Source: an uncultured Gammaproteobacteria bacterium (GTDB taxonomy: Bacteria > Patescibacteriota > Patescibacteriia > UBA1558 > GWA2-36-10). Taken from it: a stretch of 64,000 nucleotides of DNA. This document shows, one piece after another, positions 1 to 64,000 of this stretch. The position numbers were made by a program, and so were the translations under genes. Location of the stretch: the NCBI GenBank assembly GCA_964633905.1, contig CAZWIT010000002.1, positions 63,209-127,208 on the forward strand. The letters run 5' to 3'. The notes under the pieces were generated by a model. The model was not told where the DNA came from and made no database searches. It saw only the letters and a list, made by a program, of their open reading frames with translations. Positions within the stretch are counted from its first letter, which is position 1; the number at the start of each line of letters is the position of its first letter.

Positions 1-1
1 G

Positions 2-85
2 GGAGTAATTCAAGCTTTAATTTTTTCAGTTTTAACAGTAGTATATTTTACCATTGCTTCTACTGAGCATAGTGCTGAACATTAA
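2..85 (+). CDS. atpB: ATP synthase F0 subunit a, C-terminal fragment (gene begins upstream of window)
   Basis: Frame 2 translates GVIQALIFSVLTVVYFTIASTEHSAEH*, a typical subunit-a C-terminus, directly upstream of atpE. Confidence 0.6.
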   Translation, partial: GVIQALIFSVLTVVYFTIASTEHSAEH

Positions 86-154
86 TTTATTAATAATATT
101 AATTAGTTTAAAGTAGGCGACTTTAAAAAACCAAACAACAGTCGACCGAAATAA

Positions 155-382
<228 letters not shown>

Positions 383-408
383 ATTATTTTGACTGCCTAT
401 TAATTTAG

Positions 409-440
409 GCGGCTCGCCCCGCATGCGCGAGGCGAGCCGC
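409..440 (+). promoter_or_regulatory. GC-only 10-bp stem hairpin (GCGGCTCGCC / GGCGAGCCGC, 12-nt palindromic loop) between atpE and atpF, with no T-run; likely mRNA stabiliser/processing or translation-tuning element
   Basis: Perfect inverted repeat read directly; stands out in a 34% GC background. Confidence 0.5.
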
Positions 441-461
441 GGCAGAACTAAGTAATTTATT

Positions 462-965
462 ATGGAAATATTGCAATTATTTGGAGTAGATTGGAAATTA
501 ATGCTAGCCCAACTAGTCAACTTTATTATTGTACTATTGGTACTTTGGCGTTTTGCTTTAAAGCCTCTTAGTAAAACCATGGAAGCAAGAAATAAAGAAA
601 TCGCTCAAGGTTTAGATGATGCAAAAAATGCTTCTGAACGTTTACATAAAGTCGAGCAAGAAGCTAAAGAACAAATAAGTAGAGCCAAGCAAGAGGCGAT
701 GTTGATTTTAGAAAAAGCCAGTACCCAAGCCGAAGCTAGTCGCAAAGCTGCTACTGAAAAGACAAGGCAAGAAGTGGCTATTTTAATTGCTAAGGCTAAA
801 GAGCAGATTGAAGCCGAAAAAGATATGTTGGTAGATGAAGCGCGTCAGGACTTATCTAAATTATTAGTAGAAGCTTTAGAAAAGATTTTAACTAAGGGCG
901 TCAGTCAAGAAATTGATAAAAAATATTTGCAAGCAATAGCTAAAGAATTAAAACATGAAAAATAA
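462..965 (+). CDS. atpF: ATP synthase F0 subunit b
   Basis: N-terminal TM helix plus long charged coiled coil; position between atpE and atpH. Confidence 0.85.
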   Translation: MEILQLFGVDWKLMLAQLVNFIIVLLVLWRFALKPLSKTMEARNKEIAQGLDDAKNASERLHKVEQEAKEQISRAKQEAMLILEKASTQAEASRKAATEKTRQEVAILIAKAKEQIEAEKDMLVDEARQDLSKLLVEALEKILTKGVSQEIDKKYLQAIAKELKHEK

Positions 966-1359
966 AGAGCAAATAAAATATTTAGCTCAAGCTTTATTTA
1001 ATGTTTCTCAAAATAAAACTCCGAAACAGCTTGATCATATTACTGATAATTTATTAAAATTATTAAGGGCACAGGGACGTTTAGGTGATTTAGCCGAAAT
1101 TATTCAATCAGTAAAAGATTTGCAATTAAGTAAGCAAGGCAAAGCTAAAATTAAGGTCAATAGTACTTATCTTTTAAAAGACGCTGAGCTGAAGTTAGTA
1201 GCCAAGCTTGCTAAACAGTTAAGTGATCAAGAAGCAGAGTTGGAACAAAAAATAGATAATAGCTTAATTGGTGGAGTAGTGTTGCGCCATCAAGATAAAC
1301 TTATTGACCTATCAATTCGCAACAAAATAAATAAATTAAACGAAGCCATGATTAATTAA
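955..1359 (+). CDS. atpH: ATP synthase F1 subunit delta (OSCP), short form
   Basis: Operon position, 134 aa, overlaps atpF stop. Confidence 0.8.
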
Positions 1360-1375
1360 TATTTCATTAAATATT

Positions 1376-2899
1376 ATGTCACACGATTATTTAGTAAAAA
1401 GTTTAGAAAAAAAATTAGCCGACTTGGATTTAAGTAGTGCCATTGAAACTGTTGGCGAAGTTATTGAAGTAGGCGATGGTATTGCTCGCGTCTCTGGCTT
1501 GTCAGATTGTATGTCCAGTGAAATGTTGGAATTCACCAGCAAGGATGGCACTAAAGTTTTAGGTTTAGCTCTAAATCTAGAAGAAAATGTTATTGGTGCT
1601 ATTGTTTTGGGTGATTATCAGCTTTTGCAAGCTGGCGATAAGGTAAAAGGAACTAAAAGAGTATTAGAAGTGCCAGTGGGCGAAGCGGTCATTGGTAGAG
1701 TTGTTGATCCTTTAGGTAATCCTTTAGATGGCAAGGGCCCAATTAAAACTAAAAATTTTTATCCAGTAGAAAAAATTGCACCAGGTGTTATTACTCGTCA
1801 ATCAGTAACTCAGCCTTTGCAAACTGGTATTAAAGTAATTGATGCTATTATTCCGATTGGAAAAGGTCAACGTGAACTTATCATTGGCGATAGACAGACT
1901 GGTAAAACAGCTATTGCTATTGATGCTATTATCAATCAAAAAGGTAAAGATGTAATTTGTATTTATGTAGCTATTGGGCAAAAAGAATCTAGAATTGCTA
2001 AGATTGTAGCTAAGCTTGAAGAAACTGGTGCTATGGAATACACTACGGTAGTTTTGGCTGGCGTTTCAGCTCCAGCAGCTTCATCCTACATTGCTCCTTA
2101 TGCAGGGGTAGCTATGGGTGAATATTTTATGGATCAAGGTAAAGATGTGCTAGTAGTTTATGATGATTTGTCAAAACACGCTGTGGCTTACAGACAGATC
2201 TCTTTATTATTACGTCGGCCACCAGGACGTGAAGCTTATCCAGGCGATGTCTTTTATTTACATTCTCGTTTGTTAGAAAGGGCAGCAAAACTTAGCCCAG
2301 AATTTGGCGGCGGATCACTTACTGCTTTGCCGATTATTGAAACTCAAGCTGGTGATATTTCTGCCTATATTCCAACTAATGTTATCTCTATTACTGATGG
2401 ACAAATATTTTTAGAAACAGATTTGTTTTATAAAGGTATCAGGCCAGCTTTAAATTCTGGCTTATCGGTTTCCCGTGTTGGTTCAGCTGCTCAGATTAAA
2501 GCAATGAAAAAAGTAGCTGGCCGTTTAAAGCTTGATTTAGCTCAATTTAGAGAATTGGAAGCTTTTGCCCAATTTGGTTCAGATTTAGACGAGGCCACCA
2601 AGCAACAATTAAATCGGGGAGCGCGAGTGGTAGAAATTTTAAAGCAAAGCCAGTATTCACCATTATCTCAAGGCAAACAAGTGGCCATACTTTATGCAGT
2701 AATTAATGGTTATTTAGATACAGTGCCAGTTGAGAATATTGCTGACTTGGAGCAGAAATTATACCAGAATTTAGAATTACAAAATTCAGATTTACTCAAA
2801 AAAATTGAAACAGAAGGACAGCTAGATGAAGCAATGGAAGATAAATTAAAACAAATTATTAGTGATTTAGTAGAAGCTAATCAAGTAAGCAAGAAATAG
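1376..2899 (+). CDS. atpA: ATP synthase F1 subunit alpha
   Basis: Walker A GDRQTGKT, strong family-wide conservation. Confidence 0.97.
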
Positions 2900-2905
2900 A
2901 AAGTT

Positions 2906-5252
<2,347 letters not shown>

Positions 5253-5260
5253 CTATTACC

Positions 5261-5710
5261 ATGGCAGATATAAAATTAAAAATTGTTACCCCCGAAAAGG
5301 TGCTGTATCAAGATACAGTTAGCCAGCTTTCGGTATCAACTGTGACAGGACAAATTACTATTTTGCCTCATCATTTACCTTTAGTAAGTCGTCTTGCTCC
5401 TGGTGAAATTATCATCAAAAAAAATAGCCACAGCGAAGATTTAATGGCAGTCTCCGGTGGCTTTATTGAGGTTTTGCCTGATCAGGTTATTATTTTAGCA
5501 GACACCGCCGAACGAGCTGAGGAAATCGACGAAACTAGAGCTGAGGCAGCTAGACTTAGGGCCCAGGAATTGTTAAATACTAAGATGGTTGATGCTGAGC
5601 AATTTGCTTTCTTTAGCGCCTCTTTAGAAAAAGAATTAGCGCGTATTAGGGTAGCTAAAAAGTATAAAAAAAATAGAGGCGCTAACATCAATCTTAATCG
5701 TGAGGAATAG
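5261..5710 (+). CDS. atpC: ATP synthase F1 subunit epsilon
   Basis: N-terminal beta-sandwich motif plus C-terminal helices; operon end. Confidence 0.9.
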   Translation: MADIKLKIVTPEKVLYQDTVSQLSVSTVTGQITILPHHLPLVSRLAPGEIIIKKNSHSEDLMAVSGGFIEVLPDQVIILADTAERAEEIDETRAEAARLRAQELLNTKMVDAEQFAFFSASLEKELARIRVAKKYKKNRGANINLNREE

Positions 5711-5721
5711 TTTCTTAACGA

Positions 5722-5750
5722 TTGACTAAAAGCCCAATTAGTGCTAAAAT
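5722..5750 (+). promoter_or_regulatory. sigma70-like promoter TTGACT-17-TAAAAT
   Basis: Hexamers and spacing read directly, ~35 nt upstream of the 5787 ORF. Confidence 0.5.
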
Positions 5751-5786
5751 GGAGTCCGCAAATTAAGATAAATTTAAGCTTATTTT

Positions 5787-6236
5787 ATGGGCTATATTGT
5801 ACCAAATGATCTATTAAAGGAGCACGAATGTCCTTTGGCAGTAATCAAGTGTGTTGATTTTCGTTTTAGAGTTTCTGACCAAGAATTCGTGGAAAAGGGT
5901 TTAGGCTACAAAAATTTTGATTTATATGCTTGGCCAGGTAGTGCTAAGGATGTTTTGAAAAACAATGGTTTTAAAATGTCTTTTATTGCAAGTATTGTAG
6001 CTGTTTCTAAAAACCTACATAATGTAAAAAAACTTTTGCTTTTATGGCATTGGGATTGTGGTGCTTACGGAGGCAGTAAGAATTTCAATGATGCATCTCT
6101 AGAAGAGCAGACATACATTAAGGATTTGCAAACTGTTAAAGAAATGTTGGTCAAAGAATTACCAGCTGATCTAGAAATTATTATGTCTTATTCAAAATTT
6201 GTACCACAGGGTTTGGATTATATTGTAGTTGAATAA
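5787..6236 (+). CDS. small metal-site protein with beta-carbonic-anhydrase-like signature (C-x-D-x-R ... H-x-x-C-G); paralog of 6476..6991
   Basis: IKCVDFRFRV and WHWDCGAYGG motifs match the beta-CA zinc-ligand pattern; 149 aa is shorter than canonical beta-CA. Confidence 0.45.
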   Translation: MGYIVPNDLLKEHECPLAVIKCVDFRFRVSDQEFVEKGLGYKNFDLYAWPGSAKDVLKNNGFKMSFIASIVAVSKNLHNVKKLLLLWHWDCGAYGGSKNFNDASLEEQTYIKDLQTVKEMLVKELPADLEIIMSYSKFVPQGLDYIVVE

Positions 6237-6248
6237 AATATTGATTAA

Positions 6249-6289
6249 GACACCCAGCTCTTCGCGAAGAGCTGGGTGTTTTTTGTTTT
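6249..6289 (+). terminator. Rho-independent terminator (CACCCAGCTCTTC gcg GAAGAGCTGGGTG + T-run)
   Basis: Perfect 13-bp stem followed by TTTTTTGTTTT. Confidence 0.8.
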
Positions 6290-6297
6290 AAATAATA

Positions 6298-6326
6298 TTG
6301 ACTTTTTGTTTAAAGCATGTTAAAAT
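6298..6326 (+). promoter_or_regulatory. sigma70-like promoter TTGACT-17-TAAAAT (same consensus as at 5722)
   Basis: Read directly; ~150-nt leader precedes the CDS. Confidence 0.5.
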
Positions 6327-6475
6327 TTTTTTCCTTCTTTTAAATATATTTATAATATTAGGAGTCTAGATAATAGTATTCTTATTTATTAATAATATTA
6401 TTATGTGGGCTAACTTTTAGCTCTTGTTTTTTAAACCCCGCAGTAAGACTGGTTTCTCAACAGGAGGTTGTAGCC

Positions 6476-6991
6476 TTGGTAAATGGGCTGTATCACGCTT
6501 GTGGCGTGCCTTGCATTGATGGTGCTTATTTTCCTCTTTTTGAAGAGGCAGTAAAAAAGATGGAGGGAGAAATTGTTGATATGATGCCACAACCTGGTGG
6601 CGCCAAGACTTTGCGTATGTCGCGTTTGTCGGCACATGAGTTTGTGCAAAATTTTGTTGGCGTATCCGTGGCTAAACATGGTGTGAGACTCATTATTTTG
6701 GGTAATCATTTGTGTTGTGGTGCTTATGAGCGTTTTAATTTGGATCTGTCTCAAGAAGAGGATTTGCAAAAGAAACATATTGAGCGAGCAATTCGCTTTT
6801 TGAATGATCAGGTCAATTTGACCATTACTCATTATCTTTTGGATGAAGATCTTGCGCCCAGAGAAAGGGAAAATTTGATTATGGCTGCAGATAGTGGCCT
6901 AGTGATCAAGTCGCTTTTGATCAAGCCCCATGATATGTCCAAACGTATCACTAATCCTATTACTGAATGTTTTGTGGAAAGAGTTTTCTAA
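6476..6991 (+). CDS. paralog of the 5787 ORF; degenerate beta-CA-like Cys/His signature (CIDGAY ... NHLCCGAYERF); TTG start preceded by AGGAGG
   Basis: Aligns to upstream ORF (C.D...F.E...G....PG.AK ... H..CGAY); SD AGGAGG ~7 nt before start. Confidence 0.4.
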   Translation: MVNGLYHACGVPCIDGAYFPLFEEAVKKMEGEIVDMMPQPGGAKTLRMSRLSAHEFVQNFVGVSVAKHGVRLIILGNHLCCGAYERFNLDLSQEEDLQKKHIERAIRFLNDQVNLTITHYLLDEDLAPRERENLIMAADSGLVIKSLLIKPHDMSKRITNPITECFVERVF

Positions 6992-7020
6992 AACAAATTT
7001 GATAGTCTACTGCATCTTTG

Positions 7021-7052
7021 CCAGTCCTGATAATGGGACTGGTATTTTTTTT
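7021..7052 (+). terminator. Rho-independent terminator (CCAGTCC tgataat GGGACTGG + T8)
   Basis: Hairpin plus T-run. Confidence 0.75.
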
Positions 7053-7085
7053 GCTTTTTAATTTAATATTAGTTAAAATATTGAT

Positions 7086-10034
7086 ATGGATTTAAATAAA
7101 TTAAATGAAGCTCAAAAACAGGCAGTAATGCACGATGCTGGCCCAGTTATCTTGATTGCTGGTGCTGGTACGGGTAAAACGACGGTTATTAGTCAAAGGA
7201 TTGCTTATCTAATTGAACAAAAAAAAGCCAAACCAGAAGAGATTTTAGCTGTTACTTTTACCGAAAAAGCAGCTGGAGAAATGTTAGAGCGGGTAGATAC
7301 GCTATTGCCCTTAGGTTATGCTGATTTGTGGATTAATACCTTTCATGGTTTTTGCGAAAAGGTTTTAAAAGAATATGCTTTAGATATTGGTGTGCCAAAT
7401 GATTTTAGGGTACTAGACAAAACTTCAGCTTGGCTTTTGGTTAGAGAAAATTTAGAAAAATTTGATTTGGATTATTATCGTCCTTTAGGCAACCCAACTA
7501 AATTTATTCATGCGCTCTTGAGTCATTTTTCGCGTTGTAAAGATGAAGTGATCTATCCCGAAGATTATTTAGAATATGCTGACAATTTGCAGCTTGATCA
7601 GGATTTAGCCATGGATCAAGAAGAAGTAGCGCAAGAAGCATTGCGCATCAAAGAGATTGCTAATGCTTATCATAGCTATCAACAAATTTTGCTGGATAAT
7701 AATGCGCTGGACTTTGGTGATTTGATTAATTACACTTTACGTTTATTTAAAAAACGTCCTTTAGTATTAAGGCATTTTCGTCAGCAATTTAAATATATCT
7801 TAGTTGATGAATTTCAAGATACCAATTGGGCGCAGTATGAGCTTATTAAAATTTTAGCAGCCCCTAAAAATAATCTGATGGTAGTAGGTGATGATGATCA
7901 GGCGATTTATAAATTTCGGGGAGCGGCTATTGCTAATATTTTAAGTTTTCAAAAAGATTATAGTAAGGATAAAAAACATCCTTTAACCCAAATATTTTTA
8001 ACTGATAATTATCGTTCCGGACAAAAAATACTAGATGTAGCTTATGATTTTATTCAATTAAACAATCCGGATCGTTTAGAATATCAATTAAAAAAATCAA
8101 AGAAGAAATCTAGTGGTATTTTAAATAAAAAATTAATTAGCCACAGCGAAGTTGCAGGCGAAGTGCAGGTATTAGGATTTACTGATAGCGCGGCTGAGAT
8201 TGAAGGTATTGTAAATAAAATAGTAGTTTTAAAAAAAGCTGATTCTAAATTATTATGGTCAGATTTTGCTATTTTAGTACGTGCCAATGATGCCGCTACG
8301 GGCTTTGTTAGCTTTATGCGTAAAGTAGGCTTACCGCATCAATTTATGGCTTCGCGCGGACTCTATAATCAAGATATAGTTTTAGATATTATTGCCTATT
8401 TAAAGCTGCTTGATAATTATCATGAGTCTTCGGCTTTATTTAGAATTTTAAGTTTACCTCTTTTTTCTTTGGAATCAAGAAGCATTGTTAATTTAAGTCA
8501 TTTAGCTAGTAAAAAGGCTTGGAGTTTATTTGCTGCACTACAAAATTATCGTTTGCATTTAGATTTGCCAGTTAGCGATCAGCGGACAATTGAAAAATTT
8601 ATAAGCAGTTTAAATCAGCACTCTCAATTAACTAAAAATAAGCCAGTCTCGCAAGTAATTTATGCTTGGCTAGAAGATAGTGGTTATTTGCAGCTTTTGA
8701 CTTTAGAACAAAATCAATACAATCAAGAACAACTAGGTTTTTTAAATCAGTTTTATCGTAAAATTAAGGCTTGGGAAGAACAGCATATTGGCAATGCTTC
8801 GGTGCGTGAATTTTTAACACAATTAAATTGGGAGTTAGACTCAGGGGAGCAGGGAGCCCTAGAAATGGCAGACGACGCTGGACCAGATGCGATTAGAATC
8901 ATGACTGTTCATGGCGCTAAGGGTTTAGAATTTAAGTATGTTTTTGTGACTAATTTGGTACAGCTACGATTCCCAAGTAATGAGCGTCGTGATCCGATTG
9001 AATTGCCAGAACTGTTTATTAAAGAGCAATTGCCCCAAGGCGATGCTCATTTGCAAGAAGAACGGCGTTTATTTTATGTGGCTTTAACGCGTGCTAAACA
9101 GGCTGTGTTTTTGACTTGGGCTAAAGATTATGGTGGTAGTCGCCAGAAAAAACCCTCTCGCTTTTTAGAAGAAATTAATTTACCTAGTGAGCAAGTAGCA
9201 GAAACTGCCAGTATCAATGAAGTAGCTATAGTCAAAGCTGTGCCTCAAGCTTTAAAATACGAAAAGCCAAAAGCTTTTTCTTTTTCTCAGCTTAAAGCTT
9301 ATGAAACTTGTCCGCGCCAATATTTTTACTCTTACGTAGTTAAAATTCCGGTTAAAGGTAGTCCCCAGTTTAGTTTTGGTAAAACTATGCATAATACTTT
9401 GCAAAAATTTTACCAACAAATAATGGAGGGTAAAAAAGCACAGCAAGGTGATTTATTTAAAGTTAAGGCAGAATTTAAAATACCTAGTCTTAATGATTTA
9501 TTAAAAATTTATGAAAATGAATGGCTAGATGATTGGTATAATTCGGCATCAGAAAAAGAAAAATATCGTAAGCTGGGGAGTGATATTTTAAAAGAGTATT
9601 ACCAGAAAAATGGACCTCATTTTTCCGTGCCTTTATTTTTAGAAAAAGGTTTTAATATTAAAGTTGATAATTTTACGGTCAGAGGTTTTATTGATCGGGT
9701 TGATGTGGTAGATAATGCCTGGGAGGTTATTGATTATAAAACTGGTAAAGCTAAAGATGCTAGCATTACTTTTGATGATAAAAAACAATTATTAATTTAT
9801 CAGTTGGCTGCTGAAGAAGTTTGGCAAACGCAAGTTAAAGCTCTTACTTTTTATTATTTAAATAATAATACGCCAGTATCTTTTGTGGGTACTGATAAAG
9901 AAAAGCTAAAAGTTAAAGAATGGATGCTTGATATTATTGGGCAGATTTTGGCCGATGATTTTACGGCTTTGCCTGGGCATGCTTGTCAGTTTTGTGATTA
10001 TAAACAAATTTGTCCATTTGTTAAAAATGTCTAG
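7086..10034 (+). CDS. UvrD/PcrA-family SF1 DNA helicase fused to a C-terminal RecB/Cas4-type PD-(D/E)XK nuclease with a 4-Cys (Fe-S) cluster
   Basis: Helicase motifs GAGTGKT, DEFQDT, VGDDDQAIYKFRGA, VALTRAK; C-terminus has CPRQYFYSY ... IDRVD ... EVIDYKTGK ... CQFCDYKQICPF. Confidence 0.85.
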   Translation: MDLNKLNEAQKQAVMHDAGPVILIAGAGTGKTTVISQRIAYLIEQKKAKPEEILAVTFTEKAAGEMLERVDTLLPLGYADLWINTFHGFCEKVLKEYALDIGVPNDFRVLDKTSAWLLVRENLEKFDLDYYRPLGNPTKFIHALLSHFSRCKDEVIYPEDYLEYADNLQLDQDLAMDQEEVAQEALRIKEIANAYHSYQQILLDNNALDFGDLINYTLRLFKKRPLVLRHFRQQFKYILVDEFQDTNWAQYELIKILAAPKNNLMVVGDDDQAIYKFRGAAIANILSFQKDYSKDKKHPLTQIFLTDNYRSGQKILDVAYDFIQLNNPDRLEYQLKKSKKKSSGILNKKLISHSEVAGEVQVLGFTDSAAEIEGIVNKIVVLKKADSKLLWSDFAILVRANDAATGFVSFMRKVGLPHQFMASRGLYNQDIVLDIIAYLKLLDNYHESSALFRILSLPLFSLESRSIVNLSHLASKKAWSLFAALQNYRLHLDLPVSDQRTIEKFISSLNQHSQLTKNKPVSQVIYAWLEDSGYLQLLTLEQNQYNQEQLGFLNQFYRKIKAWEEQHIGNASVREFLTQLNWELDSGEQGALEMADDAGPDAIRIMTVHGAKGLEFKYVFVTNLVQLRFPSNERRDPIELPELFIKEQLPQGDAHLQEERRLFYVALTRAKQAVFLTWAKDYGGSRQKKPSRFLEEINLPSEQVAETASINEVAIVKAVPQALKYEKPKAFSFSQLKAYETCPRQYFYSYVVKIPVKGSPQFSFGKTMHNTLQKFYQQIMEGKKAQQGDLFKVKAEFKIPSLNDLLKIYENEWLDDWYNSASEKEKYRKLGSDILKEYYQKNGPHFSVPLFLEKGFNIKVDNFTVRGFIDRVDVVDNAWEVIDYKTGKAKDASITFDDKKQLLIYQLAAEEVWQTQVKALTFYYLNNNTPVSFVGTDKEKLKVKEWMLDIIGQILADDFTALPGHACQFCDYKQICPFVKNV

Positions 10035-10035
10035 T

Positions 10036-10356
10036 ATGAAAACTTTAAAGTTTGTAGCGCCTTTGCCAGATTTAATTTTAGCTGGTAAAAAAACTAGCAC
10101 TTGGCGACTTAATGATGAGAAGAATATTATTGTTGATGATGAACTTAGTCTTTGTAATGCAGTGGGTCAGGAATTTGCCAGAGCCAAAGTGGTTGAAGTT
10201 TTATTTTCTAAATTAGGTAGTTTAGATGCCAAAGAAAAAGAGGGGCACGAGAGCTATGCGTCGGAACAGGAAATGTATGAAACTTTTTCTAGATTTTATA
10301 ATTTAGCAGTTGGATCTACTACTGAAGTTAAAATTATCAAGTTTAAATTATTATAA
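10036..10356 (+). CDS. ASCH (PUA-like) domain protein
   Basis: MKTLKFVAPLPDLILAGKKTSTWR matches the ASCH N-terminal strand motif; ATG at 10036, one nt after the helicase stop, preferred over the track start. Confidence 0.55.
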   Translation: MKTLKFVAPLPDLILAGKKTSTWRLNDEKNIIVDDELSLCNAVGQEFARAKVVEVLFSKLGSLDAKEKEGHESYASEQEMYETFSRFYNLAVGSTTEVKIIKFKLL

Positions 10357-10359
10357 AAT

Positions 10360-11031
10360 ATGAATAATATTTTTTTAATTTGTGGCTACGGAGTGCCAAA
10401 AAATATTTTACAAGATAATAATTATAATATTTATTTAAACATTGCTTTTAATCAGCTTTATAATTTTACGCAAGTAAAAAAGATTAATAATCCAATTATT
10501 ATTTTTTCTGGTGGGCAGACTGATTGTTTTAAACCATATAATCGTCAAGAGGCTGTATTAATGAATTTATTTTTTAAAAAATGGTCGCAACGAATGCAAC
10601 TAAAGAGCATAACTAAAAATTGGCAAATTTTACTAGAAAATAAATCATTATCAACTTTAGAAAATTTATTGTTTAGTAGAAATTTATTAAAATCAAAAAA
10701 AATTAAACAAGGAGCTTTATATATTATTCACGAACAGACACACGGTCATCGTCTAAAGATTTTGGTGCCTAAGATTTTTTCTAGTAGTTTTAATAAATTT
10801 TATTGGCCAATTGATTTTGATACTTCAGCCAATCGTTATTTGGGCGAGGATTTTTTACGAAAAAAAGAAGCTAAAACCTTGCGACATGATTTATGGTCTC
10901 TACAAAGTCAAGGTAATTTAATAAAACATCATAAATTATATCAAAAAAGGTTAATTTTTTTGCGCCAAGCTAAATCAGATAAGCATATAGACTTAGTAAG
11001 AAAGTGGTGGGAAAAACAATTAGAGATATAG
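10360..11031 (+). CDS. DUF218/YdcF-like (ElyC/SanA family) protein
   Basis: IIIFSGGQTD and ENKSLSTLENLLFS resemble DUF218 signature motifs. Confidence 0.5.
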   Translation: MNNIFLICGYGVPKNILQDNNYNIYLNIAFNQLYNFTQVKKINNPIIIFSGGQTDCFKPYNRQEAVLMNLFFKKWSQRMQLKSITKNWQILLENKSLSTLENLLFSRNLLKSKKIKQGALYIIHEQTHGHRLKILVPKIFSSSFNKFYWPIDFDTSANRYLGEDFLRKKEAKTLRHDLWSLQSQGNLIKHHKLYQKRLIFLRQAKSDKHIDLVRKWWEKQLEI

Positions 11032-11078
11032 AGCTTAGCGTTGATTTTTATAGGGTTTTTTGTTAAAATTAGCAGCAG

Positions 11079-11480
11079 ATGAATCACAAAATATACAGCA
11101 TAATAATGGGCATAATGATGGGCCTTTCTAGCTTTGGTTTTTTTATAATTATCTTTAATTTTGATCCCAGCCAGGCTAATTGGATAGTTTTTGCCTTGTT
11201 TTATTTAACCTTATTTTTATCGTCTTTGGGTTTATTATCGTTATTAGGTTTTTGGTTAAGACGCTTATTTAGTAAGGAACGTATGCAAAATCGTTTAGCA
11301 ATTATTAATTCTTTAAGGCAGGGTTTAATCATGGCTTTAGTGGTAGTAATAGCCATGTGGTTACAATCAGCGCGTTTACTTACTTGGTGGAATACAATAC
11401 TATTGGCACTGGCGGCGGCTGCGCTGGAATTTGTTATTTTATTATTTCGACGTGACCCAGAAGAGAGTTTGCTTAAGTAG
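11079..11480 (+). CDS. small integral membrane protein, 4 predicted TM helices
   Basis: Hydrophobic segments read directly; TTGATT-17-TAAAAT promoter upstream. Confidence 0.6.
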   Translation: MNHKIYSIIMGIMMGLSSFGFFIIIFNFDPSQANWIVFALFYLTLFLSSLGLLSLLGFWLRRLFSKERMQNRLAIINSLRQGLIMALVVVIAMWLQSARLLTWWNTILLALAAAALEFVILLFRRDPEESLLK

Positions 11481-11494
11481 GATAAATTAATTTT

Positions 11495-12499
11495 ATGGAA
11501 AAAAAATTAGGTGAATTAAAAAATAATTTTTGGAAAGAAATAGAGTCAATTAAAGATTCTAGGACCTTATTTGATCTTAAAAATAAATATTTAGGACGCA
11601 AGGGTCTGCTTGCCGATACTTTAAAAGATTTAAAAGATTTAGCCGCTGAAGAAAAGCCAAAAATTGGCCAAATTGCTAATCAGTTAAAAGAAGAGCTAAC
11701 TAATGTTTTTGTAAAATTAGAAGAAAAATTTGGCGCTAGCGGAGAGAATTTAGATTTTGATCCTACTTTGCCAGGTCATTTAAGGCCAGTTGGTCATTTG
11801 CATCCTTTGACCAATATTCAAAATGAAATTGAACAAGCTTTTTTGCAAATGGGATTTACTGTTTTTGACGGACCACAACTTGAATCAGAGTATTACAACT
11901 TTACAGCTTTAAATATTCCCGAAGAACATCCGGCTCGTGATACTCAAGACACTTTTTGGTTAGATGATGGCAATCTATTGCGTACGCACACTTCTAATTT
12001 ACAAGTACGTATGTTAGAAAAATACGGTGCTCCTTTTAGAGGTATTTTTCCGGGTAGGGTATTCCGCTTCGAATCAACTGATGCTTCGCATGATCACACC
12101 TTTCATCAATTAGAGGGTTTGATGGTAGATAAAAATATTAACATTGGCAATTTAATTGCGGTAATGAAGTCATTGTTATCAGCTGTCTTTAAGACAGAGG
12201 TAACAGTGCGTTTGCGTCCTGGGTTTTTTCCTTTTGTTGAGCCTGGCTTTGAAATGGATATCAAGTGTTTAATCTGTGATGGTAAGGGCTGTTCGGTTTG
12301 TAAACAATCGGGCTGGGTAGAATTAATGCCTTGTGGCATGGTTCACCCCAAGGTATTGTCAGCCGCTGGTATTGACCCTAACGCTTATTCAGGCTTTGCT
12401 TTTGGCCTAGGTTTGACGAGACTAGTTATGATGAAGTATAGAATTAATGATATTAGATTACTTACTTCAGCTGACTTAAGATTTTTAAATCAATTTTAA
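11495..12499 (+). CDS. pheS: phenylalanine--tRNA ligase alpha subunit
   Basis: Class II motifs FRGIFPGRVFRFE and GFAFGLGLTRL. Confidence 0.96.
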   Translation: MEKKLGELKNNFWKEIESIKDSRTLFDLKNKYLGRKGLLADTLKDLKDLAAEEKPKIGQIANQLKEELTNVFVKLEEKFGASGENLDFDPTLPGHLRPVGHLHPLTNIQNEIEQAFLQMGFTVFDGPQLESEYYNFTALNIPEEHPARDTQDTFWLDDGNLLRTHTSNLQVRMLEKYGAPFRGIFPGRVFRFESTDASHDHTFHQLEGLMVDKNINIGNLIAVMKSLLSAVFKTEVTVRLRPGFFPFVEPGFEMDIKCLICDGKGCSVCKQSGWVELMPCGMVHPKVLSAAGIDPNAYSGFAFGLGLTRLVMMKYRINDIRLLTSADLRFLNQF

Positions 12500-12502
12500 T
12501 AT

Positions 12503-14932
12503 ATGTATCTTTCCTTAAATTGGGTAAAAAATTGGCTAAAAATTCCAAATAATTTAAGCCACAAAGAAATTGCCTTAGCTCTCACCATGTCCACGGTCGA
12601 GGTTGAGGAAGTTTTAGATCAGGCTAAAGATTTAGAAGGAATTGTAGTTGGCAAGATTAAGCAGATTACTAAACATCCGCAAGCTGATTTATTACAAGTA
12701 TGTCAGGTATCATTAGGCGAAACCCAAGAACAGATAGTTTGTGGTGGTTCCAATTTACGTACCGGCATGTTAGTAGCGGTAGCTACTATTGGTAGTAAGG
12801 TGCGTTGGCACGGCCAAGGCGATTGGGTAAGGCTAGCTGCTACCAAAATTAGGGGTGTGGAAAGTAGGGGTATGATTGTGGCTGCTTCAGAAGTCGGTTT
12901 AGATTTATTATTTCCAACTAATAATGAAAAAGAAATTATTGATTTATCGGATTTTAAAATAAAAGCCGGTCAAAAATTAAGCCAGGCTTTATCATTGGAT
13001 GATGTGATAATTAATATTGATAACAAGTCAATTAACCATCGTCCTGATTTGTGGGGCCAATATGGCTTAGCGCGAGAGTTGGCAGCTATTTATCGTGTTA
13101 AATTAGCTGAATATAAAATAGAACCCTTGGCTTATCAGGATAAATTAGGACTAAAAGCGGAAGTGCAAGATCCAAGTAGCTGTTATCGTTATTCGGCTTT
13201 AGCTCTTAGTAATGTCAAAGTAGCTGAATCGCCTTGGTGGCTAAAAGTAAAATTACTAGCAGTGGGCTTGCGCCCAATTAATAATATAGTTGATGCCACT
13301 AATTTTGTTATGTATGAGCTGGGTCAACCATTACATGCTTTTGATGCCAAGCAAATTGAAGATCATAAAATAGTAGTAAAGTTAGCCAAAGCAAATGATA
13401 ATTTTGTAACTCTAGACGGTGTTAAAAGAAAGCTTAGTGGTGAGACTTTGATGATTGCCGATGGTAAAAAATATTTAGCTATTGCTGGTATTATGGGCGG
13501 TCAAAACAGCGAGATAGTTAAAGACACTACGGATATTATTTTAGAATCAGCTTGCTTTAAAGCTTCTACTATTCGTCGCGCTTCTCAATTTTTAGGTTTA
13601 CGTAGTGAGAGCTCAGCTCGTTTTGAAAAATCTTTAGATCCAAATTTGACTTTACTTGCTCTCCATAAGGTAGCGCGTTTAATTTTAGCTATGAATCCAG
13701 AGGCCGAGGTTTCCAGTAACTTAATAGATATTAATAACAATCCTTTTAAAGAAATATCTTTAACAGTGCCAGAAAGCCTTTTGCTTGATAGAATGGGCAC
13801 AGTAATTCCTGCTAAAGAGATTAAAGATATTTTAACTCGTTTGCAATTTAAGGTTGATTATAAGAAAAAAGTATTTAATATTCAGGTGCCATCATTTAGG
13901 GCTACTAAAGATATTTCTGTGCCAGAAGATATTGTAGAGGAGGTGTCACGTATTTATGGTTATGATAAATTGCCTTATGTATTGCCACAATTAACTTTGC
14001 AGGAACCAATTTTTGATATAGCGCATGATGCCGCTAAAGAAATAAAAACTTGGTTAGCTTGGGGACAGGCCTATACCGAAGTAAGCACCTATCCATTTAC
14101 TAATCAATTTTGGGCCAATACTCTTGGCTTTGATTTAACCAAAAATATCAAAGTCAAAAATGCGGTTAGTCCAGATCAAGCTTATTTGAATACTTCGTTA
14201 TTACCAAATTTGTTTAATGCGGCCGAAGAAAATTATCGTTGGCATAATAATTTTAAAATTTTTGAATTAGAAAGAGTTTTTGATAAAAAAGAAAATAGTA
14301 ATTATCATACAGACCAAAGTCATAAGGGTTTCTTGCCCCAGCAACCAAAACATTTAACTGGCATAGAGTTATGTGAATGTGATGCCGAAACAATGTATCT
14401 TTCAGTAAAAGGATTATTAGAATCATTACTAAAACATTGGGGCTTAAATTGTAATTGGGAAAATCTTAATTTGCCCTATGCCAGCATTGCTGGTCGGATA
14501 ACTTTTCAGGATATTGAGTTAGGTCAGTTTGGTCTATTAAAAAAAGAATTATTTACTAGTGCTAAACAAAAAGTTAATCTTGGTTTTTGGGATTTAAATT
14601 TTTCAACTTTGATAAAATATATCAACTCTAGTAAAACATATACATTTTTACCAAAATATCCAAGTATTGATCGTGATATTGCTATTGTTATTGATAAACA
14701 AATTACTTGGCAGAGCATTGCTCAAGAAATAAATAAGGTCTCAAGCCTGATTCGTAATCTAGAACCTTTTGATGTTTATACTGGTAAAGAAGTGCCAGAA
14801 AATCAAAAGTCCTTAGCTTTCCACCTAGAATTTCGTAGTGATGACCGTACTTTACTAACAGAAGATGTGGACCAATTAATGGCCACTATTTTAGCTAATT
14901 TGGAGAAAAAATTTAAGGCAAAATTACGCTAA
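12503..14932 (+). CDS. pheT: phenylalanine--tRNA ligase beta subunit
   Basis: 809 aa, tRNA-binding and B3/4 plus B5 architecture, follows pheS. Confidence 0.95.
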   Translation: MYLSLNWVKNWLKIPNNLSHKEIALALTMSTVEVEEVLDQAKDLEGIVVGKIKQITKHPQADLLQVCQVSLGETQEQIVCGGSNLRTGMLVAVATIGSKVRWHGQGDWVRLAATKIRGVESRGMIVAASEVGLDLLFPTNNEKEIIDLSDFKIKAGQKLSQALSLDDVIINIDNKSINHRPDLWGQYGLARELAAIYRVKLAEYKIEPLAYQDKLGLKAEVQDPSSCYRYSALALSNVKVAESPWWLKVKLLAVGLRPINNIVDATNFVMYELGQPLHAFDAKQIEDHKIVVKLAKANDNFVTLDGVKRKLSGETLMIADGKKYLAIAGIMGGQNSEIVKDTTDIILESACFKASTIRRASQFLGLRSESSARFEKSLDPNLTLLALHKVARLILAMNPEAEVSSNLIDINNNPFKEISLTVPESLLLDRMGTVIPAKEIKDILTRLQFKVDYKKKVFNIQVPSFRATKDISVPEDIVEEVSRIYGYDKLPYVLPQLTLQEPIFDIAHDAAKEIKTWLAWGQAYTEVSTYPFTNQFWANTLGFDLTKNIKVKNAVSPDQAYLNTSLLPNLFNAAEENYRWHNNFKIFELERVFDKKENSNYHTDQSHKGFLPQQPKHLTGIELCECDAETMYLSVKGLLESLLKHWGLNCNWENLNLPYASIAGRITFQDIELGQFGLLKKELFTSAKQKVNLGFWDLNFSTLIKYINSSKTYTFLPKYPSIDRDIAIVIDKQITWQSIAQEINKVSSLIRNLEPFDVYTGKEVPENQKSLAFHLEFRSDDRTLLTEDVDQLMATILANLEKKFKAKLR

Positions 14933-14956
14933 TATTAGATAAAAAAAATAGATAAG

Positions 14957-14995
14957 AAACAACCTAATTTTAGGTTGTTTTTTTCTTGTTTTTAT
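14957..14995 (+). terminator. Rho-independent terminator (AAACAACCTAA ttt TAGGTTGTTT + T-run)
   Basis: Hairpin plus TTTTTTTCTTGTTTT. Confidence 0.75.
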
Positions 14996-15007
14996 GCTAA
15001 AATATAA

Positions 15008-17089
<2,082 letters not shown>

Positions 17090-17100
17090 TTTTTGGTCTA

Positions 17101-18822
17101 ATGCCAGAATTTGGATTAAGTACCATTTATATTTTAACTATTAGTAAGCTAGTTCTACTGGCTTATTTAATTTTTTTGTTTTTGGCTTGGCGTTATAAAT
17201 TTAAACCAGTTGTTTTTTTGATAGCTACAGCTTTGTCTATTATTATTTTTTATCTAGTGCTAGCTTATCCTTTGCGTCAATTTTGGTGGGGGACAGTCGG
17301 CGATGAATTATTAATAGCCGCTTATTTGACCAAAGCCATGTCAGTTAACTGGTGGTCAGATTTTTATTATTCTTACTTGCCAAATTTTTATCCACCATTA
17401 TATTTTTGGTTAACAGGTTTAATAGCAGCGCCTTTTGTTCACAATGCAATTGGCGCAGCAAAAATAGGGGTGATTTGGACTTTAGTAGTTTGGTTTTTTG
17501 GGTCTTACATTTATCAAGCTTGGTTTTGGAAAAAAATTTATAAATCAGACCAAAATAAAATTACTGTTATAAATCAAGCTTGGTTTTGGTTTTTGGTACC
17601 AACAGCTTATTTTTTGTTGTTAGATTTTGACACTATTATTTTTAAACCTTACGAAACTTTAGCTGCCTTAGGCTGTGGCTTGTGGTTAATTTTATTATTT
17701 CAAGTTTTAGATCAGGATCATTGGCCCAAAAAATATTATTGGTGGTTTGGCATTAGTGGGGGCTTGTTATTTTTGTTATTTTATTTTTGGTGGCTAGTAA
17801 TGATGCCATTATTAATTTTTTTGATTTTTAAACAAACAGCCAAGCTTAGATCTTTTATACGACTATGCTTAGTAGCTGCTTTAATGTTGTTTGTTAGTTT
17901 GCCCTATTTATTACCATTATTTTGGTCTTATTTAAAATATGGTATAGAAAATTGGCAAGCTAGATTTTTTGTTGTTAGCGACTTTTTTACTTATTTGCCT
18001 TGGGGAAGTTCTGTAATTAGAAATATCTTTATTTTTTTAAGTATTGCCAGCTTTGCTTTATTTTATAAACAAAAAGTAGTCAAAATTAGTTTAAGTGCAA
18101 TACTGGCGTGCTATTTTTACCAAGGGCTTTCTTTATTATCATTTTTATTTTTTCAAAATCCTATTCAGGCAGCCAAGCCATTCTTATTTTTTGGTGGTAT
18201 TTTTATAGCTATTGCTTTGAGCTATGGCCTAATATCTTTTTATCAAGCCATAAAAATAGAGCGGTGGCGATCAATTTTTATTTTAATATTAAGCTTATTA
18301 GCGCTTAGTCAATTACCAATGATTAAGTTTATAGATGACCCAGTGGTATTAAGACAGATTGAAATTGATTTAAAACCATCGCAAGCCATCGAAGAGCTTT
18401 CTGGATTAATAAAAGAAAAGATTCCCGATTATGAAAAACGTACTTGGCTATACAGCGGTGAAGCCAGATTTAATGTTTATTTGCCTTTATCTTATTATTT
18501 AGCTCATAGTCCACATTTTAGCCACCATGCTGCTAATTATAGTCAGCGTTTAGATTTTGTGACCAAGTTAATTAAGGCTAAAGATGCTGATGCTTTTACT
18601 CAATTGGCTGATCAAGCTCCAATGCAGGCAATTGATGCCATGCTTCTTTATACCCAGCCGAGTTTGGCAGCAGAAAATATTTATAGTATTTTTTTATGGT
18701 CGGATAATTATCCTAATGGCGGTAAGGATAGGACCCTTTATTTGCCAGCTAATTTAGTCAGCGAAAAAGATTGGCTGCTAGTAGCTGAAAAAAATAATTG
18801 GAAAATTTTTATTAGAAAATAA
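17101..18822 (+). CDS. polytopic aromatic-rich membrane protein (~12 TM) with C-terminal soluble domain; possible GT-C-type glycosyltransferase
   Basis: Many W/F/Y-rich TM segments; function is inference only. Confidence 0.7.
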   Translation: MPEFGLSTIYILTISKLVLLAYLIFLFLAWRYKFKPVVFLIATALSIIIFYLVLAYPLRQFWWGTVGDELLIAAYLTKAMSVNWWSDFYYSYLPNFYPPLYFWLTGLIAAPFVHNAIGAAKIGVIWTLVVWFFGSYIYQAWFWKKIYKSDQNKITVINQAWFWFLVPTAYFLLLDFDTIIFKPYETLAALGCGLWLILLFQVLDQDHWPKKYYWWFGISGGLLFLLFYFWWLVMMPLLIFLIFKQTAKLRSFIRLCLVAALMLFVSLPYLLPLFWSYLKYGIENWQARFFVVSDFFTYLPWGSSVIRNIFIFLSIASFALFYKQKVVKISLSAILACYFYQGLSLLSFLFFQNPIQAAKPFLFFGGIFIAIALSYGLISFYQAIKIERWRSIFILILSLLALSQLPMIKFIDDPVVLRQIEIDLKPSQAIEELSGLIKEKIPDYEKRTWLYSGEARFNVYLPLSYYLAHSPHFSHHAANYSQRLDFVTKLIKAKDADAFTQLADQAPMQAIDAMLLYTQPSLAAENIYSIFLWSDNYPNGGKDRTLYLPANLVSEKDWLLVAEKNNWKIFIRK

Positions 18823-18839
18823 AATTAATTTTTAAATCT

Positions 18840-19217
18840 ATGCCTTTTTCTCCAAGACATACAATTGCCGTTGTTGGTGCTTCAAATAATCCAGATAAAT
18901 ATGGTTGTAAAGTGTTAGCTGATTTACAAGTAGCCCAATGGTGTGTGATTCCTATTAACCCCAAGGGTGGTAAAATATTAGGCATTACTGCTTATCCAAG
19001 TATTTTGCAAGTTCCTCAAAAAATTGATGGGGTTATTTTTGTTACCAAACCAGAAGTTACAGAGCAAGTTTTATTTGATGTTAAACAAAAGGGTATTTAT
19101 GATGTTTGGTTTCAACCAGGCTCAGTTAGCGAGACGGCCCTTCAATTTTGCGAGGAAAACAACATAAAATATATAAAAGATGCTTGTATTATGACAGAAA
19201 GGCTTAAAAATGGCTAA
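18840..19217 (+). CDS. CoA-binding domain protein (YccU-like)
   Basis: IAVVGASNNPDKYG Rossmann-type motif; 125 aa. Confidence 0.75.
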   Translation: MPFSPRHTIAVVGASNNPDKYGCKVLADLQVAQWCVIPINPKGGKILGITAYPSILQVPQKIDGVIFVTKPEVTEQVLFDVKQKGIYDVWFQPGSVSETALQFCEENNIKYIKDACIMTERLKNG

Positions 19218-19343
19218 TATTAGCTAATTTTACTTAAAATATAGCCGTGATTTGGCCGCTCTTGCTAAAATTTTTTGTTTATGATATACTAATGGCACAT
19301 TAAACAGCTTCCCGAGCTGTTTTAAAGAACTTAAGTTTTCCTT

Positions 19344-19529
19344 ATGGACAAATTGTTTAATTATTTTAAAGGAGCTAAAGAAGAGCTAGCTAAAGTAGTT
19401 TGGCCTTCTAGACAAACTACTATTAATCATACTCTGATGGTAATTTTGATTTCAGTCGGTATTGCCTTATTTCTAGGGGCAGTTGACTACGGCTTAAGCA
19501 GATTACTAGAAATATTGATTATTAGATAA
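19344..19529 (+). CDS. secE: preprotein translocase subunit SecE
   Basis: 61 aa, single TM, VWPSRQ motif, precedes nusG. Confidence 0.85.
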   Translation: MDKLFNYFKGAKEELAKVVWPSRQTTINHTLMVILISVGIALFLGAVDYGLSRLLEILIIR

Positions 19530-19548
19530 AATATTTATTTTATAAAAT

Positions 19549-20094
19549 ATGCCAAAGCAAACATCACAACAAGGTCGACGTTGGTACGTCTTGCACACCT
19601 ATTCTGGTTACGAAGAAAATGTTTCTAGAAATTTAAAACAAAGAATTGAATCCATGGATATGGAAGATAAGATTTTCGATGTTTTAATTCCAACTGAAAC
19701 TAAGATCAAAATCAAAAATGGTAAACGTAAAACCGTTAAAGAAAAAATCTTTCCCGGTTATGTTTTAGTTAATATGATTGTGACTGATGCTTCTTGGTAT
19801 GTAGTTCGTAATACTCCAAATGTTACTGGTTTTGTGGGTTCTGGTACAACTCCAACCCCTGTTTCTGAAGATGAGGTTAAATCATTACTTTCTCGTATGG
19901 GCGAAGAAGAGCCAGAATTTAAAATTGATATTGCGGTTGGTGAATTGGTTAAAATTACCGATGGACCATTTAAAGATTATGAAGGTAAAGTTTCCGAAAT
20001 CGATGAAGCCCGCGGTAAAGCCAAAGTCTTGGTTTCTATGTTTGGTCGCGAAACGCCAGTTGAATTAGATTTTTTACAAATTAAAAAAGTATAG
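19549..20094 (+). CDS. nusG: transcription termination/antitermination factor NusG
   Basis: NGN domain plus KOW (GELVKITDGPFKDYEGKV). Confidence 0.95.
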   Translation: MPKQTSQQGRRWYVLHTYSGYEENVSRNLKQRIESMDMEDKIFDVLIPTETKIKIKNGKRKTVKEKIFPGYVLVNMIVTDASWYVVRNTPNVTGFVGSGTTPTPVSEDEVKSLLSRMGEEEPEFKIDIAVGELVKITDGPFKDYEGKVSEIDEARGKAKVLVSMFGRETPVELDFLQIKKV

Positions 20095-20105
20095 TTAATC
20101 CCATA

Positions 20106-20130
20106 ATAGAAGAGCTTCTATTCTATTTTA
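20106..20130 (+). promoter_or_regulatory. small hairpin plus T-rich tract between nusG and rplK (possible attenuator)
   Basis: ATAGAAG agc TTCTAT followed by TCTATTTTA. Confidence 0.3.
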
Positions 20131-20142
20131 AATTAAAATTTT

Positions 20143-20568
20143 ATGGCAAAAGAAATTAAACAGATAGTTAAATTACAAGTTACCGGCGGCAAAGCAAATC
20201 CTGCTCCTCCAGTTGGTACTGCTTTAGGACCTCATGGTGTTAATATTCAAGAGTTTTGTGTAAAATTTAATGATGCTACTAAAGATAGAGCTGGTGAAGT
20301 TGTGCCAGTAGAGCTTACTATTTACACTGATCGTACTTTTACTTTTATCTTAAAGACTGCCCCAGCCTCTGAGCTTATTAAGAAAAAGATTAATCTAGCT
20401 AAAGGTTCTTCTAAACCATTACAAGATAAAGTAGGAGTGTTAACCAATGCCCAGCTTACTGAGATTGCTCAGGCTAAAATGTCTGATTTAAATACCACTG
20501 ACATTGAAGCAGCTAAAAAGATTATTGCTGGAACTGCTCGGCAGATGGGTGTAAAAATTGAAGGTTAA
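20143..20568 (+). CDS. rplK: 50S ribosomal protein L11
   Basis: Highly conserved L11 sequence. Confidence 0.97.
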
Positions 20569-20574
20569 TTTTTT

Positions 20575-20629
20575 TGAGGGAGCTTGCTAGTTCGAGCTAA
20601 GCGTTAATACCTCGCAAATAATTTAATAT
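20575..20629 (+). promoter_or_regulatory. structured rplK-rplA spacer; candidate L1 autoregulatory leader
   Basis: GAGGGAGCTTGCTAGTTCGAGCTAAGCG...CCTC pairing; assignment by analogy to known L1 mRNA targets. Confidence 0.3.
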
Positions 20630-21313
20630 ATGTCAAAAGTTAGTAAGAGATTAAAAGCAGTTCGCGCCCAAGTGGCTGATAAGATTTATAGCCATGAAGA
20701 AGCCATTGCTTTGGTAAAAGCAACTGCTGCTTTAAAATTTGATGCTACCGTAGAATTACATGCCCATTTAGGTATTGATCCTACTAAGGGTGATCAATTA
20801 ATTCGTGGCTCAGTAGTTTTACCACATGGTAGTGGTAAAAAAGTAAGAGTAGCTGCTTTTGTGCCAGATAATTTAGCAAAAATTGCTAAAGAGGCCGGTG
20901 CAGATGTTGTTGGTGGTGAAAGTTTAATTGAGCAAATTAAAAAAGACAATAAATGTGATTTTGATATTGCAGTAACCGTGCCTGAAATGATGAAAAATTT
21001 AGCTGCTATTGCCAGAATCTTGGGTCAAAAAGGTTTAATGCCTAATCCTAAAACCGGTACTATTGATACCGATGTTAAGAAAATGGTGACTGAACTTAAG
21101 GCTGGAAAAATATCATTTAAAAATGATAATACCGCTAATATTCATGTGCCGATTGGTAAAGCCTCTTATACTGAGGAGCAGTTACTTGCTAATTTGAAGA
21201 CCTTTGTGGACACTTTAAAAAAAGCTAAGCCCCAAGGCGTAAAAGGTAGTTATATTAAAAGCTTACATCTAAGCTCTACTATGGGACCTGGAATCAGAGT
21301 AAATACAAATTAA
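20630..21313 (+). CDS. rplA: 50S ribosomal protein L1
   Basis: Conserved L1 sequence. Confidence 0.97.
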   Translation: MSKVSKRLKAVRAQVADKIYSHEEAIALVKATAALKFDATVELHAHLGIDPTKGDQLIRGSVVLPHGSGKKVRVAAFVPDNLAKIAKEAGADVVGGESLIEQIKKDNKCDFDIAVTVPEMMKNLAAIARILGQKGLMPNPKTGTIDTDVKKMVTELKAGKISFKNDNTANIHVPIGKASYTEEQLLANLKTFVDTLKKAKPQGVKGSYIKSLHLSSTMGPGIRVNTN

Positions 21314-21323
21314 TTTTATATAA

Positions 21324-21353
21324 AAACTAATCTGAAGAGATTAGTTTTTTGTT
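21324..21353 (+). terminator. Rho-independent terminator (CTAATCT gaag AGATTAG + T-run)
   Basis: Hairpin plus TTTTTTGTTT. Confidence 0.7.
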
Positions 21354-21406
21354 TGCCTAAAATAATTCTTTATGTTAAGGTGGAAAAATAATTAAGAAAA
21401 AGTTAT

Positions 21407-22897
21407 ATGCAATTAATTATTACTAAAAATTTAGCCGAAATTAAACCGGAAATAGTGTTTTTTCCAGTTTTAGAAGATGCTTTAAAAATAGATAAAATAT
21501 TTAATCAATTAGAAAGTGCAGAGTCTAAGCTGCTTTTGGCTAGGTGTAAACGAGAAAATTTTCAAGGCAAAGCAGGGCAAATTTTTATTATTCATAAGCC
21601 TGACCGTCAGGTAGTTATTTTAGGCACTGGTCAGAAACAAAAGTTAAATTTAGAAGATTGGCGAGTGTTAGCCGGGCAAATGATTAGTTATTTAAAAAAA
21701 TACCAAGCTAAAAATGTTGGCATATCAGCTAGTAGTTGGCTACTAGCTAATCAAAATTATGAAGCTCTAGCTTTGGGTTTAGCAGAAGGTTTGTTTTTAG
21801 CTAGTTATGATTTTGATAAATATCGCAAACCAATAAAAGATCAAATAAAGATAAAGATAGAAAATTTGTTTATTGAACTTGCTAGTGCTAAAAAAAATAA
21901 ATTTATTTCGGCTTGGCAAGTTGGAGAATTGCAAGCCAAGGCTACTATTTTAGCTAGAGATTTGGTGAATGAGCCGGCTAATATTATGACACCTACTTTT
22001 TTAGCAAATATAGCCAAAGATATTGCCAAAAAATCAAAGCAGATTAGAGTGCGTATTTTAGAAAAAGAAGCAGTACTTAAGCTTGGAATGGGTGCTTTTG
22101 TGGGCGTTGATCAAGGTTCTCAGGAAGATTTAAAATTTATTCATTTAGTTTATAAGCCAAAAACTAAACCAAAAGATCGTTTAGCTTTAGTTGGCAAAGG
22201 TGTTACTTTTGATAGTGGTGGCTTAAATATCAAAACCGGTGACCATATGGGTCAGATGAAGATTGATATGGCAGGAGCAGCTACGGTTTTAGGCGTTTTT
22301 TCTAGTTTGACAGAGCTAAATATAAAAAGTGAAGTGCACGGGATTATTGCTGCTTGTGAGAATATGCCTTCTGGTAGCGCTCTAAGGCCTGGTGATATTG
22401 TCAAAAATATGCAAGGCAAAACTATTGAGATTGGTAATACTGATGCGGAAGGCAGAGTAACTTTAGCTGATTCTCTGGCTTATGCTCAAAAATTAGGTAT
22501 TAAAAAAATTATTGATTTAGCAACTCTGACTGGAGCTATTATGGTGGCCTTGGGCACTGATTATGCTGGTTTATTTAGTAATGATGAAGAATTAAGCAAA
22601 GACCTATTAAAAGCAAGTAAACAAAGCGCTGAAAAAATATGGCCATTACCCTTAGCACCAGAGTATAAGCATCTAAATGCAAGCTTAATAGCTGATATCC
22701 GTAATATTCCTAGTAATCGTTTAGGTGGAGCAATTACAGCTGCTTTATTTTTACAGGAGTTTGTAAATGAAGATGTGGCTTGGGCGCATTTAGATATTGC
22801 AGCACCTGCTTATGCGGAAAAAACAATGAATGCTTATACGCCAGTGGGCGGAGTTGGTTTTGGGGTGCGCACAATTTTAGAGTATTTAAAAAAATAA
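21407..22897 (+). CDS. pepA: leucyl aminopeptidase (M17)
   Basis: VGKGVTFDSGGLNIK and NTDAEGR motifs. Confidence 0.9.
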   Translation: MQLIITKNLAEIKPEIVFFPVLEDALKIDKIFNQLESAESKLLLARCKRENFQGKAGQIFIIHKPDRQVVILGTGQKQKLNLEDWRVLAGQMISYLKKYQAKNVGISASSWLLANQNYEALALGLAEGLFLASYDFDKYRKPIKDQIKIKIENLFIELASAKKNKFISAWQVGELQAKATILARDLVNEPANIMTPTFLANIAKDIAKKSKQIRVRILEKEAVLKLGMGAFVGVDQGSQEDLKFIHLVYKPKTKPKDRLALVGKGVTFDSGGLNIKTGDHMGQMKIDMAGAATVLGVFSSLTELNIKSEVHGIIAACENMPSGSALRPGDIVKNMQGKTIEIGNTDAEGRVTLADSLAYAQKLGIKKIIDLATLTGAIMVALGTDYAGLFSNDEELSKDLLKASKQSAEKIWPLPLAPEYKHLNASLIADIRNIPSNRLGGAITAALFLQEFVNEDVAWAHLDIAAPAYAEKTMNAYTPVGGVGFGVRTILEYLKK

Positions 22898-22904
22898 ATA
22901 ATAT

Positions 22905-22934
22905 AAAAACTCCCACTTAGAGTGGGAGTTTTTT
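22905..22934. terminator. bidirectional terminator (AAAACTCCCACT taga GTGGGAGTTTTTT) between convergent pepA and pth
   Basis: Perfect stem flanked by A-run and T-run. Confidence 0.75.
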
Positions 22935-23487
22935 AGTTATATTGATTAGCAGCATCGCTAAAGCCTTTGTTGAGAAGTAATTCTAGGATTAAATGGCTGG
23001 TATCGATAATTTCTGGTATTTTTTTATTTTCTTCAGCTGTAAATTTAGCTAAAACAAAGTCTTCGGCTTTTCCAGTTTGAGGGCCAATACCTAAACGAAT
23101 TCTGATAAAATCTTGGGATTTCAAGTGTTTAATAATGGATTCCAAACCCTGATGTCCGCCACTAGATCGATTTTGAGAAAGACGGATAGTGCCAAAAGTT
23201 AAGTCTAGATCATCATAAATTACAATAATATTTTCAGGGCTGATTTTATAGAACTGGGATAAGGCTGCGACTGCTTCGCCAGACTTATTCATAAATGTTA
23301 AAGGCTGACTTAAAATTATTTTTTCTCTGCCCCAAAGATATTCAGCAATCTGGCTATTTTTATCGGGTGATTTTTTCCAACTCAGCTTTTGTTTATCAGC
23401 TAGTTTACTTAGGGATAGCCAGCCAAAATTATGACGAGTGGCAAGATATTCGGGGCCGGGATTTCCTAATCCTACTATTAATTTCAT
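22933..23487 (-). CDS. pth: peptidyl-tRNA hydrolase
   Basis: MKLIVGLGNPGPEYLATRHNFGW N-terminus. Confidence 0.94.
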   Translation of the reverse strand: MKLIVGLGNPGPEYLATRHNFGWLSLSKLADKQKLSWKKSPDKNSQIAEYLWGREKIILSQPLTFMNKSGEAVAALSQFYKISPENIIVIYDDLDLTFGTIRLSQNRSSGGHQGLESIIKHLKSQDFIRIRLGIGPQTGKAEDFVLAKFTAEENKKIPEIIDTSHLILELLLNKGFSDAANQYN

Positions 23488-23490
23488 AGT

Positions 23491-24846
23491 TTATTTTTTA
23501 TCAAAAACATTTTTAGTTTTAGTAATACTCATTTTAATAGGTACACCAATAAAGCCAAATTTGCGACGTAAACCATTTTCTATAAAACGTAAATAAGAAT
23601 AATGCAGCTCGCTTTTAAAATCTATTTTTATTTGAAAATAAGGAGGATTAGTGCCAGCTTGCTTAAGGCTATAGATGTAGGGTTGTTTGGTGCCTTTGCC
23701 TCGGGATGGTTTATGTCTTTTAACTAAAGACTTGAGCAGTTTGGAAAGAGCGTTATCATCAATATTTTTATGCTTCTCTTCCCAGATATTTATAATTAAA
23801 GGCAAAATTTTACTTAAACGGGTTTTTTCTAAAGCAGATGTAAATAAAATTGGCGCCCAAGTAACAAAAGGAAAAAAGTCTTGGTAATAAGTAACGTATT
23901 TATTGATAGTATCAGTATCTTTACTAGGAATTAGATCCCATTTATTGGCTAAAATTATTACACCTTTGCCAGCATCGACTAATTCTTGCAATAAATTTTT
24001 ATCTTGCCAACTTAAAGATTTACTAACGTCAGTAGCTAGGATGCAGATATCAGCTTTTTTTAAACTATTTAAGCTCATAGCAATACTTTGTTTTTCAAAA
24101 GAATCACCAGTTTTTTTAGCTCGGCGTCTCCAGCCCGCAGTATCAATAAAGGTGATTTGTCGGCCTTGATAATTAATTGCAATATCTTGAGCATCGCGAG
24201 TAGTATGAGGGCTGTCAGAAACAATTAATCTTTCTTCGCCAAGTAAAGCATTAATTAAAGATGATTTACCAACGTTAGGTTGGCCAATAATAGCCACCTT
24301 AATATTTTGACTAGCATCAGGTTTTTTCTTTAATCTTTTCTTTTGGCTGCTAAGTTTAGCTACAATTTCGTCAAGTAGATCGCCAGTGCCAACACCACTA
24401 CGAGCAGAAATTATTTGGGGGTCACCTAAATTTAATTGGTAAAACTCAGCCGTTTGTTGTCTAAGTTTAGGGTTATCTACTTTATTAGCTACCAGAATAA
24501 CAGGTTTTTTATATTTTTTTATCGCTTGCGCTAAAATTCTGTCATCTGGTAAAACACCGCAGTGAGTATCGCTGACCATTAGGATCAAATCAGCTTCGGC
24601 TAAGGCCTTTTCTGCTTGTTTATTAATATTTTTTTCTAACTCATCTTTAGGTTTAGGGATTAAACCGCCAGTATCTATTAATTGAAATTCAAGACCACCC
24701 CAATAACAATTGGCGTAATTACGATCACGAGTAGTACCAGCAATTGGCGAGACAATTGCTTTGGGTGCTGATATTAAGCGATTAAATAGAGTAGACTTAC
24801 CAGCATTAACATGTCCAGCTATTGCTACCTTGTATTGTGAGGCCAT
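23491..24846 (-). CDS. der: ribosome-associated GTPase Der/EngA (tandem GTPase domains)
   Basis: Two G1 boxes GHVNAGKST and GQPNVGKSS plus KH-like C-terminus. Confidence 0.95.
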   Translation of the reverse strand: MASQYKVAIAGHVNAGKSTLFNRLISAPKAIVSPIAGTTRDRNYANCYWGGLEFQLIDTGGLIPKPKDELEKNINKQAEKALAEADLILMVSDTHCGVLPDDRILAQAIKKYKKPVILVANKVDNPKLRQQTAEFYQLNLGDPQIISARSGVGTGDLLDEIVAKLSSQKKRLKKKPDASQNIKVAIIGQPNVGKSSLINALLGEERLIVSDSPHTTRDAQDIAINYQGRQITFIDTAGWRRRAKKTGDSFEKQSIAMSLNSLKKADICILATDVSKSLSWQDKNLLQELVDAGKGVIILANKWDLIPSKDTDTINKYVTYYQDFFPFVTWAPILFTSALEKTRLSKILPLIINIWEEKHKNIDDNALSKLLKSLVKRHKPSRGKGTKQPYIYSLKQAGTNPPYFQIKIDFKSELHYSYLRFIENGLRRKFGFIGVPIKMSITKTKNVFDKK

Positions 24847-24855
24847 TATTTTAGT

Positions 24856-26418
24856 TTATTCATTTATTATACCATTAAATGCCGGAGTACTGGAAACAGT
24901 GCTACTGGCTGTGGTGCTAGCAGTAGTGCTGCTCAAAAGGCTAGGATCAATGGTTGGCACTAAGAGTTTAGTTTCATCTATTTGTTGGTCAAGTCCTAAA
25001 ACTATAACAAAATCTAATTTTACTAGTTCGCCATTTTTATCTTTGATATTATGTTTTTGAGCAATTAGAGTAGCTGCATAGTCGGAATTTGGTTTATTAT
25101 CCGCTTTTGTTTGAAATATGTTTTCTAAAGATTTTTCGGTGTAAGGTTTATCGTTGTTATAGCTATAAATCACAGTGCTAACTTTATTTTGAGTGGAATC
25201 ATTGCCATAACCCAGGGCATTGTAGCCCATTTGTTGCAAATAGTTTAAAGCTTTTAAGGCTAGTCCTTCGACACTGGTGCCATTTAAAATTAGGATATTG
25301 GCTTGTTCGGCTGGTATTTTAGTAAAGTTAAAGATATTTTTTATCAATTCTTGTATCTTAGTATAATTACCGCCGATTGGTTGCAAGATGTAGGCGCCAC
25401 TTTCAGCAATGCCACTTTTTAGATAGCTGCCTGGCCGATCGTCGATTGATTGAGTAATAATATCTTGGGTTTTTAGGCCTTTGGCTAAATGGGCAAGCTT
25501 TACAGCCTCCCAAGGTTCCATGTCAGTTTGGCTGTATTGATTCATTAAAGAAAAAATACTAGTGATTTTTTTAGGGTTCACCCAAGTGTTAAAAGAAGTA
25601 ATTTTTTCTTTAACAGCCAAAATAATTTTTTGTTGTCTCTTGATACGACCAAAATCAGAACCTTCACCGTTATTGCCATGACGAGAACGGGCAAAGCGTA
25701 GGGCAGTAAGACCATCCATTTTTTGTTCGCCAGCTTTGAAAGATATGGTTTGAGTTTTAAAATCAGCTGTCGGAAACTGGTAATCAGTAAAGGCTTTATC
25801 AACTGTAACTTCAATACCGCCGATAGAGTCAATAATTTCAATAAAACCTTGAAAATCTACAGCGCCATAATAGTGGATAGGAATATTAAAGTTATCTTCT
25901 ACTACTTTTTTCATTAATTCTCCGCCTTGGCCGTTTTCTTGCTCGCCGTAAGTATAAATATTGTTGATTTTAGTGTAAGAGCCTTTATAAAATACTACCA
26001 TGTCTCGGGGTATGGAAAATAAAGCCGCTTCTTTAGTTGATGGTTTAAAACTAGCGATAATAACAGTATCGGTTAAATAAGGGCCACTATGACCTTCGCC
26101 ACCCATGCCGAGGAGTAAAAAATTAATACGATCATCAGCTTCACCTTGTAAACTTTTTTGGCTAGGGTAGAGGATATGGGTAATTTGTCTTACTAAATAA
26201 CTATTTTTTACACCACCTAAAAATCCTTCGTTGTCAGCTGATAATATTGAACCAGCAATTGAAAATAAAATAATTAAAAAAATAAAACAACAAGAAATTT
26301 TTTTTCTTTTTGTTTTTTTTAGCGTAGCCGGAGTTCTTTCTTCGCTAGGGTTTTTATATGATTCTAAGCTATGTTGATTAGTATCACTAATTTTTTGTTG
26401 TTTAAAATCGGCAGCCAT
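24856..26418 (-). CDS. LytR-CpsA-Psr (LCP) family cell-envelope phosphotransferase with Ser/Thr-rich C-terminal tail
   Basis: N-terminal TM anchor; LCP core LLLGMGGEGHSGPYLTDTVIIASF ... FSIPRDMVVF; tail STTASTTASSTVSST. Confidence 0.85.
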   Translation of the reverse strand: MAADFKQQKISDTNQHSLESYKNPSEERTPATLKKTKRKKISCCFIFLIILFSIAGSILSADNEGFLGGVKNSYLVRQITHILYPSQKSLQGEADDRINFLLLGMGGEGHSGPYLTDTVIIASFKPSTKEAALFSIPRDMVVFYKGSYTKINNIYTYGEQENGQGGELMKKVVEDNFNIPIHYYGAVDFQGFIEIIDSIGGIEVTVDKAFTDYQFPTADFKTQTISFKAGEQKMDGLTALRFARSRHGNNGEGSDFGRIKRQQKIILAVKEKITSFNTWVNPKKITSIFSLMNQYSQTDMEPWEAVKLAHLAKGLKTQDIITQSIDDRPGSYLKSGIAESGAYILQPIGGNYTKIQELIKNIFNFTKIPAEQANILILNGTSVEGLALKALNYLQQMGYNALGYGNDSTQNKVSTVIYSYNNDKPYTEKSLENIFQTKADNKPNSDYAATLIAQKHNIKDKNGELVKLDFVIVLGLDQQIDETKLLVPTIDPSLLSSTTASTTASSTVSSTPAFNGIINE

Positions 26419-26487
26419 TACTGGTTTCTCTTAATTTTTATAAAATCTAAAAAATGATGATAAAAGCAGATGGATTATAGTATTTTA

Positions 26488-26502
26488 TTGACTAAAAGTC
26501 AA
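26488..26502. promoter_or_regulatory. perfect palindrome TTGACT aaa AGTCAA in divergent LCP/lepB intergenic region (candidate operator or back-to-back -35 boxes)
   Basis: Read directly. Confidence 0.35.
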
Positions 26503-26610
26503 ACCTAAAAAATGGCAATTTTGACGATAAAAAGGGCTTAAAAGGCTATTTGCTTTTAGTTTTAGCTTTGTGTATAATAAGTCTATTATCTTTTATTTTT
26601 TGTAATTTTT

Positions 26611-27252
26611 ATGGGGAATTTTGATAAAAATGTTATGCCAACAAAAAACTCTCAAGAGCCAGAGCCTAATTTTAATTTAGAACAACTATCAAGCGAAGAC
26701 GATCCTGGTACTGTTAGTTTTGCTAAAAAAGTTGGTTTATTTATTTTTGAGATTGTTAAAGTTGTTTTAATCTCTTTAGCTATTATTTTACCGATTCGTT
26801 ATTTTTTAGTGCAGCCTTTCTATGTTGAAGGAGCTTCGATGGAACCAAATTTTTATGATAAAGAATATTTAATCATCGATGAAATATCTTATCGTTTTGA
26901 AAATCCACAAAGAGGAGAAGTAATTATTTTGAAAAATCCTAATGATAGACATTTTTACTTTATCAAGAGAGTGGTTGGCTTGCCTGGTGAAAAAATAGCA
27001 GTTTTGAATGGACGGGTTTTTATCAATGATAAGCAACTTGAAGAAAGTTATATTAAAAATTTTTCACACGATGACTACGGTCCAACTACTTTAGCTGATG
27101 ATGAATACTTTGTGATGGGCGATAATCGCAATAATAGCAGTGACTCTAGATATTTTGGACCATTAAATCGCAAAGATGTCATTGGTCGAGTTTGGGTCAG
27201 GGGCTGGCCTTTAAATCGATTTAATACTTTTAATCCACCAACTTACCAATAA
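26611..27252 (+). CDS. lepB: signal peptidase I
   Basis: GASMEPNF (catalytic Ser box) and GDNRNNSSDSRYFG. Confidence 0.92.
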   Translation: MGNFDKNVMPTKNSQEPEPNFNLEQLSSEDDPGTVSFAKKVGLFIFEIVKVVLISLAIILPIRYFLVQPFYVEGASMEPNFYDKEYLIIDEISYRFENPQRGEVIILKNPNDRHFYFIKRVVGLPGEKIAVLNGRVFINDKQLEESYIKNFSHDDYGPTTLADDEYFVMGDNRNNSSDSRYFGPLNRKDVIGRVWVRGWPLNRFNTFNPPTYQ

Positions 27253-27264
27253 TTAAATTAATTT

Positions 27265-28590
27265 ATGTCTCAGAAAAAAGTTAAAAAAAGCCCGATTCAA
27301 TTAGTAAAGGGCATGAAGGATATTTTGCCAGACGAACAGATGTATTGGCAATGGATACGCGAAGAAGTTGATAATTTTGCTCGTCATTATAGTTTTTCTA
27401 GGATTGATACCCCCATTGTTGAGTTTACCAATTTATTTAAAAGAACAGTTGGTGAAGAAACAGACATTGTTAGCAAAGAAATGTATTCTTTTGTCATGTC
27501 TGACGGTGATAAATTATCATTACGCCCAGAAAATACTGCTGGCGTGGTTCGTAGCTATATAGAGCATGGTATGCTTAATATGCCTCAGCCAGTTAAGCTG
27601 TATTATTTTGGTCAGCAATTTCGTCATGATAAACCACAAGCAGGTCGTTATCGCCAATTCTGGCAATTTGGTTTTGAAGCTATAGGTGAAACTGATCCGG
27701 TAATTGATGCTCAATTAATTACTATTTCTCACAATTTTCTTAAAAGTTTAGGCTTAGAAGTTGAAGTTCAAATAAATAGTGTTGGTGATGCTAATTGCCG
27801 GCCCCAGTATCTAAAGGCTTTAAAGGCTTATTATCAAAATCACCGCAAAGAATTGTGCTCAGATTGCCAAAATCGTTTTAATAAAAACACTTTGCGTTTA
27901 CTTGATTGTAAAAATGCCAAGTGTCAGGAACTGGCAAATTCTGCTCCGCAAATGGTTGATTATTTATGCGAAAGCTGTAAAGAGCACTTTATGGGTGTTT
28001 TAGAGTATTTAGATGAGTTAGATATTACCTATAGTTTAAACGCCAAGATTGTCAGGGGTTTAGATTATTATACTAAAACAGCCTGGGAAATAGTGGAAAC
28101 TAGTGAAGCCGGTAAATTGCAAGCCTTGGGTGGTGGCGGTCGTTATGATGAGTTAATTGAGACTTTAGGTGGTCGTCCGACACCAGCGGTTGGTTTTGCA
28201 ATCGGGGTTGAGCGAGTGATTATTAAATTGCAAGAGAAAAAGATTGCACCACCAAAAATGCACCAATTAGATTTATATGTAGCTCAACTTGGGATCGAGG
28301 CACGAAAAAAATCTTTGAAATTATTTGAAGAGCTAAGAGCGGATGGCTTTGAAGTAGGTGAAAGTATTGTTAAAAAAGGTTTAAAAGATCAAATGGAAGC
28401 AGCCAACAGAAGGGGTGTAAAATATACTTTGATTTTAGGACAAAAAGAAATTACTGACGGCACTGTATTACTTAGAGATATGGAAAGTGGCGTGCAAGAA
28501 GTAATAGATTATCGTAAAGTAAAGAGCGAAGTGCGCAAGCGTTTAAGTCAAGAAGGTACTCGGGTAATAAAGCTCAAAAAAATTAAGTAG
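27265..28590 (+). CDS. hisS: histidine--tRNA ligase
   Basis: Class II aaRS motifs and HisRS anticodon-binding C-terminus. Confidence 0.95.
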   Translation: MSQKKVKKSPIQLVKGMKDILPDEQMYWQWIREEVDNFARHYSFSRIDTPIVEFTNLFKRTVGEETDIVSKEMYSFVMSDGDKLSLRPENTAGVVRSYIEHGMLNMPQPVKLYYFGQQFRHDKPQAGRYRQFWQFGFEAIGETDPVIDAQLITISHNFLKSLGLEVEVQINSVGDANCRPQYLKALKAYYQNHRKELCSDCQNRFNKNTLRLLDCKNAKCQELANSAPQMVDYLCESCKEHFMGVLEYLDELDITYSLNAKIVRGLDYYTKTAWEIVETSEAGKLQALGGGGRYDELIETLGGRPTPAVGFAIGVERVIIKLQEKKIAPPKMHQLDLYVAQLGIEARKKSLKLFEELRADGFEVGESIVKKGLKDQMEAANRRGVKYTLILGQKEITDGTVLLRDMESGVQEVIDYRKVKSEVRKRLSQEGTRVIKLKKIK

Positions 28591-28759
28591 GTAGATTTTT
28601 TAAATATCACACTTAAAGCTGTGGATAATTTTTATATTTGTCTAACGTTGACTTTTGTAGTTAAATCTGTCATTATATAAGGGATAATAATTACTTTTTA
28701 AAGCTAGTTATTTATCAGTTTATTTATTTAATATTTTAAGTCACAGGGGAGGTGAAATT

Positions 28760-29005
28760 GTGTTGGAAGTTAAACGCAAAGATAATGAATCTTTTGAAAG
28801 CTTGATTCGTCGTTTTACTAAAAAAACCATTCAAAGTGGTAAAATCATCCAAGCAAAAAAAGTCAGATTTTTCAATAAACCAAAAACTAAACGGGCATTG
28901 AAATCCAGCGCTTTACGTCGGCAAAAAATTGCTGGGCGTTTAGATTATTTGAAACGCATTGGCAAACTTGATGATAATGCTTTGCAGAGAGCAAAAAAAT
29001 TATAA
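28760..29005 (+). CDS. rpsU: 30S ribosomal protein S21 (GTG start, SD GGGGAGGTG)
   Basis: VKRKDNESFESLIRRFTKK ... KPKTKRALKSSALRRQK matches the S21 pattern. Confidence 0.85.
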   Translation: MLEVKRKDNESFESLIRRFTKKTIQSGKIIQAKKVRFFNKPKTKRALKSSALRRQKIAGRLDYLKRIGKLDDNALQRAKKL

Positions 29006-29062
29006 TTTTTAGTTTTTGTCTATTAGTAAATTTGCTAGTAGACAAAGCCATAAATATTATAT

Positions 29063-29500
29063 ATGGCCTTGAGTGAACAAATAGAGAATGATTTAAAAAA
29101 TGCTTTACGAGAAAAAAACGAAAGCCTGGTTTCTTGTTTGCGTATGCTTAAAAGCGCTTTAAAAAATCAAGCAATTGAGGCTCGTGTGCCCCAGCTTGAT
29201 GATTTGCAAGTAATAGCTGTTTTGAAGCGTGAACTAAAAAAAAGACAAGATTCAGCTAATCAGTTTAAAACTGGTAATCGTGAAGATCTGGCTGCTAAAG
29301 AAAACGAAGAAGCTAAAATAATTGCTAAATATTTACCACCAGCTATGCCAGAGGCAGAGCTTATAAAAATCGTTGATGAAGTAATAGCTAGTGGTTTAAA
29401 TAATTTTGGCCAGGTTATGAAAGAAGTAATGACAATAACTGGGGCTCAGGCTGATGGTCAGATGGTACAAATGTTGGTGAAAAAGAAACTAGGTTTATAA
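29063..29500 (+). CDS. yqeY: GatB/YqeY domain protein
   Basis: Conserved rpsU-yqeY pairing and YqeY-like helical sequence. Confidence 0.8.
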   Translation: MALSEQIENDLKNALREKNESLVSCLRMLKSALKNQAIEARVPQLDDLQVIAVLKRELKKRQDSANQFKTGNREDLAAKENEEAKIIAKYLPPAMPEAELIKIVDEVIASGLNNFGQVMKEVMTITGAQADGQMVQMLVKKKLGL

Positions 29501-29542
29501 AACCTAAAAATAAAAATAAATTAAAAATTAAATAATTATCCC

Positions 29543-31135
29543 ATGCTAATTTTTAAAAAAATGACTGTAGTGAGCCTATTTTTGCTAGCAGTTATTTTTT
29601 TGTATCCAAAAATGGCCTTGGCGCAAGATGCGTTTACTTCTGGTAATTTAGAAAATCTTTCAGTTTATACTACGCGCAGTATCTTTGACATGATTGTCGG
29701 CATTGTCAATGTGGCCTTAGGTTTTTTAGGTGCGATTACAGTTTTATTATTTTTATATGCTGGTTATTTATGGTTGACTTCACGCGGTGCTGCTGATCGT
29801 ATTGATCAAGCTAAAAAGATTATGATCAACGCTACCATTGGTTTAGGTATTATTTTTGTATCTTACGCTTTGGTCAATTTTATTTTCCGCTCAGCTTATG
29901 AAGGTATTTTTGGCGGCGGACCCGGTGGTAATAACAATTATAATCCTTCTTATAGCGGAGGAGTGTTAGGTGGAGTTTTGGAAAGTCATTATCCAGCTTG
30001 GAGTGCTACTAATATACCGCGCAATACTAATATCATTGTTACTTTTAGAGAGGCAATTGATTTAGAACAAATATTATTAAATGATAGTTGTGATCCGGTT
30101 AGCACAGATTGTGCAGTTGATCGTAATAATATTATGGTTTTTGTAGCTGGCAATGAAGATAGTAATTTAGCTAATAATGATCTCTTATTTAGAACAGATG
30201 CAGCTCACAAAAATTTTGTTTTTAATCCAGTGCCATTATTAGGTGATTCCAATGAGCCAGTTGACTATAGGGTGCAATTAAATAATTTACGTACAGAAAA
30301 TGGTTCGCCAGTATTTTCTGGCAGTAACTATTATTATTGGATTTTCTCGGTCGGTACTTGGGTAGACGAAGTGCCTCCTTATGTTGTTTCGGTTGTGCCG
30401 ATTGCTAGTACTGTAGCTCGCAACACTATTGTGCAGATTAATTTTTCGGAAAGTGTTAATCCTCTATATATACCAGCGGTATCTGACGCGGCTGCTAATA
30501 TCAGATTAAGTGATCCCAATCTAATTGATGGTGTTTTTCAATTAAGTAATCAGTATCGAACAGTTGAATTTTTAACTAATTCACAATGTGGTCAAAATTC
30601 TTGCGGCTTTAATATATTTTGTTTACCAGCTTCAGCGACTATTGATGGTATTATTATTGATGAAGTTAGGGATATGGTTGGTAATCAATTAGATGGTAAT
30701 CATGACGGTGATCATGATGTTAATGATAATTTTGATAATTGGCAATTTAACACTAACAACGATATTGATACTACTGGTCCAATTATGACTTATCGTGATC
30801 GCAGTGATGATTGGAATATTTATGCTCCGATTAGGATTAGCTTTGATAGTTCTTTATCGGCTGCTTCAGTAAATTATGACAATGTTAAATTAGATTGGAA
30901 TATTAATTATTGGTTAGGTTTGGCTTCTTATGAACCTACCTATAATAATAGTATTATGATCTACCATAATCCTATGGCAGCAAATACTGATTATAGTATT
31001 TCTTGCTTGTCTGGTATTAGGGATTTACAACAAAATTGTTATCAACCTTGTAATTGTCCCTTGGGTTCCCCAGGTTGTGGTGCAAATCCACCTATGGGCA
31101 CGCCTTGTCCGCCAGGTACTTGTTCATGGAATTAG
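29543..31135 (+). CDS. secreted/membrane-anchored protein: signal peptide plus 2-TM VirB2/TrbC-pilin-like anchor module, Gly-rich linker, Ig-like (SbsA-type) domains, Cys-rich C-terminus
   Basis: N-terminal ~100 aa paralogous to the N-terminus of the giant ORF at 31178; AXA cleavage site (ALA-QDA). Confidence 0.8.
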   Translation: MLIFKKMTVVSLFLLAVIFLYPKMALAQDAFTSGNLENLSVYTTRSIFDMIVGIVNVALGFLGAITVLLFLYAGYLWLTSRGAADRIDQAKKIMINATIGLGIIFVSYALVNFIFRSAYEGIFGGGPGGNNNYNPSYSGGVLGGVLESHYPAWSATNIPRNTNIIVTFREAIDLEQILLNDSCDPVSTDCAVDRNNIMVFVAGNEDSNLANNDLLFRTDAAHKNFVFNPVPLLGDSNEPVDYRVQLNNLRTENGSPVFSGSNYYYWIFSVGTWVDEVPPYVVSVVPIASTVARNTIVQINFSESVNPLYIPAVSDAAANIRLSDPNLIDGVFQLSNQYRTVEFLTNSQCGQNSCGFNIFCLPASATIDGIIIDEVRDMVGNQLDGNHDGDHDVNDNFDNWQFNTNNDIDTTGPIMTYRDRSDDWNIYAPIRISFDSSLSAASVNYDNVKLDWNINYWLGLASYEPTYNNSIMIYHNPMAANTDYSISCLSGIRDLQQNCYQPCNCPLGSPGCGANPPMGTPCPPGTCSWN

Positions 31136-31177
31136 TATTTAAAACTTATTTATAAAAGGATAAATAAAAATATAAAA

Positions 31178-34100
31178 ATGAAAAAAATATCCATCCTAGT
31201 AATTTTTTGGCTGCTATTGGGACTGATGTTTGCTCTGCCAGCTTGGGCGCAGGGTGCTTTTGGTACTAATACTTTGACTAATCTGGCTGTTTATAGTACG
31301 CGTAGCATTACTGATACTATAGTTGGTATAGTCAATATTATTTTAGGCTTTTTGGGTGTGATTGCAGTTTTACTTTTTTTGTATTCTGGTTGGCTGTGGC
31401 TATCTTCTAGAGGGGATGCACAAAAGATTCAAAAATCTAAGTTGATTATGGCTAGTACCGTAATTGGCTTATTAATTATTTTTGCTTCTTATGCTATTAC
31501 CAATTTTATTATTGCTAGAATAGCCGAAGAAACCGGCACTATTGAAACTACTCCGCCAGGCTATGTACCACCTGGACCAGGACCTGTTACTTGTCCTTTG
31601 CCCGCCAATGATGGTGATATAGATGTATGTCAAGTTTATCCCGGTGCGGCTGCTCCAGGTAATTATTTTACGATTACAGGTTGGAACTTTGGTAATTATG
31701 TAGCGGGCAATAGCCGAGCAGTATTACGTGATAATTTGGGTAATGAAACAGCTTTAGATTTAGTTAGTTGCGATGGCAATCCAATTTGGAATTTAATTTA
31801 TACTACGCCAGATGGAGATAATAGTTTTTATGAAATTAGAGCAATAGTGCCAGATATTACGGCCGCTGTTTATGATGTTAGAGTTTATCGAAATGCCACT
31901 GTCTTTGATCAAGAGACCAATAATTCATTTACAGTTTCTCCGCCTGGAGCAGTTGGTTTGAATATTGCTTGTTTGCGTCCAAGCTTTGGTGCAGCTCGTC
32001 CAACGCCTGAGAGTGTGATAGCTGAGGGTATTAATTTTGGTACTAGTGCAGGTACAATTAGTATGAAAGGCTGGGTCGGGAGTAGCGAGGCCGATATTAC
32101 TGTTCCTAGTGGCACTTGGGATGATACTTTGATTACTTTTCAAATTCCAGATAATGCTTTAGCGAGTGATGTTAAAATTACTCATAATGCAGATATCAAT
32201 AATTGGGATACTCGTTATTTCATGGTTACTTGCGGTGGTGATGATGGTAATTGTTCTTCTGGTTGCTGTAGTAATTATAATGAATGCCGTCCTAATACAA
32301 ATGAGTTTTGTCCAGCTGGCGCTAATTTCAGTAGTGCGCCACGCATAGATGCTATTAGTCCTAATAATGGTGCAGCTGGAAATTTAGTAACTATTTTAGG
32401 GCAAAACTTTGGTACTGTTGCCGGTACGGTTTGGTTTAATGGTGCTAGCGGTCCGATTCAAGGAGTTGTACCATCAATTCTCTACCCAGGTATTTGTCCA
32501 GCCGGTAATTATTGGTATGATAATTATATAATTATTGGTGTGCCAGTAGGCACTATAGACGGCTCGGTCTATATTATGACTGGAGCAGCTATACCTGAGC
32601 AGAGTAATAATGCATCTTTTGATGAAAATGGAATTTCGCGCCCAGGTTTGTGTCAATTAAATCCTATTGGTGGTAGCTTCCAAAATGAAACTAGAGTTAA
32701 TACAACTGGTATTAATTTTGCCAGCACTGATAAAATTTTATTTTCAGTTGATCCAGATATTACTGGTAATGATTATATTTATACTTCTCCGAATGAAGCC
32801 TCGGCTGTAGTACCAAATTTACAAAACGGTCAAGTTGGTGTTCAAATAAAAAATAACGCTGACCAATATAGTAATCCTTTGCCTTTTCAGGTAAGTGATA
32901 GTTTTTTTGGTCAACCACGCATTGTTACCACTTCTCCTAATGGTATTAAGAGCGGTGTTTATATTACTATTTTTGGTACAAATTTTGGAAATTTAGCTGG
33001 CCAAGTGTTATTTAATGATGTAAATAATGCCACTAATCCAGATCTAGTTGGCATTGTTCCGAGTAATCCAATGTGCCAAAATGCTTATTGGCAGAACAAT
33101 CAAATAGTAGTAGAAACTCCTAATTTGCCAGATATTAGCAATGGCAGTCCTTATGAAATAGTTGTTAAGCGAGCTGATGCAGTAGTAAGCGAAGCTTATG
33201 ATATTAATTATAATACTAGTTTAGAAGACGGAGTCTTTTTGTGTGCCGTAGTACCAGATAATGGCCCTAATAATTTTTCGCCAGTTGATTTTTATGGTTC
33301 GGGCTTTAGTGATAATAGTGTTAGAATTCAATTTAATGGAGCAGCTAATACTGTTAATCCGACAGGCTTTAATGATACTCAAGCTTGGGATACGACAGTG
33401 CCTGGTGATGCCTTGAGTGGTCAAGTAATTTTGCAATCGCAAGCTGATAATGGTACTTGGCTTAATAGTAATGCTTTAAATTTTAATATTGCTGGCTGTT
33501 CTCAAAATTCCGATTGTCAGGGTTCAGAGCAATGTTGTCCTGGTAATTTTGGTAACTATTGTTCTCTAAGTTGTGATCAAATTTTAAGCTGTACTTATAC
33601 CTCTACTTTGCATACCCAAAATATACCTTTTAGTATTAATTATAATTATAATTGTGATACTGATTGGCAGTCACCAACTCCTTGGCCAGATGGATTGTTA
33701 AGTTATTCCTCACAAGATAATTATGTAGACTCTAATATTTCTTTTACCTTTACTCGTAATATTGTTGATGCTGATTTAGAGCCAGCTGCTCATAAAATTA
33801 GGTTGTATGAATGTGATAACAGGAATACTAGTTGTGATGTAGAAATAAATATTGCTACCAATATTATTGGTCAAAATAGTAATCAAGAAGGCGTGCTTAT
33901 TAATCCGCTTAATAATTTAGCAGAAAATACTTGGTATAAGGTGGTTTTAGTAGGTGACTTTAGAGCTGAAGGTGGCAATGAATACTGGAATACTAGTTAT
34001 GATCCTGATTTACAAGTTGTTGGTGGTTGGAATTTTAGAACTAAATCAACTGACTTGGCTTGTGAAATTAGTAGTATTCAAGTAACACCGCAGTCAGCAG

Positions 34101-37100
34101 CTGCTAATTTCTATTTAGGTAATTCTCGAGATTTTTATTCAGCACCAACTGCGAATAATTGTAATTTATGCGGTGGTAATTATAATTGGACTTGGCAATT
34201 GACTAATCCACCTAATCCAGATGCCGCTAATGTGACCGATCCATCAAATATTGGCACTAATATTGGTCATACTCGTTTGACCTCTGATTTACCAATAAAT
34301 TATGCAACTGAATTTTTATCTCCTAATTATGTAAATTTGCAATGTAATGTTAATCAGGCAATTGCGCCTAGTTTTTCACAGCCAGTAGTTTTGGCTCCAA
34401 TCTTATTGGTAGAAAATTATGGCCCACTTTGTTCAGCTTCTTGTGACAATGGCACAGTTTGGATAGATTTTAATACACAAATTGCTGCGACCTATTTAAA
34501 TAATACTTATTTTTCAATTCAAGATTGTAATAATGACGCTAGTTGTGCTAGCCCATTGGCTACAAATTTAGTAAATAATATAGCCTTACCACAAGATAGT
34601 AATTTTAGAATAACTTTGCCTCACGCTGCTTTTACTCATAATCATTATTATCGTGTTCAAGCTTTGGATACAATTAGAAATATTCACGGTTATCAATTAG
34701 ATGATACTAAGACTTGGGTTTTTGGTGTAGGCGATGCATCTTGTGAAGTGGCTAGCGTTAATTTAAATCCTAGCAATGCTACTGTGGCAATTAGTAATCA
34801 AATTGCCTATGGTGCTCAGGCTTATTCTGATCCTAATGCTTGTTATATCCATGGTCAGCCAATTGATTGTTTGGCTGCTAATAATTGTACTTGGTTATGG
34901 GCTTCTTCTAATAATACTATTGCTACTATTGAAAATAATAATAGTAGTGTGAGTAATGCTACTGGTGTGGCTGTGGGCACTACTAATATTTCAGCCAATG
35001 CTCGCCAGGCCGGCGTTGATCATATTGATAGTGGTATTTTGACAGTAGTGGAATCAATTACAACTCCAGTTGATCCGCACTTACCACCACGGGTAGAAAA
35101 TATTAGGCCACTTGATGGTGAGACTAACATTTGTCCTAATGCCGCTATTACTATGGATTTTACTGAGTTAATGGATCCAGCTAGTGTGATGGCTCATGTA
35201 AAATTGTATGCTCAGCCTGATAATTATGATGTTAATGGTGACGGTGTTGCTGATTTACAAGACGTTGCTTTAATTTCAGGGAATATTAATTTATGGGATT
35301 TGGTAGATGTTAATTATGGCGTTACGCATTTTGACAGTAATAGTGATAATATTCCAGATAAGACAACGGTAATTTTATATCCTACAAGTTTATTACGTAT
35401 TGTTAATAAAATTAATCATGTAGTGGTACAAGGCAATGTTACTAGTATTTATAATATTGCCTTAGATAGTGGACAATATAATTTTGAGGGCCAGATTCCT
35501 GATATGCCTGGTAATGATAGCTATTCTTGGCATTTTACAACGGGAGCTGACTTATGTCGTATTAGTTATATACAGACTATCCCAACTAGCGATTGGTTTT
35601 TGTGTGCCGGGGATAATTGTGGCATTACTGACGTTGAACCAGCCACGCCCGGTCATCAACATAGCTATACGGCTATTGCTAGAGATGTGCGTGGCATCGC
35701 TTTAGCAGGCTCTATTAGTTATGATTGGTCATTAAATAATGATGGTATTAATTTATTATTAAATAATGATGGTTCGCCAGCTGCTGGGGCTACACCTAAT
35801 GTTCATTTTAAAGTTGCTAATGAAAATGGACGGGAAACTTTAATTGTTAATGCTCAAGGTAGCGATGTTGGTTCGGCTAGCGCTAATATTGGTATTGATG
35901 TATTTTTATGTGAAGTACCTTGGCCTGGTCCTGGTTTGAATTTATTTCCTTGGCAGGATGATGCTTATAATTTTTCTACTTACTATTGTCCTGATGTTGA
36001 TCAAAATGACGGTATTGCTTCTTTGCCAATTTTAAATAATAATCCGATTGAAAATCCTAATCATCCAGCTAGTGTATTACGCGAGTATATTTTTTCAGTA
36101 CCAGCTCCAGTCAGCATGGATTCAGGTAATAATTTTGGTAGTTTATCTACTAGTAAATATAATCAAACAGATAGTTGGTGGTCGCATTTATTTAAAAAAG
36201 TATCTAAGCCTTGGCAGGCATTAGTAGCCAGAGGTCAGGGTATTGGCACAGACATTATTGCCTTGAGAATCATGTCCAATCTTAATCATTTATCGGTAGA
36301 GGATTGGTATGAATTAAATGCTCCTAACCCAGACATTGGGGGCACTTCTTTGGAGGTTGATGGTTATCCAGCTTTGCAAGTAGGAAATACAGTTTATATT
36401 TCAGCCTTTAATTTAGATGATGCGGGCAATGTTCGTTATACTAATATTTATATTTTAGCTTATAATATTGGCGCTAGACCAACAACAGTAGAGATTTTTA
36501 GTCAGCTACTTGATAATTTTAGATTAAATACTAATGTTGATCAGCAAAATAATATTTGCGTCGGCGGTGTAGATGCAGGCAATGTTTGTAGTAGTGATTT
36601 TGATTGTGCTGACCATAATTGTCAGTCTCAAGGCTTAAAATTACGTCGTGATTTAGTGCGTTTGGGAGACATGTTAAATATTAATAGTAAATTAATTGAG
36701 TATGGTGAAACTCACAAGGCCTGTAGTAATAATAGTTTAACAGCTTGTGTTAATAATTCTCAGTGTCCAAATGGTGGTACTTGTATTAATTATTATCCAC
36801 TGCTTAATGCTGGTACTTTTGTGCGCGGCCAATCTAATAGTTCTTGGCCTTCTTGGCAACAGACTTTGGCTACTGGTTTAAGTGGCTCTTTGCCATTGGA
36901 TCCTATTAATTTATTTAATGCTTGCGGTGATCCAGGTTTTGATCCAAATACTTGTTGGAACGAAGAAGCTTTAGAATTTTCTTGTCCAATTGGCTCTTTG
37001 ATTTATCATTATCAAAGAAGTGAAACTGGCGATGGTTATGATTTGTCGGCTAATTTTGAAAGTATTAGTAATTTTGCTACCTTATTAGATCCTATGGATA

Positions 37101-40100
37101 GTAATATTAATACTGAACTTTTATATTGTAACGCCGCTAGTGCTAACTTAATCAACCCTCGTTGTGGTAATGGTAGAATAGATTGGGTTTGTTCAAATAG
37201 AAATTATAATAATCAAACTGATTGTGAGGCTAATAGCGGAACGTGGTATGAAGAGGAATGTGACGGTGGTTATCAAGATAATCAATGTAATCCAATTTTA
37301 AGTGCTACTTATGGAGTACATACCTGGTGGAACGAACAAAGAACAGGTTGTTATCCAGCTGGTAGTATTGTAGGAGGTAATTCCGTAGAATGTACTTGGT
37401 ATGAGCCTGATGTAGCAACCATGTTTGCTCTATGCGGAGGCTATTGTGGTAATAATGCTTTAGAAAGTAATTATGAAGATTGTGAAAATATAAATGGCAA
37501 TACTAATTTTGGCGGAGTGAATTATAGTTGTGCCAATGGCATAGCGCCTACTTGTAGTCCAACTAGCTGTCAAGCTGTTTGTGGTCCTATGCAAACTCCA
37601 GCTGCAGCTTGCGGTGATGGCATTTGGACTGAATTAGTAGAAGAATGCGATGCTAGTGCTCCTAATAATGCAAATGGTTTATCGGAGTTAGATTGTACAG
37701 AAAATGGTAATGTTAGTTGTAATAACAATTGTGAAGCAGTATGTGATACGGGCGTAGCTTATGACGGTCAGTGTGGCGACGGTAATCTTAATAGTGATAT
37801 CAATCCAGTAAGTGGCGATCCTTATGAAGAATGTGATTATGGTGCTTATGCGGTGCCAAGTCCAGCTCAATCATCGCTTACTAACCCTTATACTTGTTTA
37901 CAAAATTGTACTTTTGGTTCAGATTATTGTAATGATACAATTAAACAAGGTGGTTTTGACGAGATTTGTGATACCACTTTAGCTATTAGTCCGACACCAC
38001 CAAATTCTTCTCGTTATAGTCAATATCAGTGCCGTACAGTAAATGACGCAGCTGATCCTTTGTGGACAAAATGTACACCTACAGCCGGCGGTTATTGTGG
38101 TGATGGCACTATTCAAAATGGACAAAATGGAACTTTCGCAGCTGGTGAAATTTGTGATTCTGCTTATCATCCAACTCCAGCAGAAAGCGGCCCAGAAAAT
38201 ACTTACTCTTGTAGTTATACTTGTATGACTAGGACCGGCGGTTATTGTGGCGACACTATTATACAGGATGGTAATAATGGCACTACTGATTATGGTGAAA
38301 CTTGTGATTATGCTGCTTATGCTCCGCCACTACCAGTAGATGCTGATGATATTAATCATCAATATGTTTGTAGTGATGTTTGTTTAGCTGATAGTGGTGG
38401 CTGGTGTGGTGATTCTATTTTGCAGCCTCAATTTGGCGAAGATTGTGATTATGGTAACCCATCAACTCACACTATTCCAGATCCTTGGAATAGTAATTCC
38501 AGTAATCCCTACACTTGTCCTAGTTGTTCCGTTGGTTCATATTGTGGTGATGGTGTTATTGATGTTGCCTATGGCGAGCAATGTGACGCTGGCATGACAC
38601 CACCAGCACGTAAAGTTGAATTAGCGTTTGTTTATGATATGTCGCGTAGCATGCAAACTGCAGCCGCAGCCTTGTGTGGAGTTTTGGATACTTTCTTAGA
38701 TAATTTTGATCCATCAACTACTTTTAGAGTCAGTATTTTCGTTTTAGGTGATGATGCACCAGGTTCTACTGGTAGTCCGCGCACTTTGACACCTGGTACA
38801 AGCGATGATTTAAGAGCACTGACAGATAATGGCACTTGTAGCACAGATGCTCCAGATACAGTTAGTTGTGAGCATAGAAATGTTTATAATAGCTTAGTGC
38901 GTGGTTGCACTGCGCTTTGGGATAGACATGTAGCAGAAATTGCCACTTATAGTGATAGTACTAATCTTAATAAATTTAGATTTTTAAGTTTTTATGATAA
39001 CAATGCTAGTGATCCAGCCTATAATCACATAACTGGCGGCGTAACAAATTTTACCAGTGCTGATGATCATACTAGCTTAAATGGTTGCAATGATGCAGAA
39101 CCGGGTGGTAGATTAGAGAATTGGGGTTATGCTACTGAAAAAATTATTAACAATTATCAGTGGTTAAGTGGTTATCAACGCATAGTTATACCAGTAAGTG
39201 ATGAGTATGCTTGGTGTGGTGGTGATGTAGCTATACCAACAGCAGCAGCTAATGAGAACAATTGCAATACACCAAATACTTGTTCAGGTACTCCGGCTAC
39301 TGGACAACTTGCTAGTGATGATATTATTTCTAGAATTATAAGTTCGGCTACTAATCCGGCTACAAAAGCTTTTGTTAGCCCAGTAATTTTGGCAGGTGCC
39401 GATAATCAAGCTATAGCTTTGCAAGCAGCCAATGCCACAGGTGGTTATATGAGTACGGCTGCTGATGCTAGTTCTTGGAATACGAATATTAATAATATGG
39501 TTGGTGGCGTTTTCTGTGATAGTCATCCAGCTGATGGTGTTATGGATTGTATGTTGCCTGGTGGAGCTCCACCGGCAGCAGGCTTACCAACTTTGTCATT
39601 GCCATATTATTACATATCAAGTGATAGTAATAGTAGCAATAGGAGCGTAACTATAACTCTTGGTGGTACAGCCACTTGGTGGGATGCAGTTTCAAATGAT
39701 CCAACTTGGATTACCAATGTTAGTAAATCTGGCAACACTCTTTCTTTTAGCATAGCGGCTAATACTGGTTCTGTGACCAGAACTGGCTCAATTAAACTTA
39801 CGGCCGGAGCAGCAACTGGGTCACCAATAACAGTCAATCTTAGCATTGATCAATTAGCGCCAGTGCCAGTGCCAACTTTGTCATTACCATATTATACTTT
39901 AGATAGGGACAGCTCGGCAGTCACTATTAGTGTGCCAGTGACTATTGGCGGTTCAGCTACTTGGTGGCAAGCAATTTCTAATAATACGGCTTGGATTAGT
40001 GGTATAAGTCAAGTAGGTAATACACTTTCTTTTAATATAGCTGCCAATACCGGACCGGATAGGACTGGTACAATTTCAGTTAGAGCTGGCGCGCCCACTG

Positions 40101-41848
40101 GTGTGCCAATAGCAGTGACACTGACTATTAATCAAGCAGCGCCAGTAGTACCTCCTGATACAATGCCGCCAACTCCAATTGGAAATACTTTAGTAGCTAC
40201 TCCAGCCGATGGTCAAATTCGTTTAGATTGGGCAGTAGCCACTGATGATAGAGGCGCAGTTATTTATGAGGTAGAAAGATTAGGGCCTACTACTGGAAAT
40301 TATCTAGCTTATTCTAATACCTTTAATCAAAGCGGTTTAAGTAATGGCGTAAGTTATTCTTATCGAGTCAGAGCACGAGATTTAGCTGGTAATATAACGG
40401 CTTGGACAAATACAGCTTCAGCTACTCCTGTTCCAGCCGCTATTCCGCCAATTGCTCCAGCTAATTTAGAAGCTTTTGCACAAGCAGGGGGTATTTATTT
40501 GACTTGGGGCACGGCAACCGTAGGTGATCCAATATCATATTTTAGACTGGAGCGGTCCACTAATTTTAGTTTTTCAACCGTAGATGTGGTTGCTGACATT
40601 AATTTTGCTAGCTTTACTGGTAGCTATACTGATAGTTTTCCTTTAGCTAATCCGACGGTTACTTATTATTATCGAGTAAAGTCAGTAAATAGTGGTAGTG
40701 GTCTAGAGTCTACTTATGTTGGTCCAGTAAATGCTACTATTCCTGATACAACTGCGCCTAGTGTTCCTACAAATTTAACAAGTACTTATTTGAGTGATAC
40801 ACAGTATCGTTTTAGTTGGACAGTTTCAACAGATAATATTGCTATAGATCATTATGAAGTAGAATATCAGGCTGACGCTTTTGTATCTGATGGCACAGGA
40901 ACAAATATTGGTAATCCAACTACCAACTCAATAGATTTTACATTGGATCCTACGGTTGCAACTTATTCTTTTCGAGTACGAGCCTTTGATGCTGGTGGTA
41001 ATCAATCTGCTTGGTCATCAGCGTTAGTAGCTTTTGCTGTTGATGTCTTGCCACCGACTAATCCTACTAATCTTACAGCTTCTGTTTCATTTGGTAATGT
41101 TAATTTAAATTGGACAGCGGTTAGTGATAATATTGGTGTTAGCGGCTATGATTTATTAAGAGCTACTACTAGTGGTGGGCCTTATACTTTAATTGTTTGT
41201 CCCTCGATGTCTTGTAATGTCACTGGATCAACTGCTAGAAGCAACACTTCTGTAGCGCCGGGGACTTATTATTATGTAGTAAAAGCCTTTGATGCTGCTG
41301 GTAATAGATCGGATATTTCTAATCAAATAGCAGTAACAATTTTGCCACCAGCACCACCTAGTGTACCTACTAATTTTACTGGCATGCCAATAGGCAGATT
41401 AGTAAGTTTAAATTGGACAGCTTCTATTGATGATGTATCAGTGACTAATTATGAGGTTCAATATAAACCTAATTTAACTGGGACCTGGACTCTTGTTGGT
41501 AGTCCAACTACTAATGCTCTGAGCTATTCAGTACCAGCTCTAGTTACCCAACCATATTTTCGTGTTAGAGCTAAAGATAATGATAATAATTATTCAAATT
41601 ATTCAACTGAATTGACCGTTACTATTGATGGTACTGGTTGTACTGAAACATTTTGTAATCAATGGGATGCTATTAATAGTGCTAATAGAACTGCATGTGC
41701 AAATCAGTGTGTAAATAATAGCGGTTGTTGTCAAGCTTGCGTAGATCCATATAATTCTTATGTTGGTTGTCGTTTGAATCCTGATGCGGTTACTAATTCC
41801 TGTTCTAGTAGTCAGGTGTCCATGCCATTAGGTGTGCGTTGTGATTAA
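31178..41848 (+). CDS. giant (3556 aa) mosaic cell-surface protein: VirB2/TrbC-like anchor, IPT/TIG-like Ig repeats, CGDG...ECD Cys-rich repeat array, vWA (MIDAS), 2 BACON-like, 5 FN3, Cys-rich C-terminus; putative adhesin
   Basis: Single uninterrupted ORF; domain signatures read directly from translation (see findings). Confidence 0.9.
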   Translation: MKKISILVIFWLLLGLMFALPAWAQGAFGTNTLTNLAVYSTRSITDTIVGIVNIILGFLGVIAVLLFLYSGWLWLSSRGDAQKIQKSKLIMASTVIGLLIIFASYAITNFIIARIAEETGTIETTPPGYVPPGPGPVTCPLPANDGDIDVCQVYPGAAAPGNYFTITGWNFGNYVAGNSRAVLRDNLGNETALDLVSCDGNPIWNLIYTTPDGDNSFYEIRAIVPDITAAVYDVRVYRNATVFDQETNNSFTVSPPGAVGLNIACLRPSFGAARPTPESVIAEGINFGTSAGTISMKGWVGSSEADITVPSGTWDDTLITFQIPDNALASDVKITHNADINNWDTRYFMVTCGGDDGNCSSGCCSNYNECRPNTNEFCPAGANFSSAPRIDAISPNNGAAGNLVTILGQNFGTVAGTVWFNGASGPIQGVVPSILYPGICPAGNYWYDNYIIIGVPVGTIDGSVYIMTGAAIPEQSNNASFDENGISRPGLCQLNPIGGSFQNETRVNTTGINFASTDKILFSVDPDITGNDYIYTSPNEASAVVPNLQNGQVGVQIKNNADQYSNPLPFQVSDSFFGQPRIVTTSPNGIKSGVYITIFGTNFGNLAGQVLFNDVNNATNPDLVGIVPSNPMCQNAYWQNNQIVVETPNLPDISNGSPYEIVVKRADAVVSEAYDINYNTSLEDGVFLCAVVPDNGPNNFSPVDFYGSGFSDNSVRIQFNGAANTVNPTGFNDTQAWDTTVPGDALSGQVILQSQADNGTWLNSNALNFNIAGCSQNSDCQGSEQCCPGNFGNYCSLSCDQILSCTYTSTLHTQNIPFSINYNYNCDTDWQSPTPWPDGLLSYSSQDNYVDSNISFTFTRNIVDADLEPAAHKIRLYECDNRNTSCDVEINIATNIIGQNSNQEGVLINPLNNLAENTWYKVVLVGDFRAEGGNEYWNTSYDPDLQVVGGWNFRTKSTDLACEISSIQVTPQSAAANFYLGNSRDFYSAPTANNCNLCGGNYNWTWQLTNPPNPDAANVTDPSNIGTNIGHTRLTSDLPINYATEFLSPNYVNLQCNVNQAIAPSFSQPVVLAPILLVENYGPLCSASCDNGTVWIDFNTQIAATYLNNTYFSIQDCNNDASCASPLATNLVNNIALPQDSNFRITLPHAAFTHNHYYRVQALDTIRNIHGYQLDDTKTWVFGVGDASCEVASVNLNPSNATVAISNQIAYGAQAYSDPNACYIHGQPIDCLAANNCTWLWASSNNTIATIENNNSSVSNATGVAVGTTNISANARQAGVDHIDSGILTVVESITTPVDPHLPPRVENIRPLDGETNICPNAAITMDFTELMDPASVMAHVKLYAQPDNYDVNGDGVADLQDVALISGNINLWDLVDVNYGVTHFDSNSDNIPDKTTVILYPTSLLRIVNKINHVVVQGNVTSIYNIALDSGQYNFEGQIPDMPGNDSYSWHFTTGADLCRISYIQTIPTSDWFLCAGDNCGITDVEPATPGHQHSYTAIARDVRGIALAGSISYDWSLNNDGINLLLNNDGSPAAGATPNVHFKVANENGRETLIVNAQGSDVGSASANIGIDVFLCEVPWPGPGLNLFPWQDDAYNFSTYYCPDVDQNDGIASLPILNNNPIENPNHPASVLREYIFSVPAPVSMDSGNNFGSLSTSKYNQTDSWWSHLFKKVSKPWQALVARGQGIGTDIIALRIMSNLNHLSVEDWYELNAPNPDIGGTSLEVDGYPALQVGNTVYISAFNLDDAGNVRYTNIYILAYNIGARPTTVEIFSQLLDNFRLNTNVDQQNNICVGGVDAGNVCSSDFDCADHNCQSQGLKLRRDLVRLGDMLNINSKLIEYGETHKACSNNSLTACVNNSQCPNGGTCINYYPLLNAGTFVRGQSNSSWPSWQQTLATGLSGSLPLDPINLFNACGDPGFDPNTCWNEEALEFSCPIGSLIYHYQRSETGDGYDLSANFESISNFATLLDPMDSNINTELLYCNAASANLINPRCGNGRIDWVCSNRNYNNQTDCEANSGTWYEEECDGGYQDNQCNPILSATYGVHTWWNEQRTGCYPAGSIVGGNSVECTWYEPDVATMFALCGGYCGNNALESNYEDCENINGNTNFGGVNYSCANGIAPTCSPTSCQAVCGPMQTPAAACGDGIWTELVEECDASAPNNANGLSELDCTENGNVSCNNNCEAVCDTGVAYDGQCGDGNLNSDINPVSGDPYEECDYGAYAVPSPAQSSLTNPYTCLQNCTFGSDYCNDTIKQGGFDEICDTTLAISPTPPNSSRYSQYQCRTVNDAADPLWTKCTPTAGGYCGDGTIQNGQNGTFAAGEICDSAYHPTPAESGPENTYSCSYTCMTRTGGYCGDTIIQDGNNGTTDYGETCDYAAYAPPLPVDADDINHQYVCSDVCLADSGGWCGDSILQPQFGEDCDYGNPSTHTIPDPWNSNSSNPYTCPSCSVGSYCGDGVIDVAYGEQCDAGMTPPARKVELAFVYDMSRSMQTAAAALCGVLDTFLDNFDPSTTFRVSIFVLGDDAPGSTGSPRTLTPGTSDDLRALTDNGTCSTDAPDTVSCEHRNVYNSLVRGCTALWDRHVAEIATYSDSTNLNKFRFLSFYDNNASDPAYNHITGGVTNFTSADDHTSLNGCNDAEPGGRLENWGYATEKIINNYQWLSGYQRIVIPVSDEYAWCGGDVAIPTAAANENNCNTPNTCSGTPATGQLASDDIISRIISSATNPATKAFVSPVILAGADNQAIALQAANATGGYMSTAADASSWNTNINNMVGGVFCDSHPADGVMDCMLPGGAPPAAGLPTLSLPYYYISSDSNSSNRSVTITLGGTATWWDAVSNDPTWITNVSKSGNTLSFSIAANTGSVTRTGSIKLTAGAATGSPITVNLSIDQLAPVPVPTLSLPYYTLDRDSSAVTISVPVTIGGSATWWQAISNNTAWISGISQVGNTLSFNIAANTGPDRTGTISVRAGAPTGVPIAVTLTINQAAPVVPPDTMPPTPIGNTLVATPADGQIRLDWAVATDDRGAVIYEVERLGPTTGNYLAYSNTFNQSGLSNGVSYSYRVRARDLAGNITAWTNTASATPVPAAIPPIAPANLEAFAQAGGIYLTWGTATVGDPISYFRLERSTNFSFSTVDVVADINFASFTGSYTDSFPLANPTVTYYYRVKSVNSGSGLESTYVGPVNATIPDTTAPSVPTNLTSTYLSDTQYRFSWTVSTDNIAIDHYEVEYQADAFVSDGTGTNIGNPTTNSIDFTLDPTVATYSFRVRAFDAGGNQSAWSSALVAFAVDVLPPTNPTNLTASVSFGNVNLNWTAVSDNIGVSGYDLLRATTSGGPYTLIVCPSMSCNVTGSTARSNTSVAPGTYYYVVKAFDAAGNRSDISNQIAVTILPPAPPSVPTNFTGMPIGRLVSLNWTASIDDVSVTNYEVQYKPNLTGTWTLVGSPTTNALSYSVPALVTQPYFRVRAKDNDNNYSNYSTELTVTIDGTGCTETFCNQWDAINSANRTACANQCVNNSGCCQACVDPYNSYVGCRLNPDAVTNSCSSSQVSMPLGVRCD
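37430..38610 (+). repeat. array of at least 10 cysteine-rich repeats (CGDG/CGNG ... G-E-x-CD), Myxococcus-type cysteine-rich repeat-like, inside the giant ORF
   Basis: Repeated YCGDGTIQ...GEICD, YCGDTIIQ...GETCDY, WCGDSILQ...GEDCDYG, YCGDGVID...GEQCDAG and similar. Confidence 0.65.
38615..39250 (+). other. von Willebrand factor A domain with MIDAS motif D-M-S-R-S-M inside the giant ORF
   Basis: VELAFVYDMSRSMQTAAAAL ... FRVSIFVLGDD. Confidence 0.6.
39583..40155 (+). repeat. two tandem ~95-aa BACON-like repeats (coding), sharing a near-identical 24-nt start
   Basis: LPTLSLPYYYISSDS...ATWWDAVSND..NTLSFSIAANTG..RTGSIKL...ITVNLSIDQ and PTLSLPYYTLDRDS...ATWWQAISNN..NTLSFNIAANTG..RTGTISV...IAVTLTINQ. 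Confidence 0.6.
40150..41630 (+). repeat. five tandem fibronectin type III domains (coding)
   Basis: Recurrent P..PTNLT...L.W..S.D..GV..Y.V.R...G.....YYYRV.A.D.AGN.S motifs. Confidence 0.7.
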
Positions 41849-41878
41849 TAATTTATCTAATATAATTTTTAAAAAAAT

Positions 41879-42724
41879 ATGTTTGAAGATTTAAAACAAG
41901 GTAATGGCCCCACTGGGCCGAGTGTAAATTCAATGCCAAATGCACCAAAGGCGCCGGTAGCTGATATGTTTGCGGAAGTTGATCCAAATAATAGTCCAGA
42001 CGGGCTGATTAGGCCTAGCGCGGTTCAATCAGGAAAAATTAAGCCAGTTGGCAATAATAATTGGTCAGCACCAGATGGGTCAGCAAGCAATGTTCAAGTA
42101 GACCAAATGTTAGTTGGTGATAGCCGTGGGCCAGTTAATCGTAAAATTATTGTAATGGTATCAGTAATTATCTTATTGATAGCTTTTGGAGCAGCTGCTT
42201 ATTTTATCTTTAAAGATAGAATTAATGGTGTTATTAGTAAAAATACTAATGTGACCCAAAACACTAATACTAGCAATGCTAACCTTAACAGAAATCAAAA
42301 CACTAATATTGGTAATGCCAATGTAAATACCAATGTCAATTTGAATCAAAACACTAATGTCCAAGTAAATCTAGACGATGATTCGGATGGATTAGATAAT
42401 GAAACAGAAATCAAGCTAGGCACTAATATTAGACTAGTTGATAGTGATAATGATGGTTTATCAGATTGGGATGAAGTTAAATTATATAAAACCGATCCCT
42501 TAAAGAGTGATTCAGATAATGATAAATTAATTGATGGTCAAGAACAATTAGTTTATTTTACTGATCCTTTAGTTGCTGATACTGATAAAGATGGTTATAG
42601 CGATGGCGAAGAAGTGCTCAATGGCTATAATCCCAAAGGCACTGGTAAACTAGAAAGTACCAGCACAATACCTGGCTTAATTCAAAATTTTAATACTAAT
42701 GTTAATAGTAACGTAAGTCAATAA
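41879..42724 (+). CDS. single-pass membrane protein with N/T-rich low-complexity linker and bacterial thrombospondin-type-3-like Ca-binding repeats (DxDxDG..D..E....TDP)
   Basis: DSDNDGLSDWDEVKLYKTDPLKS / DSDNDKLIDGQEQLVYFTDPLVA / DTDKDGYSDGEEVLNGYNP repeats; one TM. Confidence 0.75.
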   Translation: MFEDLKQGNGPTGPSVNSMPNAPKAPVADMFAEVDPNNSPDGLIRPSAVQSGKIKPVGNNNWSAPDGSASNVQVDQMLVGDSRGPVNRKIIVMVSVIILLIAFGAAAYFIFKDRINGVISKNTNVTQNTNTSNANLNRNQNTNIGNANVNTNVNLNQNTNVQVNLDDDSDGLDNETEIKLGTNIRLVDSDNDGLSDWDEVKLYKTDPLKSDSDNDKLIDGQEQLVYFTDPLVADTDKDGYSDGEEVLNGYNPKGTGKLESTSTIPGLIQNFNTNVNSNVSQ

Positions 42725-42727
42725 ATT

Positions 42728-43735
42728 ATGCTGTTTGACAAAAAGAAAACTGTAAATGATAAAGAGAAAAATATAAAAGAACAAGCCGAAAATGTAGTTA
42801 CTACACCAGCTATTAAAGATGAAGATGTTCATGTTATGCCAGGTAAGTTTGTAGCTTTGGCTCCTGATGTTAAAAAGAGCGGAACTAAAACCATGACTAA
42901 AGTTTTACTTTCTTTACTGTTTTTTTTGATACTGGTGGTAGGAGGAGCAGCTTGGTATATTTTGAGTAAAAAAAATCCAGTTATCGTTGCTAATCAAAAT
43001 AATAATAAAAATATTAATGCCGCTGTTAATAATCAGAACAATACCAATACTAGTAATGTAAATATGAATGTTAATGATATTATTAACAGTATAATTAATA
43101 ATACTACTACCACTAATCAAAATACTAACATTAATAGTAATGTTAATAATGTAGTAGTAGTGCCATCTGAAAATAATCAGGACAGTGACCAAGATGCTTT
43201 GACTTTTCTAGAAGAAACTTTATATAACACTAATGAAGCATTGGCTGATAGTGATAAAGATGGCTATAAAGATGGGGCAGAGTTGTTAAGTTTATACGAT
43301 CCCAGTATTGCTGGTGGGAGTTTAAGTAATTCCAACTTAATTAAAGTTTACAAAAATGATAATTTTAGTTATCAGCTTTTTGTTCCTAAAAAATGGTTAG
43401 TACAAAGTATTGATGACGGTCGTCGGCAAATCAACTTTGTGCCAGATTCGGCTACTGGCGAAACCATTGTTATTAAAGTGACAGATAACACTCAACATTC
43501 AGAACTAGCCGATTGGCAGAAGATTTTATTGCCAACTAAAACTGTAGAAAATTATCGTTTAGCTAATTATTCGGCGGTAAAAACTAGTGATGGTAAGCAA
43601 GTTTTATTTGTCAACTATGATTATGTTTTTATGATTAGCTATGATCAAGCAAGCGTTGTTAATGCTAATTTTAGTACAACTTTTGGCATGATGTTAAAGA
43701 GTTTTGCTTTAAATATTAAGGAAGTTTCCAATTAA
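42728..43735 (+). CDS. paralog of the 41879 ORF: single-pass membrane protein, N-rich low-complexity tract, TSP3-like repeats, ~150-aa C-terminal domain
   Basis: DSDKDGYKDGAELLSLYDP motif shared with upstream ORF; same architecture. Confidence 0.75.
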   Translation: MLFDKKKTVNDKEKNIKEQAENVVTTPAIKDEDVHVMPGKFVALAPDVKKSGTKTMTKVLLSLLFFLILVVGGAAWYILSKKNPVIVANQNNNKNINAAVNNQNNTNTSNVNMNVNDIINSIINNTTTTNQNTNINSNVNNVVVVPSENNQDSDQDALTFLEETLYNTNEALADSDKDGYKDGAELLSLYDPSIAGGSLSNSNLIKVYKNDNFSYQLFVPKKWLVQSIDDGRRQINFVPDSATGETIVIKVTDNTQHSELADWQKILLPTKTVENYRLANYSAVKTSDGKQVLFVNYDYVFMISYDQASVVNANFSTTFGMMLKSFALNIKEVSN

Positions 43736-43740
43736 CAATC

Positions 43741-44154
43741 ATGGCCAATTTATTAATTGTAAATAGCCGTCATTGGCACATTGATTTTAGCTGGTTAGCA
43801 AAATTGGAAGTTATTTTAAAAAAACAATTTAAGATAAAACAAGAAATTTCCATTAGCTTACTTACTCCAGCCGAAATAAAAAAGTTAAATAAAGTTTATC
43901 GACACAAAAATAAAGTAACAGATGTTTTATCATTCACTTTAGCGGATAAATTATTATTAGGTGAAGTTTTAATCTGTGTTGAGCAAGCTAAAAAGCAGGC
44001 TAAAATTAAAGGGCATAATTTAAAAAGAGAATTACAAATTTTGACAATTCATGGAATTTTACATCTTTTAGGTTATGATCACGAACGGAGCGAGGCAGAA
44101 TGGAAAAAACAAAATAAGATGGAAACGGAGATATTAAAGAAAATGATTATATGA
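43741..44154 (+). CDS. ybeY: rRNA maturation endoribonuclease YbeY
   Basis: HGILHLLGYDH zinc-binding motif; TGA stop inside the ATGA overlap with the next gene. Confidence 0.9.
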   Translation: MANLLIVNSRHWHIDFSWLAKLEVILKKQFKIKQEISISLLTPAEIKKLNKVYRHKNKVTDVLSFTLADKLLLGEVLICVEQAKKQAKIKGHNLKRELQILTIHGILHLLGYDHERSEAEWKKQNKMETEILKKMII

Positions 44155-44486
44155 GCTGGTGGCAGAGTTTTAAGCACGCTTGGCGTGGTTTAAGAATAGT
44201 ATTAAGTAGTGAAAAAAATTTTCAACGCCATCTTTTGATAGCGTTTTTAGTGATTGCTTTTGCTCTGTGGCGCGGCCTGACTCCTAGTTTATGGATCGCA
44301 TTACTGCTTACTATTGCTTTGATTTTGGCTTTAGAAATTTTTAATTCAGCTATTGAAAGATTAGTAGATATTTTAGCGCCTCGGACTCATAGTTTTGCCA
44401 AAGAAATAAAAGATTTGCTCGCTGGCATGGTGTTATTAGTTTCATTTTTTGCAGTTTTAATTGGTTTTATCATTTTTTTAATCTAG
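44151..44486 (+). CDS. dgkA: diacylglycerol/undecaprenol kinase (DgkA family)
   Basis: 3-TM small kinase, ALEIFNSAIERLVD motif; conserved ybeY-dgkA pairing. Confidence 0.85.
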   Translation: MSWWQSFKHAWRGLRIVLSSEKNFQRHLLIAFLVIAFALWRGLTPSLWIALLLTIALILALEIFNSAIERLVDILAPRTHSFAKEIKDLLAGMVLLVSFFAVLIGFIIFLI

Positions 44487-44552
44487 CTAAGGGGAAAAAT
44501 TTGGCAAAAAGCTTTAATTTAGTTATAATTAATAATCATATAGCAATCAAGG

Positions 44553-45800
44553 ATGGGGAAAAATAAGGATATCATTACTAGTTTGGATATTGGTAGCCAG
44601 GCGATTCGGGTGGTCATGGGACAGCGCTTGGGGGACGGGCGTTTAAAAGTTATTGGCGTAGCCGAAACTCCCGCTACTGGTATTAGTCGCGGCAGTATCA
44701 ATTCAATTGAAGATGCTGTTTCTTGTATTGCTGAATCTCTAGAAAAATGTGAAAAAATGACAGCTACCCGCATTGATAAGATTGTGGTAGGCATGTCTGG
44801 TACACATATAAAAACTGTAAATAGTCGGGGAGTGGTGGCTGTTGCTAAAGCCAATGAGACTGTAGAGGGTTCTGACATTGAGCGGGCTTTAGAAGTAGCA
44901 GAAAGCACGACCATTATGCCTAATTTTGAAGTTTTACATGTTTTACCGATTAGCTATAATTTAGATAACCAAAAAAATATCAAAGAACCACAAGGCATGA
45001 CCGGAGTTCGTTTAGAAGTAGAAACTCAAGTAGTAATGGCTATGTCGGCTCAAGTTAAGAATTTAACTAAATGTATTTATCGTACTGGTGTTGATATTGA
45101 TTATATTGTTTTTTCTATTTTAGCTACTGCTGAAGCAGTGCTTACTAATAAACAAAAAGAATTAGGAGTAGCAGTAGTAAATCTTGGCTCATCAACAACA
45201 TCGCTGGCGGTTTTTGAAGAAGGTAATATTTTGCATACGGCGGTTTTACCAGTTGGTGCTGGTCATATTACCAATGATTTGGCAATTGGCTTGAAAACTT
45301 CGGTTAGTACTGCCGAAGCAGTAAAAATTGATCATGCGCAAGCAATTTCAGAGGGAATTTCTAAACGTGATGAAGTAGATTTACATAAATATTCAGAAGA
45401 AGAAAAAAAAGGCACTTATGTTTATCGTAAGGACATTGCTACTATTGCCGAAGCCAGGGCTACTGAAATTTTTGATATGGTCAATGCCGAGCTTAAAAAA
45501 ATTGATCGAGCTGGTAAATTGCCAGCGGGTATTATTTTGACTGGCGGTGGTGCTAAGATGCCATTGATTATTGATTTAGCCAAAAGCATTTTTAATTTAC
45601 CAGTATTTTTAGGTTTGCCAGTTAATCATGATTTTCCCATTGATAAATTAAATGATCCTGAGTATACTACAGCTCTAGGCCTAGTTATTTGGGCTGATCG
45701 TAATATTGAATCAAAAACCCATTACGTACCAGGTGGGGATATTTTTAAAGATTTAGCTGGTAAGACTAAAAATATTTTTAGATCTATTTGGCCTTCCTAA
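44553..45800 (+). CDS. ftsA: cell division protein FtsA
   Basis: Actin-like ATPase fold, precedes ftsZ. Confidence 0.93.
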   Translation: MGKNKDIITSLDIGSQAIRVVMGQRLGDGRLKVIGVAETPATGISRGSINSIEDAVSCIAESLEKCEKMTATRIDKIVVGMSGTHIKTVNSRGVVAVAKANETVEGSDIERALEVAESTTIMPNFEVLHVLPISYNLDNQKNIKEPQGMTGVRLEVETQVVMAMSAQVKNLTKCIYRTGVDIDYIVFSILATAEAVLTNKQKELGVAVVNLGSSTTSLAVFEEGNILHTAVLPVGAGHITNDLAIGLKTSVSTAEAVKIDHAQAISEGISKRDEVDLHKYSEEEKKGTYVYRKDIATIAEARATEIFDMVNAELKKIDRAGKLPAGIILTGGGAKMPLIIDLAKSIFNLPVFLGLPVNHDFPIDKLNDPEYTTALGLVIWADRNIESKTHYVPGGDIFKDLAGKTKNIFRSIWPS

Positions 45801-45837
45801 ATTATTTTATAATTATTGATATTTTAAGATAAAATTC

Positions 45838-47007
45838 ATGCTGAAGAAAAATTTAAAAGAAGTATTACCGCCTATTGAAACATTTGCTAACATCAAAGTT
45901 GTTGGCGTTGGTGGTTCAGGGGGCTCAGCTGTTGACCGTATGGTAACTGCTCGGATTAGAGGAGTAGAATTTATTACTGTTAACACTGACGCTCAGGCTT
46001 TGCATAGTTCACAGGCTGCTAGCCGTATTCACATTGGTCGCAATACTACTCGCGGTTTAGGAGCAGGCATGGACCCAGAATTAGGCTTAAAAAGTGCCGA
46101 AGAAAACGAACAAGATATTATGTCTGCCTTATCAGGGGCTGATATGGTTTTTATTACTTGCGGTTTAGGAGGTGGCACTGGTACTGGCGCTGCTCCAGTT
46201 ATTGCTGATATTGCTAGAGAATTAGGAGCTTTGACAGTAGCAGTTGTTACTCGTCCTTTTACTTTTGAAGGAGTGCAGCGTCGCGATATTGCCGAACGAG
46301 GCTTAGAAAGATTGCTTGATAAGGTTGATACAATTATTACCATTCCTAATGATAGATTATTGCAAATCATTGATCGAAAAACTTCTTTACTTGATGCTTT
46401 TGCTATTGTCGACGAGGTGTTAAAGCAAGGCGTGCAAGGTATTTCGGAGGTTATTACTGTGCCTGGTTTGGTCAATGTAGACTTTGCCGATGTTAAGGCT
46501 ATTATGAGACAGGCTGGCTCGGCTTTAATGGGTATTGGTAAAGCTACAGGCGAAGATAGAGCTAAAGAAGCAGCCAAAGCGGCTATTGATAGTCCACTGC
46601 TTGAACTTTCTATTAATGGTGCTACTGGTGTTTTATTTACAATTACTGGCAGTTCTAATTTAACTATGTTTGAAGTATCGGAAGCAGCTGAAGTAATAAC
46701 TGCTCATTGCGATCCAGAGGCAAAAATTATTTTTGGAGCCATAATTGACGAGTCTTTAAATGATGAGGTAAAAGTAACCGTAATTGCTACTGGTTTTAAA
46801 AAATCTGCTGAACAGAAAGTAGAAGCTAATCGTCCAGTCGGATCTTTATCAGAGGCATTTACAAAAGCGCCAGAAGAAAAAATTAATCGACGGGCTTTTG
46901 AAAAACAACCAGAGCGCGAAGAAGAGGTGGAATCAGTGCCAAAAAGCAAAGAAGAAGAAGAATTAGATATTCCGGCTTTTTTAAGGAAAAAATTAAGAGA
47001 CCGTTAA
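45838..47007 (+). CDS. ftsZ: cell division protein FtsZ
   Basis: GGGTGTG tubulin signature. Confidence 0.98.
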   Translation: MLKKNLKEVLPPIETFANIKVVGVGGSGGSAVDRMVTARIRGVEFITVNTDAQALHSSQAASRIHIGRNTTRGLGAGMDPELGLKSAEENEQDIMSALSGADMVFITCGLGGGTGTGAAPVIADIARELGALTVAVVTRPFTFEGVQRRDIAERGLERLLDKVDTIITIPNDRLLQIIDRKTSLLDAFAIVDEVLKQGVQGISEVITVPGLVNVDFADVKAIMRQAGSALMGIGKATGEDRAKEAAKAAIDSPLLELSINGATGVLFTITGSSNLTMFEVSEAAEVITAHCDPEAKIIFGAIIDESLNDEVKVTVIATGFKKSAEQKVEANRPVGSLSEAFTKAPEEKINRRAFEKQPEREEEVESVPKSKEEEELDIPAFLRKKLRDR

Positions 47008-47046
47008 CACTAAGTTTTAAAAATTAACATAATAATTTTTAAAAGG

Positions 47047-47553
47047 ATGAATTGCCCAGTTTGTAATAAATTGGATACCAAGGTAGTAGACTCTCGCTTA
47101 AGTGGCGAGGGTTTTAGCATTAGACGTAGGCGTTTATGCGAATCGTGTCATTATCGTTTTTCCACTTTAGAAGAAATAGAAATTTTAGATTTGATTGTTA
47201 TTAAGCGTGATGGTCGCAGAGAAAATTATAATCGAGAAAAATTAAGTCGTGGTATTCGCACTTCTCTGGAAAAAAGGCCATATTTGGAAGAAGATTTTCA
47301 GCGTTTGATCAGAGAAATAGGTCGCGATGTGCAAAAGGCAGCTGGCTCGGAAGTGCGTTCGCAGCTTATTGGTGAAATTGTGATGAAACGTTTAAAAACT
47401 TTTGATCAAGTGGCTTATATCCGCTATGCTTCGGTATATCGCTCGTTTAAGGATGTCAAAACCTTTCAAGCAGAACTAAATCGTCTGTTGAAACAAAATA
47501 CTAATTCTAAGCGTATTAATATAAGTAAACAAAAATATGGAAGCAGAAAATAA
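47047..47553 (+). CDS. nrdR: transcriptional repressor NrdR
   Basis: Zn-ribbon CPVC...CESC plus ATP-cone. Confidence 0.93.
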   Translation: MNCPVCNKLDTKVVDSRLSGEGFSIRRRRLCESCHYRFSTLEEIEILDLIVIKRDGRRENYNREKLSRGIRTSLEKRPYLEEDFQRLIREIGRDVQKAAGSEVRSQLIGEIVMKRLKTFDQVAYIRYASVYRSFKDVKTFQAELNRLLKQNTNSKRINISKQKYGSRK

Positions 47554-47884
47554 TGCTAGTGATAATGCTACTAAAGAAAAAATAAATAATAGTCAGCAAT
47601 TGTTAGAAAGTCTAGATAGGCGTTTACATAAAATTGAGCGTAAGATGAAGATAGACTCAATTTTAGGAATTATTAAGTGGGTGATAATTGTAGTGCCAAT
47701 TGTGTTCGGAGTGATTTATCTTTCGCCGATAGTAAAACAATATTCCGTTTATTTAGAACCAGCTTTAAAATTATTACATTTAAATACCAGCCAAGAAGGT
47801 GCTCAGCTCTTAACTGATGAGCAGAAAGCCTTAATCTGTGATCCTAAACAGAGAGCAGTCTTGGTTAATCAAATTTGTAAATAA
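47537..47884 (+). CDS. hypothetical membrane protein (N-terminal coiled coil, one TM, C-terminal Cys pair)
   Basis: ORF overlaps nrdR stop (coupled); no recognised family. Confidence 0.55.
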   Translation: MEAENNASDNATKEKINNSQQLLESLDRRLHKIERKMKIDSILGIIKWVIIVVPIVFGVIYLSPIVKQYSVYLEPALKLLHLNTSQEGAQLLTDEQKALICDPKQRAVLVNQICK

Positions 47885-47898
47885 TCAAAACTAATTAT

Positions 47899-49101
47899 AT
47901 GAAAAAATCTTTTGATACTTTGCTAATTATTATTGTTAGCACGATTTTTGGCGGTTTATTTGGCTCTTATTTAGTAATTAACCAAATGGGTAATTTAGCT
48001 TGGTTACAGAATGGTAAGTCTCCGCAAAACATTATAAAAAAAGAAGTGGTGCAAGGCACAGAGCAGTCAGCTGTAATTGATGTAGCAAAACAAGTGTCGC
48101 CCTCAGTTGTTTCCGTGGTTATCAAAAAAGATGTGAGCCGTAATTATCAGACTGATCCTTTTTCGGATTTTTTTAATAATTGGCCTTTTTATCAAGCCCC
48201 ATCAGAAATTCCTAAAAATAATGAGCCTGATTATCAAAAAGTTGGTGGTGGTAGTGGCTTTATAATTTCAGGCGATGGCTTGATTTTGACTAATAAACAT
48301 GTGGTGGCTGATACGCAGGCCCAGTATGTAGTTGTTTTGAATGACGGTAAAGAATATGAGGCTAAAGTGGTAGGCACAGATATTTTTAATGATATTGGTG
48401 TTTTAAAAATTGATGCTAAAGATTTGCCAGTAGTTAATTTAGGTGATTCGGATAAATTGGTTAATGGACAGACAGTCATAGCCATTGGTAATGCTTTAGC
48501 TGAGTTTAGTAATACAGTTACAGTAGGAGTGGTTTCTGGTATTGGTAGAAATATTGTAGCTGGTAATGGTAGTGGTAGTTCTGAAAAACTAGAAGATGTT
48601 ATTCAAACCGATGCTGCTATTAATCCTGGTAATTCTGGCGGACCATTGCTGAATATTTTTGGGGAAGTAATCGGTATTAATACGGCGGTTTCTAGTCAAG
48701 GGCAATTGATTGGCTTTGCTATTCCGATTAATTCAGCTAAACAGGTTATTGATAGCGTTAAAATTAACGGTGAAATTGTCAGGCCTTATCTAGGTGTGCG
48801 TTATCAAATGATAAATGATAGTATTAAACAAGCAAAAAAATTAACTTTAGATAATGGTGCTTTGCTGGTATCTGGTAACAAGGCGGGTGAGGCAGCAATA
48901 GTTTCTAATTCGCCAGCCGATAAGGCGGGATTAAAAGAAAATGATATTATTACAGAAGTTAATGGTAAGGCTTTAACATCAGATTATGATTTAGCTAAAG
49001 CTATTTCGAATTTTAAACCAGGGGATGTTGTAAATATAAAAGTTTGGTCAAATAATCAAACTAAAGAGCTAAAAGTAACTCTAGAAAAATTTAAGAATTA
49101 G
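47899..49101 (+). CDS. htrA: HtrA/DegP-family serine protease with one PDZ domain
   Basis: Catalytic triad context TNKHVV ... GNSGGPL; C-terminal PDZ. Confidence 0.9.
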   Translation: MKKSFDTLLIIIVSTIFGGLFGSYLVINQMGNLAWLQNGKSPQNIIKKEVVQGTEQSAVIDVAKQVSPSVVSVVIKKDVSRNYQTDPFSDFFNNWPFYQAPSEIPKNNEPDYQKVGGGSGFIISGDGLILTNKHVVADTQAQYVVVLNDGKEYEAKVVGTDIFNDIGVLKIDAKDLPVVNLGDSDKLVNGQTVIAIGNALAEFSNTVTVGVVSGIGRNIVAGNGSGSSEKLEDVIQTDAAINPGNSGGPLLNIFGEVIGINTAVSSQGQLIGFAIPINSAKQVIDSVKINGEIVRPYLGVRYQMINDSIKQAKKLTLDNGALLVSGNKAGEAAIVSNSPADKAGLKENDIITEVNGKALTSDYDLAKAISNFKPGDVVNIKVWSNNQTKELKVTLEKFKN

Positions 49102-49112
49102 ACAGTAAAAAA

Positions 49113-50195
49113 GTGGAAGAATTAATCAGTCAAATTAAAGAGTTGTGCCGTCAAGTTGATAAGGTTTTAGGATCGGCTGATTTTGATAAAAAAATAAAAC
49201 AACAGGCTTTATACCAAAAGCAAATGCTGGCTAGTGATTTTTGGTCGCAAGCCCAAGCACAGGACATTAGTCGTCAGGCGGGTGGCTTAGAACAATTTAT
49301 TAATAACTGGCAAAACTTAAAAAAATCGCTTGATGAATTATTGCACTTTGCTCAAGATGAACAGGCTAGTTCAATGCAGGCTGAAATTATTGAAAATTAT
49401 CAAGCCTTATTAAAAAAATATAATCACTTAAGCACCAGTTTATTTTTATCAGGTGCACATGATCAGGAGCCGGCTATTATTACAATCATGGCTGGGGCTG
49501 GTGGTGTTGATGCTCAGGATTGGGCAGAAATGTTGGAACGCATGTATTTACGTTTTGCTGAGCAAAATGGTTATGCAATTAAATATTTAAATCGCTCAGT
49601 TGGCAATGAAGCCGGTTTAAAAAGTACTACTTTTAAAGTTAGTGGTGATTATTCTTTTGGGTATTTAAAAAATGAAGCTGGGGTGCACCGCTTAGTAAGA
49701 CTTTCTGACTATGATGCTGATCACGCACGCCACACTTCTTTTGCCATGGTAGAAGTTTTGCCGGAGATCCCTTTAAACAAGGTGCATTTAAACGAAGCAG
49801 ATTTAAAAATTGAGACTTATCGCGCTTCTGGTCACGGGGGTCAATCAGTTAATACCACTGATTCAGCTGTGCGTATTACCCACTTACCAACAGGTCTGAT
49901 TGCTACTTGTCAGAATGAACGTTCGCAATTACAAAATAAAAATCAAGCTCTAAGCTATTTAGCCAGTAAACTGCAACAGTGGCAGGAACTAAAAAGAGAA
50001 GAAGATCGTAAGGCCTTAAAAGGTGAGTATACTGAAGCTGCCTGGGGCAATCAAATTCGTTCATATGTTTTGCATCCTTATAAATTAGTCAAAGATCATC
50101 GAACAGATTTAGAGTCAACTGACCCTAATCGAGTCTTAGCGGGAGACTTATGGCCTTTTATTGAAGCTAAATTAAAAAAACTAGCTAGTAAGTAA
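49113..50195 (+). CDS. prfB: peptide chain release factor 2 (no frameshift site; non-canonical SDY in place of SPF tripeptide)
   Basis: RF2-type alignment (MAGAGGVDAQDWAEMLERMY, GGQ motif SGHGGQSVNTTDSAVRITH); loop reads GVHRLVRLSDYDADHARHTSF. Confidence 0.88.
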   Translation: MEELISQIKELCRQVDKVLGSADFDKKIKQQALYQKQMLASDFWSQAQAQDISRQAGGLEQFINNWQNLKKSLDELLHFAQDEQASSMQAEIIENYQALLKKYNHLSTSLFLSGAHDQEPAIITIMAGAGGVDAQDWAEMLERMYLRFAEQNGYAIKYLNRSVGNEAGLKSTTFKVSGDYSFGYLKNEAGVHRLVRLSDYDADHARHTSFAMVEVLPEIPLNKVHLNEADLKIETYRASGHGGQSVNTTDSAVRITHLPTGLIATCQNERSQLQNKNQALSYLASKLQQWQELKREEDRKALKGEYTEAAWGNQIRSYVLHPYKLVKDHRTDLESTDPNRVLAGDLWPFIEAKLKKLASK

Positions 50196-50216
50196 TTTCT
50201 AGCTTTTGTTTTTTTA
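50183..50216 (+). terminator. Rho-independent terminator overlapping the prfB stop (AGCTAG...CTAGCT + T-run)
   Basis: Hairpin plus TTTGTTTTTTT. Confidence 0.6.
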
Positions 50217-50252
50217 TGCTATAATAATAGTAGTAAAAATTATTAAGGCCTT

Positions 50253-51725
50253 ATGTTTGACCATTTAGGTCCAATGCCAAAAATTAGTTTTCGGAAAAAG
50301 CCAATAAATTATCAGGCTTATTTTACTTTTCTATTAATGGCTATTATCGTCTTTACTCTTAGCTGGTCAATACAAAGTGGATCCAATATTGCCGCTGCGC
50401 CAGTAGATCAGCCACAAGTATTAGTAAGTACAGAGGCGCTTGATCAAAATATAGTTTTAGGTAGTACTAATTTGTCTATCTTTTCGATGCAAATAGAAAC
50501 TAAGCTAGCTGGAGTGGCTTTAAAATCTTTAAATATTCAAGCACAGGGTATATACAAGGCAGAATTTCTAGAAGATTTAAAATTGTCGCATAATGGTATG
50601 CAGTTAGGGCAATTGTCAGATATAGATGATCAAGGTATTTTACATTTTGATTTGGATGGCTATGTTTTGCCACTAGGTAAAAATGAATTACGATTGACAG
50701 TTAAAAATAGTGATAATTTAGAAGTTGGTGATATTTTAAATTTTAATTTAACAGATGCTAGTAGTTTAGTTTGGTCCTATGAAGGAAAAGAATATTTAGC
50801 TAGAGGCGCTTGGCCTATTTCTGGTGGCACAATAAATATTATACCCCAAGGTAGCTTGTGGGCATATCAAGGTTTAAATAAAAAAGAATTAGCAGTTGTG
50901 GCTAAGCAAAATAATAATTTAGCTGAGTTTAGTCTAGCAGTGGATGGCGAAAGAGTTGATTTGGATAAATTAACTTTTCGATACAAGACTTCTAACAATG
51001 AAGACATAGCTAGTGATTTTATTTTATTATCTCAAGGTTTAGTCCTAGCTAAGGCCCAAGCACAAGATGATTTAATAGAATTTAATTTAAATAAACCTTT
51101 ATCTTTAGCTATTAATCAGGCCTTGCCTTTTGTTTTGGCTGCTAAGTTAGGATTAGGTGATTACGAGCTAGAGCTAGAGTCTGTTCAAGGTCACGGTTTA
51201 GTTTCTGGTAAAATTATTAATTTATCTGAAAAATTGACCTTAGCTAAAGTTATCTCTAAAGAGCAGCTACTTCAATTTAGTAATTTAGCAATTGATAAAA
51301 ATATTAATCAAGATTGGCTAACAGCTGCTAATATTTCTGTCAAAAAATTAAATTCAGAAGCAGCAGTGTTACACCGTTTGACTTGGCGCTTGGATAGTAA
51401 TTTAGTGGATATCAAGGCTGCTAAAATTTTGGTTAATGATAAAGTAAAAAATTTAGATTTAGTTATAAAAGAAGATAAATTGATTGCCAAGGCTGCCTGG
51501 TCAGATCCTATTGTTTTATCAGAATTTAACACTAATATAAAATTATTGTTACAAATCGATAAATTTCAAGAAGGCTCTTTTATCCAGACTAGCTTATTAA
51601 GTGATGGTCAGGCCTATCAAGCTGATCAGTGGTCTGATAATTTACTATGGTCAGTAAATGGGCAAAAATATAATGCTTATGCTTTGCCCAGTTTGCCTTT
51701 AGAGCCACAATTAATTAGCAACTAG
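50253..51725 (+). CDS. hypothetical signal-anchored extracellular protein (490 aa)
   Basis: N-terminal TM then hydrophilic beta-rich sequence; immediately upstream of comEC. Confidence 0.65.
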   Translation: MFDHLGPMPKISFRKKPINYQAYFTFLLMAIIVFTLSWSIQSGSNIAAAPVDQPQVLVSTEALDQNIVLGSTNLSIFSMQIETKLAGVALKSLNIQAQGIYKAEFLEDLKLSHNGMQLGQLSDIDDQGILHFDLDGYVLPLGKNELRLTVKNSDNLEVGDILNFNLTDASSLVWSYEGKEYLARGAWPISGGTINIIPQGSLWAYQGLNKKELAVVAKQNNNLAEFSLAVDGERVDLDKLTFRYKTSNNEDIASDFILLSQGLVLAKAQAQDDLIEFNLNKPLSLAINQALPFVLAAKLGLGDYELELESVQGHGLVSGKIINLSEKLTLAKVISKEQLLQFSNLAIDKNINQDWLTAANISVKKLNSEAAVLHRLTWRLDSNLVDIKAAKILVNDKVKNLDLVIKEDKLIAKAAWSDPIVLSEFNTNIKLLLQIDKFQEGSFIQTSLLSDGQAYQADQWSDNLLWSVNGQKYNAYALPSLPLEPQLISN

Positions 51726-51781
51726 ACAAAAGATAGGTTTTGCGCTTAAATATAAGCAAGAATAAATAAAGCGATTTTGGG

Positions 51782-53233
51782 ATGACTAAAAGCAAATTTG
51801 GTTTGCTGCTTAGCTGTATTTTTTTAAGCGCGAATTTACTAAGTATTTTATATTTAGTTAATATTAAGCTAAATTGGTTTTATTTTTATGTAGCTTTAGT
51901 GGCTATTTTTATTTTGTCTTTTAAATGGCGTTACTTCTGTTTAGGGCTAGTATTTTTATTAGCAGTCATCAGAGTTTATGATTTTAAACAAACAGAAAGA
52001 TATGTGCAGGCTAATTTTATTTATGGAAATAGCTATCAATTTAGAGGTGAAATAGTTGATTTAGATCAAAAAATAAATGGCTGGCAGTTAGTTGTTAAAG
52101 CAAATGATTTAGAAAATTTTAAAGGCAAGATTTTAGTTTACGCTCCCTTGTATCCGGAGTATTCTTTATTTGATAATCTAGAGCTTAGTTGCAAACTATT
52201 TAAGCCAGAGCCTTTTACTAGTGAACTTACGGGCAGGGATTTTGCTTATGATAAATATTTAGCAAAAGATAATATTTTTGCTATTTGTCCACAGCCGAAA
52301 TTAAAAAAACTTAATACTAGTAATATTTGGTGGCAGCAAGTATCTAAAAGTAAACAGCATTTTTTAAATAATTTGAACATTGCTTTGCCCGAGCCGGCGG
52401 CTGCTTTTACTAAAGCAATTATCTTAGATTCGCGGCGAGAGTTGCCAACTGAAATTAATCCTAGCTTTAGCCATACAGGCCTTACACACGTCATTTCTAT
52501 TTCTGGTTTGCACATGGTGGTAATAATTTGGTTTTGGCAAACTTTTTTGCAACTACTTGGTTTAAAGCGCCAACACATCTTTTGGGTTTTAGTTTTGAGT
52601 TTATTTCTTTATTTATATTTATTAAATTTTATTAGCCCAGCCTTACGCTCAACTGCTATGATTTTGCTAGTGTTACTAGGACCTCTAATAGGACGGCCAG
52701 CAATATCAGGCTATAGTTTATTATTTTTAGCAGATATTTTAGTTTTACTTAATCCTTATATTTTAGCTTATGATTTAGGCTTTCAATTGTCTTTTTCAGC
52801 AACCCTAGGTTTAATATTTTATACAAATTGGTGGCAAGCAAAGTTAGCAAAAGTTAGCAATTTTTTAAAGATTAGAGAAGTGCTAGCCGTGACTCTGGCA
52901 GCTCAAACTTTTACTTGGCCACTAGTTATGTATTATTTTGGCATTTTTTCTATAGTAGCGCCTGTAGCTAATTTTTTAGTTTTACCAATATTCCCGCCAA
53001 TTTTAATTTTAGGAATTTTAATGGCGATTTTTGGGGGTAGCTTAGCTTATATTTTAAGTTGGCCCTTGCTTCTTTTAATCAAGATAATGTTTTATTTAGT
53101 GGATTATTTAGGTGGGCTACCCTATGCCTATTTTATACAAACTAATTTTTCTTTAATATTTTTAGTTGTTAGTTTGCTTTTAATGTTTTTGCTTACTATA
53201 ATTATTAAGCCTTATGTCAAACAAACAGATTAA
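51782..53233 (+). CDS. comEC: DNA internalization competence protein ComEC/Rec2, membrane (competence) domain
   Basis: Polytopic; FSHTGLTHVISISGLHM competence-domain motif. Confidence 0.85.
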   Translation: MTKSKFGLLLSCIFLSANLLSILYLVNIKLNWFYFYVALVAIFILSFKWRYFCLGLVFLLAVIRVYDFKQTERYVQANFIYGNSYQFRGEIVDLDQKINGWQLVVKANDLENFKGKILVYAPLYPEYSLFDNLELSCKLFKPEPFTSELTGRDFAYDKYLAKDNIFAICPQPKLKKLNTSNIWWQQVSKSKQHFLNNLNIALPEPAAAFTKAIILDSRRELPTEINPSFSHTGLTHVISISGLHMVVIIWFWQTFLQLLGLKRQHIFWVLVLSLFLYLYLLNFISPALRSTAMILLVLLGPLIGRPAISGYSLLFLADILVLLNPYILAYDLGFQLSFSATLGLIFYTNWWQAKLAKVSNFLKIREVLAVTLAAQTFTWPLVMYYFGIFSIVAPVANFLVLPIFPPILILGILMAIFGGSLAYILSWPLLLLIKIMFYLVDYLGGLPYAYFIQTNFSLIFLVVSLLLMFLLTIIIKPYVKQTD

Positions 53234-54053
53234 AATTTATTTGAGTCTAGCACTTTTGCTCTTAAGTTATTTATGGTGGCAGTTAGGCGATCAGGCAAAA
53301 TATTTACAGGTAAATTTTTTGGATGTTGGTCAAGGAGATGCTACTTTGATTACAGCTCCTAGTGGCGAAGTGATATTAGTTGATGGCGGTCCGAATAATA
53401 AACTACTTTCTCAAATTTCAAAATTTTTACCCTGGTGGGAACGAAGCATTGATTATGTAGTTATTTCTCATTGGGATGATGATCATTATATCGGCTTGAT
53501 TCAGGTTCTAAAAAAGTATGAAGTAAAAAATATTTTAGTTTCTTATTTGCCAGATATAGCGAGTCCTGCTTATCGGGCTTGGCAAGAGGCTTTAGCAAAA
53601 GAAGGTATTAGCCCCAAAATATTAAAAGCAGGGGAAACTTGGCAGTGTGCAAATAATCTATCTTGGCAAGTAGTATCAGCTAGTGATGATAAAAATTTAG
53701 AAGATAATGATAAATCTTTAGTTTTACGTTTAAGTTATGGACAAACAGATTTTCTGTTAACTGGTGATTTGCCAACTGAACAAGAAGAGTTGTTATTAAA
53801 AAAGAATATAAATTTAGAGAGTGAAGTTTTAAAAGTCGGCCATCATGGTAGTAAATATTCTTCTGACCAGGAATTTTTGAGTGTGGTTGAGCCTAAGGCT
53901 TGTATTATTTCAGCAAGTCAGGATAATAAATTTGGCCACCCGCATTCAGAAACTTTAGAGCGCCTAGCTAAGATAAAATGTAATATTTACGAAACTAGTA
54001 AACTAGGCAACATTAGTATTTTGAGCAATGGTCAGGATTGGTGGTTAAAATAA
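53214..54053 (+). CDS. ComEC C-terminal metallo-beta-lactamase domain encoded as separate, 20-nt overlapping gene with its own TM anchor
   Basis: LDVGQGDATLI ... HWDDDHYIGL ... VGHHGSKYSS (MBL His/Asp motifs). Confidence 0.85.
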   Translation: MSNKQIKIYLSLALLLLSYLWWQLGDQAKYLQVNFLDVGQGDATLITAPSGEVILVDGGPNNKLLSQISKFLPWWERSIDYVVISHWDDDHYIGLIQVLKKYEVKNILVSYLPDIASPAYRAWQEALAKEGISPKILKAGETWQCANNLSWQVVSASDDKNLEDNDKSLVLRLSYGQTDFLLTGDLPTEQEELLLKKNINLESEVLKVGHHGSKYSSDQEFLSVVEPKACIISASQDNKFGHPHSETLERLAKIKCNIYETSKLGNISILSNGQDWWLK

Positions 54054-54119
54054 CTGTTTTAAGCTTGTGGATAACTTTACTGCTTATTAGTATGATTAAG
54101 TAAACCATTTTTTATTTTC

Positions 54120-54148
54120 TTGCCATTTTTTTGGCTTTATTCTATAAT
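54120..54148 (+). promoter_or_regulatory. sigma70-like promoter TTGCCA-17-TATAAT
   Basis: Read directly upstream of the receiver gene. Confidence 0.45.
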
Positions 54149-54179
54149 AAAGGCAGTAAAAATATTAATTTTTTTAATT

Positions 54180-54569
54180 ATGGCAGACGCACAATTTAAA
54201 ATACTTTTGATCGAAGATGAGGAAATGTTGGCTAATATGTATGAGGTCAAGTTTAAGAACGAGGGCTATGATTTAATAAAGGCTTTAGATGGCTCCCAAG
54301 GCTTGGAGCTTGCTAAAACTATTAAACCAAACTTTATTCTTTTGGACATTATCATGCCCAAGATGGATGGTTTTTCAGTGCTCAAATCTTTAAAAGAAGA
54401 TCCTACTACCAAAGATATACCTGTAATGTTGCTTACCAACTTAGGTCAAGACGAAGACGTTAAGCGCGGCAACGAGCTAGGAGCAGTTGGCTATTTGGTC
54501 AAGGCAAATATTACACCTTCGGAAGTTGTGACTGCTGTTAAAAAAGCAGTTGATAATTTGAAAAAATAA
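54180..54569 (+). CDS. stand-alone response-regulator receiver (CheY-like) protein
   Basis: KILLIEDEE ... LLDIIMPKMDG ... phospho-acceptor context; ATG at 54180 preferred over track start. Confidence 0.85.
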   Translation: MADAQFKILLIEDEEMLANMYEVKFKNEGYDLIKALDGSQGLELAKTIKPNFILLDIIMPKMDGFSVLKSLKEDPTTKDIPVMLLTNLGQDEDVKRGNELGAVGYLVKANITPSEVVTAVKKAVDNLKK

Positions 54570-54651
54570 TTTAAGTAAATAATTTGTTTTTAAATTTACC
54601 CTAGCTTATTTTTAAGAGCAGGGTAATTTAATCTAAGTTAAATTAAATTTT

Positions 54652-55164
54652 ATGCAACAACACATTGAAAGAACATTAGTACTACTCAAGCCGGATGCTA
54701 TTAATCGTGGTTTGATTGGCGAAATATTGCATCGTTTTGAGCGTACTGGTTTAAAAATTATTGGTTTGAAAATGGTTTGGTCAGATCAAGATACAGCTGC
54801 CAAACATTACACTGAAGATTTGGCTAAAAGACGCGGAGAAAAAGTAAGGGATCTGATGATTAATATGATTACCTCTGGTCCAATTGTTGCTATTGCTATT
54901 GAAGGCGTTGAAGCTGTTGAGGTAGTACGTAAAATGGTTGGTGATACTGAGCCCAAAAAAGCAGCCCCTGGAACTATTCGTGGGGATTATGCGCATGTGT
55001 CTTATGGTTATGCTGATAAAAATGAAATTGCCGTGTTTAATTTAATTCATGCTTCTTCTAATGCTGAAGAAGGTGTTCAAGAAATAAATGTCTGGTTTAA
55101 CGATTTTGAGCTCCAAGATTTTCGTCCCGATTATATTAAACATACTATTGCTCGTAAAGAGTAA
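54652..55164 (+). CDS. ndk: nucleoside diphosphate kinase
   Basis: NDK fold; active-site His in NLIHASSN; ~25-aa insertion. Confidence 0.85.
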   Translation: MQQHIERTLVLLKPDAINRGLIGEILHRFERTGLKIIGLKMVWSDQDTAAKHYTEDLAKRRGEKVRDLMINMITSGPIVAIAIEGVEAVEVVRKMVGDTEPKKAAPGTIRGDYAHVSYGYADKNEIAVFNLIHASSNAEEGVQEINVWFNDFELQDFRPDYIKHTIARKE

Positions 55165-55177
55165 AATAATAATTTTA

Positions 55178-55210
55178 ATCCAGCTCCTTAGCTAAGGAGC
55201 TGGATTTTTA
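55178..55210 (+). terminator. Rho-independent terminator (ATCCAGCTCCTTAGC taa GGAGCTGGAT + T-run)
   Basis: Long perfect stem. Confidence 0.8.
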
Positions 55211-55259
55211 TACGGCTTCAATATTTTATGCAAAAAAAGGCATTATACGGTGGAGCTTA

Positions 55260-55550
55260 ATTGAAATTTGTTAGTCATTTTAGAATATGCTATACTCAAA
55301 ATAGGCTAGAGTTTTTTGGATAATATTTATAACTCTACAAACTAACTCCTTGGGAGACTAATATCAGTTTAGAGCCGTGGCTTTAACTTGCGGTCACCCA
55401 CCTTTTTAAAGGAGTTAATTATTATCTAAATACTAGCCGCAGTCGTCACTAAAGTAGGACACTAATTATTAATACGTGCACTATGTCAGATGACTTAGCA
55501 AAAGGCGTCTAGCCTGTAGTAAGATACGGCCAAGACGTCTTTTGTTTTTT
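55260..55550 (+). ncRNA. candidate structured ncRNA (unknown class) with upstream promoter-like TTGAAA box and 3' intrinsic terminator (GGCGTCT ... AGACGTC + T-run)
   Basis: No ORF; several internal palindromes (GTCAGATGAC; AACTCC...GGAGTT); terminator at ~55503-55550. Confidence 0.35.
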
Positions 55551-55609
55551 ACTAAATTTGTTTTTTTAGATATAATATAAGTATTGATTATTTAAAGATG
55601 TATAATTTT

Positions 55610-55753
55610 ATGGTAAAAGAAGAAGCGGAAAAATTAATTGAAAAAGCTAAAAAAGAAGAATTAAATCCCGAAGAAAAATTGGTCTTACTTAAGTATATAA
55701 ATAGTTTAGTCGGTGATTTAAAACAAGATATTGATAATTTAAATAATAATTAA
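55610..55753 (+). CDS. small hypothetical protein (47 aa, charged helical), below ORF-track threshold
   Basis: ATG...TAA ORF MVKEEAEKLIEKAKKEELNPEEKLVLLKYINSLVGDLKQDIDNLNNN; no clear SD. Confidence 0.3.
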   Translation: MVKEEAEKLIEKAKKEELNPEEKLVLLKYINSLVGDLKQDIDNLNNN

Positions 55754-55757
55754 AAAT

Positions 55758-56174
55758 ATGATGGGTGAAAACATGTGGCCTGATTCAAATACAGGAGAAA
55801 AACCAATGGTGGAACAAGAACAAAAGCTCGAAGGGGAAATTGATAATCAATTTCAGGAGCTTACTGCTGGTTTAGATAGTGTGCAGGCATCTTTGGAAAA
55901 TTTAGATCAAGATAATAATACTCCAGAACGCACTCAGGCTCTTAAAAAAATTTGGGAAGGATATAAGAAAATTGAAAGTACCGTTAATATACTTTTAATG
56001 ATGTATGGGAGTACTACCATTGGTTCTAGTGTTCATAAAATATTTACTCACCCAGGGGATAATGAGGGCAATATAGCATCATTGATCACTGGTGTAGCAG
56101 CTTTATCAGTAGCTGTAGCTGGGTTTATTCGTGAAGAAAAAAACCATAAAGCTAAATTAGAAGGCAATGCTTAG
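55758..56174 (+). CDS. hypothetical protein with C-terminal TM helix
   Basis: ORF with acidic N-terminus and hydrophobic GNIASLITGVAALSVAVAGFI. Confidence 0.55.
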   Translation: MMGENMWPDSNTGEKPMVEQEQKLEGEIDNQFQELTAGLDSVQASLENLDQDNNTPERTQALKKIWEGYKKIESTVNILLMMYGSTTIGSSVHKIFTHPGDNEGNIASLITGVAALSVAVAGFIREEKNHKAKLEGNA

Positions 56175-56194
56175 AACTTATTTTTTTTAAAATA

Positions 56195-56325
56195 AAAAAC
56201 CCCCATTATTTTTTATTATTGTCATCCTGAATTTATTTCAGGATCTCCAATTGTAGAGTGCTACTTGGAGATGCAGAAACAAGTTCGGCATGACAGCTTT
56301 AGGAGTTAGGGGGTTTTAGATTTAG
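56195..56325. other. ~130-nt compound stem-loop (outer AAAACCCCC/GGGGGTTTT, inner TGTCAT/ATGACA, two apical hairpins) between convergent genes; bidirectional terminator or small structured RNA
   Basis: Nested inverted repeats read directly; T-run on the minus-strand side after rpmB. Confidence 0.45.
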
Positions 56326-56326
56326 T

Positions 56327-56509
56327 TTATTTAGTTTGACGTAGTTTGTTTATAGTTCTTAAACAAGAAGTACAAATACTAACACGACGATTGCCGATTT
56401 TTTTGCTTTGTAAGTTAATATTCATGCGGCGACGATTAGCAATTTTAGAATGACTGCGGCTGTTGCCAATAATTGCTGAACGTGTGCAGATTTCACAGAC
56501 TTTGGCCAT
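56327..56509 (-). CDS. rpmB: 50S ribosomal protein L28
   Basis: MAKVCEIC ... CTSCLR zinc-ribbon L28 pattern. Confidence 0.9.
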   Translation of the reverse strand: MAKVCEICTRSAIIGNSRSHSKIANRRRMNINLQSKKIGNRRVSICTSCLRTINKLRQTK

Positions 56510-56593
56510 ATTTTTACTTTATCTAATAATTAAGCTATAATATTGATTAACGTTAACAGATATTAACATAAAAATTAATTTTTGTAAAGATAT

Positions 56594-57223
56594 ATGCTTT
56601 TTACTGCTTTAGGAACCAATTCTTTAGCTTTTGTGGCTATGATCATGGCCTTAGTTTATGCAATCACTATTCATGAATTTAGTCATGCTTTAGTTGCTAC
56701 TTGGCAGGGTGATCCCACGGCTCGTTATCAGGGGCGATTAAGTTTAAATCCTTTGGCACATTTGGATTTACTAGGCAGTATTATGTTGCTACTAGCTGGT
56801 TTTGGTTGGGGCAAGCCAGTGCCAGTAAATCCTTATAATATGCGTTGGCAGCGCTGGGGGGAAGCGGCGGTTTCCATAGCTGGGCCAGTTAGTAATTTTA
56901 TTAGCGTTATTTTATTTATTTTAATTTTAAAATTAACTAGCCCTTATTTATTACCGACTAATTTATTATCAATTTTTCTGATCTCTTTAATCTTAACCAA
57001 TTTAATTTTAGGTGTTTTTAATCTTATTCCTTTGCCGCCGCTTGATGGCTCTAAAATATTATTTGCGGCTTTGCCAGCTGGTTTTGAGAAATTAAAACAA
57101 CAGTTAACAATTAATGGCCCCTGGATACTGTTGGCTTTAATTATGATTGATAATTTTTCGACAATTAATATTTTTGGTAAAATTTTTGAATTTTTTATTA
57201 ATTTTATTTCTAGATTTTTATAG
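56594..57223 (+). CDS. site-2-protease family (M50) membrane zinc metalloprotease
   Basis: HEFSHALVA (HExxH in TM) and NLIPLPPLDG motif. Confidence 0.75.
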   Translation: MLFTALGTNSLAFVAMIMALVYAITIHEFSHALVATWQGDPTARYQGRLSLNPLAHLDLLGSIMLLLAGFGWGKPVPVNPYNMRWQRWGEAAVSIAGPVSNFISVILFILILKLTSPYLLPTNLLSIFLISLILTNLILGVFNLIPLPPLDGSKILFAALPAGFEKLKQQLTINGPWILLALIMIDNFSTINIFGKIFEFFINFISRFL

Positions 57224-57240
57224 CTATAATTGTTTTTATA

Positions 57241-57269
57241 TTGACAATATTGTTTATTTATAGTATTGT
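57241..57269 (+). promoter_or_regulatory. sigma70-like promoter TTGACA-17-TATTGT
   Basis: Read directly, ~60 nt upstream of the small GC-rich gene. Confidence 0.45.
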
Positions 57270-57327
57270 TCAAATCCGTTCTTTTTTCCCCTGTCAATAT
57301 AAACATTGTCTCAAGGAGGAGGGTTAG

Positions 57328-57525
57328 ATGAAGGCTTTGCTAAAAAGGGCCGGCATTTTGCTGGCTGCGAAGCGCGAAGAAATCGGGCGTAAGCGTCGTA
57401 TCAGAGAATTGCGGCAAGAGAGTGAACTTATTTTCCAGGAAGCTATGGGTAGAGTTATCTGCCAAAAGCCTAATGGCGGTACGCTTGCCAAAGAAGCGGC
57501 TGACGACGAAGTCTATTCTGTCTAG
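57328..57525 (+). CDS. small basic protein (65 aa) in a GC-rich (~48%) island, strong SD AAGGAGGAG
   Basis: ORF with canonical RBS spacing, own promoter and own terminator; composition atypical for this genome. Confidence 0.55.
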   Translation: MKALLKRAGILLAAKREEIGRKRRIRELRQESELIFQEAMGRVICQKPNGGTLAKEAADDEVYSV

Positions 57526-57532
57526 CTAATAT

Positions 57533-57571
57533 TACCCAATCCTGCTACTAGCAGGTGAGGGTATTTTTTTA
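57533..57571 (+). terminator. Rho-independent terminator (TACCC aat CCTGC tacta GCAGG tga GGGTA + T7)
   Basis: Hairpin plus TTTTTTT. Confidence 0.75.
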
Positions 57572-57587
57572 TTGCCTAATTTAGGCC

Positions 57588-57616
57588 TTGACAAGTTTTA
57601 ATATTTTTGTTAGAGT
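57588..57616 (+). promoter_or_regulatory. sigma70-like promoter TTGACA-17-TAGAGT driving the GC-rich RNA element
   Basis: Read directly. Confidence 0.45.
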
Positions 57617-57639
57617 GCTTTTTGTCTATATTTTCGTAC

Positions 57640-57905
57640 CTCCAATATTAATGGAAAAACGGAGACAAGCGCCCTGTCATGTTGGTTATGAAAACGTATT
57701 GGCCACCGCGGGGCCTGCGTTTTTGGTCGGTGTGCATCACCTGGCCTAACCCAATTGGGTAGTTCTCCGTTTAGAGGAGATTGAGATAGCGCGCCTGCAA
57801 AACAGGTGAGCCTCGCGTCCGATGGGAACTACGCCCACGATAGTCGCGAGCCGCAGTCTCGCTCCTCGAGGGGTTCGTGCTCGTCCGCGGACCCCTTTTT
57901 TATTT
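57640..57905 (+). ncRNA. GC-rich (~58%) highly structured RNA element (~270 nt) ending in an intrinsic terminator, upstream of rpsL; class unknown (ncRNA or attenuating leader)
   Basis: Multiple helices (CGGAGA...TCTCCG long-range; GCGAG ccgcagt CTCGC; ACCCAATTGGGT; terminator GGGGTTCG...CGCGGACCCC + T6). Confidence 0.45.
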
Positions 57906-58009
57906 GTTTGGGCTTGACTTAGCTTTTTTTTTGTGCTATTTTATTGAAGCATTTTATAGCCCCTCGGGGCGATAATTATTTTTATAAAAACAATTTATTT
58001 TGAATTTTA

Positions 58010-58438
58010 ATGCCTACAATTCACCAATTATTGAAAAAACCAAGACACACTCCTAAAGCTAAGAGTAAATCTCCAGCTTTAACTTCAGTTTTAAATACTT
58101 TACGTCGTTCCAAAAGAGATTTGCCCAAAGGCAGTCCCTTTAAACGGGGAGTTTGTGTAAAAGTAACTACTACTACTCCTAAAAAACCAAACTCAGCTTT
58201 GCGTAAGATTGCCAGAGTTCGTCTTTCAAATGGTATGGAAGTTACTGCTTATATTCCTGGCGAAGGTCATAATCTACAAGAACATAGCATTGTAATGATT
58301 AGAGGTGGCAGGGTAAAAGATTTACCTGGTGTGCGTTATCATATTGTTAGAGGTGTCTATGATACTCAAGGTGTATCTGGTCGTAAACAAGGCCGTTCTC
58401 TTTACGGTGCTAAAAAAGAAAAAGCAGCTAAAAAATAA
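58010..58438 (+). CDS. rpsL: 30S ribosomal protein S12
   Basis: [12 protein letters not shown] ... highly conserved. Confidence 0.97.
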
Positions 58439-58461
58439 TTCATTTATAAGTTTATATCATT

Positions 58462-58926
58462 ATGCGTGGTAAAGCAGTTTCTAAAAGAGTAATCTCACCT
58501 GATCCAAAATTTCAAAGGGTTGATATTGCCAAATTAATTAACAAAATAATGCGTCGTGGCAAAAAAACTATAGCGCAAAAAATTGTTTATAGTGCTTTTG
58601 AATATATTTCTAATAAGACCAAACAGGATCCAATTGAAATTTATGATACAGCTATGCGCAATGTTGCTCCTAATTTAGAAGTAAAAGGTAAGCGTATTGG
58701 TGGTGCTAACTATCAAGTACCAATGGTAGTAACCGGAGATCGTAAAATGGTTTTGACTCATCGTTGGATTATTATGGCCGCCAGTCATCGTAAAGGTATG
58801 GCTATGCACAAAGCTTTGGGCGAAGAATTAATCGCTGCTTCTAAAAATGAAGGTGAAGCTATCAAAAAACGTGAAGACGTTCAACGTATGGCTGAAGCTA
58901 ATCGTGCTTTTGCTCACTTTGCTTAA
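58462..58926 (+). CDS. rpsG: 30S ribosomal protein S7
   Basis: Conserved S7 sequence. Confidence 0.97.
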   Translation: MRGKAVSKRVISPDPKFQRVDIAKLINKIMRRGKKTIAQKIVYSAFEYISNKTKQDPIEIYDTAMRNVAPNLEVKGKRIGGANYQVPMVVTGDRKMVLTHRWIIMAASHRKGMAMHKALGEELIAASKNEGEAIKKREDVQRMAEANRAFAHFA

Positions 58927-58993
58927 AATTTAATTAGTTTTTAAAAATTCCCGCTTGAAAATCAAGCGGGATATATAGTTATAAAAAATTTTT

Positions 58994-61096
58994 ATGCCTA
59001 GAACACATTCTTTAGAAAAAGTCAGAAATATTGGCATTATTGCCCACATCGACGCTGGTAAAACTACGGTTTCCGAGCGCATCCTTTTTTATACTGGTAA
59101 AAAACATAAAATTGGTGAAGTGCACGAAGGGGCTGCCGAAATGGATTGGATGGAACAAGAAAAAGAACGTGGCATTACTATCACTTCGGCTGCTACTACT
59201 TGTTTTTGGGCATTGCCTGATTGGCTAGGTGGTGATAAGGCTAATATCAATATTATTGATACCCCAGGTCACGTAGATTTTACTGTAGAAGTAGAAAGAT
59301 CCTTACGTGTTCTTGATGGTGGTGTGGTAGTATTTGATGGTGTGGCTGGTGTAGAGCCACAGTCTGAAACTGTTTGGCGCCAAGCTGATAAATATAATGT
59401 ACCTCGCATTGCTTTTGTAAACAAAATGGATCGCATGGGTGCTAATTTTTATTATGACCTAGATACTATTCATGAACGTTTAGTCAAACATGCCTTACCA
59501 ATGCAGTTGCCAATCGGTGCGGCTGAAACTTTTGAAGGTATTATCAATCTCTTAGAAAGAGAAGCTTGGTATTATTTAGATGAAGATGGTAAGAATTTTG
59601 AAAAACGTGAAGTGCCAGCTGATATGAAAGATAAGGTAGAAGAATATCGTGCCAAGCTTATTGAAGCTATTGTTGAGAATGATGAAAAATTAATGGATCA
59701 ATATCTTTCTGGTAAAGAACCAGAATTAATTGATTTAAAAAAAGCTTTACGTCAAGCTGTTATTAATAATAAGATTGTACCTATTCTTTGTGGTTCAGCT
59801 TTGAAAAATAAAGGCGTCCAGTTTTTATTAGATGCTGTTACTGCTTATTTGCCATCTCCTTTGGATGTACCTGAAATTACTGGCACTGAGCCCAGAAATG
59901 AAGCCAATGTTATTACTGTTAAACCTGAAGATGGTGAGCCATTTACCGCTTTAGCTTTTAAAATTGCTACTGATCCTTATGTGGGACGACTTACTTTTAT
60001 TAGAGTTTACTCTGGTACTTTAAGCTCTGGTTCCTATGTTTTGAATGCTAATAAAGAAAAGAAAGAACGCATTGGTCGTATTTTACGTATGCATGCTAAT
60101 CACAGAGAGGAAGTTTCTGAAATTTTTGCTGGGGACATTGTAGCGGTTGTGGGTTTAAAAGATACAACCACTGGCAATACTCTATCTGATGTTGACAGAG
60201 CGGTTATTTTAGAAAGTATGGATTTCCCAGAGCCAGTTATTCATGTGGCTGTTGAGCCAAAAACCAAAGCTGACCAAGAAAAAATGGGCATGGCTTTGTC
60301 AAAACTAGCTGAAGAAGATCCTACTTTTACAGTTAGATCAGATGAAGAAACTAATCAAACTATTATTGGTGGTATGGGCGAACTACACCTTGATATTATT
60401 GTTGATCGTATGCGTCGCGAATTTGGTGTAGAGGCCAATGTTGGTGCTCCACAAGTAGCTTACAAAGAAACTATCAAAGCTTCAGCTGAGGGTGAGGGTA
60501 AATATATTAAACAATCAGGTGGTCGCGGACAATATGGTCATTGCTGGTTAAGATTAGAGCCATTAGAACGCGGTGCTGGTTTTGAGTTTGTTGATGAGAT
60601 TAAAGGTGGTTTGATCCCTAGAGAATTTATTGCTCCAATTGAAAAGGGTATTAAAGAAACTTTAGATAATGGCGTTTTGGCTGGTTATAAAGTAGAAGAT
60701 GTTAGGGCAGCTGTTTATGATGGCTCTTACCATGACGTTGACTCTTCGGAAGCTGCTTTTAAGATTGCAGGTAGCATGGCTTTTAAGGCTGCCTTTAATA
60801 AAGCTAAGCCAATTATTTTGGAACCAATTATGAAAGTAGAAGTGGTAACTCCAGAACAATATATGGGCGATGTTATTGGCGATATTAACTCCAAACGTGG
60901 TCAGGTAAATGAAATGATAGATAGGGCTAATGCTAAAGTAATTCATGCTTTTGTACCGTTATCAGAAATGTTTGGCTATGCTACTTCTTTACGGTCAATG
61001 ACTCAAGGTAGAGCTAGTTATAGTATGGAATTTTATCAATATCAAGAAGTGCCAACTAATATTGCTGAAGCAATCAAGAAAAAAAATAACGAATAA
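58994..61096 (+). CDS. fusA: elongation factor G
   Basis: [10 protein letters not shown]1 box, 700 aa. Confidence 0.98.
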
Positions 61097-61107
61097 ATTA
61101 AATTATT

Positions 61108-61146
61108 CAGCCCAAGTGTCTTTTAAGCGTTTGGGCTGTTTTTTAT
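61108..61146 (+). terminator. Rho-independent terminator (CAGCCCAA ... TTGGGCTG + T-run) after fusA
   Basis: Hairpin plus TTTTTTATT. Confidence 0.75.
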
Positions 61147-61199
61147 TATAACAATTTTGGGTTAACAAAAAACCCCATTTATGTAATAGAGTTTTTTGT

Positions 61200-61760
61200 T
61201 CATCTGAAGCCACTAGATCTTAATAGCTAGAGAGCTATAACCTAGTGGACTCGGATAAAGGGGAGAAACTGTTGGCTGGCGGCGGGTCGCGTTGAACGCG
61301 ACCCGCCGCACTGATGCGTTATTCGGATGCTTCTCCCTTTGACTATTTTTACCTGTAGTCAGCAGGATTCCGTTGCCCCGGAATGACGGGAGTTGTTTGT
61401 GAGGATTACCGGATATTATGCGGCCTCCGGAGAGTCGCGGGAACTACCCGACTACTGGGCCTATGGTTCGAACAGTCCAAACATCACGATCCTTTCTGCT
61501 GCACCCTCTTGCAGCAAATGGGTCCTGAAGTACAGGAGTGGTTGCGACCTTATATGGTTTCCGGGTATTATCGGCCCCCGGTGGATCTGGTCGCACGCAG
61601 TTCTTGGGCGGGCGCTGCGCGGTCGTATTTAACCGCGAGCAAAATTGTGCCGATGACTGCGTTTTTTAGACCACTGGCCTAGAGCAACAGTCGAATCACT
61701 ACAATCTCCCTTCTTTTCGGTTTAGCGGAGCGCATGAGCGCTCCCGTTTTGTTTTTTTAC
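61200..61760 (+). ncRNA. GC-rich (~57%) noncoding island inserted between fusA and tuf; candidate large structured ncRNA of unknown class, ending in intrinsic terminator (GGAGCGC atga GCGCTCC + T-run)
   Basis: 13-bp GC stem GCGGCGGGTCGCG ttgaa CGCGACCCGCCGC; GGGGAGAAAC...GCTTCTCCC helix; CCACTAG...CTAGTGG helix; no convincing ORF. Confidence 0.4.
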
Positions 61761-62094
61761 CAAACTGTATCACAGGTTTTGTGGATGACAGTCTGGCAAC
61801 TGCGGGTGTTTAGCCATCTTAGAGCATTCAACCCGCCTTTAAAGGCTAGTGTTTTACAAACACTGTAATGGAGGTAAGGATATAAGCTGATGCTTATATC
61901 AGGTGGTAAACTCGAAATTATCAAGCCGTAAAGCCTGATAAAATCAGGGTTGTAGGACCTGTTCTTAGTCCTCCAATACAGTATTTGTAAAAAAGCCTTT
62001 ATTTATTGGTTTTTTAAGAGCAATAGAGCATTATATCATATAATTAATATTTTGTCAATAGTATTGTAGCCATAAATAAATTTAAAATATTAAT

Positions 62095-62123
62095 TTGACA
62101 AAGAGCTATTTTTCCACTAATAT
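62095..62123 (+). promoter_or_regulatory. sigma70-like promoter TTGACA-17-TAATAT
   Basis: Read directly upstream of 62146 ORF. Confidence 0.4.
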
Positions 62124-62145
62124 ATGAACACTTTACCATAAAATT

Positions 62146-62490
62146 ATGTTAAATGTTCAAAACCTGGAAGCAGTACTAAAATTAGTCGCCCAAACTAAGG
62201 ATCGAGTGATTATTTTATCAGAAAATTATGATCCATTGGTGATTATGAATTTAGAAAACTACAGGGATTTATTAGCTAAAAATACTGTAAAAAAGGGCAA
62301 TGGTCAGCAAGTAGTTTTAGACAATATTAATAAGGACATTGCTTTATTGCATGCCAGTGAAAATGATGTTCCAGATTTAGCCGACTATAATTTAGATCAG
62401 TTTAAAGTAGAGGAAGATAATGCTGCTAGTGAAAATAAACCAGTAGATACCGAAGAAGAAGAAAAATATTATTTAGAACCAGTTGATTAA
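62146..62490 (+). CDS. Phd/YefM-like antitoxin-fold protein with acidic C-terminal tail; orphan (no toxin gene adjacent)
   Basis: DRVIILSENYDPLVIMNLENYRDLLA resembles the Phd/YefM N-terminal strand-helix; tuf follows directly. Confidence 0.45.
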   Translation: MLNVQNLEAVLKLVAQTKDRVIILSENYDPLVIMNLENYRDLLAKNTVKKGNGQQVVLDNINKDIALLHASENDVPDLADYNLDQFKVEEDNAASENKPVDTEEEEKYYLEPVD

Positions 62491-62671
62491 TTTTTGGCTA
62501 ATATTAGTAAAAATATTAGAAATTAGGGCCTTTGCTGTAGTGCCCTTGCCAAAAATAAAAAACTTTGCTATAATCTTTTGTGTTTTAGAGAAACAATTTA
62601 AATATAATTAATAATCAATATTTTTTATAAAACCGCTGGTTTATAGAGTTTTATAAAGGAGAAAATAAATC

Positions 62672-63859
62672 ATGGCAGAAGTATTTAAAAGAGAAAAAAC
62701 TCATGTCAACGTTGGTACTATTGGCCACGTTGATCATGGCAAAACCACTTTAACAGCCGCTATCTTAAAAGTGATTAGCGCAACTGGTGGTGTGGCTCAA
62801 CAAAAAAATGTTGACCAAATTGACGCTGCTCCTGAAGAGCGCGAACGCGGTATTACTATTGCTACCGCTCACGTGGAATATGAAACTGAAAAACGTCACT
62901 ATGCCCACGTTGACTGTCCAGGTCACGCTGACTATGTCAAAAATATGATTACTGGTGCCGCCCAGATGGATGGTGCCGTTTTGGTAGTTTCAGCTGCCGA
63001 TGGTCCCATGCCTCAAACTCGTGAGCATATTTTGCTTGCCCGTCAGGTTGGTGTGCCTTTCATCGTAGTCTATTTAAATAAAATGGACCAAGTTGATGAT
63101 CCTGAGCTAGTCGATTTAGTAGAAGAAGAAATCAGAGATTTATTGAAAAAATATGAATTCCCTGGTGATAAAACTCCTATTATTCGTGGTTCAGCCTTAA
63201 AGGCTTTGGAAGACCCTGCTGGCGAAGCTGGTAAATCAATTACTGAATTACTAAAAGCTTTGGATGATTATATTCCAGATCCAGTTCGTGATACTGAGCA
63301 TCCTTTCTTATTACCAATTGAAGACATTTTCTCAATTGAAGGTCGTGGTACAGTAGTTACTGGTCGTATTGAACGTGGTTTAATCAAATTAAACGAAGAA
63401 GTAGAAATCGTTGGTTTGCATGAAACCAAAAAGACCGTGGTTACTGGTATTGAAATGTTTAACAAGCAATTAGAAGAAGGTCGTGCTGGTGATAATGCCG
63501 GTTTGCTTTTACGCGGTACCAAAAAAGATGAAGTTGAACGTGGTCAGGTTTTAGCTAAACCTGGTAGTATTACACCTCATACTGACTTTGAAGCTAAAGT
63601 TTATATTTTAAGCAAAGAAGAAGGTGGTCGTCATACTCCATTTTTCAAAGGCTATAAACCACAGTTTTACATCCGTACTACTGACGTTACTGGTGAAGTT
63701 ATTTTACCAGAAGGTACTGAAATGGTAATGCCTGGTGACACTATTAATTTAACTATTAAATTAATTCATCCAGTCGCTTTAGAAGAAAAATCACGTTTTG
63801 CTATCCGCGAAGGTGGTCATACTGTTGGCGCTGGTACTGTTACCAAAATCATTAAATAA
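62672..63859 (+). CDS. tuf: elongation factor Tu
   Basis: [18 protein letters not shown] motifs. Confidence 0.99.
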
Positions 63860-63941
63860 ATTTATAACTTTTACTTGGGGGATAATCTCCCCCAGGTAAA
63901 GGGTTGAATAAATAATTAATTATCGTTATTTTAAAAAATCC

Positions 63942-64000
63942 ATGCCAGTTAAAGAGGTTAAAGAAGAAGCTCAGTCTAGGATCAGGATCAAGATCAGGGC
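63942..64000 (+). CDS. rpsJ: 30S ribosomal protein S10, N-terminal fragment (continues beyond window)
   Basis: MPVKEVKEEAQSRIRIKIRA matches the S10 start (RIRIKL.AFD); position after tuf. Confidence 0.55.
   Translation, partial: MPVKEVKEEAQSRIRIKIR

Follow-up and report, generated by a model that had tools for sequence, protein, structure and literature searches.

The tripeptide Ser-Pro-Phe (SPF) is the textbook 'peptide anticodon' of bacterial release factor 2 (RF2). In RF1, the motif is P-x-T and its middle residue is freely variable. Many prfB genes contain a programmed +1 frameshift; this feature is frequent but not defining, and it is missing in a sizeable minority of bacteria. Genetic codes in which UGA has been reassigned are recognized by in-frame TGA codons in conserved genes, by a tRNA with anticodon UCA and by the loss of RF2.

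Serine is regarded as the discriminating residue of the RF2 tripeptide. The form SPY, reported from about a third of bacteria, is held to be non-disruptive or neutral (Duarte et al., PMC3472500). Reading of the second base of the stop codon is credited to Ser205 and reading of the third base to T215, in E. coli numbering (PMC5776981). Arg213 and further residues outside the tripeptide add to stop-codon recognition (PMC8131318). The known mutations that change the specificity of E. coli RF2 are S205P, F207T and E167K, and P206 is not among the positions concerned. S205P leads to the loss or attenuation of UGA reading, and each of the single mutations F207T and E167K makes the factor omnipotent, so that it reads all three stop codons (PMC11903333). 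Our literature searches found no papers on P206 variants of RF2, and the literature that could be searched makes no mention of an S-[E/D]-[Y/F] form of this factor.

Here we describe an RF2 that carries an acidic residue in place of the proline. It is encoded in the 64,000-nucleotide stretch of DNA analysed here, called the window below. We treat S-[E/D]-[Y/F] as new at the sequence level: a variant of an established factor, for which a functional consequence would still have to be demonstrated.

Identity of the prfB product

The prfB gene occupies positions 49113-50195 of the forward strand and encodes 360 residues, from a GTG start to a TAA stop. Profile scores, Pfam domains and alignment to structure chains indicate that its product is a normal, full-length RF2 of a small-genome Patescibacteria bacterium. 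The score against the NCBIfam prfB model (TIGR00020) is 421 bits for a cutoff of 370. Both the PCRF (PF03462) and RF-1 (PF00472) domains of Pfam are found, domain 1 being included. Among solved structures, the protein matches RF2 chains best, aligning over residues 3-356 with E values of 2e-90 to 1e-78. The GGQ motif responsible for peptidyl-tRNA hydrolysis is found at residues 242-244 (49836-49844, forward strand). A preliminary description of this DNA had recognized an RF2-type protein, and the TIGR00020 score, the two domains and the GGQ motif bear this out. It had also stated that the gene is encoded without the programmed +1 frameshift. This is correct: a single ORF spans residues 3-356 of the RF2 chains, so that no frameshift is required. 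The prfB ORF is also uninterrupted in all relatives of the clade described below.

Two other identities were rejected. RF1 models score the product at 231-237 bits, under their cutoffs of 400-423, and there is no P-x-T tripeptide. The RF-H model (prfH, TIGR03072) gives 110 bits for a cutoff of 166.65, and the protein has 360 residues with domain 1.

The tripeptide and the recognition loop

The codon-recognition loop, GVHRLVR-L-SDY-DADHA-RHTSF, is encoded at 49680-49742 of the forward strand, as seen from alignment with sister RF2s. Because the region from GVHRLVR to RHTSF aligns without any gap to RF2 structures, Ser198-Asp199-Tyr200 falls on S-P-F (E. coli residues 205-207). The corresponding codons, TCT GAC TAT, are located at 49704-49712 (forward strand) and were also compared with those of relatives. 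Hence the serine is kept, the proline is replaced by aspartate and the phenylalanine by tyrosine, as the preliminary description had read from the sequence. Its proviso that the motif might have been misaligned was dealt with by running the alignment: the loop aligns free of gaps and contains no SPF at another place, which rules out a misalignment.

The tip of helix alpha5, the element that recognizes the U at the first position of stop codons, is G-G-V-D (49500-49511, forward strand, placed from the homologue alignment) and corresponds to G-G-T-E in E. coli. Its aspartate is found in 99 of the 101 relatives that retain the proline (hereafter Pro-type), and in 118 of the 120 sequences of the homologue alignment. 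The other codon-contacting residues (alpha5 tip G-G-x-[E/D], R213, H214 and T215) are present as in the Pro-type sisters. More generally, Ser205, R213, H214, T215, S216, F217, the alpha5 tip and GGQ are the same in the RF2s that have lost the proline (Pro-less) and in the Pro-type ones. Apart from the aspartate, each residue of the recognition loop of the window RF2 occurs at the same position in proline-containing sister RF2s.

A Pro-less clade in Patescibacteria

The 120 closest homologues of the window RF2 are RF2s of Patescibacteria/Parcubacteria metagenome-assembled genomes (MAGs). Their tripeptides are SPY (59), SPF (42), SEF (11), SEY (6), SAF (1) and SLF (1). In a neighbour-joining tree, every SE[Y/F] sequence, the SAF sequence and the window SDY fall in one clade, nested among Pro-type sequences. 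This Pro-less clade comprises 19 RF2 clusters with pairwise identities of 59-100%. Position 206 is Glu in 17 of them (P0001-P0007, P0009, P0010, P0014-P0017, P0021, P0027, P0034 and P0053), Ala in one (P0022) and Asp in one. Only four alignment columns are diagnostic of the clade (E. coli numbering): 161 (W to Y), 206 (P to E/D/A), 242 (D to E) and 354 (M to W). Within the loop, position 206 alone separates the Pro-less clade from Pro-type RF2s.

Two of the other diagnostic changes can be located in the window gene. The W to Y change corresponds to residue 154 (49572-49574) and the M to W change to residue 347 (50151-50153). Each is fixed in exactly the clade that lacks Pro206. Besides SAF (P0022), the non-proline tripeptides of Patescibacteria RF2s also include SLF (P0055).

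Among the relatives, the Glu codon at position 206 switches between GAA and GAG, and the neighbouring codons also vary synonymously. This pattern indicates that the acidic residue is under purifying selection. The Asp form is found within the clade in the window genome alone, and the other three members of the 90% identity cluster that contains the window RF2 are all SEY. SDY is therefore a recent, conservative Glu to Asp change. Among the relatives, GCA_964533435.1 and the 405,237-bp contig Ga0265297_10000059 encode SEY, and GCA_041662385.1 encodes SEF. The preliminary description had asked whether SDY recurs in the lineage: an acidic residue does, clade-wide and as Glu, and the Asp is restricted to one genome. 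The idea raised there that SDY variants could be common and functionally neutral is half right. Such variants are rare overall, but the acidic form is stable in the clade and coexists with TGA stops.

The gene order ybeY-dgkA-ftsA-ftsZ-nrdR-x-htrA-prfB-x-comEC-MBL...rpsL-rpsG-fusA is kept in the Pro-less loci. Most of this order is also kept in Pro-type relatives, with htrA missing in two. This conserved neighbourhood makes the stop codons of orthologous genes comparable. In the window, the htrA-like serine protease gene lies upstream of prfB (47899-49101, forward strand) and its stop is 11 nt before the prfB start. A GTDB scan with the window RF2 gave, among the matches listed, relatives that all have at most 60% identity; these were used as Pro-type controls only.

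Several other features of this neighbourhood were observed. A giant ORF of 3556 aa (31178-41848, forward strand) is located upstream of ybeY across the clade, and two TSP3-repeat genes follow it. Its orthologues in related loci have Big_5, TIG, fn3 and T4SS-pilin-like Pfam matches. Long ORFs are absent from 57224-58009 (ca 0.8 kb, upstream of rpsL) and from 61097-62145 (ca 1 kb, between fusA and tuf). In one related locus (L095), a 23S-rRNA-IVP-like gene is found between rpsG and fusA.

Loss of the proline in other RF2s

A broader view was obtained from 150 diverse representatives, namely the 50% identity clusters closest to the query. The middle position of the tripeptide is Pro in 145 of them; two are without Pro, one is an RF1 and two are unscorable. 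Tallied by whole tripeptide, the set contains SPF (139), SPY (6), SPT (1), SKY (1), SEY (1), one RF1 and one unscorable sequence. Since 145 of 150 representatives have the proline, its replacement need not be cost-free. The preliminary description had called both substitutions unusual. This is right for Pro to Asp, in view of these figures, but not for Phe to Tyr, as 59 of the 120 closest homologues carry SPY.

At the DNA level, a metagenome-wide search with the pattern G-V-H-R-L-V-R-x-S-[D/E]-[F/Y]-D retrieved 7 contigs. Three belong to the present clade, one encodes an SDF form and three are eukaryote-like. The SDF RF2 (L092, P0393) comes from a Yanofskybacteria-like family in which an SSY protein (P0394) is closest to it; Pro is retained in the remaining 117 scorable relatives. 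As judged from these alignments, loss of the proline in RF2 is rare, yet it has taken place independently several times. At least four separate losses can be counted: the SE clade, SLF, SDF/SSY and SSF.

The eukaryote-like contigs (L087, 6911-6946; L089, 6496-7590, reverse strand; L093, 3922-3957) encode RF2-like proteins with SEY and RRQTCF, together with kelch/BTB and AAA-ATPase genes. Their SEY RF2 is probably a nuclear-encoded organellar factor that has lost the proline independently. Being eukaryote-like, the three contigs are uninformative on bacterial TGA use. Two of the 150 representatives, P0253 (SEY) and P0163 (SKY), resemble these eukaryote-like RF2s. In a Saccharibacteria MAG contig (CAZGWE010000007.1), the RF2 encoded at 3950-4978 of locus L059 has the tripeptide SSF. 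Of the 15 long ORFs of this locus, 5 end with TGA, Fic-domain and hsdM-like genes among them. A natural RF2-like protein, P0225, has the tripeptide SPT (RISPTDAKKRRQTTF). SPT corresponds to the F207T change of E. coli RF2, reported to read all three stop codons (PMC11903333).

Stop-codon usage

The window contains 50 ORFs with a length of 100 aa or more. Of these, 35 end with TAA, 14 with TAG and one with TGA. The preliminary description had already noted the dominance of TAA and TAG and the single TGA at the ybeY/dgkA junction, and these counts agree with it. The TGA (44152-44154, forward strand) ends ybeY (43741-44154, forward strand, 137 aa) and overlaps the dgkA start in an ATGA at 44151-44154. 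Because ybeY orthologues, of 133-143 aa, end with TAA or TAG, this TGA is a gain of the window lineage itself.

When the 21 genes of two flanking contigs (L105 and L106) are included, TGA ends one of 71 genes of the window organism. It ends none of 12 genes in the closest relative (L083), 6 of 86 genes (7%) in the other Pro-less genomes and 8 of 83 genes (10%) in the Pro-type sister loci. Two shadow ORFs not called in the gene tables were removed from these counts. With Fisher's test, the window lineage (1/83) differs from the Pro-type sisters (8/83) with p = 0.034. The other Pro-less genomes do not stand apart from the same sisters (p = 0.59), and all Pro-less genomes taken together, window lineage included (7/169), give p = 0.09. 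Four Pro-type loci have no TGA stop at all: L009 (0/16), L045 (0/14), L053 (0/18) and L103 (0/20). The scarcity of TGA is real in the window organism; it is neither general to Pro-less genomes nor confined to them. In the 71 genes of the window organism, TAG is used as a stop 20 times (28%) for the single TGA, with about equal frequencies of the two trinucleotides in the DNA (TAG 2362, TGA 2153). TAG ends 13 of 83 genes in the Pro-type sisters.

TGA stops are found across the Pro-less clade. Besides ybeY in the window, TGA ends ftsZ in L099 and nrdR in L081 (both SEY). It also ends an MBL-fold gene in the SEF loci L095 and L097, a HAD hydrolase in the second of these, L097, and one more gene in L094. 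Five of the TGA-ended genes have orthologues in the table, and their proteins are as long as those of the orthologues ended by TAA or TAG. From these normal lengths and the lineage-specific positions of the codons, the TGA stops were gained after the proline had been lost, and TGA behaves as a stop in the genomes of the clade.

A UGA-reassigned code (tables 4 and 25) was considered and rejected. In the window, no real gene contains an in-frame TGA, and the only ORF pair that would be fused by reading through TGA is antisense to ftsZ. Searches of the 64 kb detected no tRNA gene, suppressor tRNAs included, and no Rfam family. In addition, an RF2 gene is present. The suggestion of the preliminary description that the tripeptide reflects altered stop-codon specificity or lineage-specific decoding was not borne out. 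Ser205 and the codon-contacting residues are unchanged, genes of the clade end at TGA with normal length, the window shows no in-frame TGA or suppressor tRNA, and very low TGA use is also found in Pro-type Patescibacteria loci. A changed reading of stop codons, or a new genetic code, is not supported by these data.

The question of RF1

No RF1 paralogue was found in the window, in its flanks or in any of 106 loci. Only about 80 kb of the genome are covered by the window and its flanks, and the absence of prfA from this portion means little. Started from the best RF1-like representative, a protein search retrieved RF1s of the Lachnospiraceae type only, with no tie to the window genome. Nearly all bacteria with UAG stops are known to possess RF1. 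In three genomes of the clade (L099, L094 and L097), prfB itself ends in TAG. Its termination would need a UAG-reading factor, presumably RF1.

Possible explanations for the variant

We consider it likely that the window gene encodes a working release factor for UAA and UGA whose loop carries a rare but tolerated variant. It would be the organism's ordinary RF2, terminating at UAA and UGA. The substitution is lineage-specific and hits the middle, non-discriminating position of SPF. Pro was replaced by Glu a single time, in the common ancestor of a Patescibacteria subclade that has long retained the acidic residue, and only in the window genome did Glu give way to Asp, through a single base change (GAR to GAC). 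Tyr at the third position is simply the common SPY form. Such an RF2 should still read UGA, any effect on efficiency being quantitative at most, and a separate RF1 would handle the abundant TAG stops.

The use of TGA could however be read differently. The acidic residue at position 206 might lower the efficiency of RF2 on UGA, or a low use of TGA might have relaxed selection on the loop, TGA stops being purged in either case. The purge would be most complete in the window lineage and possibly an early step toward an unassigned UGA. The stepwise fall of TGA from the sisters (8/83) through the other Pro-less genomes (6/86) to the window lineage (1/83, p = 0.034 against the sisters) goes in this direction, as does the 20-fold excess of TAG over TGA as a stop for similar trinucleotide frequencies. 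In E. coli, the neighbouring mutation S205P attenuates UGA reading (PMC11903333), but Ser205 is intact here. Moreover, the whole clade goes back to one evolutionary event, which leaves the correlation with n = 1. Pro-less genomes outside the window lineage use TGA like their sisters, Pro-type loci without any TGA exist, the SSF locus L059 has 5 TGA among 15 stops, and the one TGA of the window is a recent gain. We therefore view a weakened reading of UGA as unlikely. We would give somewhat less credit still to the stronger proposal that loss of Pro206 weakens UGA recognition and makes the subclade, and the window lineage above all, a natural intermediate toward an unassigned or reassignable UGA.

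A changed or broadened specificity, in which the variant RF2 also reads UAG or replaces a lost RF1, would account for the high use of TAG (28% of stops, including the end of prfB in three clade genomes). It would also fit with the absence of an RF1 gene from the window and fetched flanks and with the omnipotence conferred on E. coli RF2 by single mutations near the motif, F207T and E167K (PMC11903333). Yet residue 207 is still aromatic, the loop differs from that of Pro-type RF2s at position 206 only, and the Pro-type sisters use TAG too (13/83). The lack of prfA in the ca 80 kb covered says little, and RF1 is known to be nearly universal in UAG-using bacteria. This explanation is very improbable. 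Hardly any weight at all, finally, goes to the notion that sequencing or assembly introduced the Asp codon in error or that the gene is decaying. SDY occurs in one genome only, the remaining members of the clade having Glu or Ala. However, the ORF is intact, 94% identical to its nearest relative, and all catalytic and decoding motifs are conserved. An identical protein, on a contig of 195,089 bp, is on record from NCBI and from Logan, a weak argument as the independence of the two records is not established. An exact look-up of the window RF2 on contigs gave no match, although the protein collection contains the sequence. Were the true residue Glu, the loss of the proline would still stand.

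Comparison with known release factors

If the likely reading of a tolerated variant is right, the continued use of TGA stops in a clade whose members are down to about 59% identity would indicate that the middle residue of SPF is dispensable in nature. This would fit the view from structures in which the reading is done by Ser205 together with residues beyond the tripeptide. The natural variants P206E, P206D, P206A and P206S are on hand for dissecting or engineering RF2 specificity. Should UGA reading be weakened after all, the variant would parallel in nature the UGA-attenuated RF2 that was engineered to build a one-stop-codon E. coli. The import of these observations is modest. They offer natural variation useful to researchers and engineers of termination, not evidence of altered decoding.

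The window RF2 shares with bacterial RF2s of the E. coli, T. thermophilus and B. subtilis type the four-domain architecture, with ca 45% identity to the best solved chains, as well as GGQ, Ser205, R-H-T-S-F, the alpha5 tip and a recognition loop of equal length. In contrast with them, it has Asp for Pro206, Tyr for Phe207 and no +1 frameshift site. Its alpha5 tip has Asp instead of Glu, a feature common to nearly all its Patescibacteria relatives. RF2s of the SPY type also have Tyr at the third position of the tripeptide but keep the proline. With the S-E-[Y/F] RF2s, the window protein shares membership of a monophyletic clade, the gene neighbourhood, the acidic residue at 206 and the three further clade substitutions; it differs from them by Asp instead of Glu.

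The engineered E. coli variants S205P, F207T and E167K are likewise altered within this tripeptide or beside it. Those changes affect the first or third, discriminating residues or a charge patch and measurably alter codon reading (PMC11903333), whereas the window RF2 is changed at position 206. Finally, RF-H (prfH) has a putative tripeptide S-x-Y with a variable middle residue (PMC1586002), which resembles SDY. RF-H however is a protein of ca 200 aa without domain 1, whereas the window RF2 has this domain and the gene tables show no RtcB-like neighbour.

Follow-up and report, generated by a model that had tools for sequence, protein, structure and literature searches.

What does the DNA immediately downstream of the nucleoside-diphosphate kinase gene (ndk) encode? 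In the window, i.e., the whole 64-kb stretch of DNA that was analyzed, the ORF list contains ndk as a 170-aa reading frame on the + strand (54652–55164), and the Pfam NDK domain is recorded on an identical protein. The gene is followed by an intrinsic terminator of its own (55177–55211, + strand), comprised of a perfect 15-bp palindrome (55177–55206) and TTTTT, and the next ORF after the gene-free stretch starts at 55598. A preliminary description of this locus had stated that about 340 nt beyond the ndk terminator contain no ORF and had read them as having the layout of an independently transcribed small RNA. The first statement applies to both strands, as ORFs of at least 30 aa are absent between 55196 and 55597, and the second is supported by a conserved promoter, a conserved terminator, covarying helices, and the convergent orientation of next genes. 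Thus, positions 55303–55551 of the + strand very probably represent a stand-alone structured RNA gene with a predicted transcript of ~249 nt, whose 5′-end is placed according to the promoter and whose 3′-end is predicted at the terminator U-tract. The size of ~250–290 nt proposed earlier is retained only at the low end of its range.

Conservation and limits of the candidate RNA gene

Relatives of the locus were sought with Ndk as an anchor in species-representative genomes, by exact look-ups of Ndk homologs, and by one pattern scan of metagenomes. At least 17 loci, the window included, carry a homolog of the RNA (the window, L005, L002, L004, L050, L001, L064, L063, L065, L066, L068, L070, L071, L072, L073, L074, and L075); L061 and L062 represent the same organism as the window, and contigs with an identical stretch of ndk and RNA derive from the sequencing runs SRR13355620 and DRR784968. 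All of the member sequences are metagenome-assembled contigs of the Patescibacteria type, and the named ones are assigned to the Patescibacteria group, Parcubacteria, or Staskawiczbacteria. The Ndk proteins of the members are 68–96% identical to that of the window, and the RNA block itself is 88% identical in L005 and 71–74% identical in L002, L004, L050, and L001 by blastn. The family is extended by nhmmer to L064, L065, L066, L068, and L070–L074, and cmsearch recovers the 17 members with E-values from 1e-32 to 5e-6. In all 17 loci, ndk is the upstream neighbor of the RNA and lies on the same strand. The conserved block comprises ~270 nt, starting at the −35 box and stopping at the U-tract of the terminator; the stretches between ndk and the promoter and those past the terminator do not align, and several loci contain unrelated palindromic inserts.

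According to the covariance models, the 64-kb window contains one copy only. No further members were found by model R2 at the ndk loci of Saccharibacteria, Woesearchaeota, and others, and the covariance model detected no member in L076 and L077 (Ndk 69–71%). The metagenome pattern scan with AACTCTACAANNNNACTCCTTGGG returned two contigs only, L063 and L064, which suggests that this collection contains few representatives of the lineage, and a pattern scan of viral contigs gave 19 matches, all of which are attributed to chance because none was confirmed by the covariance model. As judged from the loci found, the predicted RNA family is confined to one clade of Patescibacteria with Parcubacteria/Staskawiczbacteria-type genomes.

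Comparison with Rfam, envisaged in the preliminary description as a check of the candidate, gave no family match. The 4227 covariance models of Rfam 15, which include 6S, SRP RNA, RNase P RNA, tmRNA, 5S rRNA, T-box, and all riboswitch classes, produced no hit at the gathering thresholds in the 64-kb window or in 12 related loci (89.6 kb in total); in E-value mode, nothing with E < 10 was obtained over 55300–55550, and the region 4600–4900 of L066 gave two chance-level matches only (mir-790 and sR11). ARAGORN identified no tRNA or tmRNA gene in the window. A likeness of the stretch GCGGUCACCCACC to 5S rRNA was rejected as the Rfam signal is absent, and so was one to the reverse complement of the T-box sequence, for which the Rfam signal is likewise absent and the strand is wrong. 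In the literature on non-coding RNAs or 6S RNA of the Candidate Phyla Radiation (CPR)/Patescibacteria, no description of an RNA after ndk was found, nor one of any CPR non-coding RNA other than the usual housekeeping species. On these sequence comparisons, the putative RNA after ndk is a previously undescribed family, new within the stand-alone structured bacterial sRNAs.

The predicted promoter of the RNA is a near-consensus extended −10 promoter of the sigma-70 type. A promoter scan of the + strand places its −35 box, TTGTTA, at 55268–55273 and, after a 17-nt spacer and with TG preceding the hexamer, its extended −10 element TGCTATACT (TG-extended TATACT) at 55288–55296. In the relatives, TTGnnn is aligned with the −35 box and TGYTATAnT is present in all 15 members checked (seven by alignment and eight further by search), with the −10 variant TGCTATGAT in two of the seven aligned members. 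The distance of this element from the first helix (P1) is fixed, 6–8 nt upstream in the members checked, and the promoter of L075 is a perfect TTGACA-N16-TATAAT. The TTGAAA box (55261–55266) that had been proposed as a promoter element lies 24 nt from the −10 hexamer and does not serve as the −35 box; it is the TTGTTA arrangement, not TTGAAA, that is conserved in the relatives.

At the 3′-end, the clean intrinsic terminator suggested at ~55503–55550 was borne out. The fold, an inverted-repeat search, and the relatives all define a terminator at 55497–55551 of the + strand, which consists of a long hairpin (55497–55546; arms 55499–55518 and 55525–55544) followed by the T-run UUUUGUUUUUU. The T-run follows the hairpin on the + strand only. 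The hairpin has a stability of −24.7 kcal/mol in the window. Each of the 13 members that possess the canonical 3′ domain has such a hairpin (−15 to −27 kcal/mol) and a U-run after it, and compensatory changes occur among these hairpins. Altogether, 14 of the 15 full-length aligned members end in a hairpin and a U-run, namely the 13 canonical ones and L074, which reaches its U-run after a different 3′ domain; L073 does not end in one. A simple terminator scan missed this element, the long, interrupted stem of which probably does not fit the stem/loop rules of the scan. Two marks by which an sRNA gene is recognized, its own sigma-70-type promoter (TTGTTA-17-TG-TATACT in the window) and its own Rho-independent terminator, are found at this locus.

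Predicted fold and compensatory changes

The + strand at 55296–55552 folds with −77.1 kcal/mol (z = −5.35), a value that none of 200 shuffles equals, and the z-score for the minus strand of 55215–55560 is only −3.2. All of the elements described here refer to the + strand. The conserved 5′ domain of ~140 nt (55304–55438; 145 bits, E = 6e-29 by cmsearch) is closed by P1 (GGCUAG, 55304–55309, with CUAGCC, 55433–55438), which forms in 17 of the 17 members. P1 encloses P2 (55315–55325/55420–55430), a helix of the minimum free energy (MFE) fold, and both the MFE and consensus folds leave the strand between P2 and P3 (55326–55342) unpaired; within it lies the invariant bulge AUAACUCUACAA (55329–55340). 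P3 (UAACUCCU/AGGAGUUA, 55343–55350/55410–55417) adjoins P4 (UGGG-A-GACU/GGUC-A-CCCA, 55351–55359/55392–55400), and the P5 hairpin (55365–55390) carries a YKKG-type tetraloop, which is CGUG in the window (55376–55379). An AU-rich bulge of variable sequence on the 3′-strand between P4 and P3 (55401–55409) forms a small hairpin in some members. In the structural model, the 5′ domain is an irregular rod with coaxial P1-P2 and P3-P4-P5 and a one-sided bulge. It is followed by the P6 hairpin (AGUCGUC/GAUGACU with an AU-rich apical loop, 55441–55495), which is found in the MFE and consensus folds; L073, L074, and L075 have other structured 3′ domains in its place. Three palindromes had been pointed out earlier in this region, two of which, AACTCC...GGAGTT (P3) and GCCGTGGC (the tip of P5), correspond to covarying helices. 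The third, GTCAGATGAC, is not conserved, as the relatives read GAAAGATGAC or GTTAGATGAC at its place, and its GAUGAC half pairs with GUCGUC ~50 nt upstream and thereby forms the 3′-strand of P6.

Conservation is distributed unevenly over this fold. The bulge sequence AA(C)UCUACAA does not vary among 15 aligned members and has diverged only in L075, in which P4 and P5 are kept despite the diverged bulge. In P4, which contains an A-A mismatch, the GGG/CCC core is invariant, GA/UC changes to AU/AU, and further compensatory changes occur. A reading of P3 as a Shine-Dalgarno/anti-Shine-Dalgarno pair (ACUCCUU/AAGGAGU) was discarded since distant members have unrelated P3 sequences, and a pseudoknot between the P5 loop (GUGG) and ACCCAC, looked at by eye, gains no support from the variants.

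Compensatory changes were examined in two alignments. RNAalifold on a MAFFT alignment of seven sequences gave 72 pairs, 12 of which show compensatory double changes. The main test used a model-based alignment of P2–P5 from 17 sequences, in which 92% of the cells form standard pairs, both sides change in 29 of the 36 pairs, and none of 500 shuffles reaches any of the five measures used; these figures, like those for the single helices, are somewhat inflated because the alignment was fitted to the model and the sequences are related, and the MAFFT-only result points the same way. Sliding the 3′ partner by 1–3 columns reduced pairing to 35–49% and the covariation score from 0.54 to ~0.1. Changes on both sides are seen in nine of the ten pairs of P2 (helix 1), seven of the nine pairs of P3 (helix 2), and all nine pairs of P5 (helix 5; 96.7% of cells paired); helices 3 and 4 make up P4. 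P1, which lies outside the covariance model, was tested separately by comparing cognate with cross-clade duplexes: the cognate duplexes have a mean of −10.0 kcal/mol versus −5.6 kcal/mol (sd 2.8) for the cross-clade combinations, and the sequences vary among GGCUAG/CUAGCC, GGUUGC/GCAACU, UAGUUCCUU/AAGGAACUA, and GUAGCUU/AAGCUAC. Pair 66–102 is UG in 10 sequences and CG in seven, and the frequent G-U pairs, which correspond to A-C mismatches if the minus strand is read, identify the + strand as the transcribed one. Covariation at this locus goes beyond what phylogeny alone would produce. A lack of conservation or covariation in relatives had been named in the preliminary description as evidence against an RNA, and the opposite was found, i.e., 17 loci that share compensatory helices.

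Possible function and alternative explanations

It is probable that the locus as a whole encodes an independent, folded sRNA of ~250 nt that would be expressed, act in trans, and use the bulge as its recognition surface. A feasible model may be that transcription starts at the extended −10 sigma-70 promoter and stops at the strong intrinsic terminator, yielding a stable transcript of ~249 nt that acts in trans. The ~140-nt 5′ domain would be the functional core, displaying an invariant strand of 12–17 nt (AUAACUCUACAA) beside the GGG/CCC of P4 and the UGCGG junction, and the 3′ part (P6 and terminator) may be a more variable module for stability and termination. The pattern of conservation, in which the bulge and the P4/junction region are invariant and the helix sequences vary freely, suggests that the functional surface consists of the bulge, held on a rigid helical scaffold as the recognition surface, together with the P4/junction core GGG...UGCGG..ACCCAC.

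The bulge would most likely pair with another RNA and would otherwise bind a protein. Base pairing is the most likely mechanism and is put forward tentatively, at somewhat below an even chance. Matches to the bulge complement TTGTAGAGTT with at most one mismatch number 8 in the 64-kb window versus 6.5 expected, which provides no target signal, and the divergence of the bulge in L075 weakens the idea of a universal seed. A protein-binding RNA, either part of a ribonucleoprotein (RNP) or sequestering its partner, is possible but rather doubtful, and a 6S-like role makes up a minor share of this estimate. It is also tempting to speculate, although this is unlikely, that the RNA is a lineage-specific housekeeping RNP or regulatory RNA of the ultra-small CPR bacteria with a mechanism unlike those of known bacterial RNAs. 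If so, it may be an RNA that binds the RNA polymerase or the ribosome and offers its invariant AACUCUACAA strand as template or decoy, or a nucleotide-sensing RNA tied to Ndk that works in trans or on antisense transcription of rpmB. A purely trans-acting role does not account for the strict linkage to ndk, which leaves some room for minority readings in which the RNA is functionally tied to ndk or senses nucleotides.

The neighboring genes bear on whether the RNA acts in cis. Downstream of the RNA lie an ORF pair (51 aa and 138 aa) in the window, a convergent rpmB in L005, L001, L066, L070, L071, and L072, a HAD hydrolase gene in L002, L004, L050, and L068, and purA in L073 and L074. If the RNA were a cis-regulator of the riboswitch type, its 5′ domain would serve as an aptamer that may recognize a nucleotide, and its 3′ hairpins would form the expression platform that sets read-through into the HAD phosphatase gene or purA, or antisense transcription of the convergent rpmB. 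Such an arrangement agrees with a complex conserved domain closed by P1 and a subsequent variable region that ends in a terminator, with the genes of nucleotide metabolism around part of the family (ndk upstream, and purA or the HAD gene downstream in the six loci just named), with the missing U-run before purA in L073 and the different structured 3′ domains of L073 and L074, and with the HAD genes of L002 and L004, for which no obvious separate promoter was seen by eye. However, the next gene is convergent in at least six of the 17 loci, which argues for an autonomous unit rather than a leader, and is ~480 nt away in L075; moreover, the RNA is kept where the HAD gene or purA is absent, and the HAD gene of L068 has its own promoter-like site (TTGCCA-18-TAGATT, by eye). 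The terminator hairpins are very stable (−15 to −27 kcal/mol), and in the MFE structure the terminator forms alongside the folded 5′ domain. No conserved antiterminator pairing was found among the 13 members examined; the partners of the terminator arm are inconsistent and, in 12 of the 13, no better than shuffled controls. Strong complementarity between the 5′-end and the terminator arm (−23.6 versus −13.6 for shuffles) is a feature of the window only, and its nearest relative, L005, does not share it. Neither a consistent 5′-UTR placement nor a conserved mutual exclusion of terminator and antiterminator, by which riboswitches are recognized, is observed, and given the variable downstream gene and the lack of a conserved antiterminator, a riboswitch or leader role appears quite unlikely. 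The upstream side raises a different cis reading, that the RNA is part of the ndk transcription unit, as a structured 3′ UTR or a 3′-UTR-derived RNA that stabilizes or regulates the ndk mRNA. The RNA follows ndk directly in all 17 loci, and this adjacency survives even in L075, although other synteny is gone there and a convincing ndk terminator ahead of the RNA is not seen. This reading is nevertheless very unlikely: P1 is directly preceded by the conserved extended −10 promoter in the members checked, a terminator belonging to ndk itself is strong in the window and also present in most relatives, and unrelated mobile palindromic inserts separate ndk from the RNA promoter in L001, L002, L063, and L064, leaving the RNA undisturbed.

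Other explanations concern the nature of the product itself. An analog of 6S RNA would be an open-promoter mimic that binds the RNA polymerase holoenzyme, with the bulge as the template strand for a product RNA (pRNA), predicted to be 5′-GUUGUAGAGUUAU by complementarity. A large conserved single-stranded segment between helices on the 5′-strand of the rod, the strong housekeeping-type promoter, the retention of the RNA in streamlined genomes, where few non-coding RNAs survive, and the lack of any 6S RNA identified by Rfam in the fetched sequences, which are small parts of genomes only, are in line with this idea. On the other hand, there is no similarity to RF00013 even at E < 10, and the shape departs from a rod with paired ends and a two-sided central bubble, by which 6S RNA is recognized, because the bulge of ~17 nt faces 0–1 nt on the opposite strand and the bulge on the 3′-strand is 9 bp off and not conserved in sequence. 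The rod of ~140 nt is also shorter than 6S RNAs, which are roughly 150–200 nt, and an extra 3′ domain of ~110 nt is present. A 6S analog is thus improbable. Least probable, and barely credible, is that the locus does not function as RNA but is conserved intergenic DNA, such as promoter/terminator remnants or a protein-binding region, or a tiny coding gene. A rise in GC content is common for structured RNAs within AT-rich genomes; the window is AT-rich (GC ~33%), and the GC content of the locus (0.34–0.36) is not elevated above the genome background, which is compatible with conserved DNA. The only recurrent mini-ORF, of the form MxDDLxKGV, is nine codons long (MSDDLAKGV) and recurs in close relatives. 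However, it was rejected as a gene since it has no Shine-Dalgarno sequence and neither its frame nor its length is conserved, with a frame shift in L001 and L005 and only 4–5 codons in L068, L070, and L072. Compensatory changes in five helices and P1 would not be expected from selection on DNA or a peptide.

Significance and comparison with known RNAs

Patescibacteria (CPR), nearly all of which have never been cultured, are among the bacteria with the smallest genomes. The near-consensus promoter, the covarying fold, and an invariant strand kept down to 68% Ndk identity imply that the independent RNA proposed here is likely to be important to these cells. The family provides a well-defined new structure that is clearly delimited and represented by 17 sequences and a covariance model, and could improve the annotation of CPR genomes, in which the locus is currently blank. 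Hundreds of candidate orphan structured RNAs are already known; thus, the RNA after ndk would be one more member of a well-populated class, in an under-explored lineage with minimal genomes.

The raiA-motif RNA and, more loosely, OLE and ROOL are orphan structured bacterial non-coding RNAs with their own promoter and terminator, known from the surveys of the Breaker laboratory. Like RNAs of the raiA-motif type, the RNA after ndk appears to be a stand-alone gene with a covarying multi-helix fold, conserved nucleotides in internal loops and junctions, and a distribution within one lineage. By contrast, its Patescibacteria host, its smaller core of ~140 nt, and its strict linkage to ndk distinguish it from raiA-motif, OLE, and ROOL RNAs, all of which are represented in Rfam 15 and none of which matched. 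With transcription-terminating riboswitches it shares a P1-closed domain, a variable region, an intrinsic terminator, and nearby genes of nucleotide metabolism, but it differs from them in its inconsistent or convergent downstream gene, the lack of a conserved terminator/antiterminator switch, and the lack of a match to any known aptamer. It resembles 6S RNA (ssrS, RF00013) in its rod shape, the conserved single-stranded stretch on the 5′-strand, the housekeeping-type promoter, and a plausible role in protein sequestration, whereas the one-sided bulge in place of the central bubble, the shorter rod, the extra 3′ domain, and the absence of an RF00013 match set it apart. DapZ and MicL are type-I 3′-UTR-derived sRNAs transcribed from an internal promoter. 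Similarly to these, the RNA after ndk adjoins a protein gene on the same strand and has its own promoter, a Rho-independent terminator, and an exposed conserved “seed”; unlike them, it is preceded in the window by the ndk terminator, which lies ahead of the RNA promoter, and it is far more structured than typical seed-type sRNAs.

Small ORFs and palindromic elements around the RNA

Between the RNA, a predicted structured sRNA directly downstream of ndk, and rpmB, the window contains a 51-aa ORF (55598-55753) followed by a 138-aa ORF (55758-56174), and this arrangement is kept as a pair at the same place in the related locus L050, where the two ORFs are 51 aa (4392-4547) and 132 aa (4555-4953) in length. 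Neither member of the pair (51 aa and 138/132 aa) has a Pfam match, and the nearest relative, L005, lacks the pair.

A MITE-like palindrome of the form ccccc...tgtcatcctgaatttatttcaggatctcc...ggagatgcagaaacaagttcggcatgaca...ggggg (window 56208-56320) separates the 138-aa ORF from the convergent rpmB. In L002, a related copy in the opposite orientation (631-705) lies after ndk and before the RNA promoter, and another is found in L065 (1640-1700). The element looks mobile, because related copies occupy other positions in the relatives. A second, different palindromic insert, which is GC-rich and consists of GCCCGCCGACCC...GGGTCGGCGGGC with an inner hairpin, separates ndk from the RNA promoter in L001 (~4530-4680), L063 (~930-1030) and L064 (~7850-7975, minus strand). 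The RNA and its promoter are intact in all three of these relatives.

GC-rich stretches near rpsL and fusA

Upstream of rpsL (58010), the window has a GC-rich stretch at 57300-57950 (0.46-0.61 vs. a background of 0.33), which is kept only in L005 (87% over 786 nt); the other relatives have only its last ~95 nt. A 65-aa ORF within the stretch has no Pfam match, and the sole match of the stretch in Rfam is a weak, terminator-like one to sX14 (E = 0.014). Across the whole window (1-64000), no tRNA, tmRNA or Rfam gathering-level match was found.

Another GC-rich sequence (0.5-0.55) of ~0.9 kb occupies window 61150-61990, downstream of fusA (58994-61096). Beyond it lie a Phd/YefM-like ORF (62146-62490; sub-threshold Pfam match, E = 2.5e-5) and then a 395-aa ORF (62672-63859) that, from its size and position, is taken to be tuf. 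The stretch includes a long GC hairpin at ~61279-61310 and a 99-aa ORF with no Pfam match, and may represent an insertion or another unannotated RNA.

Host labels and variation within the RNA family

Several of the host MAGs among L002-L005 and L050 are labelled "uncultured Gammaproteobacteria bacterium." These are probably mislabelled bins, because their gene content and synteny agree with those of Patescibacteria contigs.

In the window, strong complementarity exists between the 5′ end of the RNA (55300-55319) and the 5′ arm of the RNA's own terminator (55497-55518), with a duplex energy of -23.6 kcal/mol vs. -13.6 for shuffles, and it takes in a second copy of CUAGCC. This feature is limited to the window, being kept neither in L005 nor in the other relatives. 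In L073 (3788-3896) and L074 (3743-3874), the 5′ domain of the RNA is joined to a structured 3′ domain of another type, which extends to purA. Between the two loci, its helices (AUCGNUUUG/CAAANCGAU, GYCUCA/UGAGGC and UAGAC/GUCUA) differ by compensatory changes, and the L073 domain has no U-run terminator before purA. This 3′ domain is the strongest remaining hint that part of the RNA family may have a cis-regulatory function.

Follow-up and report, generated by a model that had tools for sequence, protein, structure and literature searches.

A small protein-coding gene with an extended Shine-Dalgarno sequence and a GC-rich, folded mRNA, located beside a structured small RNA near rpsL

Gene layout and expression signals

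The locus described here lies within a 64-kb window (the window being the whole stretch of 64,000 nt that was analysed) and consists of a small gene, ORF65, followed on the same strand by a separate unit that specifies a structured small RNA (sRNA). ORF65 is positioned between rpmB and the rpsL-rpsG-fusA-tuf cluster. The order of genes in this part of the genome is widely conserved: response regulator, NDK, L28 (minus strand), M50 protease, the slot that carries the small gene, rpsL, rpsG and fusA. The upstream M50 protease has its closest named homologs in Patescibacteria, Parcubacteria and Komeilibacteria, and the host is on this basis assigned to Patescibacteria (CPR); a comparison of EF-Tu with the PDB was uninformative as to taxonomy. 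The label 'uncultured Gammaproteobacteria' found on the record of a relative is probably wrong. The features of the locus are as follows.

57241–57269, plus strand: promoter P1, TTGACA-17-TATTGT, sigma-70-type, with 10 of 12 consensus matches and conserved in relatives
57284–57292, plus strand: pyrimidine tract UUUUCCCCU in the 5' UTR, the predicted anti-SD arm, pairing with 57314–57323
57313–57321, plus strand: extended Shine-Dalgarno sequence (SD) AAGGAGGAG, 6 nt before the ATG and invariant in five of five homologous loci
57322–57329, plus strand: 5' strand of a predicted long-range helix, comprising the SD-start spacer together with the A and U of the AUG
57328–57525, plus strand: ORF65, supported by a sole frame open in five of five loci, dN/dS of 0.19–0.35, third-position enrichment and an AF2 helix
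57520–57527, plus strand: 3' strand of the predicted long-range helix, GUCUAGCU, comprising the last codon, the UAG stop and 2 nt
57533–57571, plus strand: intrinsic terminator, with a hairpin at 57533–57563 and a U7 run at 57565–57571 (-16.1 kcal/mol; five of five loci)
57588–57616, plus strand: promoter P2, TTGACA-17-TAGAGT with a TG upstream, conserved in locus alignments
57622–57900, plus strand: structured sRNA of about 280 nt, 54% GC, with a terminator at 57868–57897 (z = -3.49; covariation)

The -35 box of P1 (TTGACA) is at 57246 and the five preceding positions (57241–57246), and a 17-nt spacer separates it from the -10 box (TATTGT) at 57264–57269; transcription of ORF65 would start near 57276. 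The -35 box and a TAnnnT -10 box are kept in four related loci (L001, L007, L013 and L010), and TTGACA-17-TATAAT or TATATT is found at the equivalent position in three more distant ones (L019, L020 and L022). A simple terminator scan missed the terminator of ORF65 because its hairpin contains a 3x3 internal loop, and the hairpin shows compensatory changes in L013 and L010. Promoter, SD, reading frame, gene length and terminator are all conserved in the four other diverged loci, so these expression signals are not a product of chance. ORF65 is predicted to be transcribed as its own monocistronic mRNA of about 300 nt.

An earlier reading made from the letters of the window (the sequence-only reading) had proposed a small gene that stands alone and is served by a promoter, an SD and a terminator of its own. 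All of these signals could be located and were conserved in relatives; the promoter was found at 57241–57269 in the form given, and the 65-aa product that was quoted (MKALLKRAG...DDEVYSV) is an exact match to the ORF. Its placement of the gene directly 5' of a GC-rich RNA element also holds, since the RNA unit at 57588–57900 is real. Two details required correction. The SD AAGGAGGAG is indeed strong, but its spacing from the ATG at 57328 is 6 nt (GGTTAG) and not 7 nt, and the terminator, described as 'perfect', is a strong hairpin with a U7 run that is interrupted by the internal loop.

Relatives of ORF65 and the slot between M50 and rpsL

Homologs were searched for in two protein sets, one of 5.8 billion clustered sequences and one of 1.84 billion representatives. 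The family recovered consists of P0001 (the protein of the window itself), P0004, P0002, P0005, P0006, P0003, P0021 and P0017, all of which are 64–65 aa in length. Five nucleotide-distinct loci were available for comparison (the window, L001, L007, L013 and L010), L001 being identical to L002–L006 and L008, and L010 to L011 and L012. Neither protein set contained ORF65 homologs from other lineages, and the gene has no paralogs or flanking repeats within the 64-kb window. A tblastn search of phages and plasmids gave no match, scans of viral contigs returned no relatives (two chance matches in coding DNA), a metagenome scan with the ORF65 protein pattern found nothing, and a scan with the DNA pattern CTCAAGGAGGAGRGYTAGATG produced only three unrelated chance matches. 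The only returns from a genome scan for relatives were L008, on the same contig as L001, and L009, a spurious 27-aa match. Three PASTA-domain proteins (P0018–P0020) from an exhaustive HMMER search are not homologs and share only the short string QxPNGGT.

Profile searches of ORF65 against Pfam, NCBIfam, PHROGs, PADLOC and PDB profiles gave no significant family match, Pfam gave none for seven family members even at E-values up to 10, and none of these profile searches linked the protein to a nucleic-acid-binding family. A homology check on the 65-aa product, as envisaged by the sequence-only reading, therefore yields relatives (52–94% identical) and no known family.

The pattern of substitution is that of a coding sequence. 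Nei-Gojobori dN/dS was 0.19–0.35 in the ORF65 frame for all ten pairs of loci and 0.8–1.3 in the two shifted frames. Between the window and L001, substitutions are distributed 7/5/17 over the three codon positions, an excess at the third. The +0 frame is the sole one to stay open in each of the five loci, the minus frames being interrupted in relatives, and there are no indels across the 198 nt of the gene, while the adjacent sRNA has many. The sequence-only reading had named a lack of homologs together with a dN/dS near 1 as the result that would count against a gene; what was found is the opposite on both points. Judged from these comparisons, ORF65 is a genuine, lineage-restricted protein-coding gene that was previously undescribed. 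Two other identities for the stretch were considered and rejected. A known RNA was not detected by Rfam (at gathering thresholds or at E-values up to 10) or by ARAGORN, which reported no tRNA or tmRNA, and an antisense RNA or ORF finds no antisense promoter inside the gene and no minus frame that stays uninterrupted in relatives.

ORF65 evolves about three times faster than the neighbours with which it was compared, L28 and the M50 protease: when the window is compared with L010, the ORF65 proteins are 52% identical, the M50 proteases 84% and the L28 proteins 78%. In the comparison with L013, the dN of ORF65 is 0.24 and that of S12 is 0.007. Its dS is not reduced (0.5 vs 0.3–0.7 for neighbours), and base pairs internal to the ORF are thus not strongly constrained. 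Within the protein there is an invariant core of I35-F36, A39-M40, R42-V43 and C45-Q46-K47-P48 (consensus IFQxAMxRVxCQKP), followed by N or S at position 49 and an invariant G50. The family further shares its N-terminal helix, which is basic and amphipathic, and its acidic tail, whose last residues are hydrophobic. Modelling with AF2, from a shallow alignment, returned a helix at residues 2–43 (block-mean pLDDT 83–96) and disorder at residues 44–65. The product is thus predicted to be one long basic amphipathic helix with a CQKPNGG motif and an acidic tail. A Foldseek search of the model against the PDB gave no match, as is expected of a single helix.

More distant relatives were reached via the M50 gene (69% identity for L019, 74% for L020 and 66% for L022). 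In these, the slot between M50 and rpsL holds GC-rich ORFs of 39–60 aa with a strong SD (tCAAGGAGGAG, aCAAGGAGGAa or GGAAGGAG), arranged in the order promoter, folded 5' UTR, SD, ORF and terminator, after which come a second promoter with a GC-rich sRNA and then the rpsL promoter. The ORFs are not called as genes in the source annotations and are regarded as putatively coding, the second contigs of the three loci being identical to the first. They share the layout of ORF65: an MK or MR start, an N-terminal part rich in Arg and Lys, a Pro/Gly linker and an acidic tail, and the hydrophobic tips of the tails of these proteins and of ORF65 read LWI, FFV, LFI and YSV. By hhalign, the slot ORFs of L019, L020 and L022 are not statistically similar to ORF65 (probability at most 1.2%), nor are the sRNAs of the distant loci recognisably homologous to that of the window. 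In L025 and L026 the slot looks different, and in L024 and L028 its arrangement is ambiguous. ORF65 and its sRNA look like a fast-evolving but positionally conserved module, where the term module refers to position and architecture only, because the ORFs and sRNAs are dissimilar.

The sRNA at 57622–57900 has an MFE z-score of -3.49, and compensatory changes are present at 18 of its 78 consensus pairs (five sequences). It contains 1-nt indels and is for this reason considered non-coding. At gathering threshold Rfam gave no matches in the whole window or in five related loci, and at E-values up to 10 its matches were at chance level. The sRNA follows ORF65 in all five loci. This includes L010, where the gene after the sRNA is a second M50-like protease and not rpsL; the alternative that the RNA is an rpsL leader was rejected on this ground. 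Pairing between the ORF65 mRNA and the sRNA was tested in three ways and gave no consistent signal: duplex energies were no better than those of shuffles across eight loci (mean z -0.2), and only L022 showed significant pairing (a perfect match of 9–10 nt, p = 0.02). The functional link to the adjacent RNA suggested by the sequence-only reading thus finds circumstantial support in co-inheritance and none in base-pairing between the two transcripts. The sRNA is a candidate for a linked partner of ORF65.

Base composition, ribosome binding site and mRNA fold

The GC content of ORF65 is 49.5%, compared with 35.4% for the window, so that the sequence-only estimate (about 48%, far above background) was close. 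Its GC3 is 0.49, whereas 50 other genes have 0.245 +/- 0.033 (z = 7.4), and a value this high does not occur in any of 1606 in-frame stretches of 65 codons. Third-position changes polarised by parsimony were balanced, with 14 of the S>W type and 18 of the W>S type. Given a genome equilibrium GC3 of about 0.245, a gene decaying from a GC3 of 0.5 is expected to show about 75% S>W changes, and the observed balance departs from this 3:1 expectation (binomial p = 1.2e-4). The high GC content of ORF65 is, to judge by these substitutions, upheld by selection rather than decaying, and their balance argues against recent horizontal transfer.

Pairing of the ORF65 SD with the canonical anti-SD, which may not be that of the host, was calculated at -12.6 kcal/mol, the strongest value among 51 genes. 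The median for these genes is -1.0, and only two of the 51 score -7 or lower, tuf being at -8.7. In the window, 48 of 51 start codons are preceded by no more than 4 nt of SD, and rpsL, rpsG and fusA have no SD. Among the otherwise SD-less genes of this neighbourhood, ORF65 is alone in having an extended SD. The same contrast between the small ORF and other genes is seen in L010, L019, L020 and L022. The sequence-only reading had remarked on the SD and overlooked that its strength is an anomaly in an SD-poor genome.

The initiation region is predicted to be folded. In both the MFE and the consensus folds the UUUUCCCCU tract pairs with 57314–57323, and in L010 and L019 different upstream pyrimidine tracts are predicted to occlude the SD. 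A second, long-range helix of 8 bp is predicted between 57322–57329 and 57520–57527 (probability 0.88–1.0) and encloses the ORF, joining its start to its stop. This helix is kept in five of five loci, and the two substitutions in the window are G-U wobbles. The 3' strand, GUCUAGCU, is invariant in all five even though the adjoining C-terminal codons vary. In the full transcript the SD is open with a probability of 0.26 and the AUG with one of only 0.07, and the ensemble energy of the initiation region is -15.0 kcal/mol compared with a median of -6.4, the second rank among 51 genes. When synonymous codons are shuffled with the protein and the codon set unchanged, the resulting sequences fold worse than the native one in all five loci (z -0.5 to -2.0). 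Since the folding z-score of the whole transcript is modest (-1.88) and dS is not reduced, the target of selection seems to be the stability of the whole or its composition, together with the terminal helices, and not every internal pair.

Possible roles of the ORF65 product

Our preferred reading, held tentatively at a probability of about 40%, is that ORF65 specifies a lineage-restricted, translationally gated small nucleic-acid-binding or adaptor protein that has the sRNA, its own mRNA or the ribosome as partner. With its initiation region locked in a stable fold, ORF65 would depend for its translation on the exceptionally strong SD and be gated by it. The starts of the other genes, which are AT-rich, unstructured and SD-less, would need no such sequence. 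The 42-residue basic amphipathic helix, the Cys-Gln-Lys-Pro-Asn-Gly-Gly linker and the acidic, hydrophobic-tipped tail would suit a nucleic-acid-binding or adaptor role, in which the binding of nucleic acid is suggested by the predicted basic helix. The most likely partner would be the co-inherited, structured sRNA downstream, or else the mRNA of ORF65 itself or the ribosome.

It is also conceivable, if unlikely, that the transcript is mainly a regulatory dual-function RNA in which the GC-rich fold is the effector, the ORF is secondary or a sensor, and the sequence of the peptide matters little. Small proteins are encoded by several dual-function sRNAs, such as SR1/SR1P, SgrS/SgrT and RNAIII/hld, and these resemble the ORF65 transcript in being independent, structured and sRNA-sized with a short conserved ORF. 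The transcript is of that size (about 300 nt) and has its own promoter and terminator, its GC content is maintained by selection, and it is part of a tandem array of GC-rich sRNA units. Its UTRs and terminator are better conserved than the ORF (between the window and L013, 90% for promoter and 5' UTR, 74% for the ORF), and among the slot loci the proteins diverge beyond recognition while an SD-spacer-start motif, tCAAGGAGGAG-N4-5-RTG-AAG, persists. On the other hand, the low dN/dS (0.19–0.35) and the invariant IFQxAMxRVxCQKP core indicate selection on the peptide itself, synonymous sites change at a normal rate, structure z-scores are modest and no target complementarity was identified. ORF65 also differs from the three systems named in filling two-thirds of its transcript, and has no homology to them. 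A related class is that of the GC-rich structured non-coding RNAs known from intergenic GC screening of AT-rich genomes. ORF65 is likewise a GC island in AT-rich surroundings that has a promoter and a terminator to itself, and the sRNA at 57622–57900 is exactly such an element. Unlike members of that class, the island of ORF65 is protein-coding under purifying selection, and it matches no family of Rfam 15.

A role on the ribosome itself was considered in a narrow and in a broad form. The narrow form, which we think quite unlikely, is that ORF65 would be a bS21-like ribosome factor on the 30S platform that controls access to the anti-SD and autoregulates, such that ribosomes without ORF65 would favour its mRNA, the sole one with an extended SD. 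The precedent comes from Flavobacterium-type systems: in F. johnsoniae only rpsU (bS21, 64 aa) has an obvious extended SD, which drives autoregulation via bS21-less ribosomes (PMC9976891, PMC7797042). In rpsU of Flavobacteriia/Bacteroidia and in ORF65 alike, a small basic protein (about 64–65 aa) is encoded behind a near-sole strong SD (PMC9976891, PMC7797042, PMC13000453). Both genes lie among translation genes, for ORF65 rpmB and rpsL-rpsG-fusA-tuf, and SD pairing in the rpsU class is below -13 kcal/mol, close to the approximately -12.6 predicted for ORF65. The Bacteroidia-type signature of rpsU, an exceptional extended SD in an SD-poor genome, is thus also seen in ORF65. It also counts in favour that many Parcubacteria have no bS21 (PMC9297842). 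Patescibacteria lack certain ribosomal proteins, and some of the Parcubacteria, reportedly about half, are without the anti-SD, a motif found in about 48% of that group (PMC9297842).

Against this, bS21 homology, for which the strings KRAGILLAAKRE and QKP had made the protein a candidate, was rejected by Pfam (no match at E-values up to 10), by the PDB profile search (no S21 chain returned, though 29 S21 sequences were present) and by hhalign against E. coli bS21 (probability 0.2%). The predicted single long helix differs from bS21, so that similarity is absent in both sequence and predicted fold. The rate of evolution, about threefold that of L28 or M50 and with a dN of 0.24 compared with 0.007 for S12, is atypical of a ribosomal protein, the distribution is very narrow, and tuf too has a moderate SD (-8.7). 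ORF65 further differs from rpsU in its fast evolution and its GC-rich, folded mRNA, and in belonging to Patescibacteria with sigma-70-type promoters. In the broad form, ORF65 and its positional counterparts would be lineage-specific ribosome-associated factors that gate the 16S anti-SD or specialise initiation, by analogy with rpsU; we regard this as more speculative still. The extended SD would then be the handle of an autoregulatory loop with an evolutionary origin separate from that of bS21/rpsU in Flavobacteriia. The sRNA inherited along with ORF65 might belong to that circuit.

Type I toxin mRNAs such as hok/sok and aapA1/IsoA1 are subject to fold-back inhibition, and a module of this kind, with ORF65 as a toxin mRNA kept inert by its fold and the sRNA as antitoxin, is very improbable here in spite of several likenesses. 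Like these mRNAs, that of ORF65 is about 300 nt long and encodes a small protein, its SD is occluded and its 5' and 3' parts pair, and an sRNA gene lies nearby. The architecture resembles that of hok and aapA1 in its sequestered SD, in the helix that closes the start onto the stop and in the strength of the promoter, and the inert mRNA fold typical of the type (SD occlusion plus 5'-3' pairing) is present in the predicted structure. The protein is small, fast-evolving and narrowly distributed, and the adjacent sRNA has its own promoter. Neither a hydrophobic peptide nor a complementary antitoxin RNA, whether cis-antisense or acting in trans, was found for ORF65, however. The product differs from hok/sok and aapA1/IsoA1 toxins in not being hydrophobic: it has no transmembrane or hydrophobic segment, its longest uncharged run is seven residues (AGILLAA), and the predicted helix is of a basic, amphipathic kind. 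The gene contains no antisense promoter, the sRNA is in tandem on the same strand with complementarity to the mRNA not above that of shuffles, and PADLOC gave no match.

The sequence-only reading had raised the possibility of horizontal acquisition. Composition and SD usage both look foreign in the host genome, as they would if ORF65 were a recently acquired gene or the remnant of a mobile element that still reflects its donor, and other GC-rich, SD-led genes occupy the equivalent slot in the relatives L019 and L024. A recent transfer is nevertheless highly improbable. The syntenic position is identical in five loci whose synonymous divergence runs from 0.5 to above 1, the balanced substitutions (p = 1.2e-4) show no net GC decay, and other lineages, phages, plasmids and viral contigs, and with them mobile elements, yielded no relatives. 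The window has no flanking repeats or paralogs of the gene, and P1 is a host-type promoter, like P2 and the rpsL promoter. Lastly, that ORF65 is a spurious ORF within a non-coding RNA, a reading to which its GC richness (shared with the adjoining RNAs) and the mostly open antisense -0 frame could lend colour, is already effectively refuted by the frame-specific dN/dS contrast, the third-position excess of substitutions, the lack of indels across 198 nt in five loci, unlike the adjacent sRNA, and the conservation of the SD at a fixed spacing.

ORF65 represents a new family of small proteins that standard annotation has missed, with unusual properties at the RNA level that are maintained by selection: its mRNA is kept rich in GC and folded although mutation pushes strongly towards AT. 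More widely, the intergenic slot between M50 and rpsL appears as a nursery for structured sRNAs and micro-ORFs that are transcribed independently. If ORF65 is merely a lineage-specific small regulator, its interest is modest and specialist, whereas a true role in ribosome gating would be of high interest. Much of bacterial diversity belongs to the Patescibacteria (CPR), whose reduced translation apparatus is not well understood. A micro-gene that alone retains an extended SD may offer a testable handle on whether, and when, the ribosomes of these organisms use SD pairing.

An independent sRNA unit beside ORF65

The 65-aa gene ORF65 (57,328–57,525, + strand) is followed directly by one further unit.

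57,588–57,900: sRNA unit of ~280 nt, 54% GC, with promoter TTGACA-17-TAGAGT and terminator at 57,868–57,897

The sRNA is an independent unit with its own promoter and terminator. Its minimum free energy gives z = -3.49, compensatory changes occur at 18 of 78 pairs across five sequences, and no family match was found in Rfam. It is retained beside ORF65 even in L010, the most diverged of the loci carrying ORF65 homologues, where the downstream gene differs: a second M50-like (HELGH) membrane protease with a moderate SD (2333–3139; -8.7 kcal/mol against the canonical anti-SD) lies 3' of the sRNA in place of rpsL, so that ORF65 and the sRNA stand there between M50-family genes on both sides. The contig carrying the related loci L001 and L008 (CAZHLU010000024.1, from a related MAG) is labelled 'uncultured Gammaproteobacteria bacterium' at NCBI, but this is probably a taxonomic mislabel, judging from its M50 protease, which clusters with proteins of Patescibacteria, Parcubacteria and Komeilibacteria.

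The M50-to-rpsL slot in more distant Patescibacteria

Relatives carry the following in the M50-to-rpsL slot.

L019, 2733–2900: SD-led, GC-rich small ORF, 55 aa
L020, 928–1110: SD-led, GC-rich small ORF, 60 aa
L022, 4718–4837: SD-led, GC-rich small ORF, 39 aa
L019, 3411–4016: lipoprotein-like gene
L024, 4519–5172: lipoprotein-like gene
L028, ~4500–4663: lipoprotein-like gene

None of the three small ORFs was called by the source gene predictions, and each has a GC-rich sRNA with its own promoter on its 3' side (~525 nt long in L020). In L022, the SD region of the small ORF (4709–4717, GGAAGGAGC) and the 5' end of the sRNA that follows it (4953–4961, GCUCCUUCC) are perfectly complementary over 9–10 nt (p ~0.02), a match not seen in the other seven loci. 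The lipoprotein-like genes are mutually homologous, with GC3 of 0.7–0.88, a strong SD and a conserved GC-rich leader on the 5' side (..CTCGCCCAGAAAGG..GGGGAT.ACGCATCCCC..); for that of L019, the source annotation had placed its call on the opposite strand.

The fusA–tuf region and SD usage

Two features lie 3' of fusA.

61,159–61,851: second, larger GC-rich island between fusA and the next ORF, 50–54% GC
62,146–62,490: 114-aa ORF between fusA and tuf

The island, a candidate structured RNA of ~600 nt, terminates in a hairpin and U run near 61,727–61,767 and has no match in Rfam. A 99-aa ORF within it (61,383–61,682) was rejected as coding because the island, at 87% identity to L001, shows 19 gap openings. 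In Pfam, the 114-aa ORF matches Phd/YefM-like antitoxins weakly (E = 2.5e-5), short of the curated cutoff, and no partner toxin gene is evident adjoining it.

When all 51 start codons of the window were scored, the SD was 4 nt or shorter in 48 genes, rpsL, rpsG and fusA included, and the only outliers were ORF65 (-12.6 kcal/mol) and tuf at 62,672 (AAGGAG, -8.7 kcal/mol). The genome is essentially SD-less.

Follow-up and report, generated by a model that had tools for sequence, protein, structure and literature searches.

A structured RNA gene upstream of rpsL as the likely second half of a mini-protein/RNA cassette in Patescibacteria

Here we describe a GC-rich, structured element directly upstream of rpsL in a stretch of bacterial DNA of 64,000 nucleotides (the whole stretch analysed, hereafter the window; mean GC 0.354, standard deviation 0.063 in 120-nt windows), the close protein relatives of which are labelled 'Patescibacteria group bacterium'. 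The best overall explanation of the region, in which we place roughly even confidence, is that it represents a stand-alone sRNA gene of ~280 nt with two domains, paired as the second member of a two-gene cassette with a 65-aa ORF (57328-57525) that was not mentioned in the preliminary description of this DNA. That description had left two options, an independent ncRNA equipped with a promoter and a terminator, or a regulatory leader of the str operon. Our analysis supports the first, since both signals are kept in every carrier and the helices are maintained by compensatory changes. Patescibacteria have tiny genomes and few known regulators and, to our knowledge, almost no ncRNAs have been described in them beyond the housekeeping set. 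We consider the case for a new, narrowly distributed ncRNA family in this poorly explored phylum to be solid, its function being something that we can only infer.

Locus layout and transcription signals

The features of the locus, from the M50 site-2 protease gene to rpsL, are as follows, with the evidence for each in brackets.

56594-57223: M50 site-2 protease gene; stop codon 57221-57223
57241-57269, + strand: small-ORF promoter TTGACA-17-TATTGT, right after the M50 stop (promoter scan)
57280-57323, + strand: small-ORF 5' UTR, with pyrimidine run TCTTTTTTCCCC (57280-57291), the predicted pairing partner of the strong SD AAGGAGGAGGG (57313-57323) (ViennaRNA folds)
57328-57525, + strand: gene for the 65-aa Arg-rich protein (codon-position bias, homologues)
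57533-57570, + strand: small-ORF intrinsic terminator, TACCC..CCTGCTA/TAGCAGG..GGGTA then T7 (inverted repeat)
57588-57616, + strand: structured-RNA promoter TTGACA-17-TAGAGT (promoter scan; extended -10 TG)
57622-57903, + strand: structured sRNA, ~280 nt, type A (MFE z, covariance model, covariation)
57657-57772, + strand: sRNA 5' domain (covarying helices; L195 MFE fold)
57774-57867, + strand: sRNA 3' domain (covarying helices; same layout in L195 and L191)
57868-57901, + strand: sRNA intrinsic terminator, 12-bp stem at 57868-57897 overlapping T6
57914-57942, + strand: rpsL promoter TTGACT-17-TATTTT, outside the RNA element, kept in all relatives
57959-57970, + strand: rpsL 5' UTR hairpin GCCCCTCGGGGC, outside the RNA element, kept in all relatives
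58010-58438: rpsL, followed by rpsG and fusA

Every element listed in the preliminary description exists in the sequence. The proposed RNA promoter was located with its TTGACA at 57588-57593 and its TAGAGT at 57611-57616 (10/12 matches, a 17-nt spacer and a TG ahead of the -10 box), and the terminator claimed at ~57864-57905 is likewise present as a 12-pair stem whose 3' end overlaps the T6 run at 57896-57901. The second promoter box and the GCCCCTCGGGGC hairpin that it had placed beyond the terminator were also found. A GC content of 0.53-0.64 over 57650-57900 bears out the earlier estimate of ~58%, and no other GC island in the 64 kb, that at 61.2-61.7 kb excepted, is as large as the RNA stretch. 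The second GC-rich region, at 61.2-62.0 kb, shows no similarity to the RNA element.

The 5' end of the sRNA was placed from the position of the -10 box and its 3' end from the terminator T-run. On the + strand, 57622-57904 folds with an MFE of -109.1 kcal/mol (z = -3.95; 1/200 shuffles as stable), compared with z = -2.1 on the - strand, and the frequent G-U pairs of the fold agree with the + strand. No conserved ORF was found within the RNA, which holds only ORFs of 30-53 aa lacking an SD; the ATG at 57651 is ATA in L093. Nor were tandem repeats found in the window RNA. Judged from its conserved promoter and terminator signals, the RNA would constitute an independent transcription unit.

Comparative analysis indicates that the neighbouring 65-aa ORF is a real gene under purifying selection that is evolving fast. 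Relative to L093 its substitutions fall 7/5/17 at codon positions 1/2/3, and both RBS and reading frame are intact in all 7 lineages that carry the cassette. Four homologues of the protein were detectable among 5.8 billion clustered proteins and 1.84 billion cluster representatives, three through a word-index search and P0244, the L195 protein, through a full HMMER search; further HMMER matches were discarded as low-complexity repeats (PASTA-like NPNGG). Identities to P0122, P0123 and P0244 are 85%, 74% and 52%, while M50 in the corresponding genomes is about 95%, about 94% and 84% identical, indicating that the mini-protein diverges faster. In the AF2 model of the protein, a single long amphipathic helix rich in Arg and Lys (residues 2-43; pLDDT 83-96 over residues 1-40) precedes a disordered acidic tail ending in hydrophobic residues; the sequence includes a CQKPNGG motif, and the acidic tail reads DDEVYSV. 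Searches of Pfam, PHROGs and PADLOC with the mini-proteins returned no match, nor could any known RNA-binding domain be identified in the mini-protein. Its codon usage is atypical, with a GC3 of 0.50 in the window against 0.17-0.27 in host genes, and of 0.50-0.64 across carriers against 0.17-0.40.

The -35 and -10 hexamers of the small-ORF promoter are conserved in L093 and L100, and a TTGACA or TTGACG promoter also directly follows M50 in L195, L196, L198 and L081; its terminator is invariant in L093 and L100, with an equivalent hairpin and T-run in the other four lineages. ViennaRNA predicts the SD to be paired with an upstream pyrimidine run in 7/7 lineages, through a different, G-U rich run in each. 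Folding z-scores of the whole small-ORF mRNA are modest (-3.1 to +0.5), and the idea of a highly structured, toxin-like mRNA was set aside on these values.

Secondary structure of the type A RNA

Several comparisons argue that the secondary structure of the RNA is conserved while its sequence diverges. From an unfitted MAFFT alignment of three sequences, RNAalifold derived 85 pairs arranged in two domains plus the terminator, 8 of them compensatory and very few of them broken. Covariance model R1 detects the RNA of L195 at E = 1e-12 and the 5'-truncated RNA of L191 at E = 9e-6. Extending the comparison to six sequences, in an alignment fitted to the covariance model and drawn from a small sample of 5-6 distinct type A sequences, 96.2% of cells are standard pairs and 25/85 pairs show changes on both sides, and neither value was reached in any of 500 shuffles (0/500). 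Slid controls, in which the partner was moved by 1-3 columns, gave 40-50% paired cells and 1-4 compensatory pairs. Among the window, L093 and L100, the RNA bodies are 85%, 71% and 66% identical and the terminators 62-74%, as compared with 99% for S12 and about 94-95% for M50.

The 5' domain is closed by the helix AAACGGAGA/UCUCCGUUU. Its CGGAGA/TCTCCG core (57660-57665 with 57764-57769), which the preliminary description had singled out, is real and covaries, but it spans ~110 nt rather than the ~90 nt given there; the closing helix reads GUGGAGA/UCUCCGC in L093 and CGUGGAGCA/UGCUCCACG in L195. Enclosed within it are a helix of invariant sequence, GAAAACG/CGUUUUU (57689-57725), a covarying hairpin, GGUCGG/CCUGGCC (57725-57746), and a CCC/GGG segment. 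The palindrome ACCCAATTGGGT (57749-57760) noted earlier is present, but the consensus structure instead pairs its GGG with an upstream GCGCCC.

The 3' domain is closed by GAGGAG/CUCCUC, replaced by AGGGGGUG/CACUUCCU in L195, and by UGAGAU/GUCUCG, and holds two inner stem-loops. The first, the hairpin GCGCCUG-CAAAA-CAGGUGAGC, was correctly recognised from the DNA (GCGCCTG-CAAAA-CAGGTGAGC, 57789-57811) and covaries; it is enlarged in L195 and L191, the layout of which is otherwise shared with the window. The second, the helix CUCGCG/CGCGAG, replaces in the consensus an earlier proposed pairing of GCGAG (57846-57850) with CTCGC (57858-57862), the bases of which are present. This helix carries the hairpin UGGG-AACUACG-CCCA and a conserved CGAUAG; in L195 and L191 the hairpin is replaced by GGAG-GCUAGUA-CUCC, with the flanks CUCGCG.CCG and CGAUAG conserved. 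When folded independently by MFE, the L195 RNA (334 nt) adopts the same two-domain layout (z = -5.45), and the L100 RNA also folds stably (z = -4.0). Downstream of both domains, the sequence of the terminator stem has been replaced in L093, L100, L195 and L191 with its pairing kept.

Distribution of the cassette and RNA types among relatives

Relatives of the locus were gathered via S12, via the 65-aa ORF and via M50. The cassette follows M50 in a fixed order: a promoter, an AAGGAGG, a GC-rich ORF (39-65 aa) and a terminator, and then a second promoter, a GC-rich RNA (186-536 nt) and a second terminator. Carriers comprise 7 lineages, namely the window, L093 (7 contigs), L100, L195, L196 (with a duplicate contig, L197), L198 and L081; L191 is also a carrier, its cut 5' end leaving only the 3' domain of the RNA. 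Although the RNA bodies diverge, the RNA promoter and terminator are kept across the 7 carriers, the promoter with an invariant TTGACA, a 17-nt spacer and a -10 box of the form TAnnnT (TAGAAT in L093 and L100, TAGACT in L195, TATAAT in L196, TATTTT in L198 and TATCTT in L081).

At the same M50-rpsL site the cassette is missing as a unit in L082-L092. In the sister genomes L082-L091 (S12 92% identical) the M50-to-rpsL spacer is 149 nt long and holds only the rpsL promoter and hairpin. Three further relatives, L084 and L087 (S12 as in L082-L091) and L092 (S12 91% identical), have unrelated sequence, 80-113 nt long, inserted there. Absence from relatives, raised in the preliminary description as an argument against the element, was found only for the sister clade, whereas the window's own clade has the RNA with covariation. 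As a separate observation, relatives have other sequences inserted at the M50-rpsL site and in the rpsG-fusA spacer, including mini-inserts, GIY-YIG and 23S_rRNA_IVP. The cassette is restricted to one Patescibacteria sub-clade, where it appears to be vertically inherited and to evolve much faster than its neighbours.

The RNA slot is occupied by three RNA types that cannot be aligned with each other, among genomes with S12 94-99% identical. Type A is found in the window, L093, L100, L195 and L191; type B, of about 187 nt, in L081 and L198, which are mutually alignable and share a covarying terminator; and type C in L196, where the RNA measures 536 nt, folds at -228 kcal/mol and contains a 35-nt repeat. 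No similarity of type A to types B and C was found by covariance model or BLAST, and treating the three as one family is therefore positional rather than demonstrated. Protein type and RNA type switch together (A-A, B-B, C-C). Alignment of the L196, L198 and L081 ORFs with the type A protein gives 26-29% identity, and all have in common a basic helix, a single invariant Pro and a C-terminus of acidic-hydrophobic character; their homology to the type A protein is plausible, resting mainly on position (26-29% identity plus synteny). The RNA always co-occurs with the small ORF, in the same order. Its linkage is therefore with this ORF rather than with the str operon, the cassette being shared by 7 lineages, in two of which other genes separate the RNA from rpsL.

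Searches beyond these relatives did not extend the family. In accordance with the preliminary description, which could assign no family, Rfam 15 at gathering score gave 0 hits over the whole 64 kb and 7 related loci, and at E <= 10 only chance-level, terminator-driven matches on 57450-58050. The rpsL loci of 80 GTDB species held no RNA homologue detectable by nhmmer or covariance model R1, and neither phage and plasmid BLAST nor a viral protein scan recovered relatives. A metagenome scan with the 17-mer GGGAACTACGCCCACGA returned 55 loci, all chance by nhmmer, the 17-mer corresponding to a variable hairpin; a viral scan with a 15-mer gave chance matches only.

Interpretation and comparison with known systems

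Within the proposed cassette, a near-consensus sigma-70 promoter would drive the sRNA, which would end at its own intrinsic terminator. The mini-protein gene, with its own promoter, strong RBS and own terminator, would produce an Arg-rich helical protein, the translation of which is probably held low by the predicted SD-sequestering hairpin of the 5' UTR. We tentatively propose, on circumstantial evidence and with somewhat less than even confidence, that the mini-protein is the cognate partner bound by the RNA, which would act in trans. The basic helix and the RNA may form an RNP, or the RNA may sequester and neutralise the mini-protein as a sponge or RNA antitoxin. Consistent with such a partnership, protein and RNA types change together, the mini-protein is a long Arg/Lys-rich helix, and the SD is predicted to be sequestered in all lineages. 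However, separate promoters and terminators would allow the two genes to act independently, and the mini-protein lacks a known RNA-binding domain. A bolder version, in which the cassette represents an undescribed, fast-diversifying class of pairs whose structured RNA directly binds and controls a protein of 39-65 aa, is possible but rather unlikely; if true, it would constitute a new kind of module for addiction, defence or symbiosis, built of RNA and protein and with no relation to catalogued toxin-antitoxin or RNP families.

The same separate promoters and terminators also fit two functionally unrelated neighbours, with the sRNA as an ordinary trans-acting regulator whose mRNA or protein targets lie elsewhere, and conserved unpaired stretches (UUAGAGGAG, CGAUAG and hairpin loops) could serve as seeds. 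We consider this unlikely, given the strict co-occurrence, order and type co-variation of the two genes in 7 lineages and their joint absence from the sister clade. Furthermore, pairing of the sRNA with the start regions of neighbouring genes (62 in the window) was not significant, none offering outstanding complementarity, and a large multi-helix RNA of 186-536 nt would be unusual for a seed-pairing sRNA.

Improbable, too, is a type I-like toxin-antitoxin system, in which a translationally silenced toxin mRNA is base-paired by an sRNA antitoxin. Several features are in keeping with such a system: the SD of the small ORF is predicted to be sequestered within the 5' UTR in every lineage, the neighbouring RNA has a strong promoter, the distribution is patchy, evolution is rapid and GC3 is atypical (0.50-0.64). 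In L081 there is also a 9-nt match of the ORF RBS (GGAAGGAGC) to GCUCCUUCC at the 5' end of the RNA. However, this match is not conserved in L198, and the best duplexes of the sRNA with the small-ORF mRNA 5' region were no better than those of shuffled RNA (fractions 0.10-0.50, four lineages). The two genes are, moreover, co-directional and non-overlapping, the mini-protein is charged and amphipathic rather than a membrane peptide, and the cassette has neither a PADLOC match nor phage or plasmid relatives. DGR template repeats, retrons, CreTA and ColE1 Rom/RNA I were set aside, the required partner gene or features being absent.

A housekeeping RNA (6S, RNase P, SRP RNA or tmRNA) so divergent in Patescibacteria that Rfam models miss it would likewise be GC-rich in an AT-rich genome, as rRNA and tRNA are, with a strong promoter and terminator and a structure kept under diverging sequence. 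We regard this as very unlikely: even at E <= 10 Rfam yielded nothing beyond chance, ARAGORN detected no tRNA or tmRNA, and inspection by eye disclosed no 6S rod-with-bubble, RNase P P4/CR-I motifs or SRP domain IV motif. Three unalignable types of 186-536 nt in close relatives, and absence from the M50-rpsL locus in the sister clade, also stand against it. There is equally little probability that the region is the decaying, functionless remnant of an inserted mobile element, a reading suggested by insertion-like presence and absence at one intergenic site, by foreign-looking GC content, and by the other inserts gathered at this site and in the rpsG-fusA spacer. Against this, base pairing in the helices has been maintained through compensatory changes, purifying selection acts on the ORF, which 7 lineages retain intact together with its RBS, and promoters and terminators are conserved. 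A search for terminal repeats and target-site duplications flanking the cassette gave only AT-rich matches judged to be chance, and phage, plasmid and viral collections held no homologues.

The second option of the preliminary description, in which the RNA would regulate the str operon in cis as a leader, attenuator, riboswitch or r-protein autoregulatory element, is scarcely credible, because rpsL has its own conserved promoter beyond the sRNA terminator. The position of the RNA upstream of rpsL in the window is in its favour, and the sRNA terminator could in principle attenuate read-through into rpsL. However, the rpsL promoter and 5' UTR hairpin are conserved in all relatives, including those without the RNA, and the hairpin itself covaries (AAGCAGCAATGCTT in L082, AGCTCCAGGGGCT in L081 and GCCTTTTGGGGC in L194). 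Since sister genomes keep this promoter and hairpin in the absence of the RNA, rpsL does not need it. No ORF lies between the sRNA terminator and the next promoter, and the downstream gene varies among carriers: a protease-like gene lies between the RNA and rpsL in L195, and a third small transcription unit with an opposite-strand 224-aa gene in L198, in contrast to the expectation that an r-leader remains consistently upstream of r-protein genes (PMC7247131). Rfam returned no leader or riboswitch match, no antiterminator alternative was apparent when the sequence was read by eye, and the rpsL start region, at -16.2 kcal/mol, is predicted to form a weaker duplex with the RNA than the 62 start regions of the window do on average (-22.9). 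On sequence evidence, then, the RNA appears to be independent of rpsL and not the leader of a ribosomal-protein operon, which removes a false lead, in that it would be neither a riboswitch nor an S12/S7 autoregulatory leader.

Compared with ribosomal-protein leaders and str autoregulation, the window RNA is alike in adjoining rpsL upstream and in placing a structured RNA before a terminator. It differs in not being co-transcribed with rpsL, as judged from the downstream rpsL promoter, in its absence from sister genomes, and in its separation from rpsL in L195 and L198. While the cassette, a small-protein gene beside a stand-alone structured sRNA, resembles several other systems, no known RNA or protein family fits it, and the defining features of toxin-antitoxin and sponge systems are lacking. 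As in type III ToxI/ToxN and in CsrB/RsmZ-CsrA, a small protein gene and an adjacent, strongly promoted and independently terminated structured RNA are inherited together in a patchy, fast-evolving manner, with protein and RNA types here changing together. Unlike type III systems, the cassette RNA has no tandem repeats and lies downstream of the ORF (protein then RNA), and unlike the ToxN/AbiQ endoribonuclease, the mini-protein is a single helix of 39-65 aa with no Pfam or PADLOC match. In contrast to CsrA/CsrB, there is no CsrA Pfam hit, the predicted fold is all-helical, and the RNA does not carry a regular array of GGA loops.

With the type I pairs tisB/istR-1, shoB/ohsC and zorO/orzO the cassette shares a small ORF with an occluded RBS (here predicted) beside a separate sRNA, at a lineage-specific, fast-evolving locus. 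It departs from them in the lack of significant sRNA-mRNA complementarity, in gene orientation (co-directional, not divergent), in a mini-protein that is highly charged rather than a hydrophobic membrane peptide, and in an RNA that is much larger (186-536 nt) and multi-domain.

A further analogy may be made with arginine-rich-motif peptide/RNA hairpin pairs such as lambda N-boxB, P22 N and HIV Rev-RRE. The cassette has no phage context, its RNA is free-standing and terminated rather than a nut site within an operon, and the loop sequence of the window hairpin is not conserved in L195 and L191. Like these systems, however, it would encode a short Arg-rich helix beside an RNA displaying hairpins, which are small and stable with loops of 5-7 nt (e.g. 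CCUG-CAAAA-CAGG). A strongly promoted, structurally conserved sRNA locked to a fast-evolving mini-protein would represent new families of both RNA and small protein, for which covariance model R1 and the presence/absence contrast between clades are available for further work. If the RNA and mini-protein do bind, the cassette would offer a compact model for how RNA and protein co-evolve, or a new type of toxin-antitoxin or defence system, from an uncultured lineage.

Conserved elements upstream of rpsL

Downstream of the 57.6-kb RNA (the GC-rich structured sRNA with its own promoter and terminator), the immediate control region of rpsL was compared in the relatives' loci L081-L092, L191, L193, L194 and L196.

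57914-57970: rpsL promoter and 5' UTR hairpin

Both the promoter, CTTGACTT-N17-TATTTT, and, approximately 15 nt into the 5' UTR, a small hairpin are kept in all of these relatives, among which the hairpin covaries (GCCCCTCGGGGC, AAGCAGCAATGCTT, AGCTCCAGGGGCT, GCCTTTTGGGGC and AAGCCCTATTGGGCTT). The hairpin could represent a genuine leader element of the str operon, with a role in mRNA stabilisation or protein binding. Several of the matches recovered in the S12 search (P0001-P0003, P0011 and P0029) are nominally S12 proteins of 198-231 aa; these consist of two different S12 sequences in tandem on short ENA contigs, and were rejected as extended genes, the tandem chimeras being assembly artefacts.

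Small units and inserts between the M50 protease gene and rpsL

The promoter of the small ORF, which encodes a 65-aa Arg-rich protein, is bracketed by a perfect 12-nt inverted repeat.

57235-57246: left arm, TTTATATTGACA
57292-57303: right arm, TGTCAATATAAA

Among loci carrying the type A RNA, the repeat is retained in L093, differs by one base per arm in L100, and has the counterpart TGACGGTTT / AAACCGTTCA in L195; it may serve as an operator, or as a hairpin in a read-through transcript from the M50 gene.

In the sister clade, the spacer between the M50 gene and rpsL harbours insertions 80-113 nt in length, in which a small hairpin rich in GC occurs (e.g. CCTCCTTCGTTTCGCTGAGGCGAAAC).

L084, 953-1181: spacer with insert
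L087, 2534-2794: spacer with insert
L092, 2739-3000: spacer with insert

A duplicated AAATYCTTGAC, which takes in the -35 element of the rpsL promoter, flanks the insert on both sides in L087 and L092; this arrangement resembles either the insertion of a MITE-like element or a duplication of the promoter.

Additional units were observed in two further loci.

L198, 3200-3372: third small unit, 3' of the type B RNA; TTGACA-N17-TATAAT, approximately 110 nt, then terminator GGGGATTACGCATCCCC with T9
L001, 640-830: a short promoter of a different kind, then approximately 110 nt of RNA and a terminator

The former is a further candidate sRNA of the same intergenic array. L001, from a distant relative (Magasanikbacteria), retains M50-to-rpsL synteny, and its gap also harbours, on the opposite strand, a membrane ORF of 77 aa that is rich in GC. 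This intergenic site appears to gather small transcription units across Patescibacteria.

Regions flanking fusA

Among the relatives examined (L081 3943-4674; L083 3964-4254; L084, L085 and L088), the spacer between rpsG and fusA is a further site of variable content, occupied by a 243-aa ORF, a 96-aa GIY-YIG endonuclease or a 117-aa protein of the 23S_rRNA_IVP/Avd-like type; none of the three is present in the window's spacer.

On the other side of fusA lies a second GC-rich, ORF-poor stretch, followed by a 114-aa ORF and tuf.

61150-62022: approximately 870 nt, GC 0.57-0.60
62058-62030, minus strand: perfect TTGACA-17-TATAAT promoter with TG, directed into this stretch

The region showed no Rfam match and is not similar to the 57.6-kb RNA. 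Its folding is extraordinarily good, with -335 kcal/mol and z = -14.9 on the minus strand and z = -8.5 on the plus strand. The region probably encodes a large structured RNA outside the known classes, which may be more remarkable than the 57.6-kb RNA itself.

Follow-up and report, generated by a model that had tools for sequence, protein, structure and literature searches.

A candidate minus-strand leader RNA and an orphan GC-rich structured element at a gene-cassette hotspot between fusA and tuf in Patescibacteria

What lies between fusA and tuf in this AT-rich Patescibacteria (CPR) genome, and is it a gene for a structured RNA? The window, i.e., the whole 64,000-nucleotide stretch of DNA that was analysed, has a GC content of 35.4%, and the relatives identified through fusA bear the names Komeilibacteria, Falkowbacteria, or simply "Patescibacteria group". 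The setting of the locus is as follows.

58010-58438: rpsL
58462-58926: rpsG
58994-61096: fusA
61108-61144, plus strand: intrinsic terminator of fusA (12-bp stem and T-run), the left limit of the locus
62095-62123, plus strand: promoter TTGACA-17-TAATAT of the Phd-like gene, back-to-back with a minus-strand promoter
62146-62490, plus strand: Phd/YefM-like ORF of 114 aa, the conserved right-hand neighbour, upstream of tuf
62672-63859: tuf

The initial annotation had placed a GC-rich noncoding island in a gap of ~1.57 kb between two genes that it took to be normally adjacent. The gap is real, with 1575 nt between the end of fusA (61096) and the start of tuf (62672). The premise of adjacency, by contrast, fails for this clade: in a set of 80 related species, spacer lengths of 450-700 nt are the rule, and the Phd-like ORF lies within it in every closer relative for which downstream sequence was retrieved. 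The island lies at a cassette hotspot and does not disrupt an otherwise compact fusA-tuf pair. The 40 other window ORFs tested are housekeeping genes (ATP synthase, pheS, gyrB, nusG-L11-L1, ftsA/Z, prfA, comEC, and others), with no integrase, transposase, RT, or Cas gene among them. Since the same DNA is found in two independent assemblies (100% identical in Logan SRR13355620 and 99.6% in DRR784968), the island is no assembly artefact or chimera. It has neither a second copy nor a TR/VR-type repeat within the window.

The absence of a credible ORF from the island was borne out. Pfam has no match to the 99-aa and 79-aa ORFs that begin at 61383 and 61393, the longer one (61383-61682) is broken by four indels (1, 2, 1, and 3 nt) between the window and the closest homolog, L083, and no tblastx-conserved frame was found between the window and the distant homolog, L085. 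The dense self-complementarity that had been described is likewise present and corresponds to folding far beyond chance, with z-scores of about -6 to -11 against dinucleotide-shuffled controls (61190-61770: -6.1 on the plus and -7.4 on the minus strand; 61196-62022: -10.7 and -10.8, respectively). All of the helices that had been quoted sit where they were said to, including the 13-bp stem at 61279-61291/61297-61309, the pairing of GGGGAGAA with TTCTCCC, and the CCACTAG/CTAGTGG helix with its nested hairpin, as do the two palindromes at 61882 and 61954 that had been listed as further structured sequence; a terminator scan also detected the terminator-like hairpin at 61727-61744 with its T-run. 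Two other details had to be revised. The GC content, put at ~57%, measures 52.6% over 61200-61760 and 53.9% over 61257-61725, and the proposed promoter, TTAACA-17-TAATAG, falls below the 9-of-12 threshold of the promoter scan and has a spacer of 16 nt.

61162-61189, plus strand: TTAACA-16-TAATAG, weak and not conserved in L083

Since this sequence is both weak and not conserved in L083, it is probably not a functional promoter.

Comparison with relatives resolves the region into a ~470-nt GC-rich core (61257-61725) and flanking elements which, judged by their sequence, belong to a conserved leader RNA on the minus strand, headed by a consensus promoter of its own.

61200-61256, minus strand: hairpin P1, with stems CATCTGA/TCGGATG and CCACTAG/CTAGTGG around a variable loop (ten copies in relatives)
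61801-61840, minus strand: pre-B hairpin, GCGGGT...ACCCGC, the most conserved window/L083 segment (1 mismatch in 39)
61841-62005, minus strand: module B, a ~165-nt multi-helix junction RNA (nine aligned copies)
62058-62030, minus strand: perfect sigma-70 promoter TTGACA-17-TATAAT with TG extension (TGnTATAAT), directed into B

Neither blastn nor nhmmer recovered a sequence homolog of the element in 80 GTDB fusA loci with fusA identity of at most 76%, and closer homologs were located via contigs bearing progressively more similar fusA proteins; these loci are referred to here by number, with fusA identity in parentheses. L083 (97%) carries the entire element in the long form P1-core-B. L085 (88%) has a much more divergent copy of the core, ~55-60% identical; B comes next, and after it another P1+B unit that lacks the core, so that the long and short forms stand in tandem. 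The short form, in which P1 is followed by B without a core, is found in L084 (90%), L090 (89%), L091 (88%), L092 (87%), and L094 (87%), and in L092 and L094 a mini-hairpin of ~50 nt takes the place of the core. A covariance model of B recovered the held-out copies in L095 (85%; 97 bits) and L096 (82%; 67 bits), the latter from an EF-G cluster (P0063) with the source name Komeilibacteria RIFOXYC1_FULL_37_11. The sequence of L093 (96%) stops short of the element and contributes nothing on it. All told, every relative sampled with a fusA identity of 82% or more has the leader RNA, with B' in about eleven loci. The core is confined to three lineages (the window, L083, and L085), and is absent from L091 despite a fusA 98% identical to that of L085; its distribution is very narrow, within one small Patescibacteria clade.

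The case for a minus-strand leader rests on the promoter, on B, and on P1. The promoter at 62058-62030, which the initial annotation overlooked, is the sole 12-of-12 sigma-70 match in 5.5 kb and is conserved in L083, L084, L085, L091, L092, and L095; B' begins ~20 nt after this constitutive-looking promoter and contains invariant unpaired nucleotides. In all nine copies, B has a lower folding z-score on the minus strand (-7.3 to -11.8, vs. -3.1 to -7.5 on the plus strand), a bias that composition does not explain because the shuffled means are equal on both strands. Helices common to both senses hold 18 minus-only wobble pairs as opposed to 7 plus-only ones, and the conserved G·U pairs of B occur in the minus sense only. 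In the RNAalifold structure of B, two-sided compensatory changes are seen at 17 of the 47 pairs with 95% of cells paired, as compared to 9.1±1.8 in shuffles (0 of 500 reached 17) and 1-4 in slid controls. B falls into two paralogous subtypes, an L-type that goes with the long form and an S-type that goes with the short form. P1 leans toward the minus strand as well (26 A·C vs. 11 G·T as read on the plus strand); in the ten-copy alignment the internal loop is conserved while the terminal loop varies, and all copies read CCTCAYYTGAAG ... TCGRATGAGG. In relatives, the structured, covarying B'/P1' lies between the promoter and a start codon, as in a leader, while in the window no ORF follows P1'. 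The terminator scan gave no minus-sense hit between B and P1, nor one before the terminator of fusA. The sequence up to ~62000 is structured, as had been noted, but module B, like P1, belongs to the minus-strand leader RNA.

The presence or absence of the core at one precise P1-B site resembles a pair of intron-plus and intron-minus alleles. Such a pattern would be produced by a strongly diverged representative of a known class (a group I/II intron or an ORF-less or permuted one, an OMEGA/HEARO guide, RNase P, tmRNA, or 6S) that interrupts the leader and so gives long and short alleles, and the initial annotation had suggested the remnant of a mobile intron. We consider any reading of this kind extremely improbable. 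The B subtype differs between the two forms, which does not fit the identical flanks expected of an intron-less allele, and because the subtypes track the two forms, the long form did not arise by a recent insertion into a short one. Inspection by eye revealed nothing resembling GUGYG or domain V, genes for IscB, TnpB, and RT are absent from the vicinity, and no intron-like feature of any sort was found. Rfam 15, which covers RNase P, tmRNA, SRP, 6S, OLE, GOLLD, ROOL, raiA, HEARO, and the group I/II introns, gave no match at the gathering threshold over the whole window (cmscan). On both strands of 61000-62200, matches at E<=10 were at chance level only (the best was sR40, at 20.7 bits against a 50-bit cut-off), and the Intron_gpI, Intron_gpII, and group-II-D1D4 models matched neither strand at that value. 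Nothing beyond chance came from an E-value search of both GC islands of the window, the homologous loci L083-L085 had no Rfam matches, and ARAGORN detected no tRNA or tmRNA. Phage and plasmid collections held no similar DNA (blastn, distant mode), pattern scans of IMG/VR viral contigs returned 0 matches to the B, H5, and P1 motifs, and a JGI metagenome scan for B returned two contigs only, which have the same motif layout as two loci already in the comparison, L084 and L087. Leader B', junction hairpin P1, and the core match no described family.

In relatives, the slot next to the leader is occupied by protein-coding genes. Within ~50 nt of P1' come a ribosome-binding site and a minus-strand gene, the GC content of which (55-63%) exceeds that of the genomes (38-47%), and such GC-rich genes stand downstream of the short-form leader in L084, L085, L090, L091, L092, and L094. 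All of them are co-oriented with the leader promoter, and several bring promoter and terminator modules of their own. Their products, small secreted proteins, lipoproteins, or membrane proteins, belong to no known family, the exception being one HTH_17 protein, which was the only match of the cargo proteins to Pfam and PHROGs; no relatives of the cargo proteins were found on viral contigs, and a 152-aa cargo protein matched only itself in a set of 5.8 billion proteins. They are real genes all the same, since two cargo families recur between genomes (52% and 37% identity). The cargo changes rapidly: L085 and L091, with fusA 98% identical, have different cargo and share a common block only from P1 onward; the similarity of the window to L083 starts exactly at 61200, to the left of which L083 has a membrane-protein gene that is missing from the window; and in L090 a gene is flanked by two P1 copies. 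These P1 copies at junctions indicate that P1 marks the cargo junction and that B'+P1' is the resident leader of a hotspot. A TAAAGG direct repeat at both core junctions of the window was considered as a target-site duplication and rejected, as it is not conserved in L083 and L085.

The cargo also bears on the argument, made in the initial annotation, that high GC in an AT-rich genome is the signature of a structural RNA. The same slot in sister genomes holds protein-coding cargo of equally high GC, and B and P1 are just as structured as the island yet have a host-like GC content of 36-42%. Since the GC content of the core is that of the neighbouring cargo while that of B and P1 is host-like, the GC richness probably reflects a cargo-like origin as much as it does structure.

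The resemblance of this arrangement to an integron (including CALINs) deserves consideration, given that both have a strong resident promoter facing into co-oriented, compositionally foreign, rapidly exchanged small genes, and that noncoding cassettes are known in integrons. The promoter and B would correspond to Pc/attI, P1 to an attC-like site, and the core to a captured noncoding cassette. P1 is found at every cargo junction examined and, like an attC site at the boundary of a cassette, is an imperfect palindrome: its stems are conserved, its centre has an unpaired spacer (the internal loop, also conserved), and its terminal loop varies. The GC content of 54-63% in both cargo and core looks foreign, the cargo differs between genomes with 98% identical fusA, and all of it follows the promoter's orientation. 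In contrast to attC, however, P1 lacks RYYYAAC/GTTRRRY core sites (there are no AAC/GTT cores), and no IntI, other integrase, transposase, or RT was found among the 40 window ORFs and the called genes of L083-L096. Furthermore, cargo genes often come with promoters and terminators of their own, a 165-nt structured B' separates promoter and hairpin, the block B1-core-P1a travels together in L085, and P1 may be merely a 5'-UTR hairpin. We therefore regard an integron-like cassette platform as unlikely. We would like to note that integron-like capture with P1 as the recombination site is compatible with the leader model set out below.

If GC richness is a mark of cargo, the core itself might be decaying foreign DNA, i.e., a dead GC-rich cargo gene or acquired junk whose structure is incidental to its GC content. 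Its slot does hold GC-rich protein genes in relatives, and its very narrow distribution, including its absence from L091 with a fusA 98% identical to that of L085, fits such an origin. The structure and evolution of the core nonetheless make this very unlikely.

61257-61362, strand not assigned: core 5' domain, with helices P2, P2a, P2b, and P3
61258-61267/61331-61340: P2
61279-61291/61297-61309: P2a, the 13-bp GC stem
61316-61330: P2b
61341-61346/61355-61360: P3
61363-61725, strand not assigned: core central and 3' domain, with hairpin H5 and the conserved motif ACCACTGGCCTAGAGC
61556-61587: H5, the upper stem of which covaries CCGGG/CCCGG, CCAGG/CCTGG, and CCTGG/CCAGG (four copies)
61727-61758, plus strand: GC hairpin GGAGCGC-ATGA-GCGCTCC followed by CGTTTTGTTTTTTT, which reads as a plus-sense intrinsic terminator

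Between the window and L083, the substitution rate is 8.8% in the core, as compared to 36.6% at fusA four-fold sites, 16-21% at rpsL/rpsG four-fold sites, and 49% in the adjacent linker (61716-61800), which is effectively unalignable. The core thus evolves ~4x more slowly than fusA four-fold sites and far more slowly than its neighbour. Model R1, built from the window and L083, finds the core of L085 at 48.7 bits (E of about 1e-9). Across the five modelled helices, i.e., P1 and the four of the 5' domain, 16 of 47 pairs are changed on both sides with 96% of cells paired, vs. 5.7±1.9 in shuffles and 1-3 in slid controls, in an alignment that was fitted to the model and comprises three sequences only (the window, L083, and L085). 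Such two-sided changes keep the helices at a sequence identity of about 55-60%, and the shuffles behind the z-scores preserve dinucleotides and so control for GC content. The notion of a dead cargo gene was tried and rejected on a negative tblastn search of the core against the cargo proteins, together with the negative tblastx comparison above. A pseudoknot is also possible, in which the GGCC loop of H5 (61573-61576) could pair with a conserved GGCC at 61676-61679. The restriction to a few lineages, slow evolution, frameshifting indels, and two-sided changes together identify the core as a genuine orphan structured-RNA element. Recent transfer, instead of selection, could account for part of the low divergence between the window and L083.

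The strand of the core is a separate matter, and the evidence on it is divided: promoter logic and A-rich loops favour the minus strand, whereas G·U-only helices and the hairpin with its T-run favour the plus strand. Read on the plus strand, the core would be an independent RNA of ~560 nt that runs from P1 to the terminator at 61727-61758, antisense inside the minus-strand leader, and could act as a free-standing sRNA or, by interfering with transcription or forming a duplex, as a cis-antisense regulator of the leader/cargo transcript. This reading has several points in its favour. The G·U-only helices (the lower stem of H5, P2b, and GATCC/GGGTC) are valid in all copies, and the curated core helices hold 29 G·T vs. 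4 A·C, which leans plus, as do independently covarying helices (9 vs. 4). The z-scores of the core are slightly better on the plus strand (-5.2/-4.3/-6.0, vs. -4.2/-4.1/-4.8 on the minus strand), where G·U pairs are also more numerous and the MFE is lower. The terminator hairpin of the window has its T-run, and a comparable hairpin with a T-rich tail is seen in L085, and less clearly in L083, within the otherwise unalignable 61716-61800, the T-run GTTTTGTTTTTT being common to the window and L085. On the other hand, no conserved plus promoter was found: TTAACA/TAATAG in the window is weak, and neither L083 nor L085 has a plus promoter upstream of P1. Raw MFE was rejected as strand evidence, because the gain on the plus strand equals that of the shuffles and is thus an effect of composition. 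P1 is minus-sense by its G·U count, the unpaired bases of the core are 35-47% U in the plus sense as opposed to 38-52% A in the minus sense, and in L085 conserved duplicated modules are located beyond the plus-sense T-runs. Two further comparisons came out level, in that mirror covariance models for the opposite strands tie (48.7 vs. 47.6 bits) and, in the 99.6% variant L082, one change favours each strand. Looking for promoter and terminator on the same strand, as for an sRNA gene, one finds a terminator on the plus strand with a weak, non-conserved promoter, and a perfect promoter on the minus strand without a terminator ahead of that of fusA. Overall, we think an independent plus-strand RNA possible but less probable than not by a clear measure. 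Of the uncharacterised structured noncoding RNA proposed in the initial annotation, then, the noncoding nature, the structure, and the compensatory changes stand, while the single plus-strand gene with the proposed promoter does not.

The reading that we prefer is of two layers, and we give its mechanistic part, a single minus-strand B'-core'-P1' RNA derived from the leader, a probability of about one half. The first layer would be the resident minus-strand leader, which would start at ~62022 and consist of module B' and then hairpin P1', serving as the expression platform of a cargo hotspot between fusA and the Phd-like and tuf genes. The second layer would be the core, lodged exactly between B and P1 in the three lineages, as a cargo-like noncoding insert: its GC content and its presence or absence in close relatives are those of cargo, yet it shows signs of purifying selection and covarying helices. 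The promoter would yield one minus-strand transcript of ~0.9 kb, B'-core'-P1', with inferred limits, ending near the terminator of fusA. In this genome the downstream cargo ORF would have been lost, and the transcript would persist as a stand-alone structured RNA, a role suggested by the fact that no cargo ORF follows P1' in the window.

Compared with the large bacterial RNAs, the core is similar to OLE, GOLLD, ROOL, and the raiA motif in its size class of ~0.5 kb, as a GC-rich island in an AT-rich genome, and in its many covarying helices, its lack of an ORF, and its link to variable or mobile DNA; GOLLD and ROOL are linked to prophages. It matches none of them in sequence or structure, however, is known from three lineages of one clade, and, unlike them, does not stand alone but is lodged inside another conserved RNA (B'...P1'). 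B', in turn, is reminiscent of riboswitch-type or protein-binding leaders, being a ~165-nt multi-helix junction with invariant unpaired nucleotides that is located upstream of ORFs in relatives. It differs from these in that it matches no known aptamer family, that no terminator or evident RBS-sequestering platform was found, and that the genes downstream of it are unrelated to each other, with none following in the window.

For this clade, a note of caution follows from the cargo, namely that a GC-rich island on an AT-rich background may be foreign cargo and not a structural RNA. To our knowledge, the Patescibacteria (CPR) are almost unexplored for noncoding RNA, and the locus adds three elements missing from every database: B', a family of ~165-nt leader RNAs that covaries well; P1, a hairpin marking the junctions between fusA and tuf at which GC-rich genes for small secreted proteins are swapped; and the core, a conserved structured RNA domain of ~0.5 kb. 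That B'/P1 and their promoter constitute a new cassette-expression or capture platform of a Komeilibacteria-like clade, with the core as a noncoding cassette of a new large RNA class, possibly catalytic or self-assembling, is a speculative proposal to which we attach a small probability. Should cargo enter the hotspot by site-specific capture, ultra-small symbiotic bacteria would have a new gene-cassette system, and if the core has a biochemical function, it would be an addition to the short list of large orphan bacterial RNAs.

The variable genes for small secreted or membrane proteins (cargo) at the fusA-tuf hotspot of the relatives include two orphan families, which have no relative in Pfam, PHROG or viral proteins:

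L084 6709-7167 and L090 7485-7940: Trp/Cys-rich protein, ~150 aa, 52% identity
L090 8135-8794 and L092 7988-8554: signal-peptide protein, ~190-220 aa, 37% identity

A protein-database search with the 152-aa L084 member of the Trp/Cys-rich family returned the query itself as its only match. The 219-aa secreted-protein gene of L090 is bracketed by two copies of the P1 hairpin (7991-8044 and 8831-8883). The GC-rich core of L085 has been partly duplicated internally, and the duplicated stretch (L085 7496-7655) contains the following elements:

within 7496-7655: P3-like hairpin, GACTA...TAGTC
within 7496-7655: second CTGGCCTAAA motif
within 7496-7655: second hairpin with a T-run
7555-7587: second copy of hairpin H5

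In the window, the interval between fusA and P1 carries a promoter-like site that may be the relic of a lost cargo promoter; its adjoining motif, TTATAACAAT, is part of the cassette promoter module in both L084 and L090:

~61143-61176, minus strand: TGTTATAAT, extended -10, adjoining the TTATAACAAT motif

The model of B', the minus-strand leader RNA, also gave a weak match (21 bits, E ~0.07) on the minus strand of L026, at 3467-3623, within the long fusA-tuf spacer of this Uhrbacteria MAG; this could be either a very distant leader homolog or a chance match.

Immediately 5' of tuf, all closer relatives for which downstream sequence was retrieved keep a gene for a Phd/YefM-like protein with an acidic tail, which is found without a toxin partner:

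62095-62123, plus strand: promoter of the Phd/YefM-like gene
62146-62490, plus strand: Phd/YefM-like protein gene, 114 aa (Pfam E = 2.5e-5, below the cut-off)

This promoter lies back-to-back with that of the minus-strand leader, and the Phd/YefM-like protein could therefore regulate the leader promoter.

Elsewhere in the window, a giant plus-strand ORF of 3556 aa (31178-41848) is flanked by genes for Big_5- and TSP3-repeat proteins, a setting typical of CPR surface proteins.

Upstream of rpsL, a second GC island (52.8% GC) was found, preceded by a small ORF:

57328-57525, plus strand: 65-aa ORF, AAGGAGG RBS, GC ~50%
57588-57905, plus strand: second GC island
57588-57616, plus strand: its promoter, TTGACA-17-TAGAGT
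57868-57897, plus strand: its strong terminator, followed by a T-run

The island, which has no Rfam match, looks like an independent plus-strand sRNA gene of ~285 nt. The island is conserved in L083, where its terminator stem differs and compensatory changes are seen; L083 also keeps the 65-aa ORF (L083 2336-2533), to which no Pfam family could be assigned. The more distant relatives lack the island. In L090, an ORF-like stretch of 61% GC (2425-3099) separates the M50 peptidase gene from rpsL, in a position matching that of the island, and this shared location suggests a second hotspot.
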